A stretch of 64,000 bases of DNA from an uncultured Peptostreptococcaceae bacterium. Lineage in GTDB: Bacteria > Bacillota > Clostridia > Peptostreptococcales > BM714. Within the stretch, counting starts at the first letter, position 1. Each line of letters opens with the position of its first letter. Shown here piece after piece: positions 1 through 64,000 of the stretch. The notes beneath the pieces are model-generated. The model did not search any database. It saw only the letters and a list, made by a program, of their open reading frames with translations, and was not told the origin of the DNA. The stretch lies in the NCBI GenBank assembly GCA_964617505.1, contig CAZTZB010000006.1, positions 2,551 through 66,550 of the forward strand. The letters run 5' to 3'. The position numbers and the translations under genes were made by a program.

Positions 1-316
1 CATTTTTCCCTATCAGATTGGCATTACTCGTGGCTATGATCTGAAAATTCTCATTGATAATGAAAATTTCCTCTCTAAACCCCTTTGCCCATGTGTCTAT
101 GGTGTTTTGTATCTTATCCTTCTCCTCATCCAGGTCGTCATATGGAGCAACCGACGGTAAAATATAATCGTCGGCAATCCTATTTAATTGGTCACTGACT
201 GCGTTCAAGTGGTATTTCTCGAATTGGTCCACTATATAAACACCAACAATAGCCATTGCAATGAAAACCAAAAGAAAGTATATGATTATGAATCGCCATC
301 TTATGCTTTTAAACAT
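1..316 (-). CDS. Sensor histidine kinase, N-terminal part only (gene runs off the left edge); WalK/YycG-like by context
   Basis: My own minus-strand translation from the ATG at 316 gives MFKSIRWRFIIIYFLLVFIAMAIVGVYIVDQFEKYHLNAVSDQL..., a TM helix followed by an extracytoplasmic segment, open to position 1. It starts directly after the stop of the upstream response regulator. It is absent from the ORF track because it has no stop in the window. Confidence 0.55.
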   Translation of the reverse strand, partial: MFKSIRWRFIIIYFLLVFIAMAIVGVYIVDQFEKYHLNAVSDQLNRIADDYILPSVAPYDDLDEEKDKIQNTIDTWAKGFREEIFIINENFQIIATSNANLIGKN

Positions 317-1003
317 TTACTTCCTCCTGAAATAATAACCTACCCCTCTTTTGGTCAGCACATACGTGGGATTAGACGAATCATCCTCAATCTTTTCCCT
401 AAGCCTTCTTATAGTTACATCAACCGTCCTGATGTCTCCATAGTATTCATAGCCCCATACATCCCTAAGCAGCTGCTCCCTATTGAAGACCTGGTTTTCC
501 TGCGTAGCCATGAATTTAAGAAGTTCAAACTCACGAAGCGTAAGCTCAATGATTTCATCTCTTTTTTTAACCTCGTATTTGTCTATGTCAATTGCCAAAT
601 CCCCGGAAACTATTCGGCTCCCCGTATTTGTGGTGTCTATATTGACCCTTCTTATATTCGCCTTTACTCTAGCTATAAGCTCCCTCATTCCGAAAGGCTT
701 TGTTATATAGTCATCCGCTCCCAGCTCTAGGCCCAAAACCTTGTCAACTTCCTCTTCCTTGGCGGTTATCATTATTATTGGTATATTCATGGTTTCGCGA
801 ATCTTTTTGCATACCTGGAAGCCGTCCATCTTCGGCAGCATTATGTCGAGAAGAACCAAATCCGGATTGGATTGAAAAACTATTCGCAAAGCTTCCTCTC
901 CATCATAGGCAAGCAGCGCTTCAAATCCCTCTTTTTCCAAATTGTATTTGATTATGTCGGAGATCGGTTTTTCATCATCCACTATCAATATTTTCCTAGC
1001 CAT
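317..1003 (-). CDS. walR: OmpR-family response regulator, WalR/YycF-like
   Basis: The receiver domain reads ILIVDDEKPISDI...LLDIMLPKMDG...IIMITAK...GADDYITKPF, followed by a winged-helix C-terminus (TVDVTIRRLREKIE...VLTKRGVGYYF). It is closely similar to B. subtilis WalR as I recall it. Confidence 0.8.
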   Translation of the reverse strand: MARKILIVDDEKPISDIIKYNLEKEGFEALLAYDGEEALRIVFQSNPDLVLLDIMLPKMDGFQVCKKIRETMNIPIIMITAKEEEVDKVLGLELGADDYITKPFGMRELIARVKANIRRVNIDTTNTGSRIVSGDLAIDIDKYEVKKRDEIIELTLREFELLKFMATQENQVFNREQLLRDVWGYEYYGDIRTVDVTIRRLREKIEDDSSNPTYVLTKRGVGYYFRRK

Positions 1004-1072
1004 GGTTTTACCTCCAATTAATTGCTTTTCGTCTTGTTTTCATGATATCTTTTTAAGTGACCATTGTCCACA

Positions 1073-2242
1073 TTATTGTTGACAGCTAAAGGAATAGCTA
1101 AGGCTCTTCTCCTTTTCTACAAGCACTGTCCCCATTTCTTTTGAAAGAAGCGATATCTTGTTCATTATTTCTCTTAGCTTCTCGCCTTCCGGAACGATTG
1201 GCTCTCTTTTATCCTTCACATAAAGAGGATGCAGTGATAAGGATGTCATATTTCCCTGAACTATTTCGATTTCAGCGACCATTCCCTGTTTGTTGTTTTC
1301 ATCGTTCTGATCGAAGATATAGTTTCCAAGGCTATAAAAGATTGGCCGGTCTCTGTATATTTCTATACCCTGCAAAACATGGGGATGATGTCCAATTATA
1401 ATATCAGCCCCTGCATCTATGAGAGCATGGGCTATACGCCTTTGTTCATCCGTTTCCATGTTTGATTCCTCTATTCCCCAATGGAGTGAAACTGCAACAA
1501 GATCGACCCTGCTTTTTAGCTCTTTAACATCATCTATTATAGGAGCCAGATCCATTGGCGCAGTCCCCGGAAGGTCTTCTTCCGCAACAAATTTACGTTT
1601 TTCCTGGTAGCTCCAGAAATAGTAGGAAAACTCATTGTAGGCCAAAAATCCTATCGAAGTATCTCCCTTTTTAAAAATTTCAGGCTTCCTTGCTGCCTCA
1701 ATGTCCTTGCCTGCCCCGACATGACCTATACCTTCATCTTCAAGGAATGCTATGGTATCAAAAAGCGCCTCATTTCCATAGTCTAGTATGTGATTGTTTG
1801 CAAGCGAGAGAACCGAAAATCCGGCTTCCTTCAAAAGCTCCGCCTTGTCAGGAGATGCCCTAAGCCAAATTCCCTTGCCCAAAAGCTTTTGTCCCCTTTC
1901 AGACAGGGAACATTCAAGATTTCCGAAAAGCACATCCGATCTACTAAAAACACTTGCAAAACCTCTATATGCGCTCTCCCATCCATTATCGTCCAAAAGC
2001 CTTCCAACTCTTCTTCCAAGCATAATGTCGCCGGTTGCAGAAAGAACAATCTTTCTATCTTCAATAAAAGCTTTGTATTCATTCCAAAGCTTGCGCCCGT
2101 CTTCCAAGGAAATCGTGGACGGATTTGTTTGATTCTCGATCTTCACCAATATCTCAGAATTCTTGAAGGTTATTTTTCTAGCATCCGAAGAGCAAGCGGT
2201 CAATAGAATAGCAAGCGATAGAAGCATAATCAATTTTTTCAT
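1073..2242 (-). CDS. CapA-family (PGA_cap metallophosphatase-like) lipoprotein
   Basis: It has a lipobox signal (MKKLIMLLSLAILLTAC) and CapA-type motifs: SATGDIMLGR, LANNHILDYG, HWGIEE, GHHPHVLQG. Confidence 0.8.
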   Translation of the reverse strand: MKKLIMLLSLAILLTACSSDARKITFKNSEILVKIENQTNPSTISLEDGRKLWNEYKAFIEDRKIVLSATGDIMLGRRVGRLLDDNGWESAYRGFASVFSRSDVLFGNLECSLSERGQKLLGKGIWLRASPDKAELLKEAGFSVLSLANNHILDYGNEALFDTIAFLEDEGIGHVGAGKDIEAARKPEIFKKGDTSIGFLAYNEFSYYFWSYQEKRKFVAEEDLPGTAPMDLAPIIDDVKELKSRVDLVAVSLHWGIEESNMETDEQRRIAHALIDAGADIIIGHHPHVLQGIEIYRDRPIFYSLGNYIFDQNDENNKQGMVAEIEIVQGNMTSLSLHPLYVKDKREPIVPEGEKLREIMNKISLLSKEMGTVLVEKEKSLSYSFSCQQ

Positions 2243-2264
2243 TTACGCCACCTTTTTCTTAAAT

Positions 2265-2294
2265 ATTTAAAAACAGGTCCGAAGACCTGTTTTT
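2265..2294 (-). terminator. Rho-independent terminator after the M23 peptidase gene
   Basis: Minus strand reads AAACAGGTC-TTCG-GACCTGTTTTT, a hairpin followed by a T run. It overlaps the stop codon. Confidence 0.65.
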
Positions 2295-3528
2295 AAAGTT
2301 TGACATAATCTCTGGGGTTCTGGGGAACACCATTTTTTCTTATTTCAAAGTGGAGGTGCGGTCCTGTGCTTACCCCCGTATTGCCGCTTAGGGCAATCTG
2401 TTCATCCTTGTATACCCTGTCTCCCTTGCCAACTAAAATCTTGCTAAGGTGTGCATACCTTGTTTCCATATTGGCTCCATGGTTTATTATAACTAGGTAT
2501 CCGTAACCGCTTTGATACCCTGTATAGGTTACTACCCCTCCATCTGATGCGCGAACAGGTGTCCCTGTCGGCATTCCTATGTCTATCCCTTCGTGCCGCC
2601 TTCCCCATCGCCATCCGAATTCGGATGTTACATAACCTCTATTGGCAGGCTTCTGAAAAGTTCCTGTGCCAATCTTGGGAGGTGGATCCTTTGTCCCTTT
2701 GTATGTTATCTGAGTTAAGGGTTCCTTTGTTATTTCTTCACTCAAAACTTCTCTCTCATACTCAATTCCATTTGCCCGGACTATTTTTGCCTCTACCGTC
2801 CGTGCTCCGTCCTGCCCCGATCTTTTTATTCTGTATTCACCTTTATATATTCCCGAATTGTCTTCGTAAACAGTTTCGTGAGGGATTGCTTCATCGTAAA
2901 CCTTGTTTTCTGTCGTCATAACCGTTATAAAAGGCTTTGGCACAAGAAGATTCAACCTTTGCCCTATCTGGAGCGCCCTCGGAGAAACATCTGGGTTTGC
3001 CGCTTCCAAATCCGCAACATGTATTCCATAAAGTTCGGCTATCTTTCCGTAATAATCGCCTTTTTCTATTATATGAACCTTTTTCTCTTTTGTCCCGCGC
3101 TTTATGTATTCGAGGATTTCTTCACTTCCTCCAATCAATTCATGCGGTACCGCTTCCTCAACTATTTCCACTTTTTCCTTAAAATATAATTCATGTATAA
3201 CTACGCCATCTTCCCTTTCGGCAAAAGGTTTTATCAATGCCTCTAAAATTCCCTCGGCTTCAGCATGCGTTTTTAGCCCGGCTACTATCTCTCCGTCAAC
3301 TTCTATTGCGAACGACTGCAACCTTACCTTCAAGAGTTCTTCTACATCCCTCTTGATTTCCTGTGGATACATCGTTTCCATTACGCTATCAACTTTCGGC
3401 GTATCCGCATATGCCGACACGGGTCCCACTAAAGAAATTGCCAAGGCTCCCGCTAGGGCAATTGAAAATACTTTTGCCGCTTTCTCTGTTTTAATCAAGC
3501 CTTTTAAAAAGGTCTCTTTCTTTTGCAT
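2293..3528 (-). CDS. Secreted M23-family metallopeptidase with LysM and G5-like domains
   Basis: The M23 catalytic motifs are HEGIDI and GPHLHFEI. A LysM-like segment (HIIEKGDYYGKIAELYGI...ANP) and an N-terminal signal/TM segment are also present. Confidence 0.85.
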   Translation of the reverse strand: MQKKETFLKGLIKTEKAAKVFSIALAGALAISLVGPVSAYADTPKVDSVMETMYPQEIKRDVEELLKVRLQSFAIEVDGEIVAGLKTHAEAEGILEALIKPFAEREDGVVIHELYFKEKVEIVEEAVPHELIGGSEEILEYIKRGTKEKKVHIIEKGDYYGKIAELYGIHVADLEAANPDVSPRALQIGQRLNLLVPKPFITVMTTENKVYDEAIPHETVYEDNSGIYKGEYRIKRSGQDGARTVEAKIVRANGIEYEREVLSEEITKEPLTQITYKGTKDPPPKIGTGTFQKPANRGYVTSEFGWRWGRRHEGIDIGMPTGTPVRASDGGVVTYTGYQSGYGYLVIINHGANMETRYAHLSKILVGKGDRVYKDEQIALSGNTGVSTGPHLHFEIRKNGVPQNPRDYVKL

Positions 3529-3740
3529 ACTTAACCCCTATCACTCCATCTTTTTAAAAAAACAGAAAACACTCTCCCATTAAGTTCGACACTTTCCATG
3601 TTAAAACCTTTTTTTTGCCGAACACTTCATCTCTTTTGCCCAATCGCTAATTTATTTTTATCTATAGCTGTACACAATTGACAGATTCAGATATGTTATA
3701 ATAGCATATAAGACGAATTATTGCAATGGAAGGAGTTGCC

Positions 3741-4784
3741 ATGGCCTTTACAAAAAAAACAACGGAAGTCGATTTCGGTAGCACTTCCATAGAAAATATT
3801 TTTATAAACGACTTGATGCCGGGAGCCCCCGGCACATATGTAAAGGTATACCTTATGGGTTACAAGTATGCTTGCGACAAGGACCTTGGAATGAACTTCA
3901 GCAACAAAATGCTCTCTCGCCATCTTAATTTGACCGTCGAGGATGTGTTGGGAGCCTGGACCTTTTGGGAAAGCAAAGGAATAATAAGGAAAATACCATC
4001 AAACAAAACGGATGCGACTGATTTTTCGGTAGAATTCTTTTCCTTAAGGCAGCTATTTATCGACAATAATTTCAATTCAAACACCATTGCTCGTCCAAAA
4101 GCAGTTCTTGTGTCTAAGCGTAAAAGTCCTGAATCTCTGCGTTCTGACTCAGAAACCTCTAAAATGTTTGAAGCCATAGAGGACATAATCGGGCGTCCCA
4201 TTTCAGTCAATGAGGCAGTCGAGATTTCTGAATACATGGAGGCCTACTCAATGCACCCCGCAATGGTGATAGAAGCATATTCAACCGCAAGCGAAAAAAG
4301 AGGCATTCATACATCTAAATACATTGGCGGCATTTTAAAAAACTGGTTTGATAAAGGTGTCTTTTCTATCAAAGACCTTGAGTCAAGGAGAAACGAAGAG
4401 TCAATGCTGCAGTTCCAATACAAGCGCATATTCGATGCACTGGGTTTTTCAGGACGGAATCCATCCAAGGCTGAAAAAAAAGCGATGGACCAATGGCTTT
4501 CTGAATGGAAATTCCCAATTGACATGATTTTAAAAGCCTGTGAAAACACTATATATACTTCAAAACCAAGCATAAAGTATATACACAGCATACTGACTGC
4601 GTGGCAAAAGGATGGTATACAGACTCCTGAAGCCGTAGAAAAAAACAATGAAAAAAGAAAGGCGAGAACCTCTATCACCGCCTCGAAAAATGCAAACAAG
4701 TTTCATAACTTCAAACAAACAGCCCCAGATTATTCGGAAGATGAATTGGAAAAAATACTAAAAGAAATCAACAACCTAAAATGA
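3741..4784 (+). CDS. DnaD-domain replication initiation / helicase-loading protein
   Basis: The N-terminus and C-terminal DnaD-like repeats (YIGGILKNWFDKGV, YIHSILTAWQKDGI) fit this family, and it lies directly upstream of the DnaI-like ATPase. I moved the start to the ATG at 3741, which follows a GGAAGGAG RBS; the track start is 3726. Confidence 0.8.
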   Translation: MAFTKKTTEVDFGSTSIENIFINDLMPGAPGTYVKVYLMGYKYACDKDLGMNFSNKMLSRHLNLTVEDVLGAWTFWESKGIIRKIPSNKTDATDFSVEFFSLRQLFIDNNFNSNTIARPKAVLVSKRKSPESLRSDSETSKMFEAIEDIIGRPISVNEAVEISEYMEAYSMHPAMVIEAYSTASEKRGIHTSKYIGGILKNWFDKGVFSIKDLESRRNEESMLQFQYKRIFDALGFSGRNPSKAEKKAMDQWLSEWKFPIDMILKACENTIYTSKPSIKYIHSILTAWQKDGIQTPEAVEKNNEKRKARTSITASKNANKFHNFKQTAPDYSEDELEKILKEINNLK

Positions 4785-4794
4785 GGATGGTTCC

Positions 4795-5799
4795 ATGAAA
4801 AACAACTACATCAAAGATATCATAAAAGAATATGAAGAAATACGGAAAATAAACGAGCATGCTTTAGATCAAAGAAAAAGCGAGGTGTATGAGAAAATAC
4901 CCAGGCTTCGAAAAATTGATTCAGAACTAGCTTCAACAGGCGCAAGAATTGCGCGAGTTGCTCTGTCAGGAAGCTCCGATGTCGAATCCGAGCTTCAAAA
5001 TCTCAAGAACTATATTGCCTCAATCCGTAGGGAAAAAGCCTTTCTTTTAACCGAAGGGAACTTCCCTCTTTCTTACCTGGAGCTTCAATACGATTGTACC
5101 AATTGCCTCGACACCGGTTTTGATTCTTCCGGATTGCGTTGCAGCTGTTTTAAGCAAAAATTGATTTCAAAGGCCTATCGCATGTCCAACATCGAATCAA
5201 TACTCGAAATTGAAAATTTCAAAACTTTCAATCTCGATTTTTTCTCAGATGCCCCATACGGGGATGAAAAACTTTCCCCCAAACAAAATATGAGCCAGAA
5301 TCTAAGCATCTGCGAGGGCTTCACCCTTAATTTCAATAATCCAAAGGAAAAGAATCTGATACTCTACGGACAACCTGGCCTCGGAAAAACTTTCCTATGC
5401 AATTGCATAGCAAAAGCCCTCATAGACAAGGGGCACATCGTCGTATATCAGACAGCCTTTAAAATTCTCGAAATTCTTGAAAAACACAAGTTTTCCCGTG
5501 AAAAGGATTTTGCCGTGGAAATGGCATACGAACTTCTATTTGATGCAGACCTCTTGATAATTGACGATTTGGGAACCGAAATGGCGAATGCCTTTACGAA
5601 TTCAGAGCTCTTCAATATACTGAATTCAAGACTACTTTCTTCGAAAAAAACCGTCGTTTCGACAAATCTTTCACGCCTTGAGATGTCTAAGGTCTACAGC
5701 CACCGTATATCTTCAAGAATAAACGCCTACTATATGCCCCTTAAATTTTTCGGCAAGGACATACGATTGGTTTCGCAATCCAGAAAATATCAAAAATAA
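4795..5799 (+). CDS. dnaI: DnaI/DnaC-type helicase-loader AAA+ ATPase
   Basis: Walker A is GQPGLGKTFL and Walker B is LLIIDDLGTE. The N-terminal half carries a Cys cluster (CTNCLDTG...CSC) typical of DnaI. Confidence 0.8.
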   Translation: MKNNYIKDIIKEYEEIRKINEHALDQRKSEVYEKIPRLRKIDSELASTGARIARVALSGSSDVESELQNLKNYIASIRREKAFLLTEGNFPLSYLELQYDCTNCLDTGFDSSGLRCSCFKQKLISKAYRMSNIESILEIENFKTFNLDFFSDAPYGDEKLSPKQNMSQNLSICEGFTLNFNNPKEKNLILYGQPGLGKTFLCNCIAKALIDKGHIVVYQTAFKILEILEKHKFSREKDFAVEMAYELLFDADLLIIDDLGTEMANAFTNSELFNILNSRLLSSKKTVVSTNLSRLEMSKVYSHRISSRINAYYMPLKFFGKDIRLVSQSRKYQK

Positions 5800-5800
5800 A

Positions 5801-5835
5801 AAAGTGGAATCCTTTTACAGGGTTCCACTTTTTTC
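5801..5835 (+). terminator. Rho-independent terminator after dnaI
   Basis: AGTGGAATCC-TTTTACA-GGGTTCCACT forms a 10-bp stem with one G.U pair, followed by TTTTTT. Confidence 0.75.
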
Positions 5836-5982
5836 TATCGGCAAACTGCTCACTGCATGCTTTTTTTACTGTTCTGCCGACTCCGAATCAGATTGCCGGC
5901 TACGCCATTCTTGCTGTGTTACATCATTTGTCCTTCGGCTTTTCACTGCAAACTGCCCGCTGCATGCTGCCCGCTGTCTTTT

Positions 5983-7296
<1,314 letters not shown>

Positions 7297-7321
7297 TTAT
7301 TTTTTACGTCTAACCCATTAA

Positions 7322-7350
7322 ATATTAACAGAGTTTTACCATGCCGTCAA
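7322..7350 (-). promoter_or_regulatory. Putative sigma-A promoter of purA
   Basis: Minus strand reads TTGACG-N17-TAATAT, about 50 nt upstream of the purA ATG. Confidence 0.5.
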
Positions 7351-7404
7351 TTTTATACGAATCTTTTCCGTTTATTTTTGTAAAATATTCGATATGTCTT
7401 GCGG

Positions 7405-7438
7405 CAAAAAAGCGCTCCGCATAATTTGCAGAGCGCTT
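7405..7438 (-). terminator. Rho-independent terminator after the DUF1858 gene
   Basis: Minus strand reads GAGCGCT...AGCGCTC followed by TTTTTT. Confidence 0.7.
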
Positions 7439-7455
7439 GCTAAACTTACTTATGC

Positions 7456-7662
7456 TTACTTGCTTTCCAAATAAGCATTTAAATCATCTATTAGTTTATC
7501 TGCATCTATACCATGTACTACAGCCGCTTCACTGATTTTTTCGCTACTTGAAACCGGGCATCCTATACAGTGCATTCCATGCTTCATGAAAATCGCTGCA
7601 GTTGCTTGGTCAATATCAAGAACTTCAGTTATTATCATATCCTTTGTTACTTTTTCCGCCAC
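7456..7662 (-). CDS. DUF1858 / hybrid-cluster-protein-associated redox disulfide domain protein
   Basis: This 68-aa protein carries MHCIGCP...AAVVHGID, the pattern typical of this small family. It has a GTG start after a GGGAGGTG RBS. Confidence 0.65.
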   Translation of the reverse strand: MAEKVTKDMIITEVLDIDQATAAIFMKHGMHCIGCPVSSSEKISEAAVVHGIDADKLIDDLNAYLESK

Positions 7663-7684
7663 ATTCTCACCTCCCAGTTAGCTA

Positions 7685-7712
7685 ATTATACCCTATTAAT
7701 AGTTTTTTTCAA
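7685..7712 (-). promoter_or_regulatory. Putative sigma-A promoter of the DUF1858 gene
   Basis: Minus strand reads TTGAAA-N16-TATAAT. The RBS and GTG start follow within about 25 nt. Confidence 0.5.
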
Positions 7713-7747
7713 GTTTTTACGTGGATTTATTGCAAACAATTGTTCGA

Positions 7748-7777
7748 TTGTCCACATTATCCACAGATTTATCCACA
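7748..7777. promoter_or_regulatory. Cluster of three co-oriented DnaA boxes outside oriC
   Basis: Plus strand reads TTGTCCACA (7748-7756), TTATCCACA (7757-7765) and TTATCCACA (7769-7777). That is two perfect matches and one single-mismatch match to TTATCCACA. Confidence 0.75.
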
Positions 7778-7783
7778 AATTTA

Positions 7784-8395
7784 TCATTTTTGTGGGGAAA
7801 ACCACGATTCTTTATCTATGCTCATGGAATAGTATTGGCAAAATATTTGCCCGTCCTCATAGAATACATATGGATTTTTCTTCATTATTTCCCTTATCAG
7901 TTCTTCCTCTATTTCCTGCTCTTCGAAAGGCTCAACCGTTTCTTTTTCAATGATAAAACCACTCTTTAAATAGCTTCTAAATGCTCTTTCATTGAACTTG
8001 GCAACTTTCAAATTAAGCTTTTCCATCTTCATTTTGCCAAAATACATTTCCATAAAGCTCTTTAGAGCAATCGTGCCATAACCTTGGCCAATCCTTGCCG
8101 GGTCAAGAACTATTCCCAATTCGCTTATTCGCCGAAAATAATTGATACGCTTCATAGAAATATATCCTATTACATCGTTTTCCTGATTTATTACAGCAAA
8201 GCACTTTTTTCTGATGCCGGATGTTTTCACGTAGTGCCAAAGACTTCTTTCCCTATGTGAAAGTTTCGGAAAGTTGTAATGAAGAAAAAGCGGTTCGTCA
8301 TGGCTTCCCCACCTTGTCATGGATTCAACATCCTCGCGCTCGAGTTCTTTTATGGCAACATATTTTTTCAATGATACCGCTTCCCCTCGAATCAC
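7784..8395 (-). CDS. GNAT-family N-acetyltransferase
   Basis: It has an acetyl-CoA binding-type motif (RIGQGYGTIALKSFMEMYF) and the usual GNAT length. The start overlaps the dnaB stop by 4 nt. Confidence 0.7.
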   Translation of the reverse strand: MIRGEAVSLKKYVAIKELEREDVESMTRWGSHDEPLFLHYNFPKLSHRERSLWHYVKTSGIRKKCFAVINQENDVIGYISMKRINYFRRISELGIVLDPARIGQGYGTIALKSFMEMYFGKMKMEKLNLKVAKFNERAFRSYLKSGFIIEKETVEPFEEQEIEEELIREIMKKNPYVFYEDGQIFCQYYSMSIDKESWFSPQK

Positions 8396-9717
8396 ACCGT
8401 TCTTTGTATGTTGCCGAATTTAGTATACTTGCCTAGCCATGCCAAATTTACTGTTCCTGTAGGACCGTTCCTCTGCTTGGCTATTATGACCTCTCCTATG
8501 TTTTTCTTTTCAGAATCTTCATGGTAATATTCGTCTCTATAGAGGAACATAACTACATCGGCATCCTGCTCTATTGCCCCTGAATCTCTAAGATCGGAAA
8601 GTATCGGTCTATGGTCGCTTCTTTGTTCAGGAGCCCTCGAAAGCTGTGAAAGTGCGATTATCGGGCATTCAAGTTCTCTAGCCAATCCTTTTAGACCCCT
8701 CGAAATTGCCGAAATCTCCTGCTGCCTGCTCTCGCTCCTTGAATCGGATGACATCAGCTGTAGATAATCTATCAATACCAGGTCCAAACCCGACTCCATT
8801 TTAAGCCTTCTTGCTTTAGCCTTTATCTCCATAACCGTAATTCCAGGAGTATCGTCTATGTAGATTTTGGCTTTTCCAAGTGGAACAGTTGCTCCAGCCA
8901 CTTTTATCCATTCTTCTTCCGTCAATTTTCCAGTTCTTATTTTCGTAATCTCAACATGAGCTTGTGTACTTAGCATTCTTTGAACCAATTGTTCCTTTGA
9001 CATCTCCAAACTGAAGAGGGCTACTGATCTGTCATTTTTTATTGCAATACTTTGCGCAATATTTATGCCAAGGGCTGTCTTTCCCATCGAAGGCCTTGCA
9101 GCTATCAGAACCAAGTCGGATTTCTGCAAGCCAGAAGTCATTTTGTCAATATCGTGAAAACCCGTAGGAAGTCCTGTATAGCCACTTTCAGAGCCGGCAA
9201 GGAGCTCCATGTAATCTAGAGTATCCTGAAGCACATCCTTTACTATGGCAAAAGCCTGCGTGCTTTTCTTCTGAGATATTTCAAAAATCCGTCTTTCCGC
9301 TTCGTCCATAAGCATCTTGACGTCTGCTGATGAATACCCTTTGTCAACAATGACTTTCCCAGCATCTATGAGCTGTCTCAGTATCGCTTTTTCCTCTATT
9401 ATGTCGGCATAATACCTTGCATTCGCAGTAATTGGGACTGCATTTGAAAGATCGGTCAGATATGAAATGCCTCCAGCTTCTTCAAGAATTCCCACTTTTT
9501 TAAGCTCTTCGGAAACGGTGACAAGATCAACGGGTTCACTCCTCCCATACAAATCAAGCATCGCTCTAAAGATTTCCTTGTGATTTTCCTTGTAAAAATG
9601 TTCATCTTTTAGTTTTTCTGTTACTGATATAACAGCTTCACGGTCCAGCAGCATTGCGCCCAGAACCGATTGTTCGGCATCTATGTTGTGTGGAGGAATC
9701 CTTCCCAAATAATCCAT
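8392..9717 (-). CDS. dnaB: Replicative DNA helicase
   Basis: The N-terminus PPHNIDAEQSVLGAML, Walker A (ARPSMGKTA), LIDYLQLM and AKQRNGPTG are all DnaB-family hallmarks. Confidence 0.95.
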   Translation of the reverse strand: MDYLGRIPPHNIDAEQSVLGAMLLDREAVISVTEKLKDEHFYKENHKEIFRAMLDLYGRSEPVDLVTVSEELKKVGILEEAGGISYLTDLSNAVPITANARYYADIIEEKAILRQLIDAGKVIVDKGYSSADVKMLMDEAERRIFEISQKKSTQAFAIVKDVLQDTLDYMELLAGSESGYTGLPTGFHDIDKMTSGLQKSDLVLIAARPSMGKTALGINIAQSIAIKNDRSVALFSLEMSKEQLVQRMLSTQAHVEITKIRTGKLTEEEWIKVAGATVPLGKAKIYIDDTPGITVMEIKAKARRLKMESGLDLVLIDYLQLMSSDSRSESRQQEISAISRGLKGLARELECPIIALSQLSRAPEQRSDHRPILSDLRDSGAIEQDADVVMFLYRDEYYHEDSEKKNIGEVIIAKQRNGPTGTVNLAWLGKYTKFGNIQRTV

Positions 9718-9775
9718 CAGTTCACCTGCCTCGTTTCATTTATCTATTTCTTCTATATCAAAATATATATTCCCT

Positions 9776-10675
9776 TTATTCAACCTTGTTTTCTATGGTT
9801 CCAATTTTGTCTATCCAACATTTTACCGTGTCCCCGGATTTAATATATTTTGTTGGATTAAATCCCATTCCAACACCAGCCGGAGTACCGGTCAAAATAA
9901 TGTCGCCCCTTCTAAGTGTCATCCCTTTTGAAAGATCCTCTATTATGTCGGCAATATCGAATATCATTTGATCTGTATTGGAGTCCTGTCTAAGTTCTCC
10001 ATTGACCCATGCCTTCATGTCAAGTTTAATAGGAAACGGAATTTCATCCCTTGTCACTATCCACGGGCCCATTGGGGAAAACCCGTCCAGGCTCTTTCCT
10101 TTGAACCACTGTCTTTTATCCATCTGCATCTTTCTTGCACTAACATCGTTTGCCACTGTATATCCGAATATATGCTCTTCGGCTTTTTCACGCGAAATAT
10201 CTTTTCCCTCTTTGCCAATTATTATCGCCAACTCAACTTCGTAGTCAAGTTTGGATACCAATCCTTCATTTGAAGGAATAATATCCCCCTTACCCGTGGC
10301 AATCCATGCGGCTTTTGAAAAATAGATTGGTTCCTTCGGAGTTTCGAAGTTTACCTCTGGATAGGCCTTCTTCGATTCCCTAACATGATCCGCATAATTT
10401 GTACCCAAACAAATCAAATTTCTTACAGGATGGGGAATCGGCGCACAAAACTTGACCTTTTCAATAGCAATTTCATCGTACTCGAAGCGATCTCTTATCT
10501 CTTCTAGCGCTTTAATGAATTCTTCATCACCGTATTCGATAAGGCCGGCTATATCCATTTCAATTTCTATACCGCTTTTTTTAAGCAAATCCTTCAGTTT
10601 TATAACAGCCGTTTCATCTCTATTCAAGATACCGGCATATTCTTTTCCATCGCATAGATATGTCAAAAACTTCAT
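9776..10675 (-). CDS. Fumarylacetoacetate hydrolase (FAH) family protein
   Basis: FAH-fold motifs are present: DYEVELAIIIGK, GYTVANDVSAR, GKSLDGF, TGTPAGVG. I moved the start to the ATG at 10675 after an AAAGGAGG RBS; the track start is 10714. Confidence 0.8.
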   Translation of the reverse strand: MKFLTYLCDGKEYAGILNRDETAVIKLKDLLKKSGIEIEMDIAGLIEYGDEEFIKALEEIRDRFEYDEIAIEKVKFCAPIPHPVRNLICLGTNYADHVRESKKAYPEVNFETPKEPIYFSKAAWIATGKGDIIPSNEGLVSKLDYEVELAIIIGKEGKDISREKAEEHIFGYTVANDVSARKMQMDKRQWFKGKSLDGFSPMGPWIVTRDEIPFPIKLDMKAWVNGELRQDSNTDQMIFDIADIIEDLSKGMTLRRGDIILTGTPAGVGMGFNPTKYIKSGDTVKCWIDKIGTIENKVE

Positions 10676-10732
10676 TGAATCCTCCTTTACCTTAGAAAAA
10701 TGCATTCGATTCAAACTTTTGAATCCCCAATT

Positions 10733-11179
10733 TTAAGCTTCCACTACCCGCACCTTAAGTTTTGCAATAACCTCGGGATGAAGCTTGATTTCAACCTCGT
10801 GCAAACCCATTTCCTTTATGTGTCCCTCCATCATTATTTTTCTTTTATCAATAACAATCTTATGGTCTTTCTTGAGCGCCTTAGCTATATCCATCGATGT
10901 TATGGATCCAAAAAGTCTACCACCTTCTCCGGCCTTTCCCTTTACATCAATCTCAAGATTGGATAAAAGTAGTTTCATTTCCTTAGCTTGTTCAAGCAGC
11001 TCCTGTTCTCCTCTAACCTTGGCGGCTTTTTTCCTGTTAAGTACGTTAACATTGCCCTGAGTAGCCTCTTTTGCCAATCCTCTTGGCAAGAGGTAGTTTC
11101 TGGCATGCCCATCGCTGGCATTTATTATTTCCCCTTTATTTCCTGTTCCCTTTATATCCTTTAGCAATATTACCTTCAT
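10733..11179 (-). CDS. rplI: 50S ribosomal protein L9
   Basis: [19 protein letters not shown]...NYLLPRGLA is typical L9. The ATG at 11179 follows a GGAGGA RBS. Confidence 0.95.
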
Positions 11180-11181
11180 CT

Positions 11182-13173
11182 TCAACCTTCCTCCTTCTCA
11201 AGATACTCGTCAATGGCAGCGAGCAACATTTTTCTAGCTTCTTCCGGCATTATCCCCTCAATTTGGGCTCCGGCAACGGTAAGGTGGCCTCCACCTCCCA
11301 ATTTTTCAAGTATGACCTGCACGTTAATATCTCCCAATGACCTACCGCTAATCAATATTTGTCCATCTTTCTTGGCTCCAATTACAAAAGATGTATTTAT
11401 CTCTTTTATATTCAAGAGGGTATCAGCCGCTTGCGCAATGACCAGTTGAACGTTTCCTTCGCATTCTGCACACACCGATATTGCAATTCCATCACGAATA
11501 ATTTCAGCTTTTCGAACTATTTCCGCCCTTGAAACAAAAAGCTGCAAATCATCCTTAAACAATTGTCTTACCTCTGTAGTATCAGCTCCAGCCCTTCTTA
11601 AGAATGATGCAGCTTCAAAGGTCCTAACCCCTGTCTTTAACGAGAAATTCTTTGTGTCTACCATAATTCCTGCCATAAGAGCTTCAGCTTCAATTTTCTC
11701 AAGTGTCATCCGTTCTTCTATATACTGCAGAATTTCCGTAACCAATTCGCTGGCTGATGACGCATATGGTTCAAGATATCTAAGCACTGTGTTTTCAATG
11801 AATTCTGTTCCTCTTCTATGATGGTCTATCAATACGATTCTGTCCGTCAATTCCAGGAGTTCCGGACATTGCACAAAACTCGGTCTGTGGGTATCGACTA
11901 CAAGCAGCAAAGTCTTCTCGTCGCATATCTCCTTGGCCCTTTGGGGTTTCACGAATGCATAAGCCTTGTTGTTCCTAAATTTATCATAAATGGCCGCTAT
12001 GTTGTCTTCCTCTCCATTCATTACTATGAAAGCGTCTTTACCTCTGTTTAAAGCCATTCTATATACCCCTATGGATGCTCCGAAACTGTCCATATCGGGT
12101 ATCTTGTGTCCCATTATTATGATTTTGGAGCTTTGGTCAATCAATTGTTTCAATGCATGAGAGACAACCCTTGCTTTTACCTTGTTTCTTTTTTCTAGCG
12201 CCTTTGTCTTTCCACCGTAGAAATCGAAAAGTGCCTCCTTCTTTACAACAGCCTGATTACCGCCCCTTCCCAATGCAAGCTCTAGGGCAGCGACCGAGTC
12301 CTCTTCCAATTGTCCGAAGTTGCCTTTTCTGAACGTAGCGCCTATGCTAAGGGTTACCGGAATCTTGTTGCCTTGGTCAATCTCCCTGATTTCATCGAGA
12401 ATATCAAATTTTTTAGCAATCTGGTTTTCCAAGTAGCGCGAATCAAAAAATAAAACATATTTATCCTTTTGCTGTTTTTTGATTATCCCATTCATCCTGC
12501 TAGCCCAAAGGCCAAGCCGTCTATCTATTTCTGCTATGACAAGCGGTCTTTTGCCTTCTTCAGTGCTGCTAATTACATCGTCGTAATCATCCACCTCTAT
12601 CTGCACCAAAGCCGTTTGCTCCTCTTCGTACCTAACTGACAATTTACTTAGTTCTGTACGGTCTATAAAATAAAGAATAACTATGTATCTGTCTTTGTCA
12701 GCTTTTACAACATTGTAAAGAGTCTGATACAGTCTTCCTTTTATTGTAAATTTTATATCCCGTCCAGAGTCAGTGTCTTCCTTAAGCACTTCCGAAATCT
12801 TAAACCCCGGAATAATTTCCTCAATATTCCTTTCAAGCAAATCCTTTTCTTTTACTACTTCCGAAAATTTGGAATTGTACCAAGTTACCTTGCCATCCAA
12901 TTCAAGAATTATCAAGGGAACCGGAAGATTTAGAATGGCGTATTTTGAAGCCGAATCAATTTCCGAAGACAGGCTTTCAATGTAGTGAGTCCATTTCTTC
13001 TTTCTTTTGTAGCTCGTGGTCCAATTATAGTAAATTAGGTAGATGAGCAATACCAATCCCATAATGCCGTATACCTTATCATATGCGAAAATAACCAATG
13101 CAAGAATGCCAATTATCCATAAATATATCTTCGTATCTGGAACCAATGCCTTGAAAAACCTATTTCTATTCAT
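11182..13173 (-). CDS. gdpP: GdpP/YybT-type DHH-DHHA1 phosphodiesterase (c-di-AMP phosphodiesterase)
   Basis: It has two N-terminal TM helices, a PAS-like region and a degenerate GGDEF region, followed by DHH (DTHR...IDHHRR) and GGGH motifs. It sits in the conserved position between yybS and rplI. Confidence 0.85.
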
Positions 13174-13188
13174 GCCTTCACCTCCACG

Positions 13189-14133
13189 TCAGTCTTTTTT
13201 CAATTCAAATCGTCTTATGTTAATAATGGAATCCACAAGTCCCAATATTACCGCCATTATTGAAAATGTAGGCAAAATCATGAACGTTATGCAAATCATT
13301 GCCTTGAAAAACTTTGGCAAACTGAATTTTTCCATAAAAAACATAATAACAGCAAGCCCCTGCAACAGAAACGCTATTTGAAAAAGATAAAAAACATTGA
13401 GGAAAAGCGCCTCGCCGTTTACAATATTCATGCGGGAAGCCCCATAAGAAAGCGTTATTATGACCAAAAGCCCCATCATTATATTTTTTGGCAAACTGAA
13501 TTTGCCGAATTTCCCAAGTGTTTGGAATTTGAAACCAGTTCTCCTAAGTATGATTCCTGCTACAATATAATTTATACATGCAGATCCTATGGAACCGAAA
13601 ATAAGGCTAGACGGTATCAGTGTAAGAATAGTGCTTTTCATAATCTCAAGATTTCTTATTATTTCAGCCGTGCCGCCTCCATCGCCAAGAAAGGCTTTCT
13701 GGTATTCAACAACCCCGGTAAACACTTCCTCCAATTGAAGCAGCGTATTTACTCCCATTATATATGTCGAGACGGCAAAGGTTAAAAGTATTGCCACAAG
13801 CGATGCCGCCGACCCCGCAATCAAAATATGACGCACCTCTCTGCCCTTCTTTATCATCGTCCCCATAACGGAAGCATTTATACCTGAAATCAATGCTATA
13901 TATATCCCAACTAGCGGGCTTGAAAAACTGCCAATGATTATAGATGCAGCAGTTACTGCTAGCATTGTGTGCTTAAGATCATGCCTGACCGCAACTATTA
14001 TAAATGGAACGGGTATGAAAATCATAAAGAATGATAAAAATGGTATATAAAAACCTGCGATTACAAAGATGACCGCTATTATTGAAAGCATAGCCGACTC
14101 CACAAGCGCTTTTGTGTTTTCTCCTGTATTCAA
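13189..14133 (-). CDS. yybS: YybS-family (DUF2232) polytopic membrane protein
   Basis: It is multi-TM and occupies the conserved rpsR-yybS-gdpP-rplI position. Confidence 0.7.
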   Translation of the reverse strand: MNTGENTKALVESAMLSIIAVIFVIAGFYIPFLSFFMIFIPVPFIIVAVRHDLKHTMLAVTAASIIIGSFSSPLVGIYIALISGINASVMGTMIKKGREVRHILIAGSAASLVAILLTFAVSTYIMGVNTLLQLEEVFTGVVEYQKAFLGDGGGTAEIIRNLEIMKSTILTLIPSSLIFGSIGSACINYIVAGIILRRTGFKFQTLGKFGKFSLPKNIMMGLLVIITLSYGASRMNIVNGEALFLNVFYLFQIAFLLQGLAVIMFFMEKFSLPKFFKAMICITFMILPTFSIMAVILGLVDSIINIRRFELKKD

Positions 14134-14223
14134 ATCCGTTTCACTCCCTTAATTATACTTCTTATCTTACACGGTTAGTTGAATTTTAACATTATTCGAG
14201 TCTCTATTCAAATTACTTCTTGT

Positions 14224-14258
14224 AATAAATAGGGAGAAGTGTCTGAACACTTCTCCCG
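14224..14258 (-). terminator. Hairpin terminator after rpsR
   Basis: Minus strand reads GGGAGAAGTGT-TCAG-ACACTTCTCCC followed by a U-rich TATTTATT. Confidence 0.45.
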
Positions 14259-14265
14259 AAAAAAA

Positions 14266-14502
14266 CTAGTTTACTGTGAAAGGTAGCAAAGCCATGATTC
14301 TTGCACGCTTTATCGCTTTGGTCAACTCTCTTTGATGTTTTGCACAGTTTCCGGAAATTCTTCTCGGAAGAATTTTCCCTCTTTCTGTGATGTATCTTTG
14401 GAGACGCTTTGTATCTTTGTAATCTATGCTAGTCGTTTTATTTGCACAGAAAGAGCAAATTTTCTTTCTCTTCCTGCCGCCTTTTTTCTTAATAAATGCC
14501 AT
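14266..14502 (-). CDS. rpsR: 30S ribosomal protein S18
   Basis: [15 protein letters not shown]...[18 protein letters not shown] is typical S18. Confidence 0.95.
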
Positions 14503-14520
14503 TATATTTTCCCTCCTTTT

Positions 14521-14985
14521 TTAGAATGGGATGTTGTCGTCCTCAAGTTCCTTGAAGTCGTCTTCAAATTCGCTTGCGCTCATTCCGAATTCATCCTTTG
14601 TGCCTTGTTTTTTCGATTCATTTGATGACTTGTTGCTATTCCATTCGAGAATATCAACGCCACCATAGGCATCGGCTCTAACATCTGTCGTATAGACAGT
14701 TTTGCCGTCCTTATCTTTATAAGTACCTGTCTCTATAGATCCCTTAATAGCCACCAAGCTGCCTTTCGACAGATAGTTGGCACTTATCTCTGCGGATTTT
14801 CCCCAAACAACTACTCTAATGAAATCGGCGGTAGGCTTATTCATCTGTTCCATTTCCCGCTTTTTTTCCTTGGAAAGCTTTCTATCGACAGCAAGGGTGA
14901 ACTTTGTCACTGCTGCGCCGCTTCCAGCTACAAATCTAAGTTCGGGGTCTCTCGTCAATCTGCCTATTAAAGTTACATTGTTCAT
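14521..14985 (-). CDS. ssb: Single-stranded DNA-binding protein
   Basis: MNNVTLIGRLTRDPELRF begins an OB fold, and the acidic C-terminal tip DDNIPF is present. Confidence 0.95.
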   Translation of the reverse strand: MNNVTLIGRLTRDPELRFVAGSGAAVTKFTLAVDRKLSKEKKREMEQMNKPTADFIRVVVWGKSAEISANYLSKGSLVAIKGSIETGTYKDKDGKTVYTTDVRADAYGGVDILEWNSNKSSNESKKQGTKDEFGMSASEFEDDFKELEDDNIPF

Positions 14986-15000
14986 AAAAACCCCCCTTAA

Positions 15001-15285
15001 TTATTCTTCGATTTTCATTACCATGTATCTCATAATATCCTCCGAAATCCCGAAATTTCTTTCGAGCTCCATTGGCAAGTCTTCAGGAGCTTTGAAATTC
15101 ATCAACACATAATATCCTTCTTTATGCTTTTGGATATCATAAGCAAGCTTTCTGATTCCCCATTCGTTGATTTCTGTCACTTCTCCGACAATCTCGACAA
15201 TCCCTTTGAATTTCTCGATGACTGCTTTTCGAGCCTCTTCTTCAAGAGTTGGATTGATGATGTAAAGAACTTCATACTTATTCAT
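15001..15285 (-). CDS. rpsF: 30S ribosomal protein S6
   Basis: MNKYEVLYII...WGIRKLAY is typical S6. Confidence 0.95.
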   Translation of the reverse strand: MNKYEVLYIINPTLEEEARKAVIEKFKGIVEIVGEVTEINEWGIRKLAYDIQKHKEGYYVLMNFKAPEDLPMELERNFGISEDIMRYMVMKIEE

Positions 15286-15352
15286 TTTAACACCTCCCTA
15301 TGGTCTGTGTGGCCCTGCTCAAGCAAGGCAGAGAGCTAGTCTCAGCTCGATT

Positions 15353-15381
15353 ATTATATCATGATGAATGTAGCAATTCAA
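15353..15381 (-). promoter_or_regulatory. Putative sigma-A promoter of the rpsF-ssb-rpsR operon
   Basis: Minus strand reads TTGAAT-N17-TATAAT. It leaves a 5' leader of about 60 nt before the rpsF ATG. Confidence 0.6.
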
Positions 15382-15390
15382 CAAAACATT

Positions 15391-15420
15391 AAAAAAACCG
15401 CTTAAAAAGCGGTTTTTTTA
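15391..15420 (-). terminator. Bidirectional-type rho-independent terminator after the aminotransferase gene
   Basis: The sequence is AAAAAAACCGCTTAAAAAGCGGTTTTTTT. Confidence 0.8.
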
Positions 15421-15445
15421 GCAATCGATTCGATTTTTTAATCTT

Positions 15446-16618
15446 TTATGCTTTCATTGCTTCTTTTATTACTTCTCCCAATCTCTTAATTCCTTCTACA
15501 ATTTTTTCCTCTGTCATATTGGAATAATTAAGTCTGAAGGAATTTTTCTTATCTCCTGCCGGATAGAAAGATCCGCCCGGAACATAGGCGACATGCTTCT
15601 CAAGAGCCTTGTATGAAAGCTCTTTTGTGTCAATGTTTTCGGGAAGAGTAACCCAAAGGAACAATCCGCCTTCCGGATATGTATGGGTTACACCTTCAGG
15701 GAAATACTTGTCTATTGCCTCAAGCATTAGATCTCTTCTTCCTCTATATACATTTTTTATATTCTCAATATGTCCTGCAAAGTCATAGTTCGTTACAAAC
15801 TCATGAATTTCCCTTTGCGCCAAGCTATTTGTTTGAAGATCCGCTCCCTGTTTTACGAGGATGTATTTGTTTAATATTTCATCTGAGGCCTGAACCCATC
15901 CAATTCTGAGTCCGGGACAGAATGTTTTAGAGAATGTCCCAAGGAAAATAACTCTTCCTTCAGTATCAAAGCTCTTGAGTGAAGGAGGTCTTACGCCTTC
16001 AAATCGAAGTGCTCCATAAGGATTGTCTTCAATTACCGGCAAATCGTATTCATTTGCCAATTCCATGAAGCGCTTTCTTCTTTCTACAGACCAAGTTCGT
16101 CCGGTCGGATTTTGAAAATCCGGGATAACATAAATCATTCTAGCTCTTGGAGTCTCTTTGAGAATTCTCTCCAGGTCTTCCATTATCATTCCGTTCTCAT
16201 CTGTTTCAACTTCCACAAAATCAGCCTCGTATGCCTTAAATGCGTTAAGTGCTCCAAGATAACTCGGGCTTTCGCATATAATGACATCTCCCGGATTTAT
16301 GAATATTTTTGCGCTGAAATCAAGCCCCTGCTGAGATCCGCTTGTTATTACAACATTATCAGCCGTGCATTCAAAGTCCCCCATATCGCAAATTGCTTCA
16401 CGAAGCGGTATGTATCCTTCAGTAGGACTATATTGAAGCGCCGTTTCCCCTTGCTCATTCATTATTTTTGTGACGATTGCCTTCATCTGCTCAACCGGAA
16501 ACAACTCAGGAGCTGGCAGGCCTCCCGCAAAAGAAATTATTTCAGGTCTTGTTGTCAATTTAAGCAATTCACGAATTTCCGAAGCTTTTATTTTACCCAT
16601 GCGATCCGCATATTTCAT
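15446..16618 (-). CDS. PLP-dependent aminotransferase, class I/II fold
   Basis: The pyridoxal-lysine region is TFSKTFCPGLRIGW. NPTGR and DNPYG are also present, consistent with the ARO8/LysN-like subgroup. Confidence 0.8.
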   Translation of the reverse strand: MKYADRMGKIKASEIRELLKLTTRPEIISFAGGLPAPELFPVEQMKAIVTKIMNEQGETALQYSPTEGYIPLREAICDMGDFECTADNVVITSGSQQGLDFSAKIFINPGDVIICESPSYLGALNAFKAYEADFVEVETDENGMIMEDLERILKETPRARMIYVIPDFQNPTGRTWSVERRKRFMELANEYDLPVIEDNPYGALRFEGVRPPSLKSFDTEGRVIFLGTFSKTFCPGLRIGWVQASDEILNKYILVKQGADLQTNSLAQREIHEFVTNYDFAGHIENIKNVYRGRRDLMLEAIDKYFPEGVTHTYPEGGLFLWVTLPENIDTKELSYKALEKHVAYVPGGSFYPAGDKKNSFRLNYSNMTEEKIVEGIKRLGEVIKEAMKA

Positions 16619-16668
16619 CTAATAAAGCACCTCCACTAATTTTTTAAAAATGGTTGCCCGACCTATTC

Positions 16669-16697
16669 AATTATATCACCGGAACCTGCGTTTTCAA
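16669..16697 (-). promoter_or_regulatory. Putative sigma-A promoter of the aminotransferase gene
   Basis: Minus strand reads TTGAAA-N17-TATAAT, about 50 nt upstream of the ATG. Confidence 0.5.
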
Positions 16698-16750
16698 AAG
16701 GATTTCAGTATACTTGTATGAATTTCGAATTAAATTAAGTAGATATTCAA

Positions 16751-16942
16751 TTATTCCTGCTTTCGCTCAACTTTCTTTATTCTCTTTTCCAATTTGATAC
16801 GGGGAATCCATATTTCCTTTTGGCATTTCTGGCATTTTATTCGAAAATCCATCCCAGTTCGTACCACTTCAAAAACATTGCCTCCGCAGGGATGATTCTT
16901 CTTAGTCGTAATCAAATCGCCCTTTTTCAAATCCATGGCCAT
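16751..16942 (-). CDS. DUF951-family small protein
   Basis: This 63-aa protein carries KKNHPCGGN...RIKCQKCQKEIWIPR, the pattern typical of DUF951. Confidence 0.65.
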   Translation of the reverse strand: MAMDLKKGDLITTKKNHPCGGNVFEVVRTGMDFRIKCQKCQKEIWIPRIKLEKRIKKVERKQE

Positions 16943-16963
16943 AGAACCGCCCCTTTCTTAGTT

Positions 16964-17671
16964 TCAATTCAGTATAAATGTATATACCATTTGCAAAAGC
17001 AGATTATTCTCAAAGAATAGCACCGCAAATTTAGACGACTGCATTTGCGTCACAATATAACTTTCCGGAAAGCTTGAAGCAAGCGGAATCATTAATATTG
17101 CCAAAAGATAAATTACAAGCAGGCCTTCCACCAGCCCTATCAAGAGACCTCCCACATTTTTAAATGTCCTAACAACCGGAAGCGAAAACAGTTTGTCCAA
17201 AATCCATGCAATCAAAGCAACCGCTATTTTAACCGCAATAAAAATAAGCAGTATGCTCAAGGCATCTACAGCCAGTCTTGCAAAAGCTTCAGCAAACCTT
17301 GAAACAACATCGACGATAGCCTCTCCGGCATGATCCTTTATAACCTCACTGTTAAGAATCATTTCTTCGATTGTTTTGGGAAATCCCATTCCAATGGAAG
17401 GCGATTCTCCAGTAATTCCCCCTCCTTGCAAGATTCCGGGATTGGCCGCAGCATATTCCTCGAGACGGATGAAAACACCGCTTCGAATTTTTTCGAAAAT
17501 TCCAGTATTCTCACTTATATATACACTTACTTGAGGGTAATACATTTTTGCCGCCATGGCCGCAATTATAAATCCCAATAGCCCAAAAAGCATTCGAATC
17601 AAGCCCTTGTAAAAACCCAACAGAGCCATAAATGCAATCACTGCCAAAATAAAAATATCTGCCGTATTCAT
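16964..17671 (-). CDS. CvpA-family membrane protein
   Basis: The N-terminus DIFILAVIAFMALLGFYKGLIRMLFGLLGFIIA and the multi-TM layout fit CvpA. Confidence 0.7.
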   Translation of the reverse strand: MNTADIFILAVIAFMALLGFYKGLIRMLFGLLGFIIAAMAAKMYYPQVSVYISENTGIFEKIRSGVFIRLEEYAAANPGILQGGGITGESPSIGMGFPKTIEEMILNSEVIKDHAGEAIVDVVSRFAEAFARLAVDALSILLIFIAVKIAVALIAWILDKLFSLPVVRTFKNVGGLLIGLVEGLLVIYLLAILMIPLASSFPESYIVTQMQSSKFAVLFFENNLLLQMVYTFILN

Positions 17672-17685
17672 GTCATCCCTCCCGA

Positions 17686-18804
17686 TTAGTATATGTCGAT
17701 AATTTCCATATGATTATCGTAAACCAGCATTACCCTGTCTTCCGCAAGCCAGCCTCCACCTTCAATTTCAAAATCGGATTCTATCTTTCCTTTTAGCTTT
17801 CCATTGTCATCAAATATTGCAACGGATCTCTTCATGAATACCGCACCATACTTTCCGTTGAAGGAGACCCCTGTAGATATTTCATCCAGAGCTGTTTGTT
17901 TTGAAAAAATGCCGTCGTCGCCTATTCCGAAATACAAGATATCTCCATTTATATCTTCAACTATTACTGATACATAGCCCGAATCATCAAAGTCAGCTCT
18001 GGTAAGTTTGCCTTCAAGGTCTTCTTCCCACAACACATCTCCTTCCCTGGACATAGAAAAAACTCTATTTCCCGCAAGGGCTTTCAGATTATCGCTTAGC
18101 GTAAAGAATGTTCGAAATATTATTTCACCATCATAACGATTTCCAGCAATAACAATTCCATCGAGATTGTAAAAAAGTATGCTGCTGTAGTATTTTTCGT
18201 TATCTATGCTCAATGTAGAAACCGCAATTATATTCGAAGAATCAGAAATTGCCGCATCAAGTATATAGCCCTTCGGAATTGTTATTTCCGTAATGGTCTT
18301 TCCCTTGTCGTCAATAACATCCAGAAGATTTCCCTCTTGCCCGAAATAAAGCAAAAAATTCTCGCGGTTTTGATATAGACCACCGAGTGGAAATTCCTTT
18401 TCAAGGCTGTTTACAATTTCTCCTCCGTAATTCACTCTCCATAACTTACCCTGTTCAGTATCCGCCAAAACAATGTAGGTTTCATTTGCGAACAGTCTTG
18501 GATTTTCTGCTTCAATTGTTTTTTTCCAAACCGAGCCGCCTTCCAAGTCATAAAAAGTTAAAGCTCCATTGTCATACACCGCCAGTCCTTTCCCTTTTAT
18601 GGCTATCTCCGTTGAGTTTTCTCCTATATCAATTGCATAGATTCTTACAGGTTCAAAGCTTTTCAGAAACGGTATGTCGGGCAAGCTTCCTCCTGAAATA
18701 AAATACCATGCGCCAGCAGATACTAAGACGACAAATAGCAAAAGCCGCATCCATCGAACCCTTCTTTTTTTCTTTCGTCTGGCTTTTCTTTGTTCTAGAT
18801 TCAT
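17686..18804 (-). CDS. Membrane-anchored beta-repeat protein of unknown function (resembles DUF5711 family)
   Basis: It has a basic N-terminus (RKARRKKKRR), a single TM helix, and then a repetitive beta-strand-rich ectodomain. The family assignment is from memory only. Confidence 0.5.
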   Translation of the reverse strand: MNLEQRKARRKKKRRVRWMRLLLFVVLVSAGAWYFISGGSLPDIPFLKSFEPVRIYAIDIGENSTEIAIKGKGLAVYDNGALTFYDLEGGSVWKKTIEAENPRLFANETYIVLADTEQGKLWRVNYGGEIVNSLEKEFPLGGLYQNRENFLLYFGQEGNLLDVIDDKGKTITEITIPKGYILDAAISDSSNIIAVSTLSIDNEKYYSSILFYNLDGIVIAGNRYDGEIIFRTFFTLSDNLKALAGNRVFSMSREGDVLWEEDLEGKLTRADFDDSGYVSVIVEDINGDILYFGIGDDGIFSKQTALDEISTGVSFNGKYGAVFMKRSVAIFDDNGKLKGKIESDFEIEGGGWLAEDRVMLVYDNHMEIIDIY

Positions 18805-18835
18805 AGAATCCTCCGTTCCTGATTAAGCTTCATAT

Positions 18836-19111
18836 TTACTCTCTCCATGAAATCTCTTTAGGCTTAAAGTACTTTCCGTCTCCCATGTTGTATATCCTTA
18901 TCAATTCCCTGTCAATATCCATTATGCGCAATTCCTTTATTATCAAAGAAAGTTTTTCGCCGGATGTTTTTATTGAAAGGCCACAGCTTGCGGTAATGCT
19001 GCGGGGTGTAGGTATCATTTCAATCTCAATTATCCCCTTAAGCCTTCTCTCCACCTTTATTGCCAAATGAGTAGAATCAAATGCTATCGCAATGAATCCT
19101 CCTTCTGTCAT
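18836..19111 (-). CDS. DUF3343-domain small protein (putative Se/S carrier-like)
   Basis: It is 91 aa and its start overlaps the yedF-like gene stop by 4 nt. It is the usual partner of YedF-type genes. Confidence 0.55.
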   Translation of the reverse strand: MTEGGFIAIAFDSTHLAIKVERRLKGIIEIEMIPTPRSITASCGLSIKTSGEKLSLIIKELRIMDIDRELIRIYNMGDGKYFKPKEISWRE

Positions 19112-19701
19112 ATCCTTATAACCTTGGGTGCTTCATTTATTTTTTCAACTATATCGTACATATTGCTGACAATACCTATTCCTATATTTGCTTTTTCATT
19201 AAAATAGTCCAAACATGTTCCGCAAACCAGCATTTCAACACCTTTCGCTTGTAAAACTTTCAAGTCCTTAAGTACAGTCGATTCTTTAAGAGCAAGTCTA
19301 ATTCCACCGTTTAAGAAAAGCACTGCTTTGGGAAATGGCGCTGCTTCTGTAAGTGCATAGAAGTATCCCTTCATTAAAATCTCTCCCAATTCATCGGATC
19401 CGCTTCCCATCTTGTCAGATTCAATTAATAGCACCCAGTCTCCTGTTTCATCTTTTAATAAAGATGTTTTCTGTTTTTCATCAGTTTCTCCGTTTTTCCC
19501 AATTAGCTCAAGATAGATTCCATCTTCTCTTTTTTCTTCTGAAAATGAATATCCCTTTTTATCAGCCAAACGGCTTATATTTTTGCTCGCAATATCATTG
19601 TCTACAAGCACCAGTATCTCTGTTATTCCTTCTTCCATTATTTTTTTGGTTTCTATAACTGGTGCCGGACATGCCAATCCTCTTACATCAACTTTTTTCA
19701 T
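19108..19701 (-). CDS. yedF: YedF-type sulfurtransferase-like selenium metabolism protein
   Basis: The N-terminus is TusA-like (VDVRGLACPAPVIETKK), and a DsrE-like C-terminal half contains a CGTC motif. Confidence 0.7.
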   Translation of the reverse strand: MKKVDVRGLACPAPVIETKKIMEEGITEILVLVDNDIASKNISRLADKKGYSFSEEKREDGIYLELIGKNGETDEKQKTSLLKDETGDWVLLIESDKMGSGSDELGEILMKGYFYALTEAAPFPKAVLFLNGGIRLALKESTVLKDLKVLQAKGVEMLVCGTCLDYFNEKANIGIGIVSNMYDIVEKINEAPKVIRI

Positions 19702-19721
19702 ATTTTACCCCTCTTTTAAGT

Positions 19722-20597
19722 TTATGGAACAATTATTTTAATCGACAGTGGCAACAGATTGACTTCGACAGGACATTCTCCTATTATGTCCCCATCCGCA
19801 TTCAAAAGCACATTGTCACTTGATTTTACTAAAATTCTCTTTGCTCTAAATACCTTGACCTCTTCTCTGTCTACATGTTTTCCGCTAAAAACCATCGGAA
19901 ACAGTTTTAAAAATTTGATTCTTTTCAAAGCCTTGACTATGCATATTTGAAAATCTCCGCTGTCTACGGAGGCTCCTGGGGTTATTTTCATCCCCCCCCC
20001 GTAATACTTTCCATTTCCAAAGGCAACGAGCATGACTTTTCCGTTGAAAACGCCATCATCAGACTCCAAATGAATTTCCACAGGCCTATAGGTCATTAGC
20101 ATCTTTATGGTAGCAGCTACATATGCAAATGTCCCCGGCAGATACTTTTTTATTTTTTGTGTTTCCCGGGTAATCAAGGCGTCAATTCCGAAACTAAAAA
20201 CATTAATGAAGTAGCTGTCGTTTGCCTTTCCCAAATCCGTCCATTTCTCCTTGCCGCGATGAATCACATCCATTTGCTTTTTAAAATTCGTCGGAATGCA
20301 TATGGTTCTCGAAAAATCATTACCCGTACCGCAAGGAATGATTCCTACCGAAACTGATTCCCCATATACCCCATTTACGACCTCAAAAAGAGTTCCATCG
20401 CCACCCACCGAAATTATATGTGTAAAGCCCTCTCTACATGCCTTTCTCGAGAGAATTTCGCCGTGTCCCGGGTACTCGGTTTCAACTATTTTGTATTCAA
20501 TCTCATGTTTTTTTTCATAATCTTCAATTCTATCTCTATACTTCCTTCCCCGTCCTTTTCCAGCCGTAGGATTCAGCACAAAGCAATATTTGTCCAT
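19722..20597 (-). CDS. Diacylglycerol/lipid kinase family protein (YegS/BmrU-like)
   Basis: Motifs include NPTAGKG and GGDGT. I moved the start to the ATG at 20597 after a GAGGAG RBS; the track start is 20612. Confidence 0.8.
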   Translation of the reverse strand: MDKYCFVLNPTAGKGRGRKYRDRIEDYEKKHEIEYKIVETEYPGHGEILSRKACREGFTHIISVGGDGTLFEVVNGVYGESVSVGIIPCGTGNDFSRTICIPTNFKKQMDVIHRGKEKWTDLGKANDSYFINVFSFGIDALITRETQKIKKYLPGTFAYVAATIKMLMTYRPVEIHLESDDGVFNGKVMLVAFGNGKYYGGGMKITPGASVDSGDFQICIVKALKRIKFLKLFPMVFSGKHVDREEVKVFRAKRILVKSSDNVLLNADGDIIGECPVEVNLLPLSIKIIVP

Positions 20598-20680
20598 ATA
20601 ACAGCTCCTCATAAATGTCTCATTCTATTATATATTATGTGTTCCCTTTTTTCTAACAAGTATTTTAGAATTACCCAAGC

Positions 20681-20715
20681 AAAAAGAGCCTCGATGTGAA
20701 GAGGCTCTTTTTGTT
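20681..20715 (-). terminator. Rho-independent terminator closing the Mrp-like operon
   Basis: Minus strand reads AGAGCCTC-TTCACATC-GAGGCTCT followed by TTTTT. It lies 12 nt after the last stop codon. Confidence 0.8.
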
Positions 20716-20727
20716 TCACTTTCTATA

Positions 20728-22779
20728 TCAAGTTTTAAGGATCAAGTAGCTCAATATGCCTATCAATATTATCGCAAATATGAACAATGCATATATGATA
20801 CTATTCATGCGTCCCTGTGTTCGTGAAAAAATTTGTCCCACACTTTCTATCTCTTTCGCATAATTTTCTTTCACCTTGCCAGCCGCCGTTTTCTCTCCAA
20901 CGCTCGTCACAATGTCCTTCAATTCAATTCCTTTTCTGTCTTTCGAGACATCTTTTCCTTTGGAATCCTTTCTTTTAAAGCGCCCAACATCAATCCTTAT
21001 ATCCCCAATTCTATGAAATAATCCCTCAATGTAAATAAAGAAATTTGCAAATCCCCTGTCTACGTATTTAAATAGATGGTAGCCTCCCAAGTAAAAAGTC
21101 TTGGCCAGAGGCTTGTAAAAATCCTGCTCCAAATCCGGCCATTCGAGTGTCGGGTTCCTGTAGATTGGTCCGTCCTCCGTCTGCATAATGAGCCCTTTCC
21201 TGACTATCAAAAAGTATAGTGCCACGCCAAGCGCGAAAATTATCCCAGTGTTGTAAAAAACTTCGGATGTATAAAGATTGATGGGCACATGGCCCCTTCC
21301 TCCAAGAAACACTTCCGTTTCTTCCATTATTGAAAACATATATCCCGGTCTAATCCCCAGATAGATTGCAATTCCTGATAATGCAAATAGGGGAAAAAGC
21401 GCTCTTTTATGTATTTGGTTCTTAAACTGCCCCCAATACTTTTCGCTTTCCTCTACAAATACAGCCACGAAGATTTTTAGGAGATAAACAAGAGTAAAGC
21501 TACTGCTTATAATGAATATAATTTCCGCAACTCCCATGCCGACGCCTTCATAGATGTGCCCGGCCTCCACAAGCGCTTCATGTAGAAGATTCTTGCTAAT
21601 GAATCCACTTGAACCCGGAACTCCTGCAACGGACAAAACGCCTACAAGAAATACTGCCTTGAGTTTGTACAAATGTTTTCCAAATCCATGTATATGATTG
21701 ATTGAAAGTTCATGGAGAAGCATATATATTATGCCGGCGCCAAGGAAAAGCAAAACCTTAAAAATCGCATGGTTTACTATATGAAATAGGGTTCCATGGA
21801 TAGCTATGTTGTTGTTTGAACCAAGAATCCCTATGAGGCCCACCCCCATAAGAATATATCCAAGCTGGCTCATTGAACTATAGGCCAAAATCCGTTTGAG
21901 GTTTCTTTGAAATATAGCCAATAAGCCTCCCCAAAACATGTTTGCCAATCCCAATACGAATATCACCCTTGAAATTTCAATATCACCACCAAAAATTACA
22001 ATCGATGTAATCATTATTCCAAATATCCCTGTTTTTGCGAGTATCCCGGCCAAAACCGCCGTAGCCGGTGCCGGTGCCGCCGAATACGCCTTAGGAAGCC
22101 ATACATGAAGAGGCATCATACACGCCTTTACCCCAAAGCCTGTTATAATGAGAGCCGCAATCCCATATTTAACCGAACCCATATTGACAGCTTTGCTCTG
22201 AAGCTCAGAAATTCTAAGTGTTCCTGTATAGTCGTAGAGAAGGAAAAGTCCCATCAAGAGTATCATTCCTCCGGCTATTGCCATCGTCAAATAGGTCCTT
22301 CCGGCATCCCTGGTATATTCATCCTCATCGTGTATGATTAGAAAATATGAGGTTATTGACATGATTTCAAAATATGTGAATAGGTTCAGCATATGGTCTG
22401 AAAGAAAAATTCCCATTGTGCTGGCATATGTCAAAATGAAAAAAGCGTAATATCTATTTCTTTTTTTATATTTGATCAAGTATTGCGACGAATATATTGT
22501 CGTAAGAAACCATACCAGCGAAGTAATAGATACAAATATGTACCTAAAGGCATCCAACTTCAAAAATAGGCCCGTCCCCATAATATCGGGAATCTCAATC
22601 TCCAAGCCCTTTCCTCCTATATAAGGATATAGCAAACAAACAATAAGAAAAACTCCCCCGGTCATAATATCATTTATTATGTCCCTAAGCTTTTCACTTT
22701 TCCTTCCAATCAAAAAACCCACTGCTGCTCCAAGAAATGGAATCAACAAGATAGCTATAAGCAAGGTATTCTCTATCAT
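20728..22779 (-). CDS. NuoL/MrpA-N-like antiporter subunit with C-terminal extension, paralogue A (downstream copy)
   Basis: The core is Proton_antipo_M type (WLPKAY..AP, SSMSQLGY, HAIFKVLLF). It is followed by a charged linker of about 190 aa and a final TM helix. It is highly similar to 22873..24939 over its full length. Confidence 0.85.
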   Translation of the reverse strand: MIENTLLIAILLIPFLGAAVGFLIGRKSEKLRDIINDIMTGGVFLIVCLLYPYIGGKGLEIEIPDIMGTGLFLKLDAFRYIFVSITSLVWFLTTIYSSQYLIKYKKRNRYYAFFILTYASTMGIFLSDHMLNLFTYFEIMSITSYFLIIHDEDEYTRDAGRTYLTMAIAGGMILLMGLFLLYDYTGTLRISELQSKAVNMGSVKYGIAALIITGFGVKACMMPLHVWLPKAYSAAPAPATAVLAGILAKTGIFGIMITSIVIFGGDIEISRVIFVLGLANMFWGGLLAIFQRNLKRILAYSSMSQLGYILMGVGLIGILGSNNNIAIHGTLFHIVNHAIFKVLLFLGAGIIYMLLHELSINHIHGFGKHLYKLKAVFLVGVLSVAGVPGSSGFISKNLLHEALVEAGHIYEGVGMGVAEIIFIISSSFTLVYLLKIFVAVFVEESEKYWGQFKNQIHKRALFPLFALSGIAIYLGIRPGYMFSIMEETEVFLGGRGHVPINLYTSEVFYNTGIIFALGVALYFLIVRKGLIMQTEDGPIYRNPTLEWPDLEQDFYKPLAKTFYLGGYHLFKYVDRGFANFFIYIEGLFHRIGDIRIDVGRFKRKDSKGKDVSKDRKGIELKDIVTSVGEKTAAGKVKENYAKEIESVGQIFSRTQGRMNSIIYALFIFAIILIGILSYLILKT

Positions 22780-22860
22780 TTAAATCCTCCGATTCCCGTT
22801 AACAAAACTTCTTACGACATCTTGCACAAAATATAAAATAACATTCGGAAAAAAACCTAT
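22780..22860 (-). pseudogene. Remnant of the 3' end of the upstream mrpD-like gene (duplication junction footprint)
   Basis: The spacer between the paralogues aligns with 24940..25019. The first 15 nt are identical and a later stretch of about 50 nt is about 85% identical. It translates to FFPNVILYFVQDVVRSF, compared with the genuine C-terminus LFPNVVLHFVQDIARSLI. Confidence 0.65.
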
Positions 22861-22872
22861 TAACTTGCTATC

Positions 22873-24939
22873 TTAAGTTTTAAGAATCAGATAGCTCAAT
22901 ATGCCTATCAATATTATCGCAAATATGAACAATGCATATATGATGCTGTTCATGCGTCCCTGTGATCTGGAAAAAAATTGTCCCACACTCTCTACCTCTA
23001 CAGTGTATTTCTCCTTGATCTTTGAAATTGCAGTTTCTCCTTCAACACCGCCCACAAGGTCCCTCAATTTTATGGCGTCATTTTTCATTTCAGCAGCCTT
23101 TTCTCTACGATTGCCTATGATGGAGTCCTTTCTTTCGAATCTTTTTATGTTGATTTTTAAATTTACAATTTTATGGAAAAATAATCCGATGCCCGAAAAG
23201 AAATTTACCAATCCCCTATCTACATGTTTGAACAAGTAGTATCCTCCCCAATAAAAGGCTGCAAAAAGAGGTTTGTATAAATGCTGTTCCAAATTCGTCC
23301 AAGCTAGTGTAGGATTTTTAAATATCGGTCCTGTTTCCGTTTGTACAAGCAACCATTTTCTGACTATTATAGAGTAAATTCCAACACCAAGCGCAAATAT
23401 AATTCCAGTATTGTAGAAAACTTCCTCTGTATACATGTTAAGAGGAACATGTCCATGCCCTGAAAACATTACCTCAGCTTGGCTTATTACATCAAAAACA
23501 TACCCTGGTCTTAATCCTGTATATATTACAATTCCTGAAAGCATCATTAGTGGAAACAAGGCCCTTTTTCGTATATGCCCCTTGAACTGGCCCCAATACT
23601 TTTCGCTTTTCTCAACAAATACAGCTATGAAAATTTTCATGAGATATGCAACAGTAAAGCTGCTGCTTATAATGAAAATCCATTCAGCTGCTTTCATGCC
23701 AAAGCCTCCATAAATATGCTCCGCTTCTATCAGTGCTTCGTGCAACAGATTTTTACTTATGAATCCGCTAAAGCCCGGCATACCTATTATGGCCATAAAG
23801 CCTATTATAAACATTGCTTTCAAAAATTTCTTATTGCTTCCGAATCCACGGATATAGTTGATTGAAAGCTCATGAAGAACCATATATATTATGCCTGCGC
23901 TAAAAAAAAGCAAGACTTTAAAAATAGCATGATTGAATATATGGAAAAGGGTTCCGTGTATTGCTATGTTGTTATGCTCTCCAAGCATACCGATAAGTCC
24001 CACTCCCATAAGAATATAACCTATTTGGCTCATAGAGCTGTAGGCCAGAATTCGTTTAATGTTCCTTTGGAAAATAGCCAAAAACCCGCCCCAAAACATA
24101 TTCAACAGGCCTAAAATAAAGATGACCTTGCATAGAATAAGATCGTTTTTCATTATCACCAATACCGTCAGCATTATTCCGAAAACGCCTGTTTTCAAGA
24201 GTATCCCGGAAAGAATGGCACTTGCCGGAGCAGGCGCTGCCGGATGTGCCTTGGGAAGCCATACGTGAAGCGGTATAACCCCGGCTTTTACTCCAAATCC
24301 AATAATCATCAGCCATGCTATAATATATTTTATCTGCCCTAGCGACGCAACTTCATTCGCAAGATCGTTAATGCTTAGTGTTCCTGTATAATCAAAAAGA
24401 AGAAACAGGCCCATAAGGAGCACCATCCCTCCGGCTATTGACATCGTCAGATAAGTTTTCCCAGCGTCACGGGTATACTCATCTTCATCGTGTATTATCA
24501 GGAAATATGATGTTATTGACATGATTTCAAAAAACGTGAACAGGTTAAGCATATTGTCCGATATAAAAATACCCATGGTACTGGCATATGTCAAAATGAA
24601 AAAGGCATAATATCTATTCCTTTTTTTATATTTGATTAAATATTGTGTGGAATACATTGTAGCCAAAAACCATACCAGCGCTGTTATGAATACAAATATA
24701 TACCTAAACGCATCCAACCTGAGAAAAAGGCCTATACCCATGATGTCCGGTATCTCTATTGCTATACCTTCTCCCCCTATATATGGGTATAACAATATAA
24801 CAACAAGAAAAATTGCTCCCGTCATAATAACATTGAATATATCCCTGGATTTTTCATTTTTCCTTCCTATCCAAAACCCCACTGCAGCTCCAACAAATGG
24901 AATCAACAAGGTAGAGATAAGCAAAGCATTCTCCATCAT
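22873..24939 (-). CDS. NuoL/MrpA-N-like antiporter subunit with C-terminal extension, paralogue B (upstream copy)
   Basis: The architecture matches 20728..22779. The last 28 aa (GRMNSIIYALFIFAIILIGILSYLILKT) are identical in both copies. Confidence 0.85.
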   Translation of the reverse strand: MMENALLISTLLIPFVGAAVGFWIGRKNEKSRDIFNVIMTGAIFLVVILLYPYIGGEGIAIEIPDIMGIGLFLRLDAFRYIFVFITALVWFLATMYSTQYLIKYKKRNRYYAFFILTYASTMGIFISDNMLNLFTFFEIMSITSYFLIIHDEDEYTRDAGKTYLTMSIAGGMVLLMGLFLLFDYTGTLSINDLANEVASLGQIKYIIAWLMIIGFGVKAGVIPLHVWLPKAHPAAPAPASAILSGILLKTGVFGIMLTVLVIMKNDLILCKVIFILGLLNMFWGGFLAIFQRNIKRILAYSSMSQIGYILMGVGLIGMLGEHNNIAIHGTLFHIFNHAIFKVLLFFSAGIIYMVLHELSINYIRGFGSNKKFLKAMFIIGFMAIIGMPGFSGFISKNLLHEALIEAEHIYGGFGMKAAEWIFIISSSFTVAYLMKIFIAVFVEKSEKYWGQFKGHIRKRALFPLMMLSGIVIYTGLRPGYVFDVISQAEVMFSGHGHVPLNMYTEEVFYNTGIIFALGVGIYSIIVRKWLLVQTETGPIFKNPTLAWTNLEQHLYKPLFAAFYWGGYYLFKHVDRGLVNFFSGIGLFFHKIVNLKINIKRFERKDSIIGNRREKAAEMKNDAIKLRDLVGGVEGETAISKIKEKYTVEVESVGQFFSRSQGRMNSIIYALFIFAIILIGILSYLILKT

Positions 24940-24958
24940 ATAAATCCTCCGATTCTTG

Positions 24959-26401
24959 TCAGATTAAGCTTCTTGCGATATCTTGCACGAAATGCAAAAC
25001 AACATTCGGAAAGAGTCCTAGTGCAACAGTAATACCCGTGAGCACCACAATCGGTATGAGCATCATGAGCGGCGGTTCCTTGTTCTCAATCTCCCTATCC
25101 ATTTCTCCGGGAAAAAATGCGGCAACTACAATCGGAAGTAGATATCCAGCCGTCAAAAGCGCGCTAAGCAGAAGTATCACAACAAAAATTGCCCTGTTTT
25201 CTTGAAGCCCTCCCATTGCTAAATACCATTTGCTAACAAATCCATTTGTGGGAGGCAAGCCGATAAGAGATATCGACGCAATCGAAAAACACCCCATAGT
25301 AATGGGCATTTTCTTTCCTATGCCTCTTATTTCACCTATCGTCTTATATCCTGTCCTATACATTATTACACCGACACAAAAAAACAATGTTATTTTTATG
25401 ACTGCATGGTTTATCAAATGAAGCAAGGCGCCAGTCAAGGCATCCTCATTCAGGAGTATTATTCCAATCATTATGTATCCAAGCTGGCTAATTGTCGAAT
25501 AAGCCAAACGCTTCTTGAGATTGTCTTGATGCAAAGCAACAAATGACCCCATAAGGATTGTCAACACGATTGGTATGCTCATGTATCCCTTGATATGCAT
25601 AGCTTTAACGGCCTCTGCTCCGAAGAGATAAAAGCTTATCCTTATCAATGCGAAAATACCTGATTTTACGACTGCAACCGCGTGAAGCAAAGAGCTTACT
25701 GGCGTAGGAGCAACCATTGCTGCAGGTAGCCAGGAATGGAATGGAACCATTGCCGCCTTTACCGAAAATCCAAGAAACAAAATGACATATGCCGCCGTCA
25801 CTCGTTTTCCAACTTCAATCCCGCCTAAAACTCCACCTGGAACAAATTCCAAAGTTCCTGTAATGCTAAATAAAAGAATCATACCCAAAAGAACTAGCGT
25901 AGCTCCGCTAAAGGAATATATGAGGTATTTCTTACCGCTTGCAAGGGCTTCTTTAGTTCCGGTATGTATGACCAATGGGAAGGTAGAAAGAGTCAAGAAT
26001 TCGTAGAAAATATAGAATGTAAAGATATTTCCAGCTAAAGAAATACCAACAATTACACCTAGTGTAACAAGAAAATATGTAAAGAATTTATTTTCCTTGC
26101 CTTCATGATGCATATAATCAAATGAATAGGCCGTTGTACAGATCCATAGAAATGAAGTCATTGTAAGAAAAAGCCTGCTCATTCCATCTATCTTGAAACA
26201 TATTTCCATAAATCCATTGATTTTAAAAAGATGCATTGCCGGCGGCGCCGCAATAAGGACCGCCATGGCAAACAAGAAATTCAGGAAAACGCCCCCTAGA
26301 AGATAGACCCTCCTATACGATTCATTTTTAAATTCGATAAAATGAATTCCTCCGGCCAAGGCCATAGGAAACACAATCGGGACCAATGCTAAGAAATTCA
26401 T
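24959..26401 (-). CDS. mrpD: MrpD/NuoN-like antiporter subunit (second copy)
   Basis: Proton_antipo_M motifs are present (HSWLPAAMVAPTPVS, STISQLGY, NHAVIK). I moved the start to the ATG at 26401 after an AAGGGAG RBS; the track uses the TTG at 26419. Confidence 0.85.
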   Translation of the reverse strand: MNFLALVPIVFPMALAGGIHFIEFKNESYRRVYLLGGVFLNFLFAMAVLIAAPPAMHLFKINGFMEICFKIDGMSRLFLTMTSFLWICTTAYSFDYMHHEGKENKFFTYFLVTLGVIVGISLAGNIFTFYIFYEFLTLSTFPLVIHTGTKEALASGKKYLIYSFSGATLVLLGMILLFSITGTLEFVPGGVLGGIEVGKRVTAAYVILFLGFSVKAAMVPFHSWLPAAMVAPTPVSSLLHAVAVVKSGIFALIRISFYLFGAEAVKAMHIKGYMSIPIVLTILMGSFVALHQDNLKKRLAYSTISQLGYIMIGIILLNEDALTGALLHLINHAVIKITLFFCVGVIMYRTGYKTIGEIRGIGKKMPITMGCFSIASISLIGLPPTNGFVSKWYLAMGGLQENRAIFVVILLLSALLTAGYLLPIVVAAFFPGEMDREIENKEPPLMMLIPIVVLTGITVALGLFPNVVLHFVQDIARSLI

Positions 26402-26422
26402 CCAGTCCACTCCCTTCAATCT

Positions 26423-27904
26423 CTATTTAAGGGCGGGAATGCCCGCTTCTATTAGACTAAGAAGTCCTCCACCCGACAATCCTAAGTAAATGACACCAAG
26501 AATTAGCACAAATATCGGCAACAATTCTTTAAATGGGCGCTCTTTGTTCTTGTATACCTTGCCCTCAAGGCTTTCCTCGCCAAAATATCCGTTTATTATG
26601 ACCGGGAAATAATATAGTGCATTGAGCAAGCTACTAATCAGGACGACCGCAAGCAATTCAACCCTATGGGCTTCAATTACAGCAACCGCAAAATTCCATT
26701 TGCTGTTAAATCCCGACAATAAGGGAATTCCAACAAGCGACATGCCTCCGATTGTAAAGATTGCCATAGTAAACGGCATTTCTTTTCCTATCCCTTTTAA
26801 ATCTGCAATATTCTTCTTCCCCGTTTTTTCGATTATGCTTCCGGCAGAAAGAAAAAGGGCCGCCTTAGTAAAGGCGTGGTTGAAAATCTGGAATATAGCG
26901 GCAGCAAGACCCATGCTTGTTCCAAGTCCTATGCCGAAAAATACATAGCCAATCTGAGCAACACTTGAATATGCAACCATCCTTTTTAAATTCTTCTGCA
27001 TTATGGCCAGCACCGATCCTGCTATCATTCCCACTGCTCCCAAAAGAAGCACAATGTTCAAAACAGGCAACTCACTGACAATTCCCATTCCGAAAACCCT
27101 ATAAATTATTTTTATATACAATATTACATAAGCCTTTAGAACCAAAGCGGAAAGCAGCGCGCTTGACACCGCAGGCGCATAGGTATGAGCATCCGGAAGC
27201 CATGTGTGAAGAGGAAACATAGCGCTTTTAACCCCAAGCCCCACTGTGAAAAGTCCTATCGCAATCAGCATATTTCTGCTGTGTTCCGGATAAATGGCCG
27301 CTAAAACTTCATGGCTGCTCGCCATGTTCAGGTGTCCCGTCAATGAGTAAATAAGAGCTATTCCCATTAGTACAAGACCCGAACCTAATGAACTCAATAT
27401 CAGATATTTTAGCGCTGCCTTTATGTTTTCCTTTTTGTCTTTTATTACTACAATTCCGCATGAAGCAATTGAGCTGATTTCGATGAACACAAAACAATTG
27501 AAAAGATCGTCTGAAAAAACGATCCCAAGTAGGGCTCCTACAAGTAGATTAACAAGGGTGTAGAATAATGGCACCTTCTTTTTAGTCAAATCATGATCTA
27601 TGCTATAGATTGAAAACCAAAGAACAGCCATTGTAACAGTCATAAATAGAACAGCCATCAATCCCTCTATTATTCCTATATGGAATTCGATTCCCCATGG
27701 AGCAGCAAAATGACCCACTCTGAAATAGTATGGTCCATCCACCTTTACTCCTAAAAGTGTCCATACTGAAAGCGCAAGGGAAACTCCTGCAGCCGAAATG
27801 CCTATGATTCGAGCCATTCGAATTGTCTTGAAAAGCGGTATTGCAAAAGCTGAAATAAATAAAATCAAGATGATGATTAGCGGATAGCTATTGTAAAGTG
27901 GCAA
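26423..27904 (-). CDS. mrpD: MrpD/NuoM-like antiporter subunit (first copy)
   Basis: Proton_antipo_M motifs are present (HTWLPDAHTYAPAVSS, SSVAQIGY, NHAFTKA). It has a TTG start after a GGGAGGGG RBS. Confidence 0.85.
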   Translation of the reverse strand: MPLYNSYPLIIILILFISAFAIPLFKTIRMARIIGISAAGVSLALSVWTLLGVKVDGPYYFRVGHFAAPWGIEFHIGIIEGLMAVLFMTVTMAVLWFSIYSIDHDLTKKKVPLFYTLVNLLVGALLGIVFSDDLFNCFVFIEISSIASCGIVVIKDKKENIKAALKYLILSSLGSGLVLMGIALIYSLTGHLNMASSHEVLAAIYPEHSRNMLIAIGLFTVGLGVKSAMFPLHTWLPDAHTYAPAVSSALLSALVLKAYVILYIKIIYRVFGMGIVSELPVLNIVLLLGAVGMIAGSVLAIMQKNLKRMVAYSSVAQIGYVFFGIGLGTSMGLAAAIFQIFNHAFTKAALFLSAGSIIEKTGKKNIADLKGIGKEMPFTMAIFTIGGMSLVGIPLLSGFNSKWNFAVAVIEAHRVELLAVVLISSLLNALYYFPVIINGYFGEESLEGKVYKNKERPFKELLPIFVLILGVIYLGLSGGGLLSLIEAGIPALK

Positions 27905-27905
27905 T

Positions 27906-28265
27906 TTATTCCCCTCCCATCTTCATGATTTCGTTTAGGTCGATTGTCCCGTACTTTTCGTAAATGCGGATTGTAAGTGCCAAAGCAAAAGCCGTGATGC
28001 TTACTGCAACAACAATTCCCGTAAGCATTAGCGCCGTGGGAATCGGATTGACGTAACCTGAAGCCGATTTGGCAGACCGTATTATTGGCGCTTCATTTCC
28101 TGTAATATATCCCTTGGCTATAAAAAATAGAAAAACTGCCGTATCCATGATATTCATGCCTATTATTTTTTTAATCAGATTTCCATGAGCCAAAAGTGTT
28201 ACAAAGCCAACTCCAAACAAAATGATGGCTCCGGTTTCATAGTAATTTGTCAGCAAGTGTCCCAT
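27906..28265 (-). CDS. mrpC: MrpC/MnhC (NuoK-like) subunit
   Basis: It has three TM helices and a NuoK-like sequence (LIKKIIGMNIMDTAVFLFFIA). The ATG at 28265 lies 1 nt after the upstream stop. Confidence 0.8.
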   Translation of the reverse strand: MGHLLTNYYETGAIILFGVGFVTLLAHGNLIKKIIGMNIMDTAVFLFFIAKGYITGNEAPIIRSAKSASGYVNPIPTALMLTGIVVAVSITAFALALTIRIYEKYGTIDLNEIMKMGGE

Positions 28266-28266
28266 A

Positions 28267-28710
28267 TCAGATAGTCCCTTCGTAGAATAGTTTAAAAAAT
28301 ACATACATAGTTATCGCTACGATGATTCCAACAGCTATGTTTAGAGGCAGTATGAGCCCTCCGCTAAACAATTTTCCTGGCGTTCCGAGTGGAATATCCC
28401 AGACTTCCCAATGCATTCCGCCAGTCAAAAAACTATATCCCTTGAGCGCTCCGTAAATAAGGAGCGACGAGCACATCCATTTCATCATCCTTTCATATGT
28501 AAGCCTCGAAATAAGGTTGTCCCATCCGAAAATCAATCTATGAAGAATCATGCTTACTCCAAGAATCGTTCCTCCTGCAAACCCTCCACCTGGAGAAAGG
28601 TGCCCGTTAAATATTACGTATATGGCAAATACTTGTATAAAAGGTATAATAAGCCTTCCTACTTCTGTCAGAATATCGCTTTTTTCGGCTTCCCTTTGGA
28701 ATTTATTCAT
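28267..28710 (-). CDS. mrpB: MrpB/MnhB-domain subunit (MbhF-like)
   Basis: The GHLSPGGGFAGG motif is typical of the MnhB domain. I chose the start at 28710 (GGAGGG-N6-ATG), but 28716 is also possible. Confidence 0.75.
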   Translation of the reverse strand: MNKFQREAEKSDILTEVGRLIIPFIQVFAIYVIFNGHLSPGGGFAGGTILGVSMILHRLIFGWDNLISRLTYERMMKWMCSSLLIYGALKGYSFLTGGMHWEVWDIPLGTPGKLFSGGLILPLNIAVGIIVAITMYVFFKLFYEGTI

Positions 28711-28981
28711 CTTCATCCCTCCTGAGCACCACAATTACCGTTATTAGTGCTGTAAAAAGAACCGTCGCCTCTCCAAAGGTATCAAATGCCCTATAGTCCA
28801 AAATTATTCCGGCTACTACATTGACTGCGCCGGTCTCTTCCACGCCTTTTTCAAGGTACCTATATGATACCTCGTTATTTGAAGGATTTTCAGCCTGCCC
28901 AAAGGTAGGCAAATCAGCAACCCCGAATAGCAAAATAATAATTAATGCTGTTGCCAAAACAACAGAGAATATTTTTCTCAT
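28703..28981 (-). CDS. Small Mrp/Mbh subunit, MbhE-like (MnhB N-terminal-type segment)
   Basis: AVNVVAGIILDYRAFDTFGEATVLF is a signature shared with the MrpA C-terminus, MrpB and MbhE. It is coupled to both neighbours: its start overlaps the upstream stop by 4 nt (ATGA) and its stop overlaps the downstream start. Confidence 0.65.
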   Translation of the reverse strand: MRKIFSVVLATALIIILLFGVADLPTFGQAENPSNNEVSYRYLEKGVEETGAVNVVAGIILDYRAFDTFGEATVLFTALITVIVVLRRDEDE

Positions 28982-29217
28982 TTCCCGCCACCTCCGACTC
29001 TCCTGAGCGTAAAGACAAACAAAAGGGTTGTTATCCCCGCTCCTACAGCCGCTTCGGTGATTGCGAGATCCGGCGCATTAAGTTGCTGCCAAAGAACTGC
29101 CATCGTCAAGCTATATACCATGAATACTATGATAGCACCCAACAAATTGCGTATTACAGATACGGCAATCGATGCTCCTATTAAAAATACTATGACAATC
29201 ATTGAAAAAGTGGTCAT
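28978..29217 (-). CDS. Small Mrp/Mbh subunit, MbhD/DUF4040-like
   Basis: LNAPDLAITEAAVGAGITTLLF is a motif typical of the DUF4040 / MrpA C-terminal region. Confidence 0.6.
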   Translation of the reverse strand: MTTFSMIVIVFLIGASIAVSVIRNLLGAIIVFMVYSLTMAVLWQQLNAPDLAITEAAVGAGITTLLFVFTLRRVGGGGK

Positions 29218-29519
29218 CTGCCCTCTTCCTTTCGATGGCGATTGTAATACGCCTTGGCAATTAAATGCGTTGCGGTGGGATTAGTTATCCATAAAAATAT
29301 TATTATAAGAAGCAGCTTAAGGCTCGCATAACTTTCTCCATTGAAAATAATCGTTGCCAATAGAATAAGTACCGCGCCCAGCGTATCGCACTTTGCTGCG
29401 CTGTGTGCGCGTGTATACATGTCCGGGAGTCTCAAAATACCAATAGTTCCCACTGTGAAAAAGAAAAGTCCGCCACTTATCAGAATGATCATTATTATTT
29501 CTTTAATCAATTTGGGCAC
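29214..29519 (-). CDS. mrpG: MrpG/MnhG subunit
   Basis: GILRLPDMYTRAHSAAKCDTLG is the MnhG signature. The exact start is uncertain: GTG at 29519, TTG at 29510 or ATG at 29492. Confidence 0.8.
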   Translation of the reverse strand: MPKLIKEIIMIILISGGLFFFTVGTIGILRLPDMYTRAHSAAKCDTLGAVLILLATIIFNGESYASLKLLLIIIFLWITNPTATHLIAKAYYNRHRKEEGR

Positions 29520-29775
29520 CCCTTCCTTCTATGAAGTTGGCTATAGCCATGGACGCCACAAAGCTGATAAGCGCATATACCAATGCCACATCAAGGAAAT
29601 AGCTTTCCTTGAGAATGCATGAGACAACTGCTATTATAACGGTCGTTTTTGTCCCTATTACATTTATCGCTATTAGCCTGTCCTCTGGAGTCGGCCCTTT
29701 TACTGCTCTGACTGTGCAAAGGGTCACTGTGATCGTAAGATATATTATTGAAGCAATAAATATTTTAATCATCAT
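29503..29775 (-). CDS. mrpF: MrpF/MnhF subunit
   Basis: RAVKGPTPEDRLIAINVIGTK is the MnhF signature. I moved the start to ATGATG at 29775 after a GGTGGAGG RBS; the track start of 29877 lies inside mrpE. Confidence 0.8.
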   Translation of the reverse strand: MMIKIFIASIIYLTITVTLCTVRAVKGPTPEDRLIAINVIGTKTTVIIAVVSCILKESYFLDVALVYALISFVASMAIANFIEGRGAQID

Positions 29776-30265
29776 CGGCTTTTTCCTCCACCTTAAGTAG
29801 TAATTCTTCGAACTTTGAATGAGCAACACCCTCCACATATTCATCCATAAGACAATGGACAATAAGTCTTTTCCCATCCATATTTACGGTCAAGGTTCCT
29901 GGAGTCAGGGTTATTGAATTGGCCAATATCATTCTACTTAGCGGTTTTTCGAGACGAGTGTCAAAGCTTATTATGCTAGGGGTTATCAAGAGTTTTTTTG
30001 ATAAAACAATTTTTGCAACATGAAAATTGGCAAAAACAATTTCTTTGCATAGCAAAAGCAGATACTTAAGCAAATAAAATAATTTTTTCTTGTTTTTGAA
30101 TGAATACCCGAAATTGATTTCAAGTATGTCCACATTTATAAAAAATACAAGAAAACATATGGCAATTCCCGTCAAAACCATTTGCATATCTATGCTTTCT
30201 GTAAGAATAAGCCAAAAAACAATCATCAATATCAAATAGAATTTATTGGATTTATTCTTTTTCAT
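29765..30265 (-). CDS. mrpE: MrpE/MnhE subunit
   Basis: It has two N-terminal TM helices and a C-terminal domain with ANSITLTPGTLTV, the MnhE signature. I moved the start to the ATG at 30265 after a GGGAGGT RBS. The track start of 30319 would place the sigma-54 promoter inside the coding sequence. Confidence 0.75.
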   Translation of the reverse strand: MKKNKSNKFYLILMIVFWLILTESIDMQMVLTGIAICFLVFFINVDILEINFGYSFKNKKKLFYLLKYLLLLCKEIVFANFHVAKIVLSKKLLITPSIISFDTRLEKPLSRMILANSITLTPGTLTVNMDGKRLIVHCLMDEYVEGVAHSKFEELLLKVEEKADDD

Positions 30266-30303
30266 AGACCTTACCTCCCAAAAATTACACCTTATATGTA
30301 CAC

Positions 30304-30318
30304 GCAAATTCCGTGCCA
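30304..30318 (-). promoter_or_regulatory. Sigma-54 (-24/-12) promoter of the Mrp/Mbh-like operon
   Basis: Minus strand reads TGGCACGGAATTTGC, which is TGGCAC-N5-TTGC with consensus GG/GC spacing. It lies 39 nt upstream of the mrpE ATG. Confidence 0.8.
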
Positions 30319-30395
30319 ATTACTGCCCTTTTACAAATCTTTTTCAAACCCCTTCAATTGCAAGCTGTTCGCACCTTTTAAAAGTAAAAAAAATG

Positions 30396-30435
30396 GCAAA
30401 TCAAACCCGTCAAAATATGAAGTGTTCTGATTTGC
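30396..30435. promoter_or_regulatory. 8-bp perfect inverted repeat: candidate enhancer (UAS) for the sigma-54 activator, or a weak terminator of the activator gene
   Basis: The sequence is GCAAATCA-N24-TGATTTGC, centred about 100 bp upstream of the -24 element. On the minus strand it is followed by a T8 run. Confidence 0.4.
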
Positions 30436-30472
30436 TACATTTATTCGGCATATACCAATATGTGATGTTCTA

Positions 30473-32488
30473 TTATAACACATATGTCCCGTTACGAGTC
30501 ATATGTATTTCGTATTCCTTCATCTTTCTATAAAGAGAACTTCTGCTTATTCCTAATATTCGTGAAGTCTTTGAAAGATTTCCTTGGGTTTCCTCGATAG
30601 TTTTACTGATTGCCATGCTTTCAATTTCACGGAGAGTGAAGAATTTCTTGTTTTGGGAATTAGGCTCATCCAAAAGATTCGTCGATTTCATGTATTGTGG
30701 AATATCTTCCACCGACAAGACTTCTCCTTCTTTTACAACACTTATTATCTGTTGCATTACATTTTGAAGCTCTCTAACATTTCCAGGCCATGGATATCCG
30801 CTCATCCTCTCATAGAAGGCATCCTCTATTCCTCTTATATCCTTCCCCATTTGCCCGCTGAATTTTTCCATAAAATAAGATATGAGAGGCTTGAAGTCTT
30901 TTTTTCTTTCCCTTAGGGCTGGAATCAATATAGGCATTACATTCAATCTGTAAAAAAGATCTTCTCTGAAATTACCTTTCTCCACTTCCCCCTTTAAATC
31001 CTTGTGCGTTGCAGCTATAACACGAACATCTACCGGAATCACATCATGACCTCCAACTCGAACAACTTCCTGTGTTTCAAGTACCCTCAGAAGATTGGCC
31101 TGGGTATCTAAGGGCATATCGCCTATTTCATCAAGAAAGATTGTTCCCCCGTCAGCTAATTCAAATTTTCCTGGATGACCCCCGCGTTTTGCCCCTGTGA
31201 ATGCTCCCTCAATATATCCAAACAACTCGCTGGCAACCAAATCTCGCGGTATAGCTCCACAATTAAGGAAAATAAAGGGTTGTTTTCTTCTTGGACCGGC
31301 ATTATGAATAGACTGTGCAAAAAGCTCCTTGCCTGTTCCGCTTTCTCCCTGCAAGAGCACAGTAGTATTGTATTGGGTCATTCCTTCGGCCGTTTTAATC
31401 GCTTTTTTTATCTCTTCACTTTCTCCCATTATATCTTTAAACGTAAAACGAGCCTGTGATCCGACAATCCTGTTTACAAGATTGTGCACCGTTTTGACTT
31501 CGTGGAATGTTAATATGACGCCTTCAAGAATATCTCTGTCGATATCCTTTATGGACGCTATGGTGGCTATGCAAACAACGCGTTTGCCGTTTTTAAGTAT
31601 GAATTCCAATTCCTCATTATTATAGTGCCCCTCTGCAATGTTTTTTCCTATGCTTTTCAAGCGGTCACCAATTTTTACCATTTGCCTAATATCTTTTCCT
31701 ACAATTTCTTTTTCTGTCCTTTTAAGAATATGCCGAGCAATAAGATTGACATCTGTAATGACGCCTTCATTGTCAATACAGATCAATCCTTCATTAATTT
31801 GCTCGATTATTGTTGAAAAATGATGGTTGGCAATCCTAAGCTGCCTATTTATCTTGTCAATTTTAAACTGCTTTTCAATAGCGACACTCGACGCCACAAC
31901 CATACCAAGTGTATGAAGATGCACCTTTTCGTAGGAGTCGGTCATGCTTAGTATTCCAAGCAATTCACCTTCCGCGTTTTTTATCGGACATGCCGAAGAG
32001 GTAAATTTATGGTACCTTTTGGCATAATGCTCGGCTGCAAACACCTGTATTGGCTTCCTCGTATCCAATGCTATTCCAATGGCATTGGTCCCAATAGTCT
32101 CTTCTTTCACATTATAGCCCTTATAAAGATTCAACTTTTTATATGCCTCAACCGAATCCTCATCTCCAAGACATTCCACAACGTATCCTTCCGGATCCGT
32201 AAGCCTGACCAAGAGGCCATGACTGCCCGCAATATTGTAGAGACTTTCCATAAATGGCTTGGCAATCCTAAGAAGTGGACGAAGCTGAAGCTCCCTGTCC
32301 TTAAGGGTTTTCGATTTTGAGTTTTCTTCTCCTTCCCCCATGGGATTGACCTGTTCTTTACGACTTCTGATCCAAGAATCGGCTATTTCTTTCCGTATTA
32401 TGTCATGATTTATGTCTCCACTTTCCATGAATTTTCGCCAAGCATCCTGGATTTGATTATTCCTATCATAAATCTTATTTACTGGCAT
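30473..32488 (-). CDS. Sigma-54-dependent transcriptional activator (bEBP) with AcoR-like N-terminal sensory region and PAS domain
   Basis: The AAA+ sigma-54 interaction domain has GESGTGKE (Walker A), the GAFTGA loop, FLDEIGDM and RVIAAT. The C-terminus is a Fis-type HTH (GNLSKTSRILGISRSSLYRKMKEY). Confidence 0.9.
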   Translation of the reverse strand: MPVNKIYDRNNQIQDAWRKFMESGDINHDIIRKEIADSWIRSRKEQVNPMGEGEENSKSKTLKDRELQLRPLLRIAKPFMESLYNIAGSHGLLVRLTDPEGYVVECLGDEDSVEAYKKLNLYKGYNVKEETIGTNAIGIALDTRKPIQVFAAEHYAKRYHKFTSSACPIKNAEGELLGILSMTDSYEKVHLHTLGMVVASSVAIEKQFKIDKINRQLRIANHHFSTIIEQINEGLICIDNEGVITDVNLIARHILKRTEKEIVGKDIRQMVKIGDRLKSIGKNIAEGHYNNEELEFILKNGKRVVCIATIASIKDIDRDILEGVILTFHEVKTVHNLVNRIVGSQARFTFKDIMGESEEIKKAIKTAEGMTQYNTTVLLQGESGTGKELFAQSIHNAGPRRKQPFIFLNCGAIPRDLVASELFGYIEGAFTGAKRGGHPGKFELADGGTIFLDEIGDMPLDTQANLLRVLETQEVVRVGGHDVIPVDVRVIAATHKDLKGEVEKGNFREDLFYRLNVMPILIPALRERKKDFKPLISYFMEKFSGQMGKDIRGIEDAFYERMSGYPWPGNVRELQNVMQQIISVVKEGEVLSVEDIPQYMKSTNLLDEPNSQNKKFFTLREIESMAISKTIEETQGNLSKTSRILGISRSSLYRKMKEYEIHMTRNGTYVL

Positions 32489-32531
32489 GAGAATCCCCTC
32501 TTCCTTCGCACTTCTACACCTATACTTGCTT

Positions 32532-32687
32532 TTAAGCTTCTTTATTTTTACTTATATATATATCCATCGCCTTTATTCCCCTATGAGCCAACTTCACAAA
32601 TAAAACAAAAGAATAAATCCAAAATACAATAAAAAATAGAAACAATACAATGTTAAATATCCCAAACCCAAGTCTAAACCCCAACAT
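32532..32687 (-). CDS. Unlisted small ORF: 51-aa single-TM peptide
   Basis: My translation is MLGFRLGFGIFNIVLFLFFIVFWIYSFVLFVKLAHRGIKAMDIYISKNKEA. An AGGAGG RBS lies 8 nt upstream of the ATG at 32687. It falls below the 60-aa cut-off of the ORF track. Confidence 0.4.
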   Translation of the reverse strand: MLGFRLGFGIFNIVLFLFFIVFWIYSFVLFVKLAHRGIKAMDIYISKNKEA

Positions 32688-32716
32688 TTTGCTTTTCCTC
32701 CTATTTACTATGTTTA

Positions 32717-32732
32717 TGTTTCACGTGAAACA
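32717..32732. other. parS: parS centromere-like site (perfect consensus)
   Basis: TGTTTCACGTGAAACA is a 16-bp perfect palindrome identical to the Firmicutes parS consensus. It lies 1 nt downstream of the spo0J stop. Confidence 0.9.
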
Positions 32733-32733
32733 A

Positions 32734-33609
32734 TTATTTTCTCAATAGATTCATTATCCTTTGAAATTCATCTACCCCATGATATGAAATCTCTATTTTA
32801 CCAACATTTTTTCTTCCATTCTTTATGTTTACTTTCGTTGAAAATCTCTCTCTAAGTTTTTCTTCCATTATAATAACTTCTGGATCACTGGCTACAGGTT
32901 TTTTATAGATTTTGTCCTCTTTATCATTCAATATTAATTTTACTTGACGTTCAGCTTCCCTTACTGATAATCCATTTTCAATGATTTTCTCCGAAAGCCT
33001 TTTTCTTTTTTCGCCAGAAGGCAGTCCTAGCAAGGTTCGACCGTGGCCTCCTGTGATTTTCCCATCAGATATCAATTCCCTAATTTCATCCTCTAACCCC
33101 AAAAGCCTTAACAAGTTTGCCACATAAGGTCTACTTTTTCCTGCAAGGTCTGACACCTTTTCCTGCGTTAATCCGTGTTCATCCATAAGTAATTTAAATG
33201 CCATGGCTTCCTCTATTGGGTTAAGGTCTTCCCTTTGAAGGTTCTCAATTAATGCAAGCTCCATTCTTTCAGATGGTTTTGCTTCTCTAATAATACAAGG
33301 AACACTTTTAAAATCCGCCTTTCTAGCGGCCCTATATCTTCTTTCTCCTGCTATTATTCGATAACCTTTTTCCTCTGCACTTACAATTATTGGCTGCATG
33401 ATTCCATGACTTTTTACTGACTTTACAAGCTCTTCTATTTTATCTTTATCAAAGTTTTTCCTTGGTTGGTTGGGATTTGTTTTAATCAATCCTATTTCTA
33501 TTTCGTGAATCCTTTCCTTTGATGAAACTCCTTCTTCTTTTTCTTCGATATCAGTTGCCGGAATTAGCGCATTTAAACCTCTTCCCAAACCACTTCTCTT
33601 TTTAGACAA
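32734..33609 (-). CDS. parB: Chromosome partitioning protein ParB/Spo0J
   Basis: The ParB N-terminal box is IIAGERRYRAA, and the HTH is GKSRPYVANLLRLLGL. Confidence 0.9.
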   Translation of the reverse strand: MSKKRSGLGRGLNALIPATDIEEKEEGVSSKERIHEIEIGLIKTNPNQPRKNFDKDKIEELVKSVKSHGIMQPIIVSAEEKGYRIIAGERRYRAARKADFKSVPCIIREAKPSERMELALIENLQREDLNPIEEAMAFKLLMDEHGLTQEKVSDLAGKSRPYVANLLRLLGLEDEIRELISDGKITGGHGRTLLGLPSGEKRKRLSEKIIENGLSVREAERQVKLILNDKEDKIYKKPVASDPEVIIMEEKLRERFSTKVNIKNGRKNVGKIEISYHGVDEFQRIMNLLRK

Positions 33610-34386
33610 TTAAACTTCCTCCTTTCCTTCTATTGCTAAGAATTCCGCAGCAAGCGCCTGATAGGCCTCTGCCCCACGCGATTTAGGATCGTATTCTGTA
33701 ATTGGAAGTCCATAGCTTGGTGCCTCTGCCAATCGAACATTCCTCGGTATAACCGTTTTGTAAACTTTATCCTTGAAGTATTCCTTTACTTCTTCAACAA
33801 CCTGAATGGAAAGATTGGTTCTTTTATCAAACATGCTTAAAAGCACCCCCTCTATTGATAGGGTGGGGTTGAGTTTATTCCTAATCAATCCAATTGTGTT
33901 CATCAATTGGCTTACGCCCTCTAACGCGTAATATTCGCATTGAATTGGTATCAAAACTCCATCTGCAGCTGTCAATGCATTCAATGTCAAAAGACCAAGT
34001 GATGGAGGGCAGTCTATAAATATATAATCATACTCTTTCTTTATTTTTTCGACAAGCTTCTTAAGCTTAAATTCTCGATCTTTTATTCCTGTTAACTCAA
34101 TTTCTGCACCCGCAAGTTGCATGTCAGCTGGAATCAAGTCTATATTTCTAAATTTAGACTTCATTATACACTTTTCTATTTCCTTATCGCCAAGCAAAGC
34201 GTCATAAATAGTGTTATTAAGGTATCTAGAGGCCTGACCAAACCCGCTTGTGGTATTTCCCTGGGGATCTATGTCTATTACAAGAATTCTTTTCCCCATC
34301 TTTCCCAAATTCGCTGTGAGGTTAATATTTGTAGTTGTTTTGCCGACCCCACCCTTTTGATTGAAAATGGCAATGACTTTTCCCAT
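33610..34386 (-). CDS. parA: Chromosome partitioning ATPase ParA/Soj
   Basis: It has the deviant Walker A (NQKGGVGKTTT) and IDCPPSLG. Confidence 0.9.
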   Translation of the reverse strand: MGKVIAIFNQKGGVGKTTTNINLTANLGKMGKRILVIDIDPQGNTTSGFGQASRYLNNTIYDALLGDKEIEKCIMKSKFRNIDLIPADMQLAGAEIELTGIKDREFKLKKLVEKIKKEYDYIFIDCPPSLGLLTLNALTAADGVLIPIQCEYYALEGVSQLMNTIGLIRNKLNPTLSIEGVLLSMFDKRTNLSIQVVEEVKEYFKDKVYKTVIPRNVRLAEAPSYGLPITEYDPKSRGAEAYQALAAEFLAIEGKEEV

Positions 34387-34612
34387 GAGTTACACTCCCC
34401 AATCTCTTATATATTTTATCTTTTCTCTCTATTATATTATAGATTATTTTTTGCTTCTTTATAAGTGAAAGCCCTACATTTTTTATCGTTTCGGAAAAAA
34501 GAGCAAACCCGAAGGATTTCATTATACAAAATATGCCCATCTTATCCCTTTTGCGTATTATATGCAAAATATATTGATTATTTAGCAAGCCCAAAATTAC
34601 TTTCTTGTTCTG

Positions 34613-34648
34613 TAAAAAAAAACAAAACCACATGCTTTGTAGTTTTGT
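34613..34648 (-). terminator. Rho-independent terminator after the noc-like gene
   Basis: Minus strand reads ACAAAACTACA-AAGCA-TGTGGTTTTGT followed by T9. The 5' arm overlaps the parS site by 3 nt. Confidence 0.75.
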
Positions 34649-34661
34649 TTCACGTGAAACA
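34646..34661. other. parS: parS centromere-like site (perfect consensus)
   Basis: TGTTTCACGTGAAACA lies between the noc-like stop and the soj promoter region. Confidence 0.9.
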
Positions 34662-34668
34662 TTTTATA

Positions 34669-35442
34669 CTATTTGTTAATTGGTATTTTTATCCTTATCT
34701 CATAATATATACCTTTTTCGCTCTCCTCATATTCCGCTTTAATTCCGGTCTTTAAAATTTCCTTGAATGCGTTCTTTATTGTATTTGTATATATTCTTAT
34801 GTTCATAGCCGACTTAAAAGTCTGTTTTTTGTCTTTCTTGTTTTCCTTTTCTATTATTTTTTCTATTGCCGACTCAGTTTGTCTCACATTTAGATCATTC
34901 TTAATTATTTTATTTATCATTTTGTCTCTATCTTTTTCACCTGTAAGCTTTAGCAGTGCTCTTCCATGCCTTTCTGTCAATCCATTGCTTCTTAATTCCG
35001 AAAGTTGCCCCTCAGACAACCTTAAAAGCCTAAGCTTATTGGCTATTGTGGATTGCTTCTTTCCTACATATCTTGCAATATCCCCTTGCTTCATATTATG
35101 GTCCAACATAAGCCTCTGATATCCTATTGCCTCTTCCACAAAGTCCAAATCCTCCCTCTGTAGATTCTCAACAAGGGCAACTATGGCAGAATCCTCATCA
35201 CTCATATTTTTCATAAGAACCGGAACATAATCAAGCCCGGCTTTTTCCGCAGCTCTAAGCCTGCGCTCTCCGGCAATCAACTCATACTTTCCATCTTTTT
35301 TCCTTACCGTAAGCGGTTGTATTACTCCATATTTTTTTATCGAGTCAGATAATTCACTCAGTGACTTCTCTAAAAAAATCTTCCTCGGCTGATGTGGGTT
35401 TGGTTTTATATCTATAGTTTGAACATAAATAATTTCATTCAT
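34669..35442 (-). CDS. noc: Noc-type ParB paralogue (nucleoid occlusion protein-like)
   Basis: It has the ParB box LIAGERRLRAA and a recognition helix GKKQSTIANKLRLLRL (Noc-type Q...K). The C-terminus NIRIYTNTIKNAF...YYEIRIKIPINK resembles B. subtilis Noc. Confidence 0.75.
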   Translation of the reverse strand: MNEIIYVQTIDIKPNPHQPRKIFLEKSLSELSDSIKKYGVIQPLTVRKKDGKYELIAGERRLRAAEKAGLDYVPVLMKNMSDEDSAIVALVENLQREDLDFVEEAIGYQRLMLDHNMKQGDIARYVGKKQSTIANKLRLLRLSEGQLSELRSNGLTERHGRALLKLTGEKDRDKMINKIIKNDLNVRQTESAIEKIIEKENKKDKKQTFKSAMNIRIYTNTIKNAFKEILKTGIKAEYEESEKGIYYEIRIKIPINK

Positions 35443-36170
35443 ATTTTATCTCCTTGAACAATCGGCTTTTTTGAAGGTGTTCCCGGCTTACGAGGGTACT
35501 TTCCTGGTGTTTCTGACACCTTTTCAATTACTATTATTTCATGTTGGCCTTCCATATAGGGATTTTTTATCAACACCCTATCCTTTACTATTCCTCCCAA
35601 TAATTTAATCGCGTATTTCGCTTCCTCAATTTCTTTGTCCGCTTTTGGTCCTTTCATTGATAAAAAGATTCCTCCTACTGAAAGAAGCGGCAAACAATAC
35701 TCGCTCAAAACAGCCAAATTAGCTACTGCTCTTGACACCGCCAAATCAAAGCTCTCTCTAAGAACACTGTCCCTGCCTAGCTCCTCAGCTCTTGAATGAA
35801 TCGCACTTATGCCAGAAAGCTCAAGTTTATCAATCACTTCCTGTAAAAATTTTACTCGTTTCCCCAATGCATCAGCCAAAACCCATTCGCCATTGCTGTC
35901 AAGTATCCTTAGTGGCAATCCCGGAAAGCCCGCTCCAGTTCCAACATCAATCATTCGCCTGGAATCGGAAAATCCTTCAATTTTCAAACAGCTTGCTGAA
36001 TCGAGAAAATGTTTAATTACAATTTCCCTTTCATCGGTTATTGCCGTCAAATTCATTTTGCCATTCCAATCCAAAAGCAATTCCATATAGCTTTCAAATC
36101 GACTCTCAATTTCATTCGTACACTTTATTCCCATTGAATCCAATCCTGAAGATAGCAGCTTTTTATCCAT
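35439..36170 (-). CDS. rsmG: 16S rRNA (guanine527-N7)-methyltransferase
   Basis: It has the SAM motif [13 protein letters not shown] and sits in the conserved position after mnmG. Confidence 0.9.
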
Positions 36171-38052
36171 TATTTTTTGCCTTCCTACGATTTTGCTCTA
36201 GATAAATCATCAACACTGAAATATCTGCAGGCGAAACTCCGGATATTCTCGATGCCTGACCCACGGAAGTAGGTTTTATGCTATTTAGCTTTTGCTTTGC
36301 TTCGAGTCTTATCCCCGCTATTTTTAAATAATCAATGTCCGAGTTTAACCTCTTTTTTTCCAACTTTTTAAAACGCTCGATTTGCTGTTTCTGTTTTACA
36401 ATATATCCCTCATATTTTATTTCAACTTCAACTTGAGTAACTACCTGAGACGAAAGAACAGGGCGATTAATGTCTATGGCTCCCAGTTTTTTATAGTCCA
36501 GTTCAGGTCTCTTTAATAAATCATAAAGCGAAATTGAATTATTGACTTGAGCACTCACATTTTCATCCAAAAATTCCTTCAATTCTTTCGGTTTCTTCTT
36601 TACGCTTTTCATTCTTTCCATTTCTTCTTCCATTTGCTTCTTTTTGTTTAAGTATCTATCAAACCTCTCATTTGTTACCAATCCTAATCTTAAACCTTTT
36701 TCAGTAAGTCTCAAGTCGGCATTGTCTTGTCTTAAAACAAGACGATATTCCGCTCTAGATGTCATTATTCTATAGGGCTCATTCGTTCCTTTTGTTACTA
36801 AATCATCTATCAATACTCCAATGTACGCTTCAGAACGGTCAAGAACAAAAGGCTCTTCTCCTTTTATTTTTAAAGCTGCATTAATTCCGCTCATTAACCC
36901 TTGAGCCGCAGCTTCCTCATAACCAGAAGATCCATTTATTTGTCCTGCAAAGTACAAACCGTCTATTTTTTTGTATTCAAGAGTCAGTTTCAAGTCAGTA
37001 GGATCAATACAGTCATACTCTATTGCATATGCAGGCCTCATCAAATCAGCATTTTCAAGGCCCTTTATGGACCTGTAGAATGCTATCTGAACTTCTTCAG
37101 GCAGGCTTGTAGACATGCCTTGAACATACATTTCATCTGTATAAAGACCTTCAGGCTCTACAAAAAGCTGGTGCCTATCCTTTCCCGCAAATTTGACCAA
37201 TTTTGTCTCAATTGATGGGCAATATCTAGGCCCCGGACCTTCAATCTCTCCTCCGTACATAGCTGAGCGATTGATGTTGCTCAAAATTATTTCGTGGGTG
37301 TCAAGATTAGTATAACTTAACCAACACGGTACTTGGGGCGAGTCTAAATGGTCATTCATAAATGAAAAAGGAATGGTTTCCTTATCTCCCTCTTGCAAAA
37401 TCATCTTTGAAAAATCTATAGATGAGCTATTTACCCTTGCGGGAGTTCCCGTCTTGAATCTTCTAAGAGCTATTCCGCATTTTCTCATTGATTTAGACAG
37501 ATCTGTTGCCGCCCTTAAATCATTTGGTCCGCTTTCATAACTAACATCGCCAATAAATATTCTTCCCGCCAAAAAAGTTCCGGTAACAAGTATAACCGCT
37601 TTAGCTTTATACACAGCACCGGTTCTTGTTTTTATGCCCATAATTTGTCCGTTTTCTACTATGAGTTCAGTTGCCTCCGCCTGTTTAAGTTTGAGATTTT
37701 CCTGTTTTTCCATTACTTTTTTCATTTCTGTATGATATTTCTGCTTATCCGACTGAACACGCAATGAGTGAACAGCAGGCCCTTTTGCAGTATTTAGCAT
37801 CTTGCTTTGGATGAATGACTTATCGGCGTTTAGGCCCATTTCCCCTCCCAGTGCATCGATTTCTCTCACCAAATGGCCCTTTCCTGTTCCACCAACGGAT
37901 GGATTACAAGGCATCATGGCTACGGCATCTAGGGTTATAGAAATAACCAGTGTATTCATTCCCATTCGAGCAGAAGACAGCCCCGCCTCGCAGCCTGCAT
38001 GTCCTGCGCCAACAACTATTACATCATATTCTTCAGCAATAAAATTTTTCAT
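36163..38052 (-). CDS. mnmG: tRNA uridine 5-carboxymethylaminomethyl modification enzyme MnmG (GidA)
   Basis: [15 protein letters not shown] is the FAD motif, and the protein is GidA-like over its full length. Confidence 0.95.
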
Positions 38053-38071
38053 AAGCTCCCCCCTTCAAAAA

Positions 38072-39448
38072 TCACTTGCCAAGACAAAATTCAGAAAAAA
38101 CCTTGTCGATTATATCATCTCCAACGGTTTCCCCTATAATTTCTCCAAGATAGGCGTAAGCGTTTTTAATATCAATTTCTATGAAGTCGTATGGCATTTT
38201 TTCTCGCGTGACTCCAATTGCATCTACTATGCTTGCAAGAGCCCTTTCAAGCGCATTCTTTTGTCTAACACTTGTTACAAGAGTGTCTCCCCTTTGGAAA
38301 ATCTCGCCTGAATAAACCATTTCAACTATTTTATCCTCTAGTTCATCAAGCCCTGATCCATTCAGAACAGATGCCCTTATGACAGCCTTGTCTCCAAGCA
38401 ATTTTTTTATCTCTTCTTCATCTATTTTGACATCGAGATCTGTTTTATTAATCAAAACTATGGCCTTCCTGCCCTTTACATACTCCATTATTTCTAGATC
38501 TTCTTCTCTAAGAGCTTCCCCTGCATCTAAAACAAGAATAATCAAATCAGCCTTGTTGAAATATGCCTTACTTCGCTGGACTCCCATTTTCTCGATCATA
38601 TCCTCAGTTTCGCGTATTCCCGCCGTATCGACTATCTTTAGTGGAATTCCTCTAATATTAAGGTGTTCCTCTATTATATCGCGTGTTGTTCCCGGAATAT
38701 TTGTAACGATAGCTCTTGCTTCCTGAAGCATTGCGTTTAACAAAGAAGATTTACCAACATTGGGCTTACCAATAATAACCGTCTGCAATCCTTCACGCAT
38801 TATTTTTCCCGTTTCTGCCGTTCTAAGCAATTCTCTTACGTCTTTTTCTGCAGCCTCTTCAAAAGCCAATATCTCATCATATGTTATATCCTCGATATCC
38901 TCCTCAGGATAATCGATTCCAACTTCAATCTGTGCAAGCATTGCTAGAAGCTTGTTTCTTATTTCCCTTACCCTCTTTGAAAGGCCGCCTTCAAGCTGGT
39001 CAAGCGCAATTTCATAGCTTTTGTCAGTTTTTGCTCCTATCAAATCCATAACTGCTTCAGCTTGAGCCAGATCAAGTCTTCCATTTAAAAATGCCCTTTT
39101 TGTAAATTCTCCACGCTCTGCTACGCGTGCTCCTTTTTTCAAGGCCATTTCAAGTATTTTTCGTGAAGGCACAAGCCCTCCATGACAGTCTATTTCAGCA
39201 ACATCCTCTGCAGTATATGTCCCGGGTCCTTTCATATATACAGCCAAAACCTCGTCGATCCGCTCTTTTCCGTCAGAAATAAAACCGTATACCAGTTTTC
39301 TCTGTCCATATTCCCTAATACTTTCTCTTCTCTTCGGTTTAAACAAAGCATCTAGAATATCAATAGCCTTCGACCCGCTGATTCTTACAATACCGATTCC
39401 CGCCTCTCCCGGGGCTGTAGAAATCGCCGCAATGGTTTCATCAAACAT
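38072..39448 (-). CDS. mnmE: tRNA modification GTPase MnmE (TrmE)
   Basis: DTIAAISTAPGEAGIGIVRISG, the G1 motif GKPNVGKSS, and the C-terminal FCLGK are all present. Confidence 0.95.
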   Translation of the reverse strand: MFDETIAAISTAPGEAGIGIVRISGSKAIDILDALFKPKRRESIREYGQRKLVYGFISDGKERIDEVLAVYMKGPGTYTAEDVAEIDCHGGLVPSRKILEMALKKGARVAERGEFTKRAFLNGRLDLAQAEAVMDLIGAKTDKSYEIALDQLEGGLSKRVREIRNKLLAMLAQIEVGIDYPEEDIEDITYDEILAFEEAAEKDVRELLRTAETGKIMREGLQTVIIGKPNVGKSSLLNAMLQEARAIVTNIPGTTRDIIEEHLNIRGIPLKIVDTAGIRETEDMIEKMGVQRSKAYFNKADLIILVLDAGEALREEDLEIMEYVKGRKAIVLINKTDLDVKIDEEEIKKLLGDKAVIRASVLNGSGLDELEDKIVEMVYSGEIFQRGDTLVTSVRQKNALERALASIVDAIGVTREKMPYDFIEIDIKNAYAYLGEIIGETVGDDIIDKVFSEFCLGK

Positions 39449-39469
39449 ATTTTCACCTCTCTAATAAGC

Positions 39470-39497
39470 AATAAAAACCCAGCGGCAACTGGGTTTC
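39470..39497 (-). terminator. Rho-independent terminator after jag
   Basis: Minus strand reads AAACCCAG-TTGCCG-CTGGGTTT followed by TTAT. Confidence 0.7.
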
Positions 39498-39515
39498 ATC
39501 GACATATCTATCTTC

Positions 39516-40145
39516 TTAACTGTTATGCTTCATCTTGAGATATATTCTAACTTTTCGGTAGGGATCCTCTCCCTCGCTCCTTGTGGATATATCCTCATTG
39601 CCCTGAAGCGCCGAATGAATGATTCTTCTTTCATATGGGTTCATAGGTTCAAGAACAACGTCTTTTTTATATTTTCTAGCCTTATAAGCTAGTTTTTCCG
39701 CTAATTTTATTAGCGTTTTTTCTCTCTTTTTTCTGTAATTCTCCGTATCGATTATAACCCTTATATATTCTTTTTTACCTTTGTTTACGACCAAACTTGT
39801 TAAATATTGCAGGGAATCCAAAGTGCTTCCTCTTTTCCCTATTAAAATCGCCATGTTCGGTCCTGATAAATCTAAATACAGAGTATTATCTTTTAGCTTT
39901 GCATCTATTTCTACTTTCTCTCCCATATAAATGAGTACTTCCTGTAGAAAATTTACGGCTAAATCTTCAGCATCAGCCTTTCTCCATACCCTTATAACTG
40001 CCTGTTTTGTATTTATCAAGCCAAGTATGTTTTTAGGCTCTTCCAATATCTCTATTTCAACTTCTTCTCTAGTAAGCATCAATTCATCCAAGGCGTTGTT
40101 TAAAGCCGCTTCAACAGTTCTTGCTCTCTTTTCCAATGATTGCAT
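39516..40145 (-). CDS. jag: Jag/KhpB RNA-binding protein (Jag_N, KH, R3H)
   Basis: KH-type GKRGSTLDSLQYL and R3H-type MNPYERRIIH are present. It sits in the conserved position after yidC. Confidence 0.85.
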   Translation of the reverse strand: MQSLEKRARTVEAALNNALDELMLTREEVEIEILEEPKNILGLINTKQAVIRVWRKADAEDLAVNFLQEVLIYMGEKVEIDAKLKDNTLYLDLSGPNMAILIGKRGSTLDSLQYLTSLVVNKGKKEYIRVIIDTENYRKKREKTLIKLAEKLAYKARKYKKDVVLEPMNPYERRIIHSALQGNEDISTRSEGEDPYRKVRIYLKMKHNS

Positions 40146-40151
40146 AAAACA

Positions 40152-40865
40152 TTACGCCTCCTTAACATTGCTTCTATGATTTAAGAAATATTGCTGTACC
40201 ATTTGGAATACATTGCTTACAGCCCAATAAAGAGTAAGTCCCGCCGGGAAGCTTACCCCCCAGAAAAGTATCATAATAGGCATCATTATGCTCATTGTCT
40301 TCATTGATTGAGGCTGCGTTCCGCCCTTTTGTTTTCCCGCAGACATAACCATCGAAAAATATGTCGTTACAGCCGCAATTATCGGTAAAATCCAAGGAAT
40401 TTTATTTCCCAATAACGGCAAGGAAAATGAAACAGTCAAAACGTCTGGATCTAAAAGGTTCGCCATCCATAAGAAGGGTGCGGATGTCGCTATGGCTGCA
40501 GCTGCAGCGTCTCCTGCAAAAACATATTCTATAGGTGTTCTTAGTGCTGCGAACAAGCCAAATAGAATCGGTAATTGTATCAATAGAGGCAAGCATCCGG
40601 CCATAGGATTTATATTATGCTCCTTATACAAACCCATTGTTTTTTCATTAAGAGTATTCTTGTCGCTTTTATATTTTTCCTGCAACTTCTTGAGTTCTGG
40701 CTGAATGTCGTTCATTGCCTTTGTCGATTGAAGCTGTTTGAATGTCAATGGCAAAAGAACTACTTTTATAACTACAGTAAAAAGAATTATAGCTATGCCG
40801 TAATTTCCCACCATACTGTAAAGAAAATGCAATAACGCTCCTAAAGGTTTCGCTAATACGCCCAA
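40152..40865 (-). CDS. yidC: Membrane protein insertase YidC/OxaA (short Firmicutes type)
   Basis: Motifs include NPMAGCLPLLIQLPILFGLF and PAGLTLYW. It has a TTG start after a GGGAGGA RBS. Confidence 0.9.
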   Translation of the reverse strand: MGVLAKPLGALLHFLYSMVGNYGIAIILFTVVIKVVLLPLTFKQLQSTKAMNDIQPELKKLQEKYKSDKNTLNEKTMGLYKEHNINPMAGCLPLLIQLPILFGLFAALRTPIEYVFAGDAAAAAIATSAPFLWMANLLDPDVLTVSFSLPLLGNKIPWILPIIAAVTTYFSMVMSAGKQKGGTQPQSMKTMSIMMPIMILFWGVSFPAGLTLYWAVSNVFQMVQQYFLNHRSNVKEA

Positions 40866-40895
40866 AATTTATCCTCCCGTTTAATCTGTCCGTCA

Positions 40896-41114
40896 TTATT
40901 TTAAAGGATCATACCCTCCCGGATGAAAGGGATGACATCTCAATATTCTTTTTATTCCTATATATGTTCCCTTTATTGCCCCGTATTTTTCTAATGCCTC
41001 TATTGTATATTGTGAACATGTTGGTATATACCGGCAACTTTTAGGCAAGAATGGAGAAATTGCTTTCTGATAAAATTCAACTATTTTTATTAAAATTTCT
41101 TTCATGCTAAACAC
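40896..41114 (-). CDS. yidD: Membrane protein insertion efficiency factor YidD
   Basis: [22 protein letters not shown]...[15 protein letters not shown] matches YidD. Confidence 0.85.
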
Positions 41115-41442
41115 CTGATTTTTTTATACCGGCTCTTTTGACAGCCTTTTCAAAGGAATCCTTAACATCTTTGTAGTCAGCTTCATTGATAGTAACCCTA
41201 GCTATAGCCACGACATCATATCCTTCTTCAATTGAAGGCTTCATATGTCTAAAAGATTCCTTCATTAGTCTTCGTGCCCGGTTTCTCTTTACGCTATTGC
41301 CTACCTTCTTGCTTGCTGTGAATCCTATTCTTGTTTCTTCTCTCGAATTTTTTCTATAAAACAATACAATGTATCGGCTTCCGACGGATTTACCCTTGCT
41401 ATATGTTTCCTTAAACTCATTACTCTTTCTAAGCTTGTTCAT
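41107..41442 (-). CDS. rnpA: Ribonuclease P protein component
   Basis: [22 protein letters not shown] is the RNR motif. I moved the start to the ATG at 41442 after a GAGGAG RBS; the track start of 41481 would cover the rpmH-rnpA hairpin. Confidence 0.9.
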
Positions 41443-41470
41443 TTTCCGCTCCTCGAAACGCCGTTTACAG

Positions 41471-41494
41471 AAAAAGACCACTAGAAGCGGTCTT
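41471..41494 (-). terminator. Weak hairpin/attenuator between rpmH and rnpA
   Basis: Minus strand reads AAGACC-GCTTCTAGT-GGTCTT followed by TTTC. It overlaps the rpmH stop codon. Confidence 0.35.
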
Positions 41495-41636
41495 AGGCAC
41501 TCAATTTCTTTCTTCCTTTTAATCTGCGTTTCTTTAATATGTTTCTTCCAGCCTTTGTTTTCATTCTTTTTCTAAAGCCGTGCTCGACTTTTCTTTGTCT
41601 CTTTTTGGGTTGGAAAGTACCAGTACCTTTTCTCAT
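41493..41636 (-). CDS. rpmH: 50S ribosomal protein L34
   Basis: My translation is [47 protein letters not shown] (47 aa), preceded by a GAGGAGGTG RBS. It falls below the ORF-track cut-off. Confidence 0.95.
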
Positions 41637-41711
41637 TTGAAACACCTCCTCAGCTTGCCCTGTATATATAATTTGAGTCCTTAATATTCTTTTCCGACTC
41701 TGCGCTTAGTA

Positions 41712-41740
41712 ATTATACCCTTATACACCCCTTGTGTCAA
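41712..41740 (-). promoter_or_regulatory. Consensus sigma-A promoter of the rpmH operon
   Basis: Minus strand reads TTGACA-N17-TATAAT, with both hexamers perfect. Confidence 0.7.
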
Positions 41741-42118
41741 GAAATAATAAGGGATTCAAGCCTTTAATGTCTTTGTGGATAAATGTATTATTTTTTTCAC
41801 TTCTTGTGGATAATTTTATTCTATTCAATTGAAAATCCTCCTTCATTTTGTTATTATGATTATGCCTGTTGATAACTTTTTAATTCTTTTTTTTTTACTT
41901 ATCAACATGCTTTGATAAAATACTGTTTATACTTTTCCATTTATATGAGTATTTCAATTAATCTAATTGTTGATATTATTTTCAAATGCTTGTTTATATA
42001 TAGTATTTTTAAATTTAATAAACATATTTCGGGCTACCTGATTAGGTTTCTGTTAATAATTGCAGCTTATACGATATAATCATTTTCAATAACAAATATC
42101 CATATTCAATGTGGAAAA
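41720..42118. other. oriC: oriC, upstream DnaA-box region (rpmH-dnaA intergenic)
   Basis: There are two perfect TGTGGATAA boxes (41774-41782 and 41805-41813). One-mismatch boxes are TGTTGATAA (41867-41875), TTATCAACA (41899-41907) and TGTGGAAAA (42110-42118). The sequence between them is very AT-rich. Confidence 0.85.
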
Positions 42119-42160
42119 CTTGTTTCAAAAATGCTTAAAGTATTTATAAGGAGGACTCCA

Positions 42161-43498
42161 ATGAATAGCAACATCAATGCATTTTGGGAAAAAACCCTAG
42201 AACTAATAAAAGTTGAATTATCTCCGGTCAGTTTCAATACCTGGCTTAAAACTCTCAGACCAGTACAATTGGACAAGGGTGTCTTTTTTCTTTCCGCTCC
42301 TAACAAATTTAATAAAGAAATTCTTGAAGCACGCTACTCTACATTAATAGAAAGCGCAATGAACCAACTTTCAGATGAAGCTCTTAAGATTGAGTTTATT
42401 CTTTCCGGCTCCGAATCCCAAAGCAAGGAAGATATAGACATTTTTTCCAATCCTTCATCTTCTTTTTCAAAGTCTTCCAATTTGAATCCAAAATATGTTT
42501 TCGATACATTTGTCATTGGAAACAGTAATCAATTTGCTCACGCAGCTTCTTTAGCAGTAGCAGAATCTCCAGCAAAAGCCTACAATCCTCTATTCATATA
42601 CGGGGGAGTGGGTCTTGGAAAAACTCATTTAATGCATGCTATCGGCCATTTCATTAAAAATAAAAATAGTGATTCCGAAGTTGTATACGTTACAAGTGAA
42701 ATGTTTACAAATGAACTCATAAATTCAATAAAAGACGATAAAAATGTTCTTTTCCGCAACAAATACCGAAATATTGATGTTCTTTTGATCGACGACATTC
42801 AGTTTATCGCTGGCAAAGAAAGAACGCAGGAAGAATTTTTTCATACATTCAACGCACTGCATGAAGCAAACAAACAGATAATAATTTCTTCCGACCGTCC
42901 TCCAAAGGAAATTCCCACCCTTGAAGACCGTTTAAAATCAAGGTTTGAATGGGGTCTTATAACAGATATTCAAGCCCCTGATTTTGAAACAAGGGTTGCA
43001 ATCCTTAGAAAAAAATCAGAAACGGAAAAGATTAAAGTTTCAGATGACATCCTTAATTTCATAGCCAGCAAGATTCGTTCAAACATACGTGAATTAGAAG
43101 GTGCCCTTACGAGAGTATGCGCTTTTTCATCCCTTACAAACAGAGAAATCAGTCCAGAACTTGCAAACGAAGCCCTAAAGGATATTTTTTCTACATCGCG
43201 TACAAAAGAAATAACAATTTCTTTAATAAAAGATGTTGTTGGCCGCCATTACGGAATAAAAAAGGATGATTTCGAATCTAAAAGGAGAAATCGATCTGTT
43301 TCTTTTCCCCGGCAAGTAGCCATGTATATATCTAGAGAATTGACCGATCTTTCGCTTCCAAAGATAGGTGAACAATATGGAGGAAGAGACCATACAACAG
43401 TTATTCATGCATACAACAAGATTTCAACAACAATAGTTTCCAACAATGAGGAAAAAATTAAAATACAAAGAATAATTAAAGAAATAAAGGGAGAATGA
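42161..43498 (+). CDS. dnaA: Chromosomal replication initiator protein DnaA
   Basis: [22 protein letters not shown], Walker A ([10 protein letters not shown]) and the domain IV sequence ([11 protein letters not shown]) are present. I moved the start to the ATG at 42161 after an AAGGAGG RBS; the track start is 42131. Confidence 0.95.
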
Positions 43499-43510
43499 TT
43501 GCTAAAATCC

Positions 43511-43660
43511 TGTTGAAAATTATTAAATAAATACAAAGTTATCAACAGGGTTTTTAAATCTCCAACCCCTTCATTTATAAAGCTTAGAATACATTTTCAA
43601 CAAATTAACAGGCCCTACTGCTATTACTACTATCCTTTTTCTATTAATATCATAAAAACA
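43511..43660. other. oriC: oriC, downstream part: DnaA boxes, GC cluster, DnaA-trios and AT-rich unwinding element
   Basis: The boxes are TGTTGAAAA (43511-43519), TTATCAACA (43539-43547) and TTTTCAACA (43594-43602). A GGCCC cluster lies at 43611-43615. Next come six 3-nt repeats, CTA CTG CTA TTA CTA CTA (43615-43632), which read TAG/CAG/TAA on the minus strand. An AT-rich stretch runs to about 43660. Confidence 0.7.
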
Positions 43661-43683
43661 CCCACATCAAGGAGGTCCCAATA

Positions 43684-44790
43684 ATGAAATTTATTTGTAG
43701 TGAAAAACAACTTGCAGGAGCAGTAAATATTGTACAAAAAGCAGCATCAAATAAAACTACATTGCCGATACTTAAAGGACTACTCATAGAGGCAAAAAAT
43801 AATTATATTAGATTAGTCGGAAATAATTTAGATATAGCTATCGAAAATGAAATAGAAGCTGACGTTTTGGAAAACGGAGCAGTAGTAATTTCATCCAGGC
43901 TTTTTGGAGACATAATAAGAAAACTTCCCGATGCAGATATTATAATTTCAACTGATGGAGACAATAATGTTCATATAAGTTGTGAGGGCTCAAACTTTGA
44001 CCTTATAGGACAAGCAGCAGAAGAATTTCCGTCTCTTCCAGAAGTTATTGATGAAAATATCTACACATTTGATAAAAATGTATTTAAGAATATGATAAGG
44101 CAAACAGCTTTTGCCGCTTCTATAGATGAAACAAGACCTATTTTGACGGGAGAATTAATTGAAATAGATGAAGGTAGGGCCTCAGTAGTTGCCTTGGATG
44201 GATACAGATTGGCAATAAAAGAAGTTATAGTTGAAGGAAATAAGAAGAATAAAGCCGTTGTTCCGGTTCAAACACTAAATGAAATTATGAAGATAATAGG
44301 AAATGATTCTGAAGGATCTGTATTGGTTTCATTTTCGGAAAATCATGTATTGTTTACAATAGATGGGGTTAGGATAACTTCGAGACTTCTCGATGGAGAT
44401 TTTATAAATTACAAGCAAATAATACCAAACGAATATAAAACACGAGTAAAAGTGCAAACCAAAGGTTTTTTGGATGGATTGGAAAGAGCTTCACTGCTTG
44501 CAAGAGAAGGTAAAAATAATCTTATTAAAATAAGCATTAAAGACGAAATAATGAAAATAAATAGCAATGCCGAAATTGGTAGTGTTGAGGAAAAGGTAGT
44601 AATTGAGCTCGAAGGAGAAGATATTCAAATAGGTTTTAATTCAAAATATCTTATTGACGCCTTGAGAGTATTGGATTGTGACGATGTTTATCTTGATTTG
44701 ACAACAAGTGTTAATCCCTGCATCATAAGGCCAATAGGACAAAAGGATTATACATATCTTGTACTTCCTGTAAGATTATCGGCTGAGTGA
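43684..44790 (+). CDS. dnaN: DNA polymerase III beta sliding clamp
   Basis: MKFICSEKQLAGAVNIVQKA...TLPILKGLLIEA, the three-domain length, and the position after dnaA all fit DnaN. Confidence 0.95.
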   Translation: MKFICSEKQLAGAVNIVQKAASNKTTLPILKGLLIEAKNNYIRLVGNNLDIAIENEIEADVLENGAVVISSRLFGDIIRKLPDADIIISTDGDNNVHISCEGSNFDLIGQAAEEFPSLPEVIDENIYTFDKNVFKNMIRQTAFAASIDETRPILTGELIEIDEGRASVVALDGYRLAIKEVIVEGNKKNKAVVPVQTLNEIMKIIGNDSEGSVLVSFSENHVLFTIDGVRITSRLLDGDFINYKQIIPNEYKTRVKVQTKGFLDGLERASLLAREGKNNLIKISIKDEIMKINSNAEIGSVEEKVVIELEGEDIQIGFNSKYLIDALRVLDCDDVYLDLTTSVNPCIIRPIGQKDYTYLVLPVRLSAE

Positions 44791-44825
44791 TTTTTTGTTT
44801 ATGTATTAATAATAAAGGAGATAAA

Positions 44826-45050
44826 ATGGAAACTGTATTTATAGATACGGAAATAATAAAACTTGAGCAATTTCTTAAGCTTTGTGGAGAAGTGGAAACC
44901 GGAGGAAATGCAAAGATTGTTATTGCCGATGGGCTTGTAAAGGTCAATGGAGAAGTGGAAAAAAGAAGGGGCAGGAAGATTAGAGATAAAGATATAGTGG
45001 AATTTCAAGGCAAGGAATTTAAAGTTGATTCCAATAAAAGCCTATATTGA
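44826..45050 (+). CDS. yaaA: S4-domain RNA-binding protein YaaA
   Basis: It is a 74-aa S4-like protein (IKLEQFLKLCGEVETGGNAK...VKVNGEVEKRRGRKI). The ATG at 44826 follows an AAAGGAG RBS. Confidence 0.8.
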   Translation: METVFIDTEIIKLEQFLKLCGEVETGGNAKIVIADGLVKVNGEVEKRRGRKIRDKDIVEFQGKEFKVDSNKSLY

Positions 45051-45077
45051 AAAGAAGGGTGAAAGGAAGCTGTTTTA

Positions 45078-46193
45078 GTGTATATTAAGAGTATTAAATT
45101 GATTAATTTTAGGAATTATGCTTGTATTTCTCTATCATTCCATAAAAAACTAAATGTTTTTTATGGAATGAATGCACAGGGAAAGACAAATATAATTGAA
45201 TCATTATATGTAGGTGGATTTGGAAAGTCTTTTAGAACATCCAACGACAGAGATATGATTATGATGGGAGAAGAAAATGCCTCATTGGGAATAAAATTCT
45301 TGTGCAGAGGGAGAGAGCAAAAAATAAATTTAAGATGGAAGGACAAAGGAAAAAAAGAAATAAGAGTAAACGAATCGAGTCTTGAAAAAATTTCCGACAT
45401 TTTTGGAAAAATGAATGTTGTTATTTTTTCCCCAGAGGATTTGAAACTGGTAAAGGAAGGTCCATCAGAAAGAAGAAGGTTCATGAATCGTGAAATTTCA
45501 AATATAAGTCCGGGATATTATCATCACCTATCACAGTATAATCGCATTTTATCTCAAAGAAATAATTTACTTAGACAAAATAAGTATAATAATATTTCTA
45601 TGGATTTATTAGATGTTTTGGATGAGCAATTGGCCATTGAAGGATCAAGGATTATTGAAAAAAGAAATATATTTATAAAAAGGCTAAACACTATTTCAAG
45701 GCTAAAGCATCGAAAAATAACTGGGAATAAAGAAAATATTGAAATTTTATATAAATCAAACATAAAAAATGAAGAAGAAAATGATGCAGAAAAAAGTAAA
45801 AAAATTTTTATTGAAACAATGAAAAAAAGAAGAGAACAGGATTTGGAGAGGGGATATACAAGCTGTGGTCCCCACAAGGATGATTTATATATAACGATAA
45901 ACGGAATAGATGTTAGAAATTTCGGTTCACAGGGACAGCAAAGGACAGCAGTGCTTTCCTTAAAACTTTCTGAAATAGATATAGTAAAGGCTGAAACTGG
46001 CGAATATCCAATTCTTCTTTTAGATGACGTAATGAGTGAACTTGATGAAAGCAGGCAAAGAGAATTAATAAAAAGCCTAAGAAACGTTCAAATATTCGTA
46101 ACAATGACAGAAATTTCTGAATTATTGAAAGAGGACATAAAAGATGGTAAGATTTTTTATGTAGAAGATGGAAGTACAATGGAAAAAAAATAA
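45078..46193 (+). CDS. recF: DNA replication and repair protein RecF
   Basis: IKLINFRNY, Walker A (GMNAQGKTNIIE), the signature SQGQQRT, and LLLDDVMSELD are present. It has a GTG start. Confidence 0.95.
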   Translation: MYIKSIKLINFRNYACISLSFHKKLNVFYGMNAQGKTNIIESLYVGGFGKSFRTSNDRDMIMMGEENASLGIKFLCRGREQKINLRWKDKGKKEIRVNESSLEKISDIFGKMNVVIFSPEDLKLVKEGPSERRRFMNREISNISPGYYHHLSQYNRILSQRNNLLRQNKYNNISMDLLDVLDEQLAIEGSRIIEKRNIFIKRLNTISRLKHRKITGNKENIEILYKSNIKNEEENDAEKSKKIFIETMKKRREQDLERGYTSCGPHKDDLYITINGIDVRNFGSQGQQRTAVLSLKLSEIDIVKAETGEYPILLLDDVMSELDESRQRELIKSLRNVQIFVTMTEISELLKEDIKDGKIFYVEDGSTMEKK

Positions 46194-46272
46194 AAGAGGC
46201 ATTTTGTATGAATTTTGAAGTAAAAAAAAGATAAAATATAGAAGATGAAAAATAAGCAAACAGATATTATAG

Positions 46273-48210
<1,938 letters not shown>

Positions 48211-48282
48211 AAAATGGATATTATTTAAAAACATGTTTGTTGAGTAAATTGAAGTAAGGCGTAAGAAATTGGGAGGAAAGCA

Positions 48283-50730
48283 ATGGAAACCATTGAAAAC
48301 AAAGATATCATTCAAGTAGACATCACAAAAGAAATGAAAAAATCATATATAGATTACGCAATGAGTGTCATTGTGGGACGGGCATTGCCGGATGTCAGAG
48401 ACGGACTCAAGCCTGTTCACAGAAGGATTCTTTATGCTATGAATGAGTTGAATCTTGATCCGAGTAAACCCCATAGAAAATCCGCACGTATTGTCGGTGA
48501 CGTATTGGGTAAATATCATCCACATGGTGATACGGCTGTTTATGATGCAATGGTACGCTTGGCCCAGGAATTTTCATCAAGGTATTTATTAGTAGATGGA
48601 CATGGCAATTTCGGGTCAATTGATGGTGATAGTGCTGCCGCCATGCGTTATACAGAAGTGAGATTGGCCAAAATTTCAAAAGAATTGCTTAGGGATATAG
48701 AAAAAGAAACGGTGGATTTTGTGCCAAACTTCGATGAGGAGCTTCTTGAGCCGTCTGTTTTGCCTAGTCGATATCCAAATCTATTAGTTAACGGTTCCAG
48801 CGGAATTGCTGTAGGAATGGCTACATCCATACCACCGCATAATCTTAGGGAAATAATAGATGCGACAATAATGCTTATAGATAATCCGGAGATTGAAATA
48901 AAAGAACTTATAAAAGTTGTAAAAGGTCCGGATTTCCCTACGGGCGCAATTATTATGGGAACTGACTTGATAAAGCAGGCCTATCGAACCGGTAAAGGGA
49001 AAGCGAGAGTTCGTGCTAGAATTGAACTCGAAGATATGAAAAGGGGAAAAGAAGCTCTTATAGTAACAGAGATTCCGTATATGGTTAACAAATCAAAACT
49101 AATTGAAAGTATTGCCGATTTGGTAAGAAATAAAAAAATAGAAGGAATTTCAGATTTACGGGATGAAAGCAATAGAGAAGGAATAAGACTTGTAATCGAA
49201 TTGAAAAAGGATGCAAATTCAGGAATAATCTTAAATAAGTTATACAAACATTCCCAATTGCAGACTACTTTTAGCATAATAATGATTGCTGTAGTAAATG
49301 GTGAACCAAAGACATTAAATCTTAAGGAAATACTCTATCATTACATCATCCATCAAAAGGATGTCGTGACGAGAAGGACGAAATTTGATTTAAATAAAGC
49401 AGAAGCGCGAGCGCATATTTTAGAAGGTCTCCGAATTGCATTGGATAATATTGATGAGATTGTGGCTTTGATTAAAAAATCTGCAAATGCCGAGGAAGCA
49501 AGAAAGCAACTTTCTGATAGATTTGCACTTTCAGAGATTCAATCGCAAGCCATATTGGATATGAGGCTTCAGAAGCTGACGGGCCTTGAACGAGAAAAAA
49601 TCGAAAGCGAATACATGGAGCTCATCAAAAAAATCAACAGCTACAAGGAAATACTTGCAAATGAAAGACTCCTTATGAGAATAATTAAAGAAGAAATCAC
49701 CGAAATAAGAGATAAATTCAGCGATGACCGTCGCACGGAAATAAGAGCGCAAGCCGAGGATATGAATGACGAAGATCTAATAGCTGACGAGGAAGCGGTA
49801 ATAACCCTGACGCGTTACGGCTATGTTAAAAGGGTTCCCAGCGACACATATACGAGTCAGAAGCGTGGAGGCAGAGGGAAAACAGGGCTTTCAACGAGAG
49901 AAGAAGATTTTGTAAAAAACATATTTACAACAACGACCCACAACTATATTATGTTCTTCACCAACAAGGGAAAGGTATATAGGATAAAGGCATATGAAAT
50001 TCCCGAAGCTAAGAGACAGGCCAAGGGAACGGCTATCGTAAACCTTTTGCAATTAGATAATGATGAAAAAGTGACAGCTATTATTCCACTTAAGGATTTC
50101 GAGGACAGTTCGTATCTGGTTCTAGCTACCCAAAACGGTATAATCAAAAAAACAGAACTCAGCCAATATGATTCTTCTAGAAAAACAGGACTTATCGCCA
50201 TTAATCTTAAGGATGGAGACGAGCTTATTGAGGTAATTATGACCGATGGAAAACAAGATCTTATGTTAGTCACAAAAAATGGGTTATCGATAAGGTTCAA
50301 AGAGGAGGAAGTTCGCAGCGTAGGAAGAAATACCAAAGGCGTCAAGGGAATCAAATTAAAAAAAGACGATCATGTGGTAAGTCTTGAAATAGCGGACGAC
50401 AAAAGAAAGCTGCTAGTTGTAAGTGAAAATGGATTCGGTAAACGGACTCGAATGGGCCTTTACAGGGTTCAGACTAGAGGTGGCCAGGGAGTCAAAACTT
50501 ATAATGCGACTAATGAAACAGGTCATCTTGCAGGAGCGATAGTAGTTGATGAGGAAGATGAATTGTTTATCATCAATTCTTCCAGTATAGTTATAAGATT
50601 GAAAGTGGATGAAATATCCACTATGGGAAGAAGCACTAAAGGAGTCAAGTTAATGCGGATAGAAGAGAATGATTCGGTTGTATCTATAGCGAAGGTTCTT
50701 GAGGCTGATGTGGAGACTGAAGATATATAA
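48283..50730 (+). CDS. gyrA: DNA gyrase subunit A
   Basis: [28 protein letters not shown], the [14 protein letters not shown], and the catalytic AAMRYTE are present. Confidence 0.95.
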
Positions 50731-50740
50731 TAAGAGTTAG

Positions 50741-50772
50741 AAAATCCGCATCTTACGATGCGGATTTTTTTT
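50741..50772 (+). terminator. Rho-independent terminator after gyrA
   Basis: AAAATCCGCATC-TTAC-GATGCGGATTTT is followed by TTTT. Confidence 0.85.
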
Positions 50773-50846
50773 ACGAAAGAGTAAAAGGTCTTAGCAAGAA
50801 AGCTAATCTTCTTTTCTATTAGGAATAAATAAAGAGAGGTACAGCA

Positions 50847-51530
50847 ATGGAAAAATATAAAAAAAGCATATTAGTCATTTATAGCCTTTTTGCAGTGGGA
50901 TTTCTATATTATATAGAGCAGATATTGCTTCCGGGCTATATTATAAAATCCATTTTTAAAATTTTGCTTTTCTTTGGAGGAAGCATGCTACTCCAAAGGA
51001 CTTTTATAAGAAGAGAAAAAGGCCCACGTGAAAAAACTAGCGTTATTTCTTTGAAAAAACTCGTTTTTTTAGGTGCGGCCGCTTTTATAGCGGTTCTTGG
51101 ATCGGCAACAGTTTTGAGTACGCAAATCAATTTGATAGCAATAAGCGAAGAACTTGAGACTGCACTTCATGTAAACTCGGGAAATTTCATTGCGGTAGGA
51201 ATATATATAATTATTGTAAATTCCGCACTCGAAGAATATTTTTTCAGAGGATTTTTATTTATGAATTTGAAAAAAGAATCTTTAATAGAAAGATTCTTTG
51301 CTTATATGTATTCATCGCTGCTTTTTTCTTTATACCATTTATCCATATTTAGTACATGGTTCGACCCTAGGCTTTTGGCATTATCCCTTGCAGGTCTTGT
51401 TATGGCTGGAACTCTTTTTAATTATTTGGACGAAAAAAGCGATTCAATACTATATTCATATATAGTGCATGCTTGCGCGGATGCTGCAATCATCTTGATT
51501 GGATTAAAAATGTTCAAAATTATACAATAA
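50847..51530 (+). CDS. CPBP-family (CAAX-like) intramembrane metalloprotease
   Basis: SALEEYFFRGFLF, FSLYH and a downstream H (YIVHACAD) lie within a multi-TM protein. Confidence 0.8.
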   Translation: MEKYKKSILVIYSLFAVGFLYYIEQILLPGYIIKSIFKILLFFGGSMLLQRTFIRREKGPREKTSVISLKKLVFLGAAAFIAVLGSATVLSTQINLIAISEELETALHVNSGNFIAVGIYIIIVNSALEEYFFRGFLFMNLKKESLIERFFAYMYSSLLFSLYHLSIFSTWFDPRLLALSLAGLVMAGTLFNYLDEKSDSILYSYIVHACADAAIILIGLKMFKIIQ

Positions 51531-51571
51531 AAAAATATCACATTTCACCTCAAAAATATACTTGCATACTA

Positions 51572-51600
51572 TTGACAAGATTGTATACAAATATTATAAT
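51572..51600 (+). promoter_or_regulatory. Consensus sigma-A promoter of the small Cys-rich ORF
   Basis: TTGACA-N17-TATAAT, with both hexamers perfect. Confidence 0.65.
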
Positions 51601-51633
51601 AAACACATAAAAGATTAAAAAGGGGTGCGTATA

Positions 51634-51777
51634 ATGAAAAATGCAAAGAAAACCGTTGATAAGAATAGATTGGAAAATAAAAAATGTGGCGCTATTACTT
51701 GCATACACAATGTAAACAATAAGTGCAATTTGAATTATTGTGATTTTTGTGAAAGATATATCGACAAAGAATATTAG
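51634..51777 (+). CDS. Unlisted small ORF: 47-aa cysteine-rich protein of unknown function
   Basis: My translation is MKNAKKTVDKNRLENKKCGAITCIHNVNNKCNLNYCDFCERYIDKEY. It has an AAAGGGGTG RBS, a perfect promoter upstream and a strong terminator downstream. Confidence 0.6.
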   Translation: MKNAKKTVDKNRLENKKCGAITCIHNVNNKCNLNYCDFCERYIDKEY

Positions 51778-51792
51778 GAATAAACAATAAAT

Positions 51793-51840
51793 AAAAGCCT
51801 CCGGTCTGTAAATTGCTACAGATCCGGAGGCTTTTTGTTT
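51793..51840 (+). terminator. Rho-independent terminator after the small Cys-rich ORF
   Basis: AGCCTCCGG-TCTGTA-AATTGC-TACAGA-T-CCGGAGGCT forms a 15-bp interrupted stem, followed by TTTTGTTTT. Confidence 0.85.
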
Positions 51841-51878
51841 TAAGTGAATGGATGATTTGGATTAAAGAAGAAATGAAA

Positions 51879-51907
51879 TTGCGTAGATGACTAATATATA
51901 GTAAAAT
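51879..51907 (+). promoter_or_regulatory. Possible sigma-A promoter of rsbV-rsbW-sigB
   Basis: TTGCGT-N17-TAAAAT. I could not find a convincing SigB-type (GTTTAA-N12-15-GGGTAT) element. Confidence 0.35.
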
Positions 51908-51998
51908 CAAATGTAACAAGCAATGATTTTGCTTTTGAAAATTTTGTTTAGGCTTTTGCCAATTGAAAAGAAATTCAATTTTGAGGGAGGGAAAGCTT

Positions 51999-52319
51999 TT
52001 GTCACTTTCTATTGAAAAGAAATACAGGCAAGACGGAGATTTATGGGATGTAAAAATTTCGGGGGAAGTGGACATATACACTTCCGAAAAAATGAAGGAA
52101 ACTCTTAACGGAATGGTAGAGGAAAAAAATGCGGAGATTCAGCTTGATTGTAAGGATCTTTCTTACATAGACAGCAGTGGATTGGGTGTGTTGATTGGTG
52201 TGCTCAAGAAGCTAAAGGAAGAAGACAAGAATCTTGTTGTCTTGAATGCCAGATCAAATATTGTTAAACTGCTTAGCATAACTGGGCTTGACAAAGTTTT
52301 TATCATAAGAGAAAACTGA
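51999..52319 (+). CDS. rsbV: Anti-sigma factor antagonist (STAS domain), RsbV-like
   Basis: The STAS motif is LSYIDSSGLGVLIG, containing the phosphorylatable Ser. I moved the start to the TTG at 51999 after a GAGGGAGGG RBS; the track start is 51963. Confidence 0.8.
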   Translation: MSLSIEKKYRQDGDLWDVKISGEVDIYTSEKMKETLNGMVEEKNAEIQLDCKDLSYIDSSGLGVLIGVLKKLKEEDKNLVVLNARSNIVKLLSITGLDKVFIIREN

Positions 52320-52335
52320 TATGAAGGGTGATAAA

Positions 52336-52776
52336 ATGGGCATTTACAAGGAAAAGATTAATATGAATGAGGTATATTCGGAGCAGGAATGCATTGGCTT
52401 GTCAATTCCGGCCAATCCTGAATATGTTTCAATTGTAAGGATGACAGCGTCGGTTATTGCAAACAGCATAGGTTTCGATTTTGAAGAAATCGAGGATATC
52501 AAAGTAGCGGTCAGTGAAGCCTGTAACAATGCAGTTATGCATTCCAAAGGGGAAGACAACTTTGAGATTAAATTTATTAAAGAAAGTGAAAAAATTGTTA
52601 TTGTAGTGAAGGATAATGGAAATGGATTTGATTTTGCTGATTACTCATCGCCGAATCTTAAAAATCCTTCAGACCATGGTTTGGGCATTTTTGTGATTAA
52701 GTCCCTTATGGATAGAGTCGAGGTAAAATCCTCCAAAGAAAAGGGTACGGAAATAAAAATGTACAAGAATCTTTAA
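52336..52776 (+). CDS. rsbW: Anti-sigma factor serine kinase, RsbW-like
   Basis: It is HATPase_c type (EACNNAVMHS...DNGNGFD...HGLGIFVIKSLMD). The start is either 52336 (AAGGGTG RBS) or 52321. Confidence 0.8.
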   Translation: MGIYKEKINMNEVYSEQECIGLSIPANPEYVSIVRMTASVIANSIGFDFEEIEDIKVAVSEACNNAVMHSKGEDNFEIKFIKESEKIVIVVKDNGNGFDFADYSSPNLKNPSDHGLGIFVIKSLMDRVEVKSSKEKGTEIKMYKNL

Positions 52777-52814
52777 TAGAATTAAGGATAAATGCTTTTG
52801 GGGGGGAGTGGGCA

Positions 52815-53615
52815 ATGACGGAAAAAAACAATGAAAAAAAGATCCAATCAATGGACATTGCCTTTAAAAATATGGATGGCAAAGAGCTTTTTAGACTTTA
52901 TGCCAAAACACGTGACATTGAAGTCAGAAACTTCTTAGTTAAAAAATATCTTTATATAGCGGAAATATTGTCTAAAAAATACACAAACAAGGGAATTGAC
53001 TTCGAAGATATTTTCCAAGTGGCATCCCTTGGTTTGATATATGCCATTGAACGATTTGATGTTGAAAGAGGATATGAGTTTTCTAGCTTTGCGACGCCTA
53101 CAATCATTGGAGAAATTAAAAAGTATTTTAGAGACAAAGGATGGGCCATAAGGGTTCCACGGAGAATACAGGAATTGTCCAAAAGGATTTATACGACAAA
53201 AACCTCTTTGCAGCAAACGCTTCAAAGAACCCCGACGATTGAGGATATAGCAATAGAGCTTGAATGCTCTATTGAGCAGATTGTTGAAGCTATAGAGGCG
53301 AGCCAGGTCTATTCTCCAAAATCTCTTGATATTAGTTATGACAATAATGGAGATGACAAGGACATACAATTGATTGACATAATAGGAAAAGAGGACAATG
53401 TTTTTGGAATTATAGAAAACAGAGAGTTTATAGTCAAGTGTATGGAGAAGTTTAATGAGGTTGAAGTTAAAATAGTTGAAGATAGATTTTTCAGGAACCG
53501 TACACAAATACAGGTGGCTTCAGATCTTGGGGTTTCACAGATGACGATATCTAGAATGGAAAAAAAAATAATCCGAAAGTTTCGAAAGGAATTTGATAAA
53601 CTTAAAGAAATATAA
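52815..53615 (+). CDS. sigB: Alternative sigma factor of the SigB/F/G group, SigB-like
   Basis: Region 2 reads DIFQVASLGLIYAIERFD...FSSFATPTIIGEIKKYFRD, and the region 4 HTH reads TQIQVASDLGVSQMTISRMEKK. It follows rsbV and rsbW. Confidence 0.85.
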   Translation: MTEKNNEKKIQSMDIAFKNMDGKELFRLYAKTRDIEVRNFLVKKYLYIAEILSKKYTNKGIDFEDIFQVASLGLIYAIERFDVERGYEFSSFATPTIIGEIKKYFRDKGWAIRVPRRIQELSKRIYTTKTSLQQTLQRTPTIEDIAIELECSIEQIVEAIEASQVYSPKSLDISYDNNGDDKDIQLIDIIGKEDNVFGIIENREFIVKCMEKFNEVEVKIVEDRFFRNRTQIQVASDLGVSQMTISRMEKKIIRKFRKEFDKLKEI

Positions 53616-53652
53616 AAGCGTCGAAGGGAAATCCTTAGACGCTTTTATTTTG
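53614..53652. terminator. Bidirectional terminator between sigB and trpS (convergent)
   Basis: The AAAGCGTC...GACGCTTT hairpin is flanked by an A-rich 5' side and TTATTTT on the 3' side. Confidence 0.7.
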
Positions 53653-53672
53653 GATTTAAGTTAGTTAATGGC

Positions 53673-54659
53673 TTATAGAACAAAACCCATTTTTTTCTTG
53701 GCTCTTTCTACAACTCCGTCGGCTATGAATGCAGCCTTTTCGGCTCCGATATTCATTGCTTTTTCGACTTCTCCCGATTTACGTATTTCTTCATAACGTT
53801 TTTGTATCGGCGAAAGGGAATCTGTAATAATTTCCACCAAATCTTTTTTAAAGGTTCCATAGCCTGAATTTGCGTAGGTTTTCTCGATTTCCTTTATTGA
53901 TTGGCCACTCATAACTGAATGTATAGTCATAAGGTTGCTTATGCCCTTCTTTTCTTCCCAGTCATACCTTACTTCGGAATCACTGTCAGTTACAGCCTTC
54001 ATTATGCTTTTTTTAATTTTAGAAGGCGTATCGAGTAGATTGATTTTGCTGTAGGGATTGGCGTTGCTTTTGCTCATTTTCTTTTCCGGATCGTCAAGCG
54101 ACATTATGCGGGCACCCTCGGAAACATTGGCAATAAGAGGTTCGGGAACAACAAAGGTTTCGCCGAAACGCGAATTGAAACGCTCGGCTATGTTTCTTGT
54201 AAATTCAAGATGTTGCTTTTGATCATTGCCTACAGGAACATAATTTGTATCATATAAAAGAATATCTGCCGCCATAAGTGTGGGATAGGTGTAAAGCCCA
54301 ACAGAAACAGTTTCCTTTCCTTGGCTTTTTTCCTTGAATTGCGTCATTCTATTCAATTCGCCCGTATATGTTACACATTGAAGGAGCCAAGCAAGCTCGC
54401 TATGAGCCCTAACCTGTGATTGCAGAAACAATATGATCCGGTTGGGGTCAAGACCTACGGCCATAAATAGAGCGGCCAGTTTTAGGGAGTTTTCTTTAAG
54501 AGCTGCCGGTTCCTGTGGAACGGTTATGGAATGTAAATCAACTATGCTGTAAACACAGTTCATTTCATCCTGTAGTTCTACAAATCTGCGTATGGCTCCC
54601 AAATAATTCCCCAAGTGAAGTTCTGATGTTGGCTGAACGCCTGAAAAAACTCTTTTCAT
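53673..54659 (-). CDS. trpS: Tryptophan--tRNA ligase
   Basis: VFSGVQPTSELHLGNYLGA is the HIGH-type motif and KMSKS is present. I moved the start to the ATG at 54659 after a GGAGGT RBS; the track start is 54731. Confidence 0.95.
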   Translation of the reverse strand: MKRVFSGVQPTSELHLGNYLGAIRRFVELQDEMNCVYSIVDLHSITVPQEPAALKENSLKLAALFMAVGLDPNRIILFLQSQVRAHSELAWLLQCVTYTGELNRMTQFKEKSQGKETVSVGLYTYPTLMAADILLYDTNYVPVGNDQKQHLEFTRNIAERFNSRFGETFVVPEPLIANVSEGARIMSLDDPEKKMSKSNANPYSKINLLDTPSKIKKSIMKAVTDSDSEVRYDWEEKKGISNLMTIHSVMSGQSIKEIEKTYANSGYGTFKKDLVEIITDSLSPIQKRYEEIRKSGEVEKAMNIGAEKAAFIADGVVERAKKKMGFVL

Positions 54660-54872
54660 AAGAAATACCTCCAAAATTTTTTGCTCCGTATGCATATTCA
54701 ACAGTATAGTACAGTGCGCCATTAAAAACAATACGGTTGTGGACCTTATCTAAAAGGAAAAACACATAGTTGTAAAAAAATACCTTGCGCTAACAAAAAG
54801 AACTCATGTACTTATAAGGCTTGAAAACACTATATATAAAAATTATTATACATGTATAATAATTTTATCGTA

Positions 54873-54901
54873 TTGACAAAAACACATAGTAAAATTAAAA
54901 T
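54873..54901 (+). promoter_or_regulatory. Putative sigma-A promoter of the Liv-type ABC operon
   Basis: TTGACA-N17-TAAAAT, 83 nt upstream of the ATG. Confidence 0.5.
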
Positions 54902-54984
54902 TATAGTAGTATTTCTACGTAGTTTCAAAGAACTGTTAGCAAGTAAAGGCATCAAAAAAAACGAACCGAAAGAGAGGGCGTTAT

Positions 54985-56172
54985 ATGAAAAGGAAATTGG
55001 CTTTATTTTTGGCACTAATCATGGTTTTCTCAGTATTTGCTTTTGGATGTGCAAAGACTGAAGAAACGCCGGAAGAAGAAGTAGCAGTATCAGAAGAATC
55101 AGATGTTGTAAAAATTGGTGTGTTCGAGCCTATGACAGGCGGAAATGCAGCTGGTGGAGAACTGGAAATTGAAGGATTAAAACTTGCAAATGCGTTGTAT
55201 CCTGAAGTTCTAGGGAAAAAAGTTGAACTTGTTATCGTGGACAACAAGTCCGACAAGGTTGAAGCTGCAAATGCAGTAAGAAGACTTGTTGACAAGGAAA
55301 ATGTTTCAATCGTACTTGGTTCATGGGGAAGCTCGTTCTCAATGGCTGCGGGACCTGTTGTTAAGGATGCACAGGTTGCAGCTATAGGCACTTCTTGCAC
55401 GAATCCTCTTGTTACTCTTGGAAATGAATTCTATTTCAGAGTTTGTTTCATAGACTCTTTCCAAGGTGTTGTAATGGCAAGATACGCTTATGATGAAGCG
55501 GGAGCAAAAAAAGTTGCAATTCTTCAAGAAATTTCAAACGATTATTCAGTAGCCCTTTCTAAATTTTTCACAGACGAAATGGTTAAGCTTACTGGTGACG
55601 AAGGCGCTATAGTTTCAGTATCTAACTACAATACTGGCGACCAAGACTTTACAGCTCAATTGACAAACATTAAAAATTCGGATGCAGACGCCATTTTTGC
55701 ACCGGGCAACTTCATCGAATGCGCACTTATCATGAAGCAGGCTAAAGAATTGGGAATAGACCTTCCTTTACTCGGAGCAGATACTTGGGAAACTCCTGAA
55801 GTTATCGATATTGCAGGAGAAGCAGCTGAAGGAGCCGTTTTCTCCACTTTCTTTGATTCAGAGGTTCCTTTGACTGAAGAAACAACTACTTTCCTTGAAG
55901 CATATAGAGCAGAATATGGCGCAGACAAAGAACCTGCTGCCGTTACAGCCCTTGCATATGACGCTTACTTGGTAGCTCTTGATGCAATGGAAAGAGCAGG
56001 AACAACAACAGATACCGTTGCTATTAGAGATGCCGTAGCAGCTACAAGCATGTTCCCGGGCGCAGCAGGAATCATTTCTCTTGATGAAAACGGAGACGCT
56101 GTCAAGTCTGCAATAATCAAGGTTATCGAAGACGGTAAATTTAAATACAAAGCTACTGTCGAACCTTTCTAA
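54985..56172 (+). CDS. ABC transporter substrate-binding lipoprotein, branched-chain amino acid (LivJ/K, type I PBP) family
   Basis: It has a lipobox (FAFGCAK) and a Leu/Ile/Val-binding-protein-like sequence (IGVFEPMTGGNAAGG...GSWGS). Confidence 0.85.
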   Translation: MKRKLALFLALIMVFSVFAFGCAKTEETPEEEVAVSEESDVVKIGVFEPMTGGNAAGGELEIEGLKLANALYPEVLGKKVELVIVDNKSDKVEAANAVRRLVDKENVSIVLGSWGSSFSMAAGPVVKDAQVAAIGTSCTNPLVTLGNEFYFRVCFIDSFQGVVMARYAYDEAGAKKVAILQEISNDYSVALSKFFTDEMVKLTGDEGAIVSVSNYNTGDQDFTAQLTNIKNSDADAIFAPGNFIECALIMKQAKELGIDLPLLGADTWETPEVIDIAGEAAEGAVFSTFFDSEVPLTEETTTFLEAYRAEYGADKEPAAVTALAYDAYLVALDAMERAGTTTDTVAIRDAVAATSMFPGAAGIISLDENGDAVKSAIIKVIEDGKFKYKATVEPF

Positions 56173-56197
56173 GAAAAGATAATTAAACAAACAATAT

Positions 56198-56223
56198 GTA
56201 GACTTCCCGCATGGGAAGTCTAC
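56198..56223 (+). other. Perfect 11-bp intercistronic hairpin after the binding-protein gene
   Basis: GTAGACTTCCC-GCAT-GGGAAGTCTAC has no U tract after it. Confidence 0.5.
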
Positions 56224-56294
56224 ACTATTGTTATAAAAGACTTTGCCGCAGTAAATGGACAAAGCGTTAAAATGAAATGTTTGGGGGAAAACAA

Positions 56295-57188
56295 ATGAGT
56301 ATTCAGACATTTATGCAGCATATGGTAAACGGGATTTCCCTTGGGAGCCTATATGCTCTGTTGGCCATAGGATATACCATGGTTTACGGTATACTTAGGC
56401 TGATAAATTTTGCCCATGGCGATATTTTCATGATTGGGACTTATATAGCTTTTTACGGAATGACGGCATTTTTACTGCCTTGGTGGGCGGCTTTTATATT
56501 AGCACTTATATTGACGGCTGCGTTTGGGATAGCTTTGGAACGTATGGCTTACAGGCCTCTACGAAATTCTCCCAGAATTTCCATCATGATTTCGGCAATT
56601 GGGGCTTCATTTCTTATTGAAAACCTTGCAATCGTCTTATTCGGTGGAAGACCGAAAGCTTTTCCTATTGATCCTATTTTTGCTAAGATTTTTGAGTTTG
56701 GGGGAGTATCTGTTGTATCGATTCAGTTGATTATTCCGGTTGTAACATTGATTTTTCTCGCCATATTAGTCTATATTGTCAATCAAACCAAGACAGGCAT
56801 GGCAATGCGCGCCGTTTCAAAAGACTATGAAGCGGCAAGGCTTATGGGGATTGACGTTGATATAATCATCACATTTACTTTTGGCATGGGTTCACTTTTG
56901 GCCGCCGTAGGAGGGATTCTTTGGGCACTTAAGTATCCGCAACTCGTTCCATTGATGGGGATGATGCCAGGGCTTAAATGTTTCATTGCGGCTGTTGTTG
57001 GTGGCATAGGAAGCATAAAGGGTGCTGTTGTCGGTGGATTCATACTGGGACTCGGGGAAATTTTGATTGTTGCTTTACTCCCATCCTTGACCGGATTCCG
57101 GGATGCATTTGCCTTTGTTCTTTTGATTGTCATCCTTTTGGTCAAGCCGTCCGGTTTGATGGGAAAAACAACGACGGAGAAGGTGTAG
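56295..57188 (+). CDS. livH: Branched-chain amino acid ABC transporter permease LivH-type
   Basis: NGISLGSLYALLAIGYTMVYGILRLINFAHGD is typical LivH. The ATG at 56295 follows a GGGGGA RBS. Confidence 0.9.
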   Translation: MSIQTFMQHMVNGISLGSLYALLAIGYTMVYGILRLINFAHGDIFMIGTYIAFYGMTAFLLPWWAAFILALILTAAFGIALERMAYRPLRNSPRISIMISAIGASFLIENLAIVLFGGRPKAFPIDPIFAKIFEFGGVSVVSIQLIIPVVTLIFLAILVYIVNQTKTGMAMRAVSKDYEAARLMGIDVDIIITFTFGMGSLLAAVGGILWALKYPQLVPLMGMMPGLKCFIAAVVGGIGSIKGAVVGGFILGLGEILIVALLPSLTGFRDAFAFVLLIVILLVKPSGLMGKTTTEKV

Positions 57189-57191
57189 ACG

Positions 57192-58253
57192 ATGAAAAAA
57201 AATACAAAAAAAAATATTATGACATTGATAGCTTTGCTTTTGTTTATTGCCTTTCTTACAGTAGCTGACAGAATTTTCGATTCTTATCAAATGAGAATAA
57301 TTAATCTTGCCGGTATATATGTAACACTGGGACTTGGACTTAACCTGATTAACGGATTTACGGGACTGTTTTCATTGGGGCATGCGGGGTTTATGGCAGT
57401 AGGAGCATATACTTCCGCAATTTTAACAATGTCTCCTGAACTTAAAGAAATGAATTTTTTTCTTAAGCCAATAATGCCATTTTTTGCAAATATTGAATGG
57501 CCGTTTTTTCCAGCACTAATAATGGCAGGCCTTATGGCAGCAATTGTGGGGGCCTTGATTGGCGCTCCGGTGCTCCGTCTCAATGACGACTATCTCGCAA
57601 TTGCCACTTTGGGTTTTGGTGAAATAATAAGAGTCATTTTCACAAATACCCAAACATTGACAAATGGAGCTCTAGGACTCAAGGGATTGCCTTCTTTTAC
57701 AAATGTTTATTGGAGTTGGGGAACTGCCATTATAATGATAGTAGGCATGGTTTTATTGGTTAAAAGCAGTTATGGAAGAGCTTTCAAGGCAATACGTGAA
57801 AATGAAATTGCAGCGGAGGCAATGGGAATTAGCTTATTCAAACATAAGATGATGTCCTTTGTAATAGGGTCATTTATGGCTGGAGTCGGGGGTGCGCTTT
57901 TAGGGCATCTCGTGGGGACAATTGACCCATTGATGTTTAGATTCCTAATGACTTTCAATATAGTGTTGATAGTAGTTCTTGGGGGTATAGGAAGCATTAC
58001 AGGAACAGTTATAAGCGCCGTTGTTGTAACGGTCATGCTTGAAGTATTGAGGGTTCTTGACGGAGCTATGGACTTTGGATTTATTCAAATTCAGGGAATT
58101 CCAGGTATGAGGATGGTTGTATTCTCTGCTCTTCTCATGATTGTAATTCTCTTCTATCAACGGGGACTCATGGGGACAAACGAGTTTCGCTGGGAATGGG
58201 TAACCAATCCTAAACAGACAATAATGAATGCTTGGAATAATAGAAAAGCCTAG
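57192..58253 (+). CDS. livM: Branched-chain amino acid ABC transporter permease LivM-type
   Basis: GLNLINGFTGLFSLGHAGFMAVGAY is typical LivM. Confidence 0.9.
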   Translation: MKKNTKKNIMTLIALLLFIAFLTVADRIFDSYQMRIINLAGIYVTLGLGLNLINGFTGLFSLGHAGFMAVGAYTSAILTMSPELKEMNFFLKPIMPFFANIEWPFFPALIMAGLMAAIVGALIGAPVLRLNDDYLAIATLGFGEIIRVIFTNTQTLTNGALGLKGLPSFTNVYWSWGTAIIMIVGMVLLVKSSYGRAFKAIRENEIAAEAMGISLFKHKMMSFVIGSFMAGVGGALLGHLVGTIDPLMFRFLMTFNIVLIVVLGGIGSITGTVISAVVVTVMLEVLRVLDGAMDFGFIQIQGIPGMRMVVFSALLMIVILFYQRGLMGTNEFRWEWVTNPKQTIMNAWNNRKA

Positions 58254-58272
58254 ATGAAAAGGAAGTGGAAAA

Positions 58273-59037
58273 GTGACTGTTCTAAAGACAGATAACATTA
58301 CCATGAGATTCGGCGGATTGACGGCGGTCTCTGATTTTAATCTGGATATGAATGAAGGCGAAATTGTTGGTTTAATCGGACCTAATGGAGCAGGTAAAAC
58401 AACTTGCTTTAACATGATTACTGGCGTATATACGCCTACCGAGGGTAAAATTATATGCTTGGATTCTGATATAACGGGACGAAAGCCACACGAGATAACA
58501 AAGCTGGGCATAGCTAGGACCTTCCAAAACATAAGATTGTTTCAAGATTTGTCTGTTTTGGATAATGTTATGGTTGCGGGGCATATGCGTCTTAACTCCA
58601 ACTTGTTTTCTTCGATAATAAGGACCCCTGACTATGTTAAAAAAGAAAAGGCCATGTACGAGAAATCCATGAATCTCCTCAAGGAAGTGGGACTTGAAAA
58701 GGAAGCAGAAGAAGTATCAACATCGCTTCCCTATGGAAAGCAAAGGCGGCTTGAAATTGCAAGAGCTCTGGCCACCGAACCCAAAATATTGCTTCTTGAT
58801 GAACCGGCAGCAGGCATGAATCCCCAGGAATCATTGGAGCTGATGGATTTCATACATGATGTAAGAGATCGTTTTAAGGTATCCATACTTATGATTGAAC
58901 ACCATATGCAGGTCATAATGGGCGTTTGTGAAAAAATTTATGTTTTGGACTATGGCGTCACTATTGCCGAAGGTAATCCTCGAGAGATTCAAAACAATAA
59001 AAAGGTCATAGAGGCGTATCTGGGGGTGGATGAATAA
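58273..59037 (+). CDS. livG: ABC transporter ATP-binding protein LivG-type
   Basis: Walker A (GPNGAGKTT), the signature LPYGKQRRLEIARAL, and LLLDEPAAG are present. It has a GTG start. Confidence 0.9.
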   Translation: MTVLKTDNITMRFGGLTAVSDFNLDMNEGEIVGLIGPNGAGKTTCFNMITGVYTPTEGKIICLDSDITGRKPHEITKLGIARTFQNIRLFQDLSVLDNVMVAGHMRLNSNLFSSIIRTPDYVKKEKAMYEKSMNLLKEVGLEKEAEEVSTSLPYGKQRRLEIARALATEPKILLLDEPAAGMNPQESLELMDFIHDVRDRFKVSILMIEHHMQVIMGVCEKIYVLDYGVTIAEGNPREIQNNKKVIEAYLGVDE

Positions 59038-59750
59038 TGCTTATTGTAAAAGATTTAAATGTTCATTACGGAGGCATCCACGCGCTTAAAGGGGCAAGCA
59101 TACATGTTCCCGAAGGAAAGATAGTTACACTTATTGGGGCAAATGGTGCAGGGAAAAGTACTACACTTAGAAGCGTCATGAGAATAGTTAAGAGTTCAAG
59201 TGGAGACATAAGCTACAATGGAGAAAGCATACTTTCGAAAAAAACTACAGGGGTAGTTAAATCGGGAATTGTTTTGGTGCCAGAAGGTAGGCGTGTGTTT
59301 CCTAATCTGACGGTTAAGGAAAATCTAATTCTTGGGGCCTATCTTCGAAATGACAAAGCAGCAGTCAACAAGGACATGGATTGGGTTTACAATCTTTTCC
59401 CGAGGCTCAAGGAACGTGAGTGGCAACAAGCCGGTACTCTATCGGGCGGAGAGCAGCAAATGCTTGCTGTCGGCCGCGGGCTCATGACCAAACCAAAGCT
59501 AATGATGATGGATGAACCGTCATTAGGATTGGCTCCGCTTATAGTCAAGGATATTTTTAACATAATAAGGGAAATACACAAGCAGGGGGTTACGATACTT
59601 TTGGTTGAACAAAACGCAAAAGCGGCCCTTGAAATAGCTGACTACGGATATGTTCTTGAAACAGGAAGAATAGTTCTTGAAGGACCAGGGAAAGAGCTTC
59701 TTGTGAACGATGAAGTCAAGAATGCTTACTTGGGAGAGGCTAAGGCGTAA
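59037..59750 (+). CDS. livF: ABC transporter ATP-binding protein LivF-type
   Basis: Walker A (GANGAGKST), LSGGEQQMLAVGRGL and MMDEPSLGLAP are present. The start overlaps the livG stop by 1 nt. Confidence 0.9.
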   Translation: MLIVKDLNVHYGGIHALKGASIHVPEGKIVTLIGANGAGKSTTLRSVMRIVKSSSGDISYNGESILSKKTTGVVKSGIVLVPEGRRVFPNLTVKENLILGAYLRNDKAAVNKDMDWVYNLFPRLKEREWQQAGTLSGGEQQMLAVGRGLMTKPKLMMMDEPSLGLAPLIVKDIFNIIREIHKQGVTILLVEQNAKAALEIADYGYVLETGRIVLEGPGKELLVNDEVKNAYLGEAKA

Positions 59751-59786
59751 TATATAGGTTAAGGGAACAAATAATCAAATACAATG

Positions 59787-59820
59787 AAAAGAGCATGTCT
59801 ATGGAGACATGCTCTTTTAT
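59787..59820. terminator. Bidirectional terminator between livF and the PucR-type regulator (convergent)
   Basis: The sequence is AAAAGAGCATGTCT-ATGG-AGACATGCTCTTTT. Confidence 0.8.
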
Positions 59821-59846
59821 TACATAAAACTAATTTTAGGAGTAAA

Positions 59847-61691
59847 TTATTGAAGTAAATCCTTTATTTCAAAGGCAATTTGAAGGCGAAGTCTGTCTTG
59901 ATAATCTTTAATATCCATGTTTAAGATTTCCGATATCCTATTCAATCGATATGTCAGCGTGTTTCCATGGATATGCAAAAGCTTCTTGGACTCTGTCCAA
60001 GAGCAATTGCTTTTAAGATAGACATCCAATGTTTCTATTAAGTCTTTCTTTGAATTGTTGTCGTAGTCGAGTATGGGAGATAGGATTTTATGGAAATAAG
60101 ATTCAAGATCTTCACGGTCATTTGCTAAAAGGAAACGTTTAATTTCAATATCCCTAAAGAAAAGTGTCTTTATTGGGGAATCAGTTTTTTCTATCATTTT
60201 TACTGTTTGCCTTGCATTCTCAAAGGCATCTTTGAAACTCTCGATTTCTCCGAAAACTTCGCTGATTCCAATTCTTATTTTAAGGGTTCTGAATTCATGC
60301 GAGTAATTCTGATGAAACTTTGATTTTACAATATTAAGAACCTCTTCGACTTGAGCTTTATCCGTTTCCGGTGAGGACTCCAATATGCATACTATATAAT
60401 GATGCCTGATAAGTGATATTGATCCGGGGAAGAGTGTTTTTAACTCCTCGTTGAAAGGAGAATAGTATCGTTTCAGGCAATTCCGTATCTGTTTTTCGTG
60501 GTTAGTATGATCGATGGTGGACGGATTTTCAAACAGAAATTTTATAATCAGAATCCTGTGGCTTGCATCGATATCGAATTGATAATTATCCGAGCATTTA
60601 TGAAGATAGTCTGAAGAAATACCCGACAATAGACTGTCAAGAAAATCGCCCTTAAGAGATTGTTCAAGTTCGGTAAATTCATTTTGTTTCAATATTTCAA
60701 TGGCCAATATTGTTGCACTTCTTTCCGCTGCAATTATTTCGTTTTCTACAAGCATTGATGATTCGCTTATTAAACAGAGCCATCCCATGGTTTCTTGATT
60801 TACCATTATTGGAAAAGCAAAACAATGCAAATTGGTATTTGGCAATGGGAAGATGGCTTTTGCGTGCTTGCTGAGCTTTTGCGTCAGAAGGGGACGAATA
60901 TCAAGAAATTCCCTAGGAAGATCTTTGCCAAAGGTATGGTTGCTTATATTGTAAAACAGGTTAAGAAGAAAAACCTCTTTACCGGAAAGATGTTTGACCT
61001 CTTCTACTATGTCATTCAAGGAGCTTCCGTTGAGGACCATGTCGGTGAACCTGCTGTGAACCTGTGTGCTAAACCTGTATTTGTCCCTTTGGTTTTCGAT
61101 TATTTTGTTGTAACGCTCCAATTTCTGATTGTTTTTTAGCTCATTTTCATAGTTTAATGAATTGACAATTGCAATAGTTGCTTGAACGGAAATTGCTTTC
61201 AAAAAATCAACATCACTTTCTACTAAAGAGGCTTTGTTGGAAAAGTTGTCTATTACTAAAACCCCTATGGATTCTTTGTGATAAATGAGTGGACAGCATA
61301 TAGAACTGTGAATTTTTGTGGCGATTACATTGCCGTTTGCGGCCATTTCTGTATTGCTTTTTGACATAGTCGCCATTGCCTTTACAACAACATCCTTGTT
61401 TGGGAAAAACATGGCTTCGTTCCGTTCAAATGCTATGCCGGTCATGGACTCGCCGGGGAGCATCTTGACATCCTTTACCGAATCACCCATGCCGACATAG
61501 GCTTTCATTTCCAGTAGGCCTGTTTTTTTATTATAAAGGAAGATACAGCCAGCATCACCCCCATCAACTAGATTGATGGATAATTTCAATAAGGACTGCA
61601 AAATTGAGTCCGTGTCCTGGGTTGAATTAAGAATTTGGCTGATTTCCAAAAGAGCTTCCAACTTTTCTTCTCTACTTTTATGAGAGTACAT
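59847..61691 (-). CDS. GAF-domain / PucR-family (CdaR-like) transcriptional regulator
   Basis: The N-terminal region is GAF-like. The C-terminal PucR-type HTH reads TLDVYLKSNCSWTESKKLLHIHGNTLTYRLNRISEIL. Confidence 0.75.
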   Translation of the reverse strand: MYSHKSREEKLEALLEISQILNSTQDTDSILQSLLKLSINLVDGGDAGCIFLYNKKTGLLEMKAYVGMGDSVKDVKMLPGESMTGIAFERNEAMFFPNKDVVVKAMATMSKSNTEMAANGNVIATKIHSSICCPLIYHKESIGVLVIDNFSNKASLVESDVDFLKAISVQATIAIVNSLNYENELKNNQKLERYNKIIENQRDKYRFSTQVHSRFTDMVLNGSSLNDIVEEVKHLSGKEVFLLNLFYNISNHTFGKDLPREFLDIRPLLTQKLSKHAKAIFPLPNTNLHCFAFPIMVNQETMGWLCLISESSMLVENEIIAAERSATILAIEILKQNEFTELEQSLKGDFLDSLLSGISSDYLHKCSDNYQFDIDASHRILIIKFLFENPSTIDHTNHEKQIRNCLKRYYSPFNEELKTLFPGSISLIRHHYIVCILESSPETDKAQVEEVLNIVKSKFHQNYSHEFRTLKIRIGISEVFGEIESFKDAFENARQTVKMIEKTDSPIKTLFFRDIEIKRFLLANDREDLESYFHKILSPILDYDNNSKKDLIETLDVYLKSNCSWTESKKLLHIHGNTLTYRLNRISEILNMDIKDYQDRLRLQIAFEIKDLLQ

Positions 61692-61829
61692 TTTATTCCT
61701 CCAACAGTTTTATTTGTATTATATAGCATTACCACAACAAATAACATAAAACTTTGGTGTTATTAACATAGTATTTATTATCTTAAATTGTTAAAGTATT
61801 TATTAAATATATAAAAGGAGGAATTTAAC

Positions 61830-63020
61830 ATGGTTTTAAACGTAATAGCCGCTTTCAGTATCGTTTTAGTGATTCTGATGATAGGCGAAATTGTATCAAC
61901 AAAGACAAAGGCATTCATCCCGTCAGTCTTTGTGTCGGCGGTATTGTTCTTAATTGGATTTTGGACAATCTTACCTGCTGACTTGGTTACACAGAGTTCA
62001 TTTGCAACGCCTGTAGTTTATGTATCAATGTACTTATTATTAACTCATATGGGAACATTAATGAGCGTCAAAGAATTGTTGGCTCAATGGAGAACTATTG
62101 TAATAGCTATGATGGGAATCGTTGGTATTTGCGCAATGACTCTCACTATAGGAAATGCTTTATTCGGATGGCAGACAGTAGTAGCTGCCACACCGCCTCT
62201 TACAGGTGGCGTAGTAGCATCCATTCTTATGTCAACAGCTGCAACCGAATTGGGTCTTCCTACAATTGCTGTATTGGCAACTGCCATGTACATCATGCAG
62301 GGATTCTTCGGATATCCTCTTACGGCAGTCCTTCTTAAGAAGGAAGCTACAAGATTGGCTGATCAAGTTAGGAGCGGAGAGGTTTCTTTCAAAGCTGAAA
62401 ACAAATCAGTAGGAGCCATGGCTGTTGAGGAAAAAGCAGGCCATTGGAAATTCCCGCCGGTTCCTGAGAAATATCAATCGACATATGTAATTTTATTTAA
62501 ATTGGGATTAGTGGCATGGCTTGCAACTCTTGCATCTCCAATAATCCACTTGAACCAATTTGTTGTTTGCCTGCTCTTTGGTGTTATAGGCAGAGAATTC
62601 GGATTTCTTGAAGAAAAAGCACTTGTTAAAGCAAATGCTTTCGGATTCCTTATGACTGTACTAATGGCTTTTATATTTGCAGGGCTTTCAAAAGCAACGC
62701 CAGAAATGCTAGCAAAAATTGCTCTTCCGTTATTCGGTATCATCATATTGGGTGTAATTGGAATGGGAATACTTTCGATTCTTGCTGGAAAATTATTGGG
62801 GTCAACAAAAGAGATGGCTTTTTCAATCGCCATGACAGCACTTTACGGATTTCCCGCAGACTATGTTTTGACAATTGAGGCAATCAAGGCTTCTACAAAA
62901 ACGCAGGAAGAAGAAGATTACGCAATGGATCAAATGCTTCCGAAGATGCTTGTTGGTGGATTTACAACAGTTACAATAGCATCCGTAATCATTGCCGGCA
63001 TATTCGTAAAATTGCTGTAA
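61830..63020 (+). CDS. Polytopic membrane protein, probable secondary transporter; family not recognised
   Basis: It has about 10-12 predicted TM segments in two halves separated by a charged loop (KKEATRLADQVRSGEVSFKAENK). It has a strong AAAGGAGG RBS. Confidence 0.55.
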   Translation: MVLNVIAAFSIVLVILMIGEIVSTKTKAFIPSVFVSAVLFLIGFWTILPADLVTQSSFATPVVYVSMYLLLTHMGTLMSVKELLAQWRTIVIAMMGIVGICAMTLTIGNALFGWQTVVAATPPLTGGVVASILMSTAATELGLPTIAVLATAMYIMQGFFGYPLTAVLLKKEATRLADQVRSGEVSFKAENKSVGAMAVEEKAGHWKFPPVPEKYQSTYVILFKLGLVAWLATLASPIIHLNQFVVCLLFGVIGREFGFLEEKALVKANAFGFLMTVLMAFIFAGLSKATPEMLAKIALPLFGIIILGVIGMGILSILAGKLLGSTKEMAFSIAMTALYGFPADYVLTIEAIKASTKTQEEEDYAMDQMLPKMLVGGFTTVTIASVIIAGIFVKLL

Positions 63021-63062
63021 AAGAAGAAGTGGGAATAATATTATAAAAATCGGGAACGCTTC

Positions 63063-63097
63063 TGGCACCTGCTTGTCTAATTGGGCAAGGGGTGCCA
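63063..63097 (+). other. GC-rich intergenic hairpin between the transporter and amidohydrolase genes
   Basis: TGGCACC(TG)CTTG-loop-CAAG(G)GGTGCCA is followed by TTTCCCGGTTT. It could be an attenuator or a partial terminator. Confidence 0.45.
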
Positions 63098-63134
63098 TTT
63101 CCCGGTTTAACGATATAAAATTGGGGGGCTTGTA

Positions 63135-64000
63135 ATGTACACTGATCTGAATCGTATCAAAAATGACTTAGAAACGCTTTCTGGTTTCAATTCTACGCCT
63201 GGAGAGGGTCTGACAAGATTCTCGCTTACGGAAGCGGATAGAGGAGCTAGGGAATACTTGCGTAAAGAACTAACAAAGATAGGCTTAAAGGTTTATGAGG
63301 ATTCAGCAGGAACACTTTTTGGAAGAATGGAAGGAAGCGATCCTAGCGCGCCTGTAATATTGATTGGGTCCCATTTCGATTCCGTTAAAAACGGAGGGAA
63401 CTTTGACGGACCTGCTGGAATAATCATGGGGCTTGAAATAATGAGGGTTCTTAAAGAAAAGAATATACGCACAAAGTATCCAATCGAATTTGTAGGGATG
63501 ATAGAAGAAGAAGGTGGGCGCTTTGGAGCCGGTGTTTTTGGAAGCCGCGCGATGGTAGGAAAAGTGAAATACGAGGATTTAAGGAAAAACAAGGATGAAA
63601 ATGGTGTTTCCATGGCGGATGCTTTTGAGACCTTTGGTTTCGACCCGCGTAAAATAGACGAGTCAGCAAGAAAGTCGGAAGACTTGAAGGCTTTTATTGA
63701 ATTGCATATAGAGCAAGGGCCAGTATTGGAAAACGGGAACATAGATTTAGGTTTGGTTGATTTTATAGTTGGAATTTCTGAATTTCGCGTAGTCGTAAAA
63801 GGACGTCCGGATCATGCCGGAACGACGCCTATGCACCTTCGCAAGGATTCGCTTGTTGCGGCTTCGGAGCTGATTTCAGAGATTGGAAATTATGCAGTAA
63901 AAGCAGGAGAGGGAACTGTTGCAACGGTAGGGGTATTAGATGTTAAACCGGGTGCGGCGAATATTGTTCCCGGTGAAGTGAAGTTTACTGTTGACATAAG
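63135..64000 (+). CDS. M20-family Zn-dependent amidohydrolase (allantoate amidohydrolase / N-carbamoyl-L-amino-acid hydrolase type), 3' end beyond the window
   Basis: My translation from the ATG at 63135 is MYTDLNRIKNDLETLSGFNSTPGEGLTRFSLT...IGSHFDSVKNGGNFDGPAG...EEEGGRFG...GRPDHAGTTPM, open to position 64000. It is not in the ORF track because it has no stop in the window. Confidence 0.85.
   Translation, partial: MYTDLNRIKNDLETLSGFNSTPGEGLTRFSLTEADRGAREYLRKELTKIGLKVYEDSAGTLFGRMEGSDPSAPVILIGSHFDSVKNGGNFDGPAGIIMGLEIMRVLKEKNIRTKYPIEFVGMIEEEGGRFGAGVFGSRAMVGKVKYEDLRKNKDENGVSMADAFETFGFDPRKIDESARKSEDLKAFIELHIEQGPVLENGNIDLGLVDFIVGISEFRVVVKGRPDHAGTTPMHLRKDSLVAASELISEIGNYAVKAGEGTVATVGVLDVKPGAANIVPGEVKFTVDI

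Follow-up and report, generated by a model that had tools for sequence, protein, structure and literature searches.

A probable sigma-54 promoter and adjoining activator gene at an Mrp-type antiporter operon of an uncultured Peptostreptococcaceae bacterium

An operon for what would be an Mrp-type (CPA3) multisubunit cation/proton antiporter, with Na+/H+ antiport its presumed activity, is very probably driven by a sigma-54 promoter, and the enhancer-binding protein (EBP) encoded beside it would be its dedicated one-component activator. In the 64-kb stretch of DNA analysed, the window, and in related loci, what was observed directly is the sequence features, the domains encoded, their strict co-occurrence and their conserved positions, and the conservation argues strongly that the wiring of sigma-54, EBP and mrp is real and has been kept. 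Both parts, the sigma-54/EBP module and the Mrp-type antiporter, are of familiar kinds; it is their link that appears to be undescribed. What the earlier note on this DNA observed proved right in each detail checked. It knew of no such case, and that agrees with the searchable literature, in which no description of EBP/sigma-54 control of an mrp operon was found. A reconstruction of Clostridiales sigma-54 regulons mentions no mrp link (Nie et al. 2019, PMC6615313), two further sigma-54 surveys are silent on any, and the main Mrp review deals with neither sigma-54 nor EBP control, indeed with no transcriptional control whatever.

Activator, promoter element and candidate enhancer sites

The regulatory features, in the order in which they are met on the minus strand, are as follows.

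30473..32488, minus strand: EBP of 671 aa, MimR_N/GAF, PAS, AAA+ and HTH_8 (Pfam), the proposed mrp activator
30466..30482, minus strand: candidate distal upstream site UAS1, TGTGTTATAATAGAACA (TGT-N11-ACA), from enrichment and conserved position
30423..30439, minus strand: candidate proximal upstream site UAS2, TGTAGCAAATCAGAACA, from enrichment and conserved position
30386..30446, minus strand: terminator-like hairpin with U8 tract, 3′ of the EBP gene (RNA fold)
30304..30318, minus strand: putative sigma-54 -24/-12 element, TGGCACGGAATTTGC, from motif match, rarity and conservation

With Pfam matches to GAF, PAS, Sigma54_activat (6e-69), AAA_lid_14 and HTH_8, and with both GESGTGKE and GAFTGA in its translation, the upstream gene is the complete EBP that the earlier note had taken it to be; it has a Fis-type HTH and a GAF plus PAS sensor. 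Which EBP is it? Its best full-length NCBIfam match is DhaR (E. coli structures 4LRX/4LRY/4LRZ), at 418 bits over residues 24-663 for a cut-off of 551, and PrdR gives 401 bits for a cut-off of 795; both identifications were rejected, and as it falls below both curated cut-offs it belongs to a distinct orthologous group. The GAF plus PAS sensor matches the N-terminal structure of E. coli DhaR (4LRX, E = 1e-18), the only solved structure that it does match. Unlike in the DhaR system no dha genes are present here, and in alignment DhaR lacks the four His/Cys residues invariant in the EBP group (H160, C167, H190, H192). The ligand sensing that the earlier note ascribed to the EBP is hypothetical. 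DhaR, the nearest relative with a solved sensor, is itself switched by its partner proteins DhaK and DhaL, not by a free small molecule, and acts at a sigma-70 promoter.

The element TGGCACGGAATTTGC reads TGGCAC-N5-TTGC at exactly the positions claimed for it, with GG at 30317-30316 and GC at 30305-30304 at the canonical places. Correctly oriented, it falls within the 207-nt gap that follows the window's only EBP gene, 38 nt ahead of the mrpE ATG (30265), which has its own RBS, GGGAGG at 30279-30274, as had also been noted. The longer TTG-start ORF (30319, 184 aa) was rejected as mrpE: the closest homologues, at 166 aa, begin their alignment at the ATG, which bears out the view that the ORF-track start is an artefact. 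Transcription is predicted to start near 30292. Between 30266 and 30472 the minus strand yielded no sigma-70-like promoter call.

UAS1, which begins 164 nt upstream of the -24 element, extends over the stop codon of the EBP gene; UAS2 starts 121 nt upstream of it, 43 nt, or about four helical turns, from UAS1. The whole window has only 15 TGT-N11-ACA palindromes. Across 25 non-redundant orthologous regions they are 22-fold enriched (8.6/kb against a background of 0.39/kb), with one to three per locus spaced about 43-44 bp apart, and in 24 of the 25 loci the proximal one keeps a distance of 121-135 nt to the -24 element. It is from enrichment and position that these are candidate sites. In 15 groups of Clostridial EBPs the UAS is typically TGT-N10-12-ACA, and for Clostridial EBPs a UAS 100-250 bp from the promoter and an EBP adjoining its target are the norm (PMC6615313). 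UAS2 is near-identical in loci L001, L083-L087 and L106, though in the window it shares sequence with the 5′ arm of the EBP hairpin, so it may be conserved partly for the sake of the terminator. Co-variation between HTH and UAS is seen at clade level only and could reflect shared ancestry. The hairpin (-14.9 kcal/mol, z = -2.9, followed by UUUUUUUU) is placed between the UAS sites and the promoter; being AT-rich with a 24-nt loop, it may terminate weakly, so that some read-through is possible. Hairpins with T-runs at the equivalent position are clearer in L002-L005 and in L108.

The operon and its proposed switching

The genes and the terminator that closes them are:

29765..30265, minus strand: mrpE-like, 166 aa, MNHE, operon gene 1 (PF01899, 2.5e-32)
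29503..29775, minus strand: mrpF-like, about 90 aa (Pfam MrpF_PhaF; start refined against L106)
29214..29519, minus strand: mrpG-like, 98-101 aa (Pfam PhaG_MnhG_YufB, 4e-30)
28978..29217, minus strand: MbhD-like, 79 aa (Pfam MbhD, 1e-20; NCBIfam DUF4040/MrpA C-terminal positions)
28703..28981, minus strand: MbhE-like, 92 aa (Pfam MbhE, 8e-13)
28267..28710, minus strand: mrpB/MbhF-like, about 147 aa (Pfam MnhB, 2e-24; start refined)
27906..28265, minus strand: mrpC/NuoK-like, about 119 aa (Pfam Oxidored_q2; NCBIfam antiporter subunit C)
26423..27904, minus strand: D1, antiporter-like, MrpD/NuoN-like, 493 aa (Pfam Proton_antipo_M, 1e-64; NCBIfam MrpD/NuoN)
24959..26401, minus strand: D2, antiporter-like, MrpD/NuoM-like, about 480 aa (Proton_antipo_M, 7e-66, and Proton_antipo_N)
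22873..24939, minus strand: L1, long antiporter-like, NuoL/HyfB/MrpA-N-like, 688 aa (Pfam Proton_antipo_M)
20728..22779, minus strand: L2, 683 aa, last operon gene (71% identity to L1 over its full length)
20677..20716, either strand: bidirectional intrinsic terminator (hairpin prediction)

For four genes the ORF track is too long, the refined starts being 29775 for F, about 28710 for B, 28265 for C and about 26401 for D2. The MbhD-like gene corresponds to a portion of the MrpA C-terminal/MrpB-type domain. L1 has NCBIfam HyfB and NDH_I_L matches over residues 7-590 and ends in a charged stretch followed by a final TM helix; an L1-type subunit is present in every relative. L2, the operon's 11th gene, is a tandem duplicate of L1. 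No L2 is found in the closest relative, L106, nor in L002-L005, and a second L copy is present, in fragmented form, in Crassaminicella thermophila. The count of 11 genes given in the earlier note stands for this genome, where they are tightly packed, but not for the type, where 10 are usual. The strong terminator that it described is there, a hairpin and T-run of 16 pairs with a GAGCCTC-N8-GAGGCTC core and flanking A and T runs.

From these features we infer that the EBP binds DNA, that transcription depends on sigma-54 in vivo and where it starts, and what kind of signal is sensed; the switch would work as follows. The Fis-type HTH of the EBP would bind the two TGT-N11-ACA sites while sigma-54 RNA polymerase is parked on the TGGCAC-N5-TTGC element in a closed complex; a cue reaching the GAF-PAS sensor would then lead the AAA+ ring to touch sigma-54 through its GAFTGA loop, and ATP hydrolysis by the ring would open the promoter. 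The transcript, about 9.6 kb long, would cover the 11 translationally coupled genes and end at 20677-20716. The hairpin 3′ of the EBP gene would shield the operon from read-through, and the antiporter should therefore be tightly off without signal. Its product would be a stand-alone Mrp complex without redox module, of Mbh-type order E-F-G-MbhD-MbhE-B-C, with two MrpD-like subunits and a separate NuoL/MrpA-N-like one, duplicated in this genome.

Conservation and alternative explanations

Across 28 independently retrieved loci the order is EBP orthologue, TGT-N11-ACA, hairpin terminator, TGGCAY-N5-TTGC and mrp operon, with mrp always next downstream of the EBP gene. The earlier note had looked to orthologous loci for conservation of the -24/-12 element and of EBP-mrp synteny, and both are kept in 28/28 EBP-linked loci, the motif lying between the EBP gene and mrpE in 23 distinct sequence contexts. 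When 80 MrpE loci from a genome scan were taken as the starting point, an upstream EBP was found only in the five closest (L001-L005; 68-93% core identity), and TGGCAY-N5-TTGC was upstream of mrpE in exactly those five; the remaining 75 had no match to it of at least 9/10. Reciprocally, when only the sensor domain was used to query metagenomes, 23 loci were returned; 20 of them extend far enough downstream to be judged, and all 20, with sensor identity as low as 33%, have mrpE downstream and the motif between. Matching arrangements are seen in a MAG, L106, and in an isolate, Crassaminicella thermophila (L108); the EBP ORFs of L103-L105 are fragmented. The claim of a sigma-54 promoter with its activator alongside is strengthened accordingly, as promoter and phased candidate UAS go together in the 28 EBP loci and neither the promoter nor the palindromes are found in about 80 EBP-less MrpE loci. 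Against the claim, no rpoN/sigL was found in the 64-kb window or in any retrieved contig.

Could the -24/-12 match be fortuitous, with the operon under sigma-A through an unrecognised promoter or read-through from the EBP gene? The exact TGGCAC-N5-TTGC, matched once in 64 kb on both strands, has ten specified bases and is expected 0.12 times per window on average, with at least one match in 11/100 shuffles, and the relaxed TGGCAY form has one extra match, at 9056-9070, which was rejected as chance, lying inside a DnaB-like ORF. Moreover, C. tetani, C. lundense, Alkaliphilus transvaalensis and Sedimentibacter (S. acidaminivorans) have the operon type without EBP, promoter or UAS and with AT-rich upstream regions, sigma-A-like in character. 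Chance is nevertheless highly improbable given that the motif recurs at the equivalent position among intergenic regions otherwise diverged, is missing where the EBP is missing, is accompanied by the phased UAS sites, and has no called sigma-70-like site beside it. More weight, though it is still unlikely, goes to a real sigma-54 promoter combined with basal mrp expression from read-through or a minor sigma-A promoter, with the EBP boosting rather than gating. Mrp antiporters are usually required continuously for Na+/pH homeostasis, the EBP gene points the same way as mrp at every locus, and the window's EBP terminator is no strong one; set against this are the empty gap where a sigma-70-like promoter might have been and the hairpin and T-run between EBP gene and promoter in all inspected loci, much stronger in several, whose conservation suggests selection for insulation.

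The function of the product is a separate matter, and that it is no homeostatic Na+/H+ antiporter but the ion-translocating membrane arm of a larger energy-converting complex, with the redox or other input module elsewhere and the EBP sensing a pathway substrate, is rather improbable. The gene order is that of Mbh/Mbs membrane modules; the three to four antiporter-like subunits resemble the N, M and L subunits of complex I; group 3 Mrp modules frequently belong to respiratory complexes (PMC8415708); and the EBP's subfamily relatives AcoR, MimR, PrdR and DhaR sense metabolic substrates. Yet in about 30 loci no NuoH/MbhM-, NuoB/D- or MbhJKLN-like gene was in or beside the operon, and the flanking genes vary by lineage (parAB-noc in some, unrelated in others), so no partner module travels with it; further, the separate NuoL/MrpA-N-like subunit provides the PMF-driven module on which canonical Mrp complexes rely.

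Relation to known systems

Firmicutes one-component EBPs such as those of B. subtilis AcoR-acoABCL and Clostridial PrdR-prd, AdhR and CrbR have the same GAF-PAS-AAA+(GAFTGA)-HTH_8 architecture and likewise a gene adjoining a single target operon. The promoter here shares the TTGGCAT-N5-TTGCT form of Clostridial EBP promoters, and like them it has TGT-N10-12-ACA UAS candidates 100-250 bp upstream; none of 39 published EBP groups has an ion-translocating membrane complex as target (PMC6615313). It is such a complex that is the target here, whereas AcoR/PrdR-type EBPs control pathways of catabolism or fermentation. As regards function, inducible cation extrusion has an analogue in E. coli NhaR-nhaA, where a Na+-responsive LysR-type activator adjoins a Na+/H+ antiporter gene, though regulator family, sigma factor and transporter family all differ; Na+ sensing, demonstrated for NhaR, is hypothetical for the mrp-linked EBP.

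Every functional module of canonical Mrp/Mnh/Sha/Pha (B. subtilis, B. pseudofirmus, A. flavithermus, Dietzia; CPA3) is present: MrpE, F, G, MrpB-type domains, MrpC, MrpD-like and MrpA-N/NuoL-like. But the order is E-F-G-B′-B″-B-C-D-D-A′ rather than A-G, MrpA is divided between a separate NuoL-like subunit and MbhD/MbhE-like genes, and an extra MrpD-like subunit brings the antiporter-like subunits to three, four in this genome. The E-F-G-first order, and the MbhD/MbhE/MbhF-type split of MrpB domains, are those of the Pyrococcus furiosus stand-alone group 3 Mrp (mrpEFGBB′CD) and of MBH and MBS. The latter two carry a hydrogenase or sulfane reductase module, of which there is none here, and the P. 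furiosus Mrp is without a MrpA-like PMF module, where the operons described here have one or two NuoL-like subunits and a second MrpD.

The −24/−12 element and the activator gene before mrpE

A 207-nt gap, running from the stop codon of the gene for an enhancer-binding protein (EBP) to the ATG at 30265, separates that gene from mrpE, the first gene of the mrp operon, and within it, in the correct orientation and 38 nt 5′ of the ATG, lies a candidate sigma-54 promoter.

30473-32488, minus strand: EBP gene, 671 aa, with GAF, PAS, Sigma54_activat, AAA lid and HTH_8 domains
30318..30304, minus strand: sigma-54 −24/−12 element TGGCACGGAATTTGC, 10/10 against TGGCAC-N5-TTGC, with GG at 30317-30316 and GC at 30305-30304

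The GG and GC of TGGCACGGAATTTGC are exactly 10 nt apart, the spacing expected of a sigma-54 promoter. How much weight can so short a motif bear? It is the single exact match to TGGCAC-N5-TTGC on both strands of the 64-kb window, and shuffled windows have a mean of 0.12 exact matches, with at least one in 11 of 100 shuffles. By itself the motif is merely mildly improbable, and it is therefore the context that must carry the argument. Relaxation to TGGCAY-N5-TTGC, an internal control, gives one extra match in the window, TGGCATAAATATTGC at 9056-9070 on the minus strand. Though a perfect fit to the Clostridial sigma-54 promoter consensus, TTGGCATNNNNNTTGCT (Nie et al., PMC6615313), its bases are coding sequence (...ALGINIAQ...) of a DnaB-like helicase ORF (8392-9717), and it is rejected as a promoter; most likely it is a chance intragenic by-product of coding.

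The earlier note had read a canonically spaced TGGCAC-N5-TTGC at 30318..30304, had taken the ORF-track start of mrpE to be an artefact hiding it, and had described a complete EBP gene directly upstream, and on all three points it was right. The 184-aa TTG-start ORF that covers the motif is discarded because the nearest homologues are 166 aa long and their alignment begins at the ATG, which is preceded by a GGGAGG ribosome-binding site at 30279-30274. A riboswitch or leader explanation is ruled out, since an Rfam scan of the whole window returned zero RNA families. As for the EBP, the only one encoded within the window, Sigma54_activat (PF00158) matches residues 353-520 at 6e-69, Walker A GESGTGKE and the GAFTGA loop can both be read in the translation, and the AAA+ core is flanked by an N-terminal regulatory part, with GAF (72-199) and PAS (223-333) domains, and by a C-terminal Fis-type HTH (HTH_8, 618-659).

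Its top NCBIfam scores are to DhaR and then PrdR, both under the curated cut-offs, and it is accepted as neither: 418.3 bits against a 551-bit cut-off for the DhaR equivalog NF008485, and 400.8 against 795 for the PrdR equivalog NF041552, with an alignment beginning only at residue 209. No dha genes were found near the locus, and the EBP target is mrp rather than a prd operon. The sole solved relative of its sensor is the GAF-PAS part of E. coli DhaR (4LRX, E = 1e-18), and a 93%-identical orthologue bears a MimR_N label in precomputed annotation. Because of the two scores, the 4LRX match and this label, the EBP is assigned by similarity to an AcoR/DhaR/MimR/PrdR-like subfamily. The stretch between parB and the EBP gene holds a small ORF (32532-32687, minus strand) for a hydrophobic 51-aa product, with a ribosome-binding site of its own; its counterpart is called as a 52-aa gene in two comparison loci (L106 and L107), and the ORF and the EBP gene may share a transcript.

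Linkage across loci, and candidate enhancer sites

In a forward comparison, 80 MrpE loci among the matches listed for an MrpE profile, one genome per species and from many phyla, were scanned over the whole locus for an EBP AAA+ core and, at most 600 nt upstream of mrpE, for a −24/−12 element. Exactly five of the 80, the closest ones (L001-L005, all Clostridia, 68-93% core identity), have the EBP directly upstream, and exactly the same five have TGGCAY-N5-TTGC upstream of mrpE; none of the remaining 75 listed loci has a match of at least 9/10. The reciprocal comparison took only sensor residues 1-345 as query against metagenome contigs, generic EBPs thus not being matched, and gave 23 loci, three of them on contigs that stop just past the EBP gene. 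In all of the other 20, down to 33% sensor identity, mrpE is downstream with TGGCAY-N5-TTGC between, and the gene order is identical. Named close species were examined individually besides the profile-scan loci. The same EBP-promoter-mrp arrangement is present in the closest relative, a MAG (L106, 92% MrpE identity), and in the complete genome of a Crassaminicella thermophila isolate, while C. tetani, C. lundense, Alkaliphilus transvaalensis and Sedimentibacter acidaminivorans have an mrp operon of the same type with no EBP, preceded by AT-rich sequence in which there is no sigma-54 motif. Promoter and EBP thus come and go together: among the loci examined TGGCAY-N5-TTGC is carried by 28/28 EBP-linked loci (23 distinct contexts, in 20 of which the base before TGGCA is T) and by 0/~80 EBP-less ones. 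Comparison of orthologous loci, which the earlier note had called for, finds both the element and the EBP-mrp synteny conserved.

Some individual loci merit mention. In three (L103, L104 and L105) the EBP orthologue is split into several ORFs with UAS sites, promoter and mrp intact; frameshifts from assembly, or regulators in decay, could account for this. EBP-less mrp operons lie 3′ of an Rrf2-family regulator and cysteine-synthase-like (PALP) genes in L081/L082 (8333-9842) and L109 (1-3672), as found in C. tetani and C. lundense, a hint that the same antiporter has another regulatory setting there. A Desulfobacteria MAG (L076, 5107-11040) encodes an unrelated 874-aa PAS-PAS EBP followed by TGGCACGTAACTTGA at 7987-8001, with GA and not GC at −12, then two receiver-domain genes, a Usp gene and mrpE-mnhB; in this one locus, its −12 degenerate, sigma-54 and mrp may have become associated independently, in another phylum.

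Read side by side, the EBP-mrpE gaps share a layout: TGT-N11-ACA palindromes come first, at or just 3′ of the EBP stop codon (L002 and L004 have three copies of TGTTTC-N5-GAAACA), and are followed by a hairpin with its T-run and finally by the promoter. The window has two such palindromes there, among only 15 TGT-N11-ACA sites in its entire length.

30482-30466, minus strand: candidate distal enhancer site UAS1, TGTGTTATAATAGAACA, overlapping the EBP stop codon and starting 164 nt 5′ of the −24 element
30439-30423, minus strand: candidate proximal enhancer site UAS2, TGTAGCAAATCAGAACA, starting 121 nt 5′ of the −24 element and overlapping the 5′ arm of the hairpin

Across 25 non-redundant EBP-mrpE regions there are 51 sites, 8.6/kb versus 0.39/kb across the loci overall, a 22-fold enrichment, and their position is conserved: the proximal site starts 121-135 nt 5′ of the −24 element in 24 of the 25, and the second is usually 43-44 bp, or some 4 helical turns, further upstream. 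A cognate EBP and activator sites within the ~80-250 bp expected at a sigma-54 promoter are accordingly both present. For Clostridial EBPs the published reconstruction has TGT/ACA upstream sites with a 10-12-bp spacer in 15 groups, upstream sites at 100-250 bp, and adjacency of EBP and target (Nie et al., PMC6615313), and the window locus agrees with those systems in site type, distance range and adjacency. From enrichment and phasing we infer that the EBP binds these sites; HTH and site sequences also co-vary, a clade-level correlation only and not independent evidence of binding.

Might the palindromes instead be related to ParB binding? The window region is, by synteny with L106, the origin-proximal yidC-jag-mnmE-mnmG-rsmG-noc-parA-parB segment, and it has two perfect parS sites, TGTTTCACGTGAAACA, one just 3′ of parB (32717-32732) and the other between noc and parA (34646-34661). 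Their half-sites resemble those of the candidate enhancer sites, and true parS is 250 nt from the palindromes. However, half-site spacing is 5 nt in the palindromes and 4 nt in parS, and the palindromes also turn up where parAB is distant and keep phase with the sigma-54 promoter, so a parS-like identity is rejected. The hairpin 3′ of the EBP gene (−14.9 kcal/mol, z = −2.9) is followed by U8, and some read-through from the EBP gene into mrp may occur.

That this operon functions under sigma-54 and its adjoining EBP, the central reading of the earlier note, is very probable, being supported by the co-occurrence of motif and EBP and by the phased, enriched candidate sites. A search of the window and of the compared loci (1.67 Mb) detected no RpoN box, which is uninformative for a single-copy gene; rpoN/sigL would be expected in the source genome solely from the intact GAFTGA-bearing EBP and the conserved promoter.

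The operon and its product

The frames, overlapping or abutting, are in the order MrpE, MrpF, MrpG, MbhD-like, MbhE-like, MnhB, MnhC/NuoK-like, two MrpD-like subunits (N-like and M-like by NCBIfam) and two terminal NuoL/HyfB/MrpA-N-like subunits of 683-688 aa, L1 and L2. Domains found are MNHE, MrpF_PhaF, PhaG_MnhG_YufB, MbhD, MbhE, MnhB, Oxidored_q2 and four Proton_antipo_M proteins, NCBIfam identities agree, and the set of MrpA-G-equivalent modules is complete.

20677-20716: operon terminator, a GC-cored hairpin with flanking A and T runs

The unit is thus closed much where the earlier note had put a strong terminator (20681..20715). Its count of 11 genes is correct for the window, but 10 are the norm in relatives: L2 (20728-22779, minus strand) is a tandem duplicate of L1 (22873-24939, minus strand), at 71% identity and across a 93-nt gap, and is absent from L106, the synteny of which is otherwise identical (parB-EBP-mrp-DAGK-TusA/DsrE-Se/S carrier). 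In C. thermophila (L108, 17576-21583) a second long-subunit copy is split into two ORFs, as is the D1 gene.

The order, E-F-G-MbhD-MbhE-B-C-D-D-L(-L), is not the canonical seven-gene mrpABCDEFG of groups 1 and 2. P. furiosus mrpEFGBB′CD and the Mbh membrane module have the same E-F-G-first order, to which the window operon adds a separate MrpA-N-like PMF module and an extra MrpD. No MBH/MBS redox module (MbhJKLMN or NuoB/D/H/I-like) was found in the operon or its flanks, in the window and relatives, and the operon has no hydrogenase-type or other redox module. By gene content its product, a putative Na+(K+)/H+ antiporter, is an Mrp standing alone, of the irregular ‘group 3’ kind found in anaerobes. 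Four antiporter-like subunits, together with two putative lateral-helix ones, would be an unusual structure for an Mrp. Downstream (18836-20612, minus strand) are genes for a YegS/DAGK-family lipid kinase, a TusA-DsrE fusion and a Se/S-carrier-like protein, an order shared with L106, and a DAGK-like gene is 5′ of the EBP gene in L090 and L091; no link of these flanking genes to mrp regulation is evident.

Familiar regulation, an uncommon target and the signal

The 2019 reconstruction of sigma-54 regulons covered 57 Clostridiales species and 39 EBP groups (Nie et al., PMC6615313), but it gives none of these groups an mrp or other antiporter operon as target, and the words ‘antiporter’, ‘mrp’ and ‘mnh’ occur neither in its text nor in its supplement, probably because it analysed none of the species that carry the locus. 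Mrp and antiporters go unmentioned, too, in the sigma-54 regulome of D. vulgaris and in a 2025 sigma-54 survey across phyla, full-text searches for sigma-54/RpoN with Mrp gave coincidental co-mentions only, and the main Mrp review, which describes the mrp clusters of anaerobes as atypical, does not discuss promoters, regulators, sigma factors or transcription. Within the searchable literature the link is apparently undescribed, much as the earlier note supposed. Yet the module itself is textbook sigma-54/EBP before a recognisable antiporter, and no new kind of system; it is therefore a further case of a familiar regulatory type.

Its interest is that Mrp transcriptional control is barely described and that Firmicute sigma-54 is known almost solely for sugar, amino-acid and fermentation operons. 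A dedicated conserved switch implies that a sizeable set of amino-acid-fermenting Clostridia, marine or from sediment for the most part, keeps a costly Mrp machine silent and would make it solely upon a specific intracellular cue. Whether that cue is Na+, pH or a metabolite of energetic state, its identity would reveal the purpose of the complex in strict anaerobes with Na+-based bioenergetics. With Crassaminicella thermophila and Clostridium homopropionicum DSM 5847 as cultured hosts, what turns Mrp on in anaerobes is directly testable, and the locus is a clean, portable cassette of regulator, UAS and promoter.

Characterised members of the AcoR/DhaR/MimR/PrdR-like subfamily respond to organic metabolites, and DhaR to partner proteins. 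By analogy it is plausible that the EBP senses a ligand. Its sensor has 66% mean column identity among orthologues, H154, H160, C167, H190 and H192 being among the invariant residues, and in the alignment DhaR lacks several of those invariant in the EBP group. Could the GAF-PAS part answer directly to cytoplasmic Na+, or to alkalinisation, and so switch on Na+/H+ exchange? Na+ sensing has been reported for some GAF domains (Cann 2007, as cited in PMC4751278). Consistent with such a cation or pH sensor, an attractive hypothesis, mrp is the sole conserved EBP target. The prevalence of saline, marine and sediment Clostridia among the named hosts is consistent with it too, and the idea is nonetheless rather unlikely. 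If true, no sigma-54 activator before this EBP would be known to sense an inorganic monovalent cation, and Firmicutes would have an equivalent of NhaR. The hosts of close orthologues, from a full-length EBP search, are mostly, not exclusively, marine, saline or sediment anaerobes: Caminicella, Tepidibacter, Crassaminicella, Maledivibacter halophilus, Marinisporobacter, Anaeromicrobium, C. ganghwense, C. aestuarii and C. sediminicola, with Oxobacter, Inediibacterium and C. homopropionicum as exceptions. A protein word search with the sensor alone gave just 11 proteins, mostly truncated, and was uninformative.

Follow-up and report, generated by a model that had tools for sequence, protein, structure and literature searches.

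The ion-pumping arms of complex I, MBH and MBS are regarded as descendants of Mrp antiporters, and to our knowledge all Mrp structures solved so far contain two antiporter-like modules. The 64-kb stretch of DNA analyzed here (the window) carries a block of eleven genes that all run in one direction, on the minus strand (20728-30265), and four of which code for antiporter-like subunits. This locus raises the question of whether the block specifies an antiporter in its own right or the membrane arm of a larger complex, and how many of its antiporter-like subunits enter one complex.

Gene content and order of the cluster

An earlier reading of the DNA (the original prediction) had assigned the eleven genes the Mbh-like order E-F-G-MbhD-MbhE-B-C-D-D-L-L, between the gene of an enhancer-binding protein (EBP) upstream and a terminator downstream. 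Pfam profile searches reproduced 11 of the 11 family assignments, all above the gathering scores, together with the order and strand of the genes. The small open reading frames (ORFs) were confirmed as MbhD, MbhE and MnhB homologues, and the EBP gene and a strong hairpin terminator flank the block as expected (Table 1). All four antiporter-like genes are intact, Proton_antipo_M being found in proteins of 493 (D1), 486 (D2), 688 (L1) and 683 aa (L2). For D2, the 486-aa ORF extends to 26419 and the public gene call is 480 aa long. The start of mrpF was placed at Met35 of its ORF; NCBIfam alignments begin at ORF residues 36-38, and orthologues are 88-90 aa long. The mrpC ORF reaches 28304, relatives align from residue 13-14, and its best NCBIfam matches are MrpC models. 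The start of mrpB may lie at 28734, 28716 or 28710.

Table 1. Features of the mrp cluster and its flanks (positions in the window).
Feature	Position	Strand	Evidence or remark
Sigma-54 EBP gene (GAF-PAS-AAA+-HTH_8)	30473..32488	-	Pfam Sigma54_activat, AAA_lid_14, HTH_8, PAS, GAF
Terminator 3' of EBP gene, hairpin then U8 run	30385..30440	-	RNA fold
Sigma-54 type -24/-12 promoter TGGCACggaatTTGCg	30303..30318	-	37 nt upstream of mrpE start codon
mrpE, 166 aa	29765..30265	-	Pfam MNHE 111.6 bits; ATG at 30265, preceded by GGGAGG
mrpF, about 90 aa	29503..29775	-	Pfam MrpF_PhaF 64.7 bits
mrpG, 101 aa	29214..29519	-	Pfam PhaG_MnhG_YufB 104.2 bits; GTG start
MbhD-like subunit, 79 aa	28978..29217	-	Pfam MbhD 74 bits
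MbhE-like subunit, 92 aa	28703..28981	-	Pfam MbhE 48.8 bits
mrpB, about 149 aa	28267..28716	-	Pfam MnhB 87 bits
mrpC, about 119 aa from Met14	27906..28265	-	Pfam Oxidored_q2 (MrpC/NuoK-like) 79.6 bits
D1, MrpD/MbhH-like antiporter-like subunit, 493 aa	26423..27904	-	Proton_antipo_M 218.6 bits
D2, second MrpD-like antiporter-like subunit	24959..26401	-	Proton_antipo_M 222.9 bits, Proton_antipo_N 27.2 bits
L1, 688 aa, MrpA-N/NuoL-type, type 1	22873..24939	-	Pfam Proton_antipo_M; AF2; Foldseek
L1-L2 intergenic spacer, duplicated ribosome-binding site AATCGGAGGATTTA, no terminator	22780..22872	-	Match to D2-L1 junction
L2, 683 aa, tandem paralogue of L1, type 2	20728..22779	-	71% aa identity to L1
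Intrinsic terminator hairpin, 13-16 bp stem, operon end	20677..20716		Terminator scan, RNA fold

Distribution of MrpA domains over separate genes

Pfam and NCBIfam profiles identified the domain types that define Mrp/CPA3 antiporters, MrpA-N, MrpA-C, B, C, D, E, F and G, all of them present in the cluster. In NCBIfam alignments, the 79-aa protein maps to about residues 600-700 and the 92-aa protein to about residues 685-795 of full-length MrpA models, so that MrpA's C-terminal domain is encoded separately, as had been predicted; the MbhD-like protein corresponds to the first half of this domain and the MbhE-like protein to the second. The closest solved structures for these two proteins are subunits D and E of the Pyrococcus furiosus MBH and MBS complexes (6cfw_D/E and 6u8y_D/E). 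The acidic residue of a proposed Na+ site is kept: in the alignment, Glu55 ('APDLAITEAAVG') falls opposite Glu69 of P. furiosus MbhD, the homologue of E706 at that site (PMC7419157). The large subunit L is the N-terminal part of the split MrpA, since its predicted structures fit MrpA and NuoL better than MrpD.

This three-way split and the leading position of E-F-G depart from Group 1 and Group 2 Mrp (mrpABCDEFG or mrpA'CDEFG), which are characterized by a single MrpA polypeptide and an A-to-G order. The irregular order, the lack of a canonical mrpA and the several mrpD genes agree with Group 3 (PMC5703873, PMC8415708), a group so loosely defined that membership says little.

Predicted fold of the large subunits

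The AF2 model of L1 (pTM 0.80) comprises a 14-TM core, TM15 (residues 505-530), a helix (550-592), a variable charged stretch and a terminal TM16 (665-687); for the large subunits as a pair, the terminal TM was placed at 660-688. The hydrophobic moment of the tail is highest at 567-590, inside the helix, and the model of the minimal homologue P0058 follows the same TM15-helix-TM16 plan. The top Foldseek matches of L1 were MrpA chains (613-618 aligned columns compared to about 520 for MrpD); superposition on MrpA gave a TMq of 0.74 for L1 and 0.82 for P0058, and superposition on MrpD 0.64-0.72. Over the full length of L, MrpA, NdhF and NuoL outranked MrpD. As TM15, the amphipathic helix and the closing TM were all predicted, the MrpA-N/NuoL layout proposed for both large subunits held. 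The charged linker of about 110 aa that had been described between core and anchor can be refined, in that it consists of a conserved beta-hairpin, a helix of about 43 residues and a hypervariable insert of ~0-90 residues, depending on the homologue. Topology and predicted-structure superposition lead us to read the tail as a probable lateral helix with a TM16 anchor. The pLDDT was about 55-74 for the helix, a moderate model confidence, and below 50 for TM16, and the sequence profile of the tail gave no match to solved lateral helices.

The residues E138, K218, H225, K249, H337, K341 and K396 (L1 numbering) are kept in all four antiporter-like proteins. Of these, E138, K218, K249, H337, K341 and K396, which stand for the expected TM5 Glu, TM7 Lys, TM8 Lys/His, TM11 His/Lys and TM12 Lys, do not vary among the four and align with their counterparts in MbhH and MrpD. 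D1 retains the set Glu-TM5, Lys-TM7, Lys-TM8, His/Lys-TM11 and Lys-TM12, and the charged residues of D2 are conserved too. The best NCBIfam match of L was HyfB (NF005086), at 265 bits versus a cut-off of 667, so that the label 'hydrogenase-4 component B' found in JGI records is not supported.

Promoter, regulator and transcription unit

The promoter upstream of mrpE is the only one-mismatch sigma-54 match in the window. The motif TGGCAT-N5-TTGC was found at the same position in all seven EBP-bearing loci examined, and was absent from the C. tetani and Sedimentibacter loci examined, both of which lack the EBP gene. Orthologues of the EBP gene lie directly upstream of the cluster in loci L001, L003, L004, L006-L008, L016, L019 and L020, and the GAF-PAS EBP is presumably the activator of the mrp operon. 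A terminator (−17.6 kcal/mol, z = −2.5, followed by UUUUUUUU) separates the EBP gene from the operon, and a second one (−23.7 kcal/mol, z = −3.25, with a U run after it) ends the operon.

Between these two terminators, the co-directional genes overlap or are spaced by at most 93 nt and share one promoter and one end terminator, as expected for a single operon. Its only 93-nt gap is that between L1 and L2. This spacer repeats the sequence of the D2-L1 junction, including the ribosome-binding site, and folds like its shuffles (z = −0.6) with no terminator-like structure; L1 and L2 are co-transcribed. Control by sigma-54 and the EBP would bring ion homeostasis into the processes governed by sigma-54 in Clostridia; a survey of sigma-54 regulons (PMC6615313) does not mention it.

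Duplication of the terminal subunit

L1 and L2 form a tandem pair (71% aa identity), in which the final 28 codons are 100% identical at the aa level and 94% at the nt level; the 3' end of the pair is converted. The TM16 anchor is identical in both proteins and the linkers are nearly equal in length. The dN/dS ratio of 0.05-0.14 indicates purifying selection on both copies.

A 10-gene layout, E-F-G-MbhD-MbhE-B-C-D-D-L, was found in C. tetani, C. tetanomorphum, Petroclostridium, Brassicibacter, Sedimentibacter and in related MAGs, the closest ones among them. Ten genes with three antiporter-like subunits are the conserved form of a layout that is widespread in Clostridia, and the fourth antiporter-like subunit encoded here arose by duplication of the last gene. 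In relatives with a 94-96% identical D1, the sole L copy is either of type 1 (L003, and L005 by its L sequence) or of type 2 (L002 and L004), the two types sharing about 70% identity. Because these relatives with a near-identical D1 hold only one type, either type is sufficient alone and the two are interchangeable in the same slot. Duplication of L recurs in three clades, and the tandem pair has been kept across genera in the Crassaminicella/Marinisporobacter clade. Fusibacter genomes also contain four co-located antiporter-like genes.

One or two lateral-helix subunits per complex

We tentatively favor, at somewhat less than an even chance, a stand-alone Mrp-type (CPA3) cation/proton antiporter operon of irregular Group 3 organization, transcribed from the sigma-54 promoter under its dedicated GAF-PAS EBP, whose product would contain one L of either type per complex. 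MrpE/F/G, MrpB, the MbhD-like and MbhE-like subunits (the split MrpA C-terminal domain) and MrpC would make up the ion-translocation end. The proton-translocation end would comprise three modules (D1, D2 and a terminal L), up from two (MrpA-N and MrpD) in characterized Mrp, with TM15, the lateral helix and TM16 of L clamping the adjoining subunit. By analogy with solved Mrp structures, protons would come in via the Glu/Lys/His chains of each antiporter-like subunit and a charge wave would expel Na+ (or K+) by way of the MbhD/MrpF/MrpG region. With one proton module more, the ratio of H+ to Na+ would probably rise. Two isoforms of a three-module complex would then be produced. One L per complex is suggested by the relatives with a 94-96% identical D1, which have only type 1 or only type 2, and by the shared TM16 anchor and near-equal linkers of L1 and L2, which show none of the helix-length adaptation reported where complex I gains a pumping subunit (PMC9040806). 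Against one L per complex, co-transcription with the same ribosome-binding site and no intervening terminator is uncommon among alternative isoforms and agrees with joint assembly, and the duplication has occurred in three clades with both copies under purifying selection. The moderate model confidence for the helix, the lower one for TM16 and the lack of sequence similarity between the tail and solved lateral helices also weigh against the favored explanation.

The original prediction had envisaged that four modules and two lateral helices come together in a single complex. As stated, this was not supported, the large genes being a tandem duplicate and the conserved 10-gene layout having one L. 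Assembly of both L subunits in series, in the order L2-L1-D2-D1-(C, MbhD/E, B)-(E, F, G), nonetheless is a serious possibility, though we think it probably incorrect; every helix would then hold on to the subunit that follows, with up to four H+ moved per cycle. Such an arrangement would fit the co-transcription of L1 and L2 from identical ribosome-binding sites, their full length, complete channel residues and purifying selection, the tandem pairs of three clades with their retention across Crassaminicella/Marinisporobacter genera, and the four co-located genes of Fusibacter; genomes are also known to encode complex I homologues that have four or five pumping subunits (PMC9040806). However, the fourth module is dispensable, because close relatives do well with either L type alone, and identical TM16 anchors and equal linkers would have to serve different docking partners, L and D2, which are only 29% identical. 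Nor do we know of a solved structure in the complex I/Mrp superfamily in which one arm has two lateral-helix subunits. If both subunits did assemble in series, two lateral helices would be daisy-chained along the arm of a stand-alone four-module Mrp, an arm lengthened simply by duplication of its terminal subunit and with a correspondingly higher H+/Na+ ratio.

It is very unlikely that the extra L copy acts apart from the Mrp complex, exchanging cations for protons as a single subunit. The channel residues of L2 are complete, and there is a precedent in the lone MrpA-like nt-Nha of Natranaerobius thermophilus, which is 35% identical to C. tetani shaA/mrpA, lies outside any operon and has been treated as a mono-subunit antiporter (PMC2764116). 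The L2 gene, however, is inside the operon, its product has a lateral helix and an L1-identical TM16 anchor, which would be pointless without a neighbor to dock on, and there are related 10-gene clusters whose only L is of type 2.

No NuoH-, NuoB-, NuoD-, NuoI- or hydrogenase-like gene was found among the scanned ORFs of the window, and no redox module was seen up to 10 kb away from the cluster in five relatives (Crassaminicella, Petroclostridium, C. tetanomorphum, C. tetani and Fusibacter), in agreement with the predicted absence of a linked redox module. The cluster thus combines colinearity with mbhA-H with the absence of the linked MbhJ-N module (NuoB-, NuoC-, NuoD-, NuoH- and NuoI-like) of MBH and MBS. 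That it encodes the membrane arm of a Hyf, Mbh or Mbs type respiratory complex with a redox module elsewhere in the genome, as the mbhA-H order (mapped in PMC7419157 and PMC8415708) and the HyfB match of L might suggest, is slightly less credible still, given the score of that match, the lack of NuoH/MbhM-, NuoB-, NuoD- and NuoI-like genes among the scanned window ORFs and within 10 kb of the clusters of the five relatives, and the presence of an MrpA-N domain, which the hydrogenase module replaces in MBH (PMC8415708).

Comparison with known systems

The E-F-G-MbhD-MbhE-B-C-D-D-L(-L) layout is not described in the literature searched, which likewise mentions no second copy of a lateral-helix subunit and no cluster of this kind controlled by sigma-54; nor did we find any biochemical or structural study of this layout. 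With the Group 1 and 2 Mrp of Anoxybacillus flavithermus (6z16), Bacillus pseudofirmus (7qru) and Dietzia (7d3u), the cluster shares the domain types, the charged residues of the antiporter-like subunits and the lack of a redox module, and L superposes best on their MrpA. It differs from them in that E-F-G come first, MrpA is distributed over three genes with L at the operon end, and there are an additional MrpD-like subunit, a second L (in this genome) and sigma-54/EBP control.

The order of the first eight genes and the MbhD- and MbhE-type subunits are shared with the P. furiosus Mrp (mrpEFGBB'CD) and MBH-MBS module (mbhA-H) (PMC8415708). MBS also has a separate MrpA-N-like subunit with TM15-16, MbsH', which L matched in Foldseek (6u8y_X, TMq 0.66-0.70). 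In contrast, P. furiosus Mrp has one antiporter-like subunit and no MrpA-N, and MBH and MBS have a redox module (MbhJKLMN) that is missing from the cluster. Group 3 Mrp (PMC5703873, PMC8415708) such as the cyanobacterial mrpCD1D2EFGAB and mrpFGBCDDAE of Microbacterium TS-1 show the same irregularity, with several mrpD-like genes and no canonical full-length mrpA, but a different gene order. The Aphanothece cluster, which was assayed for Na+/H+ antiport, contains two mrpD genes by their published names. Markedly different clusters with three mrpB-like genes were noted in anaerobes by Ito et al.

The complex I arm (NuoL-NuoM-NuoN-NuoK-NuoJ) has the module count of the ten-gene complex, one lateral-helix and two antiporter-like subunits, as well as MrpC/NuoK and MrpA-C/NuoJ homologues. 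Unlike complex I, the cluster lacks NuoH, NuoA and a Q or N module and has MrpE/F/G/B; the clostridial type would reach the module count of the complex I arm without any redox module. The 2M, 'green' and Manganitrophus variants of complex I, with four or five pumping subunits, are a precedent for addition by duplication (PMC9040806), but the subunit added here is a second lateral-helix subunit rather than a NuoM- or MrpD-type one, and no matching lateral-helix insertion is seen. Some lineages have repeatedly gained another such subunit, and the resulting natural series (three versus four modules, type 1 versus type 2) may help to reveal in what way the H+/Na+ stoichiometry is set by how many proton modules there are, and whether the lateral helix is a passive clamp.

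Gene content and functional residues of the mrp operon

Pfam analyses placed all eleven closely spaced genes of the mrp operon above the gathering scores of their families (11/11), thereby reproducing the gene content and order of the original prediction. The products of genes 4 and 5 align with separate stretches of the full-length MrpA models of NCBIfam (residues about 600-700 and about 685-795, respectively) and find their best matches among solved structures in subunits D and E of the Pyrococcus furiosus MBH and MBS complexes, bearing out the proposed split of MrpA. The predicted colinearity with mbhA-H also holds for the first eight genes, using published Mbh/Mrp subunit equivalences (PMC7419157, PMC8415708).

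The four antiporter-like proteins all retain E138, K218, H225, K249, H337, K341 and K396 (L1 numbering), a chain of charged residues that corresponds by alignment to residues of MbhH and MrpD. The MbhD-like protein carries Glu55, aligned with MbhD Glu69, which Steiner and Sazanov linked to Na+ coordination (PMC7419157). Both large tandem subunits at the 3′ end of the operon, L1 and L2, are under purifying selection (dN/dS 0.03-0.14, with dS near saturation). All antiporter-like modules look functional from their sequences, and the four subunits initially recognized are indeed intact, with the canonical charged chain preserved. The reading of L2 as a decaying pseudogene was rejected, since the gene has its full length, none of the channel residues is lost and dN/dS is 0.05-0.14.

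Features of the mrp operon and its surroundings (window coordinates; operon families according to Pfam)
Feature	Position	Strand	Length	Assignment
mrp operon	20728-30265	-	11 genes	
Gene 1		-	166 aa	MNHE (MrpE)
Gene 2		-	about 90 aa	MrpF_PhaF
Gene 3		-	101 aa	PhaG_MnhG_YufB (MrpG)
Gene 4		-	79 aa	MbhD
Gene 5		-	92 aa	MbhE
Gene 6		-	about 149 aa	MnhB
Gene 7		-	about 119 aa	Oxidored_q2 (MrpC/NuoK type)
Gene 8 (D1)		-	493 aa	Proton_antipo_M
Gene 9 (D2)		-	486 aa	Proton_antipo_M
Gene 10 (L1)	22873-24939	-	688 aa	Proton_antipo_M
Gene 11 (L2)	20728-22779	-	683 aa	Proton_antipo_M
Last 28 codons of L1	22873-22960	-		
Last 28 codons of L2	20728-20815	-		
Putative sigma-54 element	30303-30318	-		TGGCAC-N5-TTGC
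EBP gene	30473-32488	-		GAF, PAS, AAA+, HTH_8 (Pfam)
Sulfur/selenium set	17686-19701	-	197, 91, 372 aa	TusA-DsrE fusion, Se/S carrier-like, DUF5711
Replication origin region	about 41000-50730			
dnaA	42131	+		
PucR-type regulator gene	59847-61691	-		GAF
ORF	61830-63020	+	396 aa	

The large subunits resemble MrpA's N-terminal domain

L1 and L2 each consist of a complete antiporter core, nearest by sequence to MbhH and MrpD, followed by a tail of about 200 residues. In the AF2 model of L1 (pTM 0.80; pLDDT of the core mostly >85), the tail runs from TM15 (residues 505-530) through a short beta-hairpin into a 43-residue helix (550-592, pLDDT about 55-66), within which its highest hydrophobic moment falls, and then through a low-confidence stretch to a terminal TM helix (665-687). 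Foldseek ranked MrpA chains first (613-618 aligned columns, TMq 0.68-0.74), compared to about 520 columns and a TMq of 0.64-0.65 for MrpD. The predicted fold thereby agrees with the NuoL/MrpA layout originally proposed for the large subunits.

The family alignment divides the linker into a conserved part, in which a Y-x-NPSL-x-W-x-x-LE motif is followed by a helix and a closing IDRG-x-x-N, and a hypervariable charged insert, which spans tens of residues in other homologues and is missing in one (P0058 from Crassaminicella indica, 624 aa). The model of this minimal homologue repeats the plan of L1 (TM15, helix 547-589, TM16 603-623) and matches MrpA across its whole length with a TMq of 0.82, compared to 0.72-0.77 for NuoL and NdhF and 0.70-0.72 for MrpD. 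The insert lies at about residues 597-650 of L1, after the lateral helix, is formed in some aligned homologues by Lys-rich short tandem repeats (e.g. NIKVKKP; 'IKVKKP' runs), and may act as a spacer or form a loop in the cytoplasm.

Since a profile of the aligned C-terminal tails retrieved no lateral helix from all PDB sequences, only chance matches (E ≥ 0.27), the assignment of the tail as a probable TM15, lateral helix and TM16 of the MrpA-N/NuoL type is based on topology and the predicted fold rather than on sequence. We conclude that L is MrpA's N-terminal domain, with a gene of its own at the operon's end. MbsH' of MBS represents the same solution, a separately encoded MrpA-N-like subunit (PMC8415708), and an older annotation of C. 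tetani, which names a homologue shaA/mrpA, points in the same direction (PMC2764116).

A ten-gene layout is conserved in Clostridial relatives

We mapped sixteen related genomic loci by tblastn. The order E-F-G-MbhD-MbhE-B-C-D-D-L with one L was found in L002-L005, which are the closest MAGs, and L008, a Clostridiales MAG, in Sedimentibacter, C. tetani and Brassicibacter, as well as in the public gene calls of Petroclostridium and C. tetanomorphum. Pairs of L occur in the source genome and its metagenomic relatives (86-88% identical), in Marinisporobacter, in Crassaminicella and in some Clostridium contigs, and fall into three separate clades of a neighbour-joining tree. The base complex is accordingly a canonical Mrp in which MrpA is split and a single extra MrpD-like module is present. 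The conserved Clostridial layout therefore comprises ten genes and three proton modules, the number found in the complex I arm, and the fourth antiporter-like module is a lineage-specific tandem duplicate.

Among the loci of Fusibacter and relatives (L011-L015), the system of Fusibacter is divided in two (e.g. L013 630-4862 on the minus strand and 8397-13206 on the plus strand). The first part has the P. furiosus-like order E-F-G-(MbhD/E)-B-C-D, with one antiporter-like subunit of 537 aa, and the second is a divergent D-D-L trio about 3.5 kb away, again giving four antiporter-like genes within one neighbourhood. Genes coding for an M42 peptidase, a thioredoxin-like protein and a DsbD-like protein lie between them.

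Isoforms or a four-module complex

L1 and L2 are 71% identical, and the duplicated unit takes in the ribosome-binding site. Their 3′ ends are far more alike than the rest: the last 28 codons encode identical residues and match at 94% of DNA positions, versus about 70% elsewhere. Stretches around codons 1-30 and 421-450 also show unusual similarity, and the pattern suggests gene conversion between the paired genes.

The only L of the nearest relatives is of type 1 (that of L1) in L003 and L005 and of type 2 (that of L2) in L002 and L004, with 78-91% identity within types and about 70% between them. Across L001-L004, the D1 proteins are 94-96% and the D2 proteins 86-90% identical. Either type can thus be the sole L beside what is essentially one D2, and the two are interchangeable. 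Complex I that gained a pumping subunit is reported to have 26-residue lateral-helix insertions (PMC9040806), whereas the linkers of L paralogues are mostly near-equal: 146 vs 141 residues in this genome and 120 vs 116-118 or 134 vs 130 in most other pairs, with larger gaps in two (120 vs 84 in C. indica, and 128 vs 113). Across the paralogue pairs, no consistent difference amounting to a systematic linker extension, which would be the sign of a longer complex, was found. Given this interchangeability and the near-equal linkers, we tentatively favour one L per complex, with L1 and L2 as isoforms, at close to an even chance. Somewhat less probable is a complex holding both L subunits and hence four modules, for which speak the co-transcription of L1 and L2, between which no terminator was found, and the long retention of tandem pairs in other clades. 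The original prediction of a single four-module complex was thus right about the architecture, with its four intact antiporter-like genes, and overreaches as to their assembly.

A putative sigma-54 promoter precedes the operon

A TGGCAC-N5-TTGC element precedes the start of mrpE by 37 nt and is set apart from the gene for a sigma-54 enhancer-binding protein (EBP) by a hairpin followed by a U8 run. The exact element was not found in the related loci. The relaxed form TGGCAT-N5-TTGC occupies the same position in all seven of the seven loci examined that have an EBP upstream and is missing from those of C. tetani and Sedimentibacter, both of which lack the EBP. The EBP gene is also kept beside the cluster in Crassaminicella and Petroclostridium. 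The mrp operon thus probably carries a sigma-54 -24/-12 promoter, which co-occurs with the EBP across related loci. A published reconstruction of the sigma-54 regulon in Clostridiales does not mention Mrp (PMC6615313), and our literature search found no report of sigma-54 control of mrp.

Classification and genomic neighbourhood

The cluster possesses every defining feature of Mrp/CPA3 antiporters that we examined. Group 1 and Group 2 Mrp require a single MrpA and an A-to-G order, which excludes it from both; the loosely defined Group 3, in which the order is irregular, mrpA is missing and mrpD occurs several times, accommodates it (PMC5703873, PMC8415708). The review of Ito et al. also mentions three mrpB-like genes in anaerobes, which in our reading would match MbhD, MbhE and MnhB here.

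No NuoH-, NuoB-, NuoD- or hydrogenase-like gene was found among the large window ORFs scanned, nor was any such gene present in C. tetani, Fusibacter ferrireducens, C. indica, Petroclostridium sp. X23 or C. tetanomorphum up to about 10 kb from the cluster, so the absence of a linked redox module, as first noted, stands in the window and in five relatives. An MBH/MBS-type complex was rejected because this module is missing from the window ORFs scanned and from the cluster's flanks in those relatives, and the label HyfB because its score of 265 bits is below the cut-off of 667. The cluster is a form of Mrp that is widespread in Clostridia and has three proton modules, with the terminal subunit duplicated here. 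In the literature searched, we found no publication on this exact layout or the duplicated lateral-helix subunit, and no biochemical or structural work. Its value to the Mrp and complex I field lies mainly in offering natural variants in which to test the number of modules and the function of the lateral helix.

The operon is flanked upstream by the EBP gene, then parB and parA, and downstream by genes for a YegS-type lipid kinase, a TusA-DsrE protein, a Se/S carrier-like protein, DUF5711 and CvpA. The small sulfur/selenium-handling set, just past the lipid kinase gene that follows the operon, showed no association with the antiporter cluster in relatives. The 396-aa ORF, without a Pfam match at E ≤ 1e-5, adjoins the PucR-type regulator gene. 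The remaining large ORFs scanned belong to housekeeping genes that surround the chromosomal origin, among them dnaA, dnaN, recF, gyrB, gyrA, mnmG, mnmE, yidC and dnaB. In the origin region, where the GC skew switches sign near 42-44 kb, the plus strand carries dnaA, dnaN, recF, gyrB and gyrA, and the minus strand yidC, jag, mnmE and mnmG together with another ParB-like gene, parA and parB. The mrp operon is about 12-21 kb from dnaA and co-oriented with replication.
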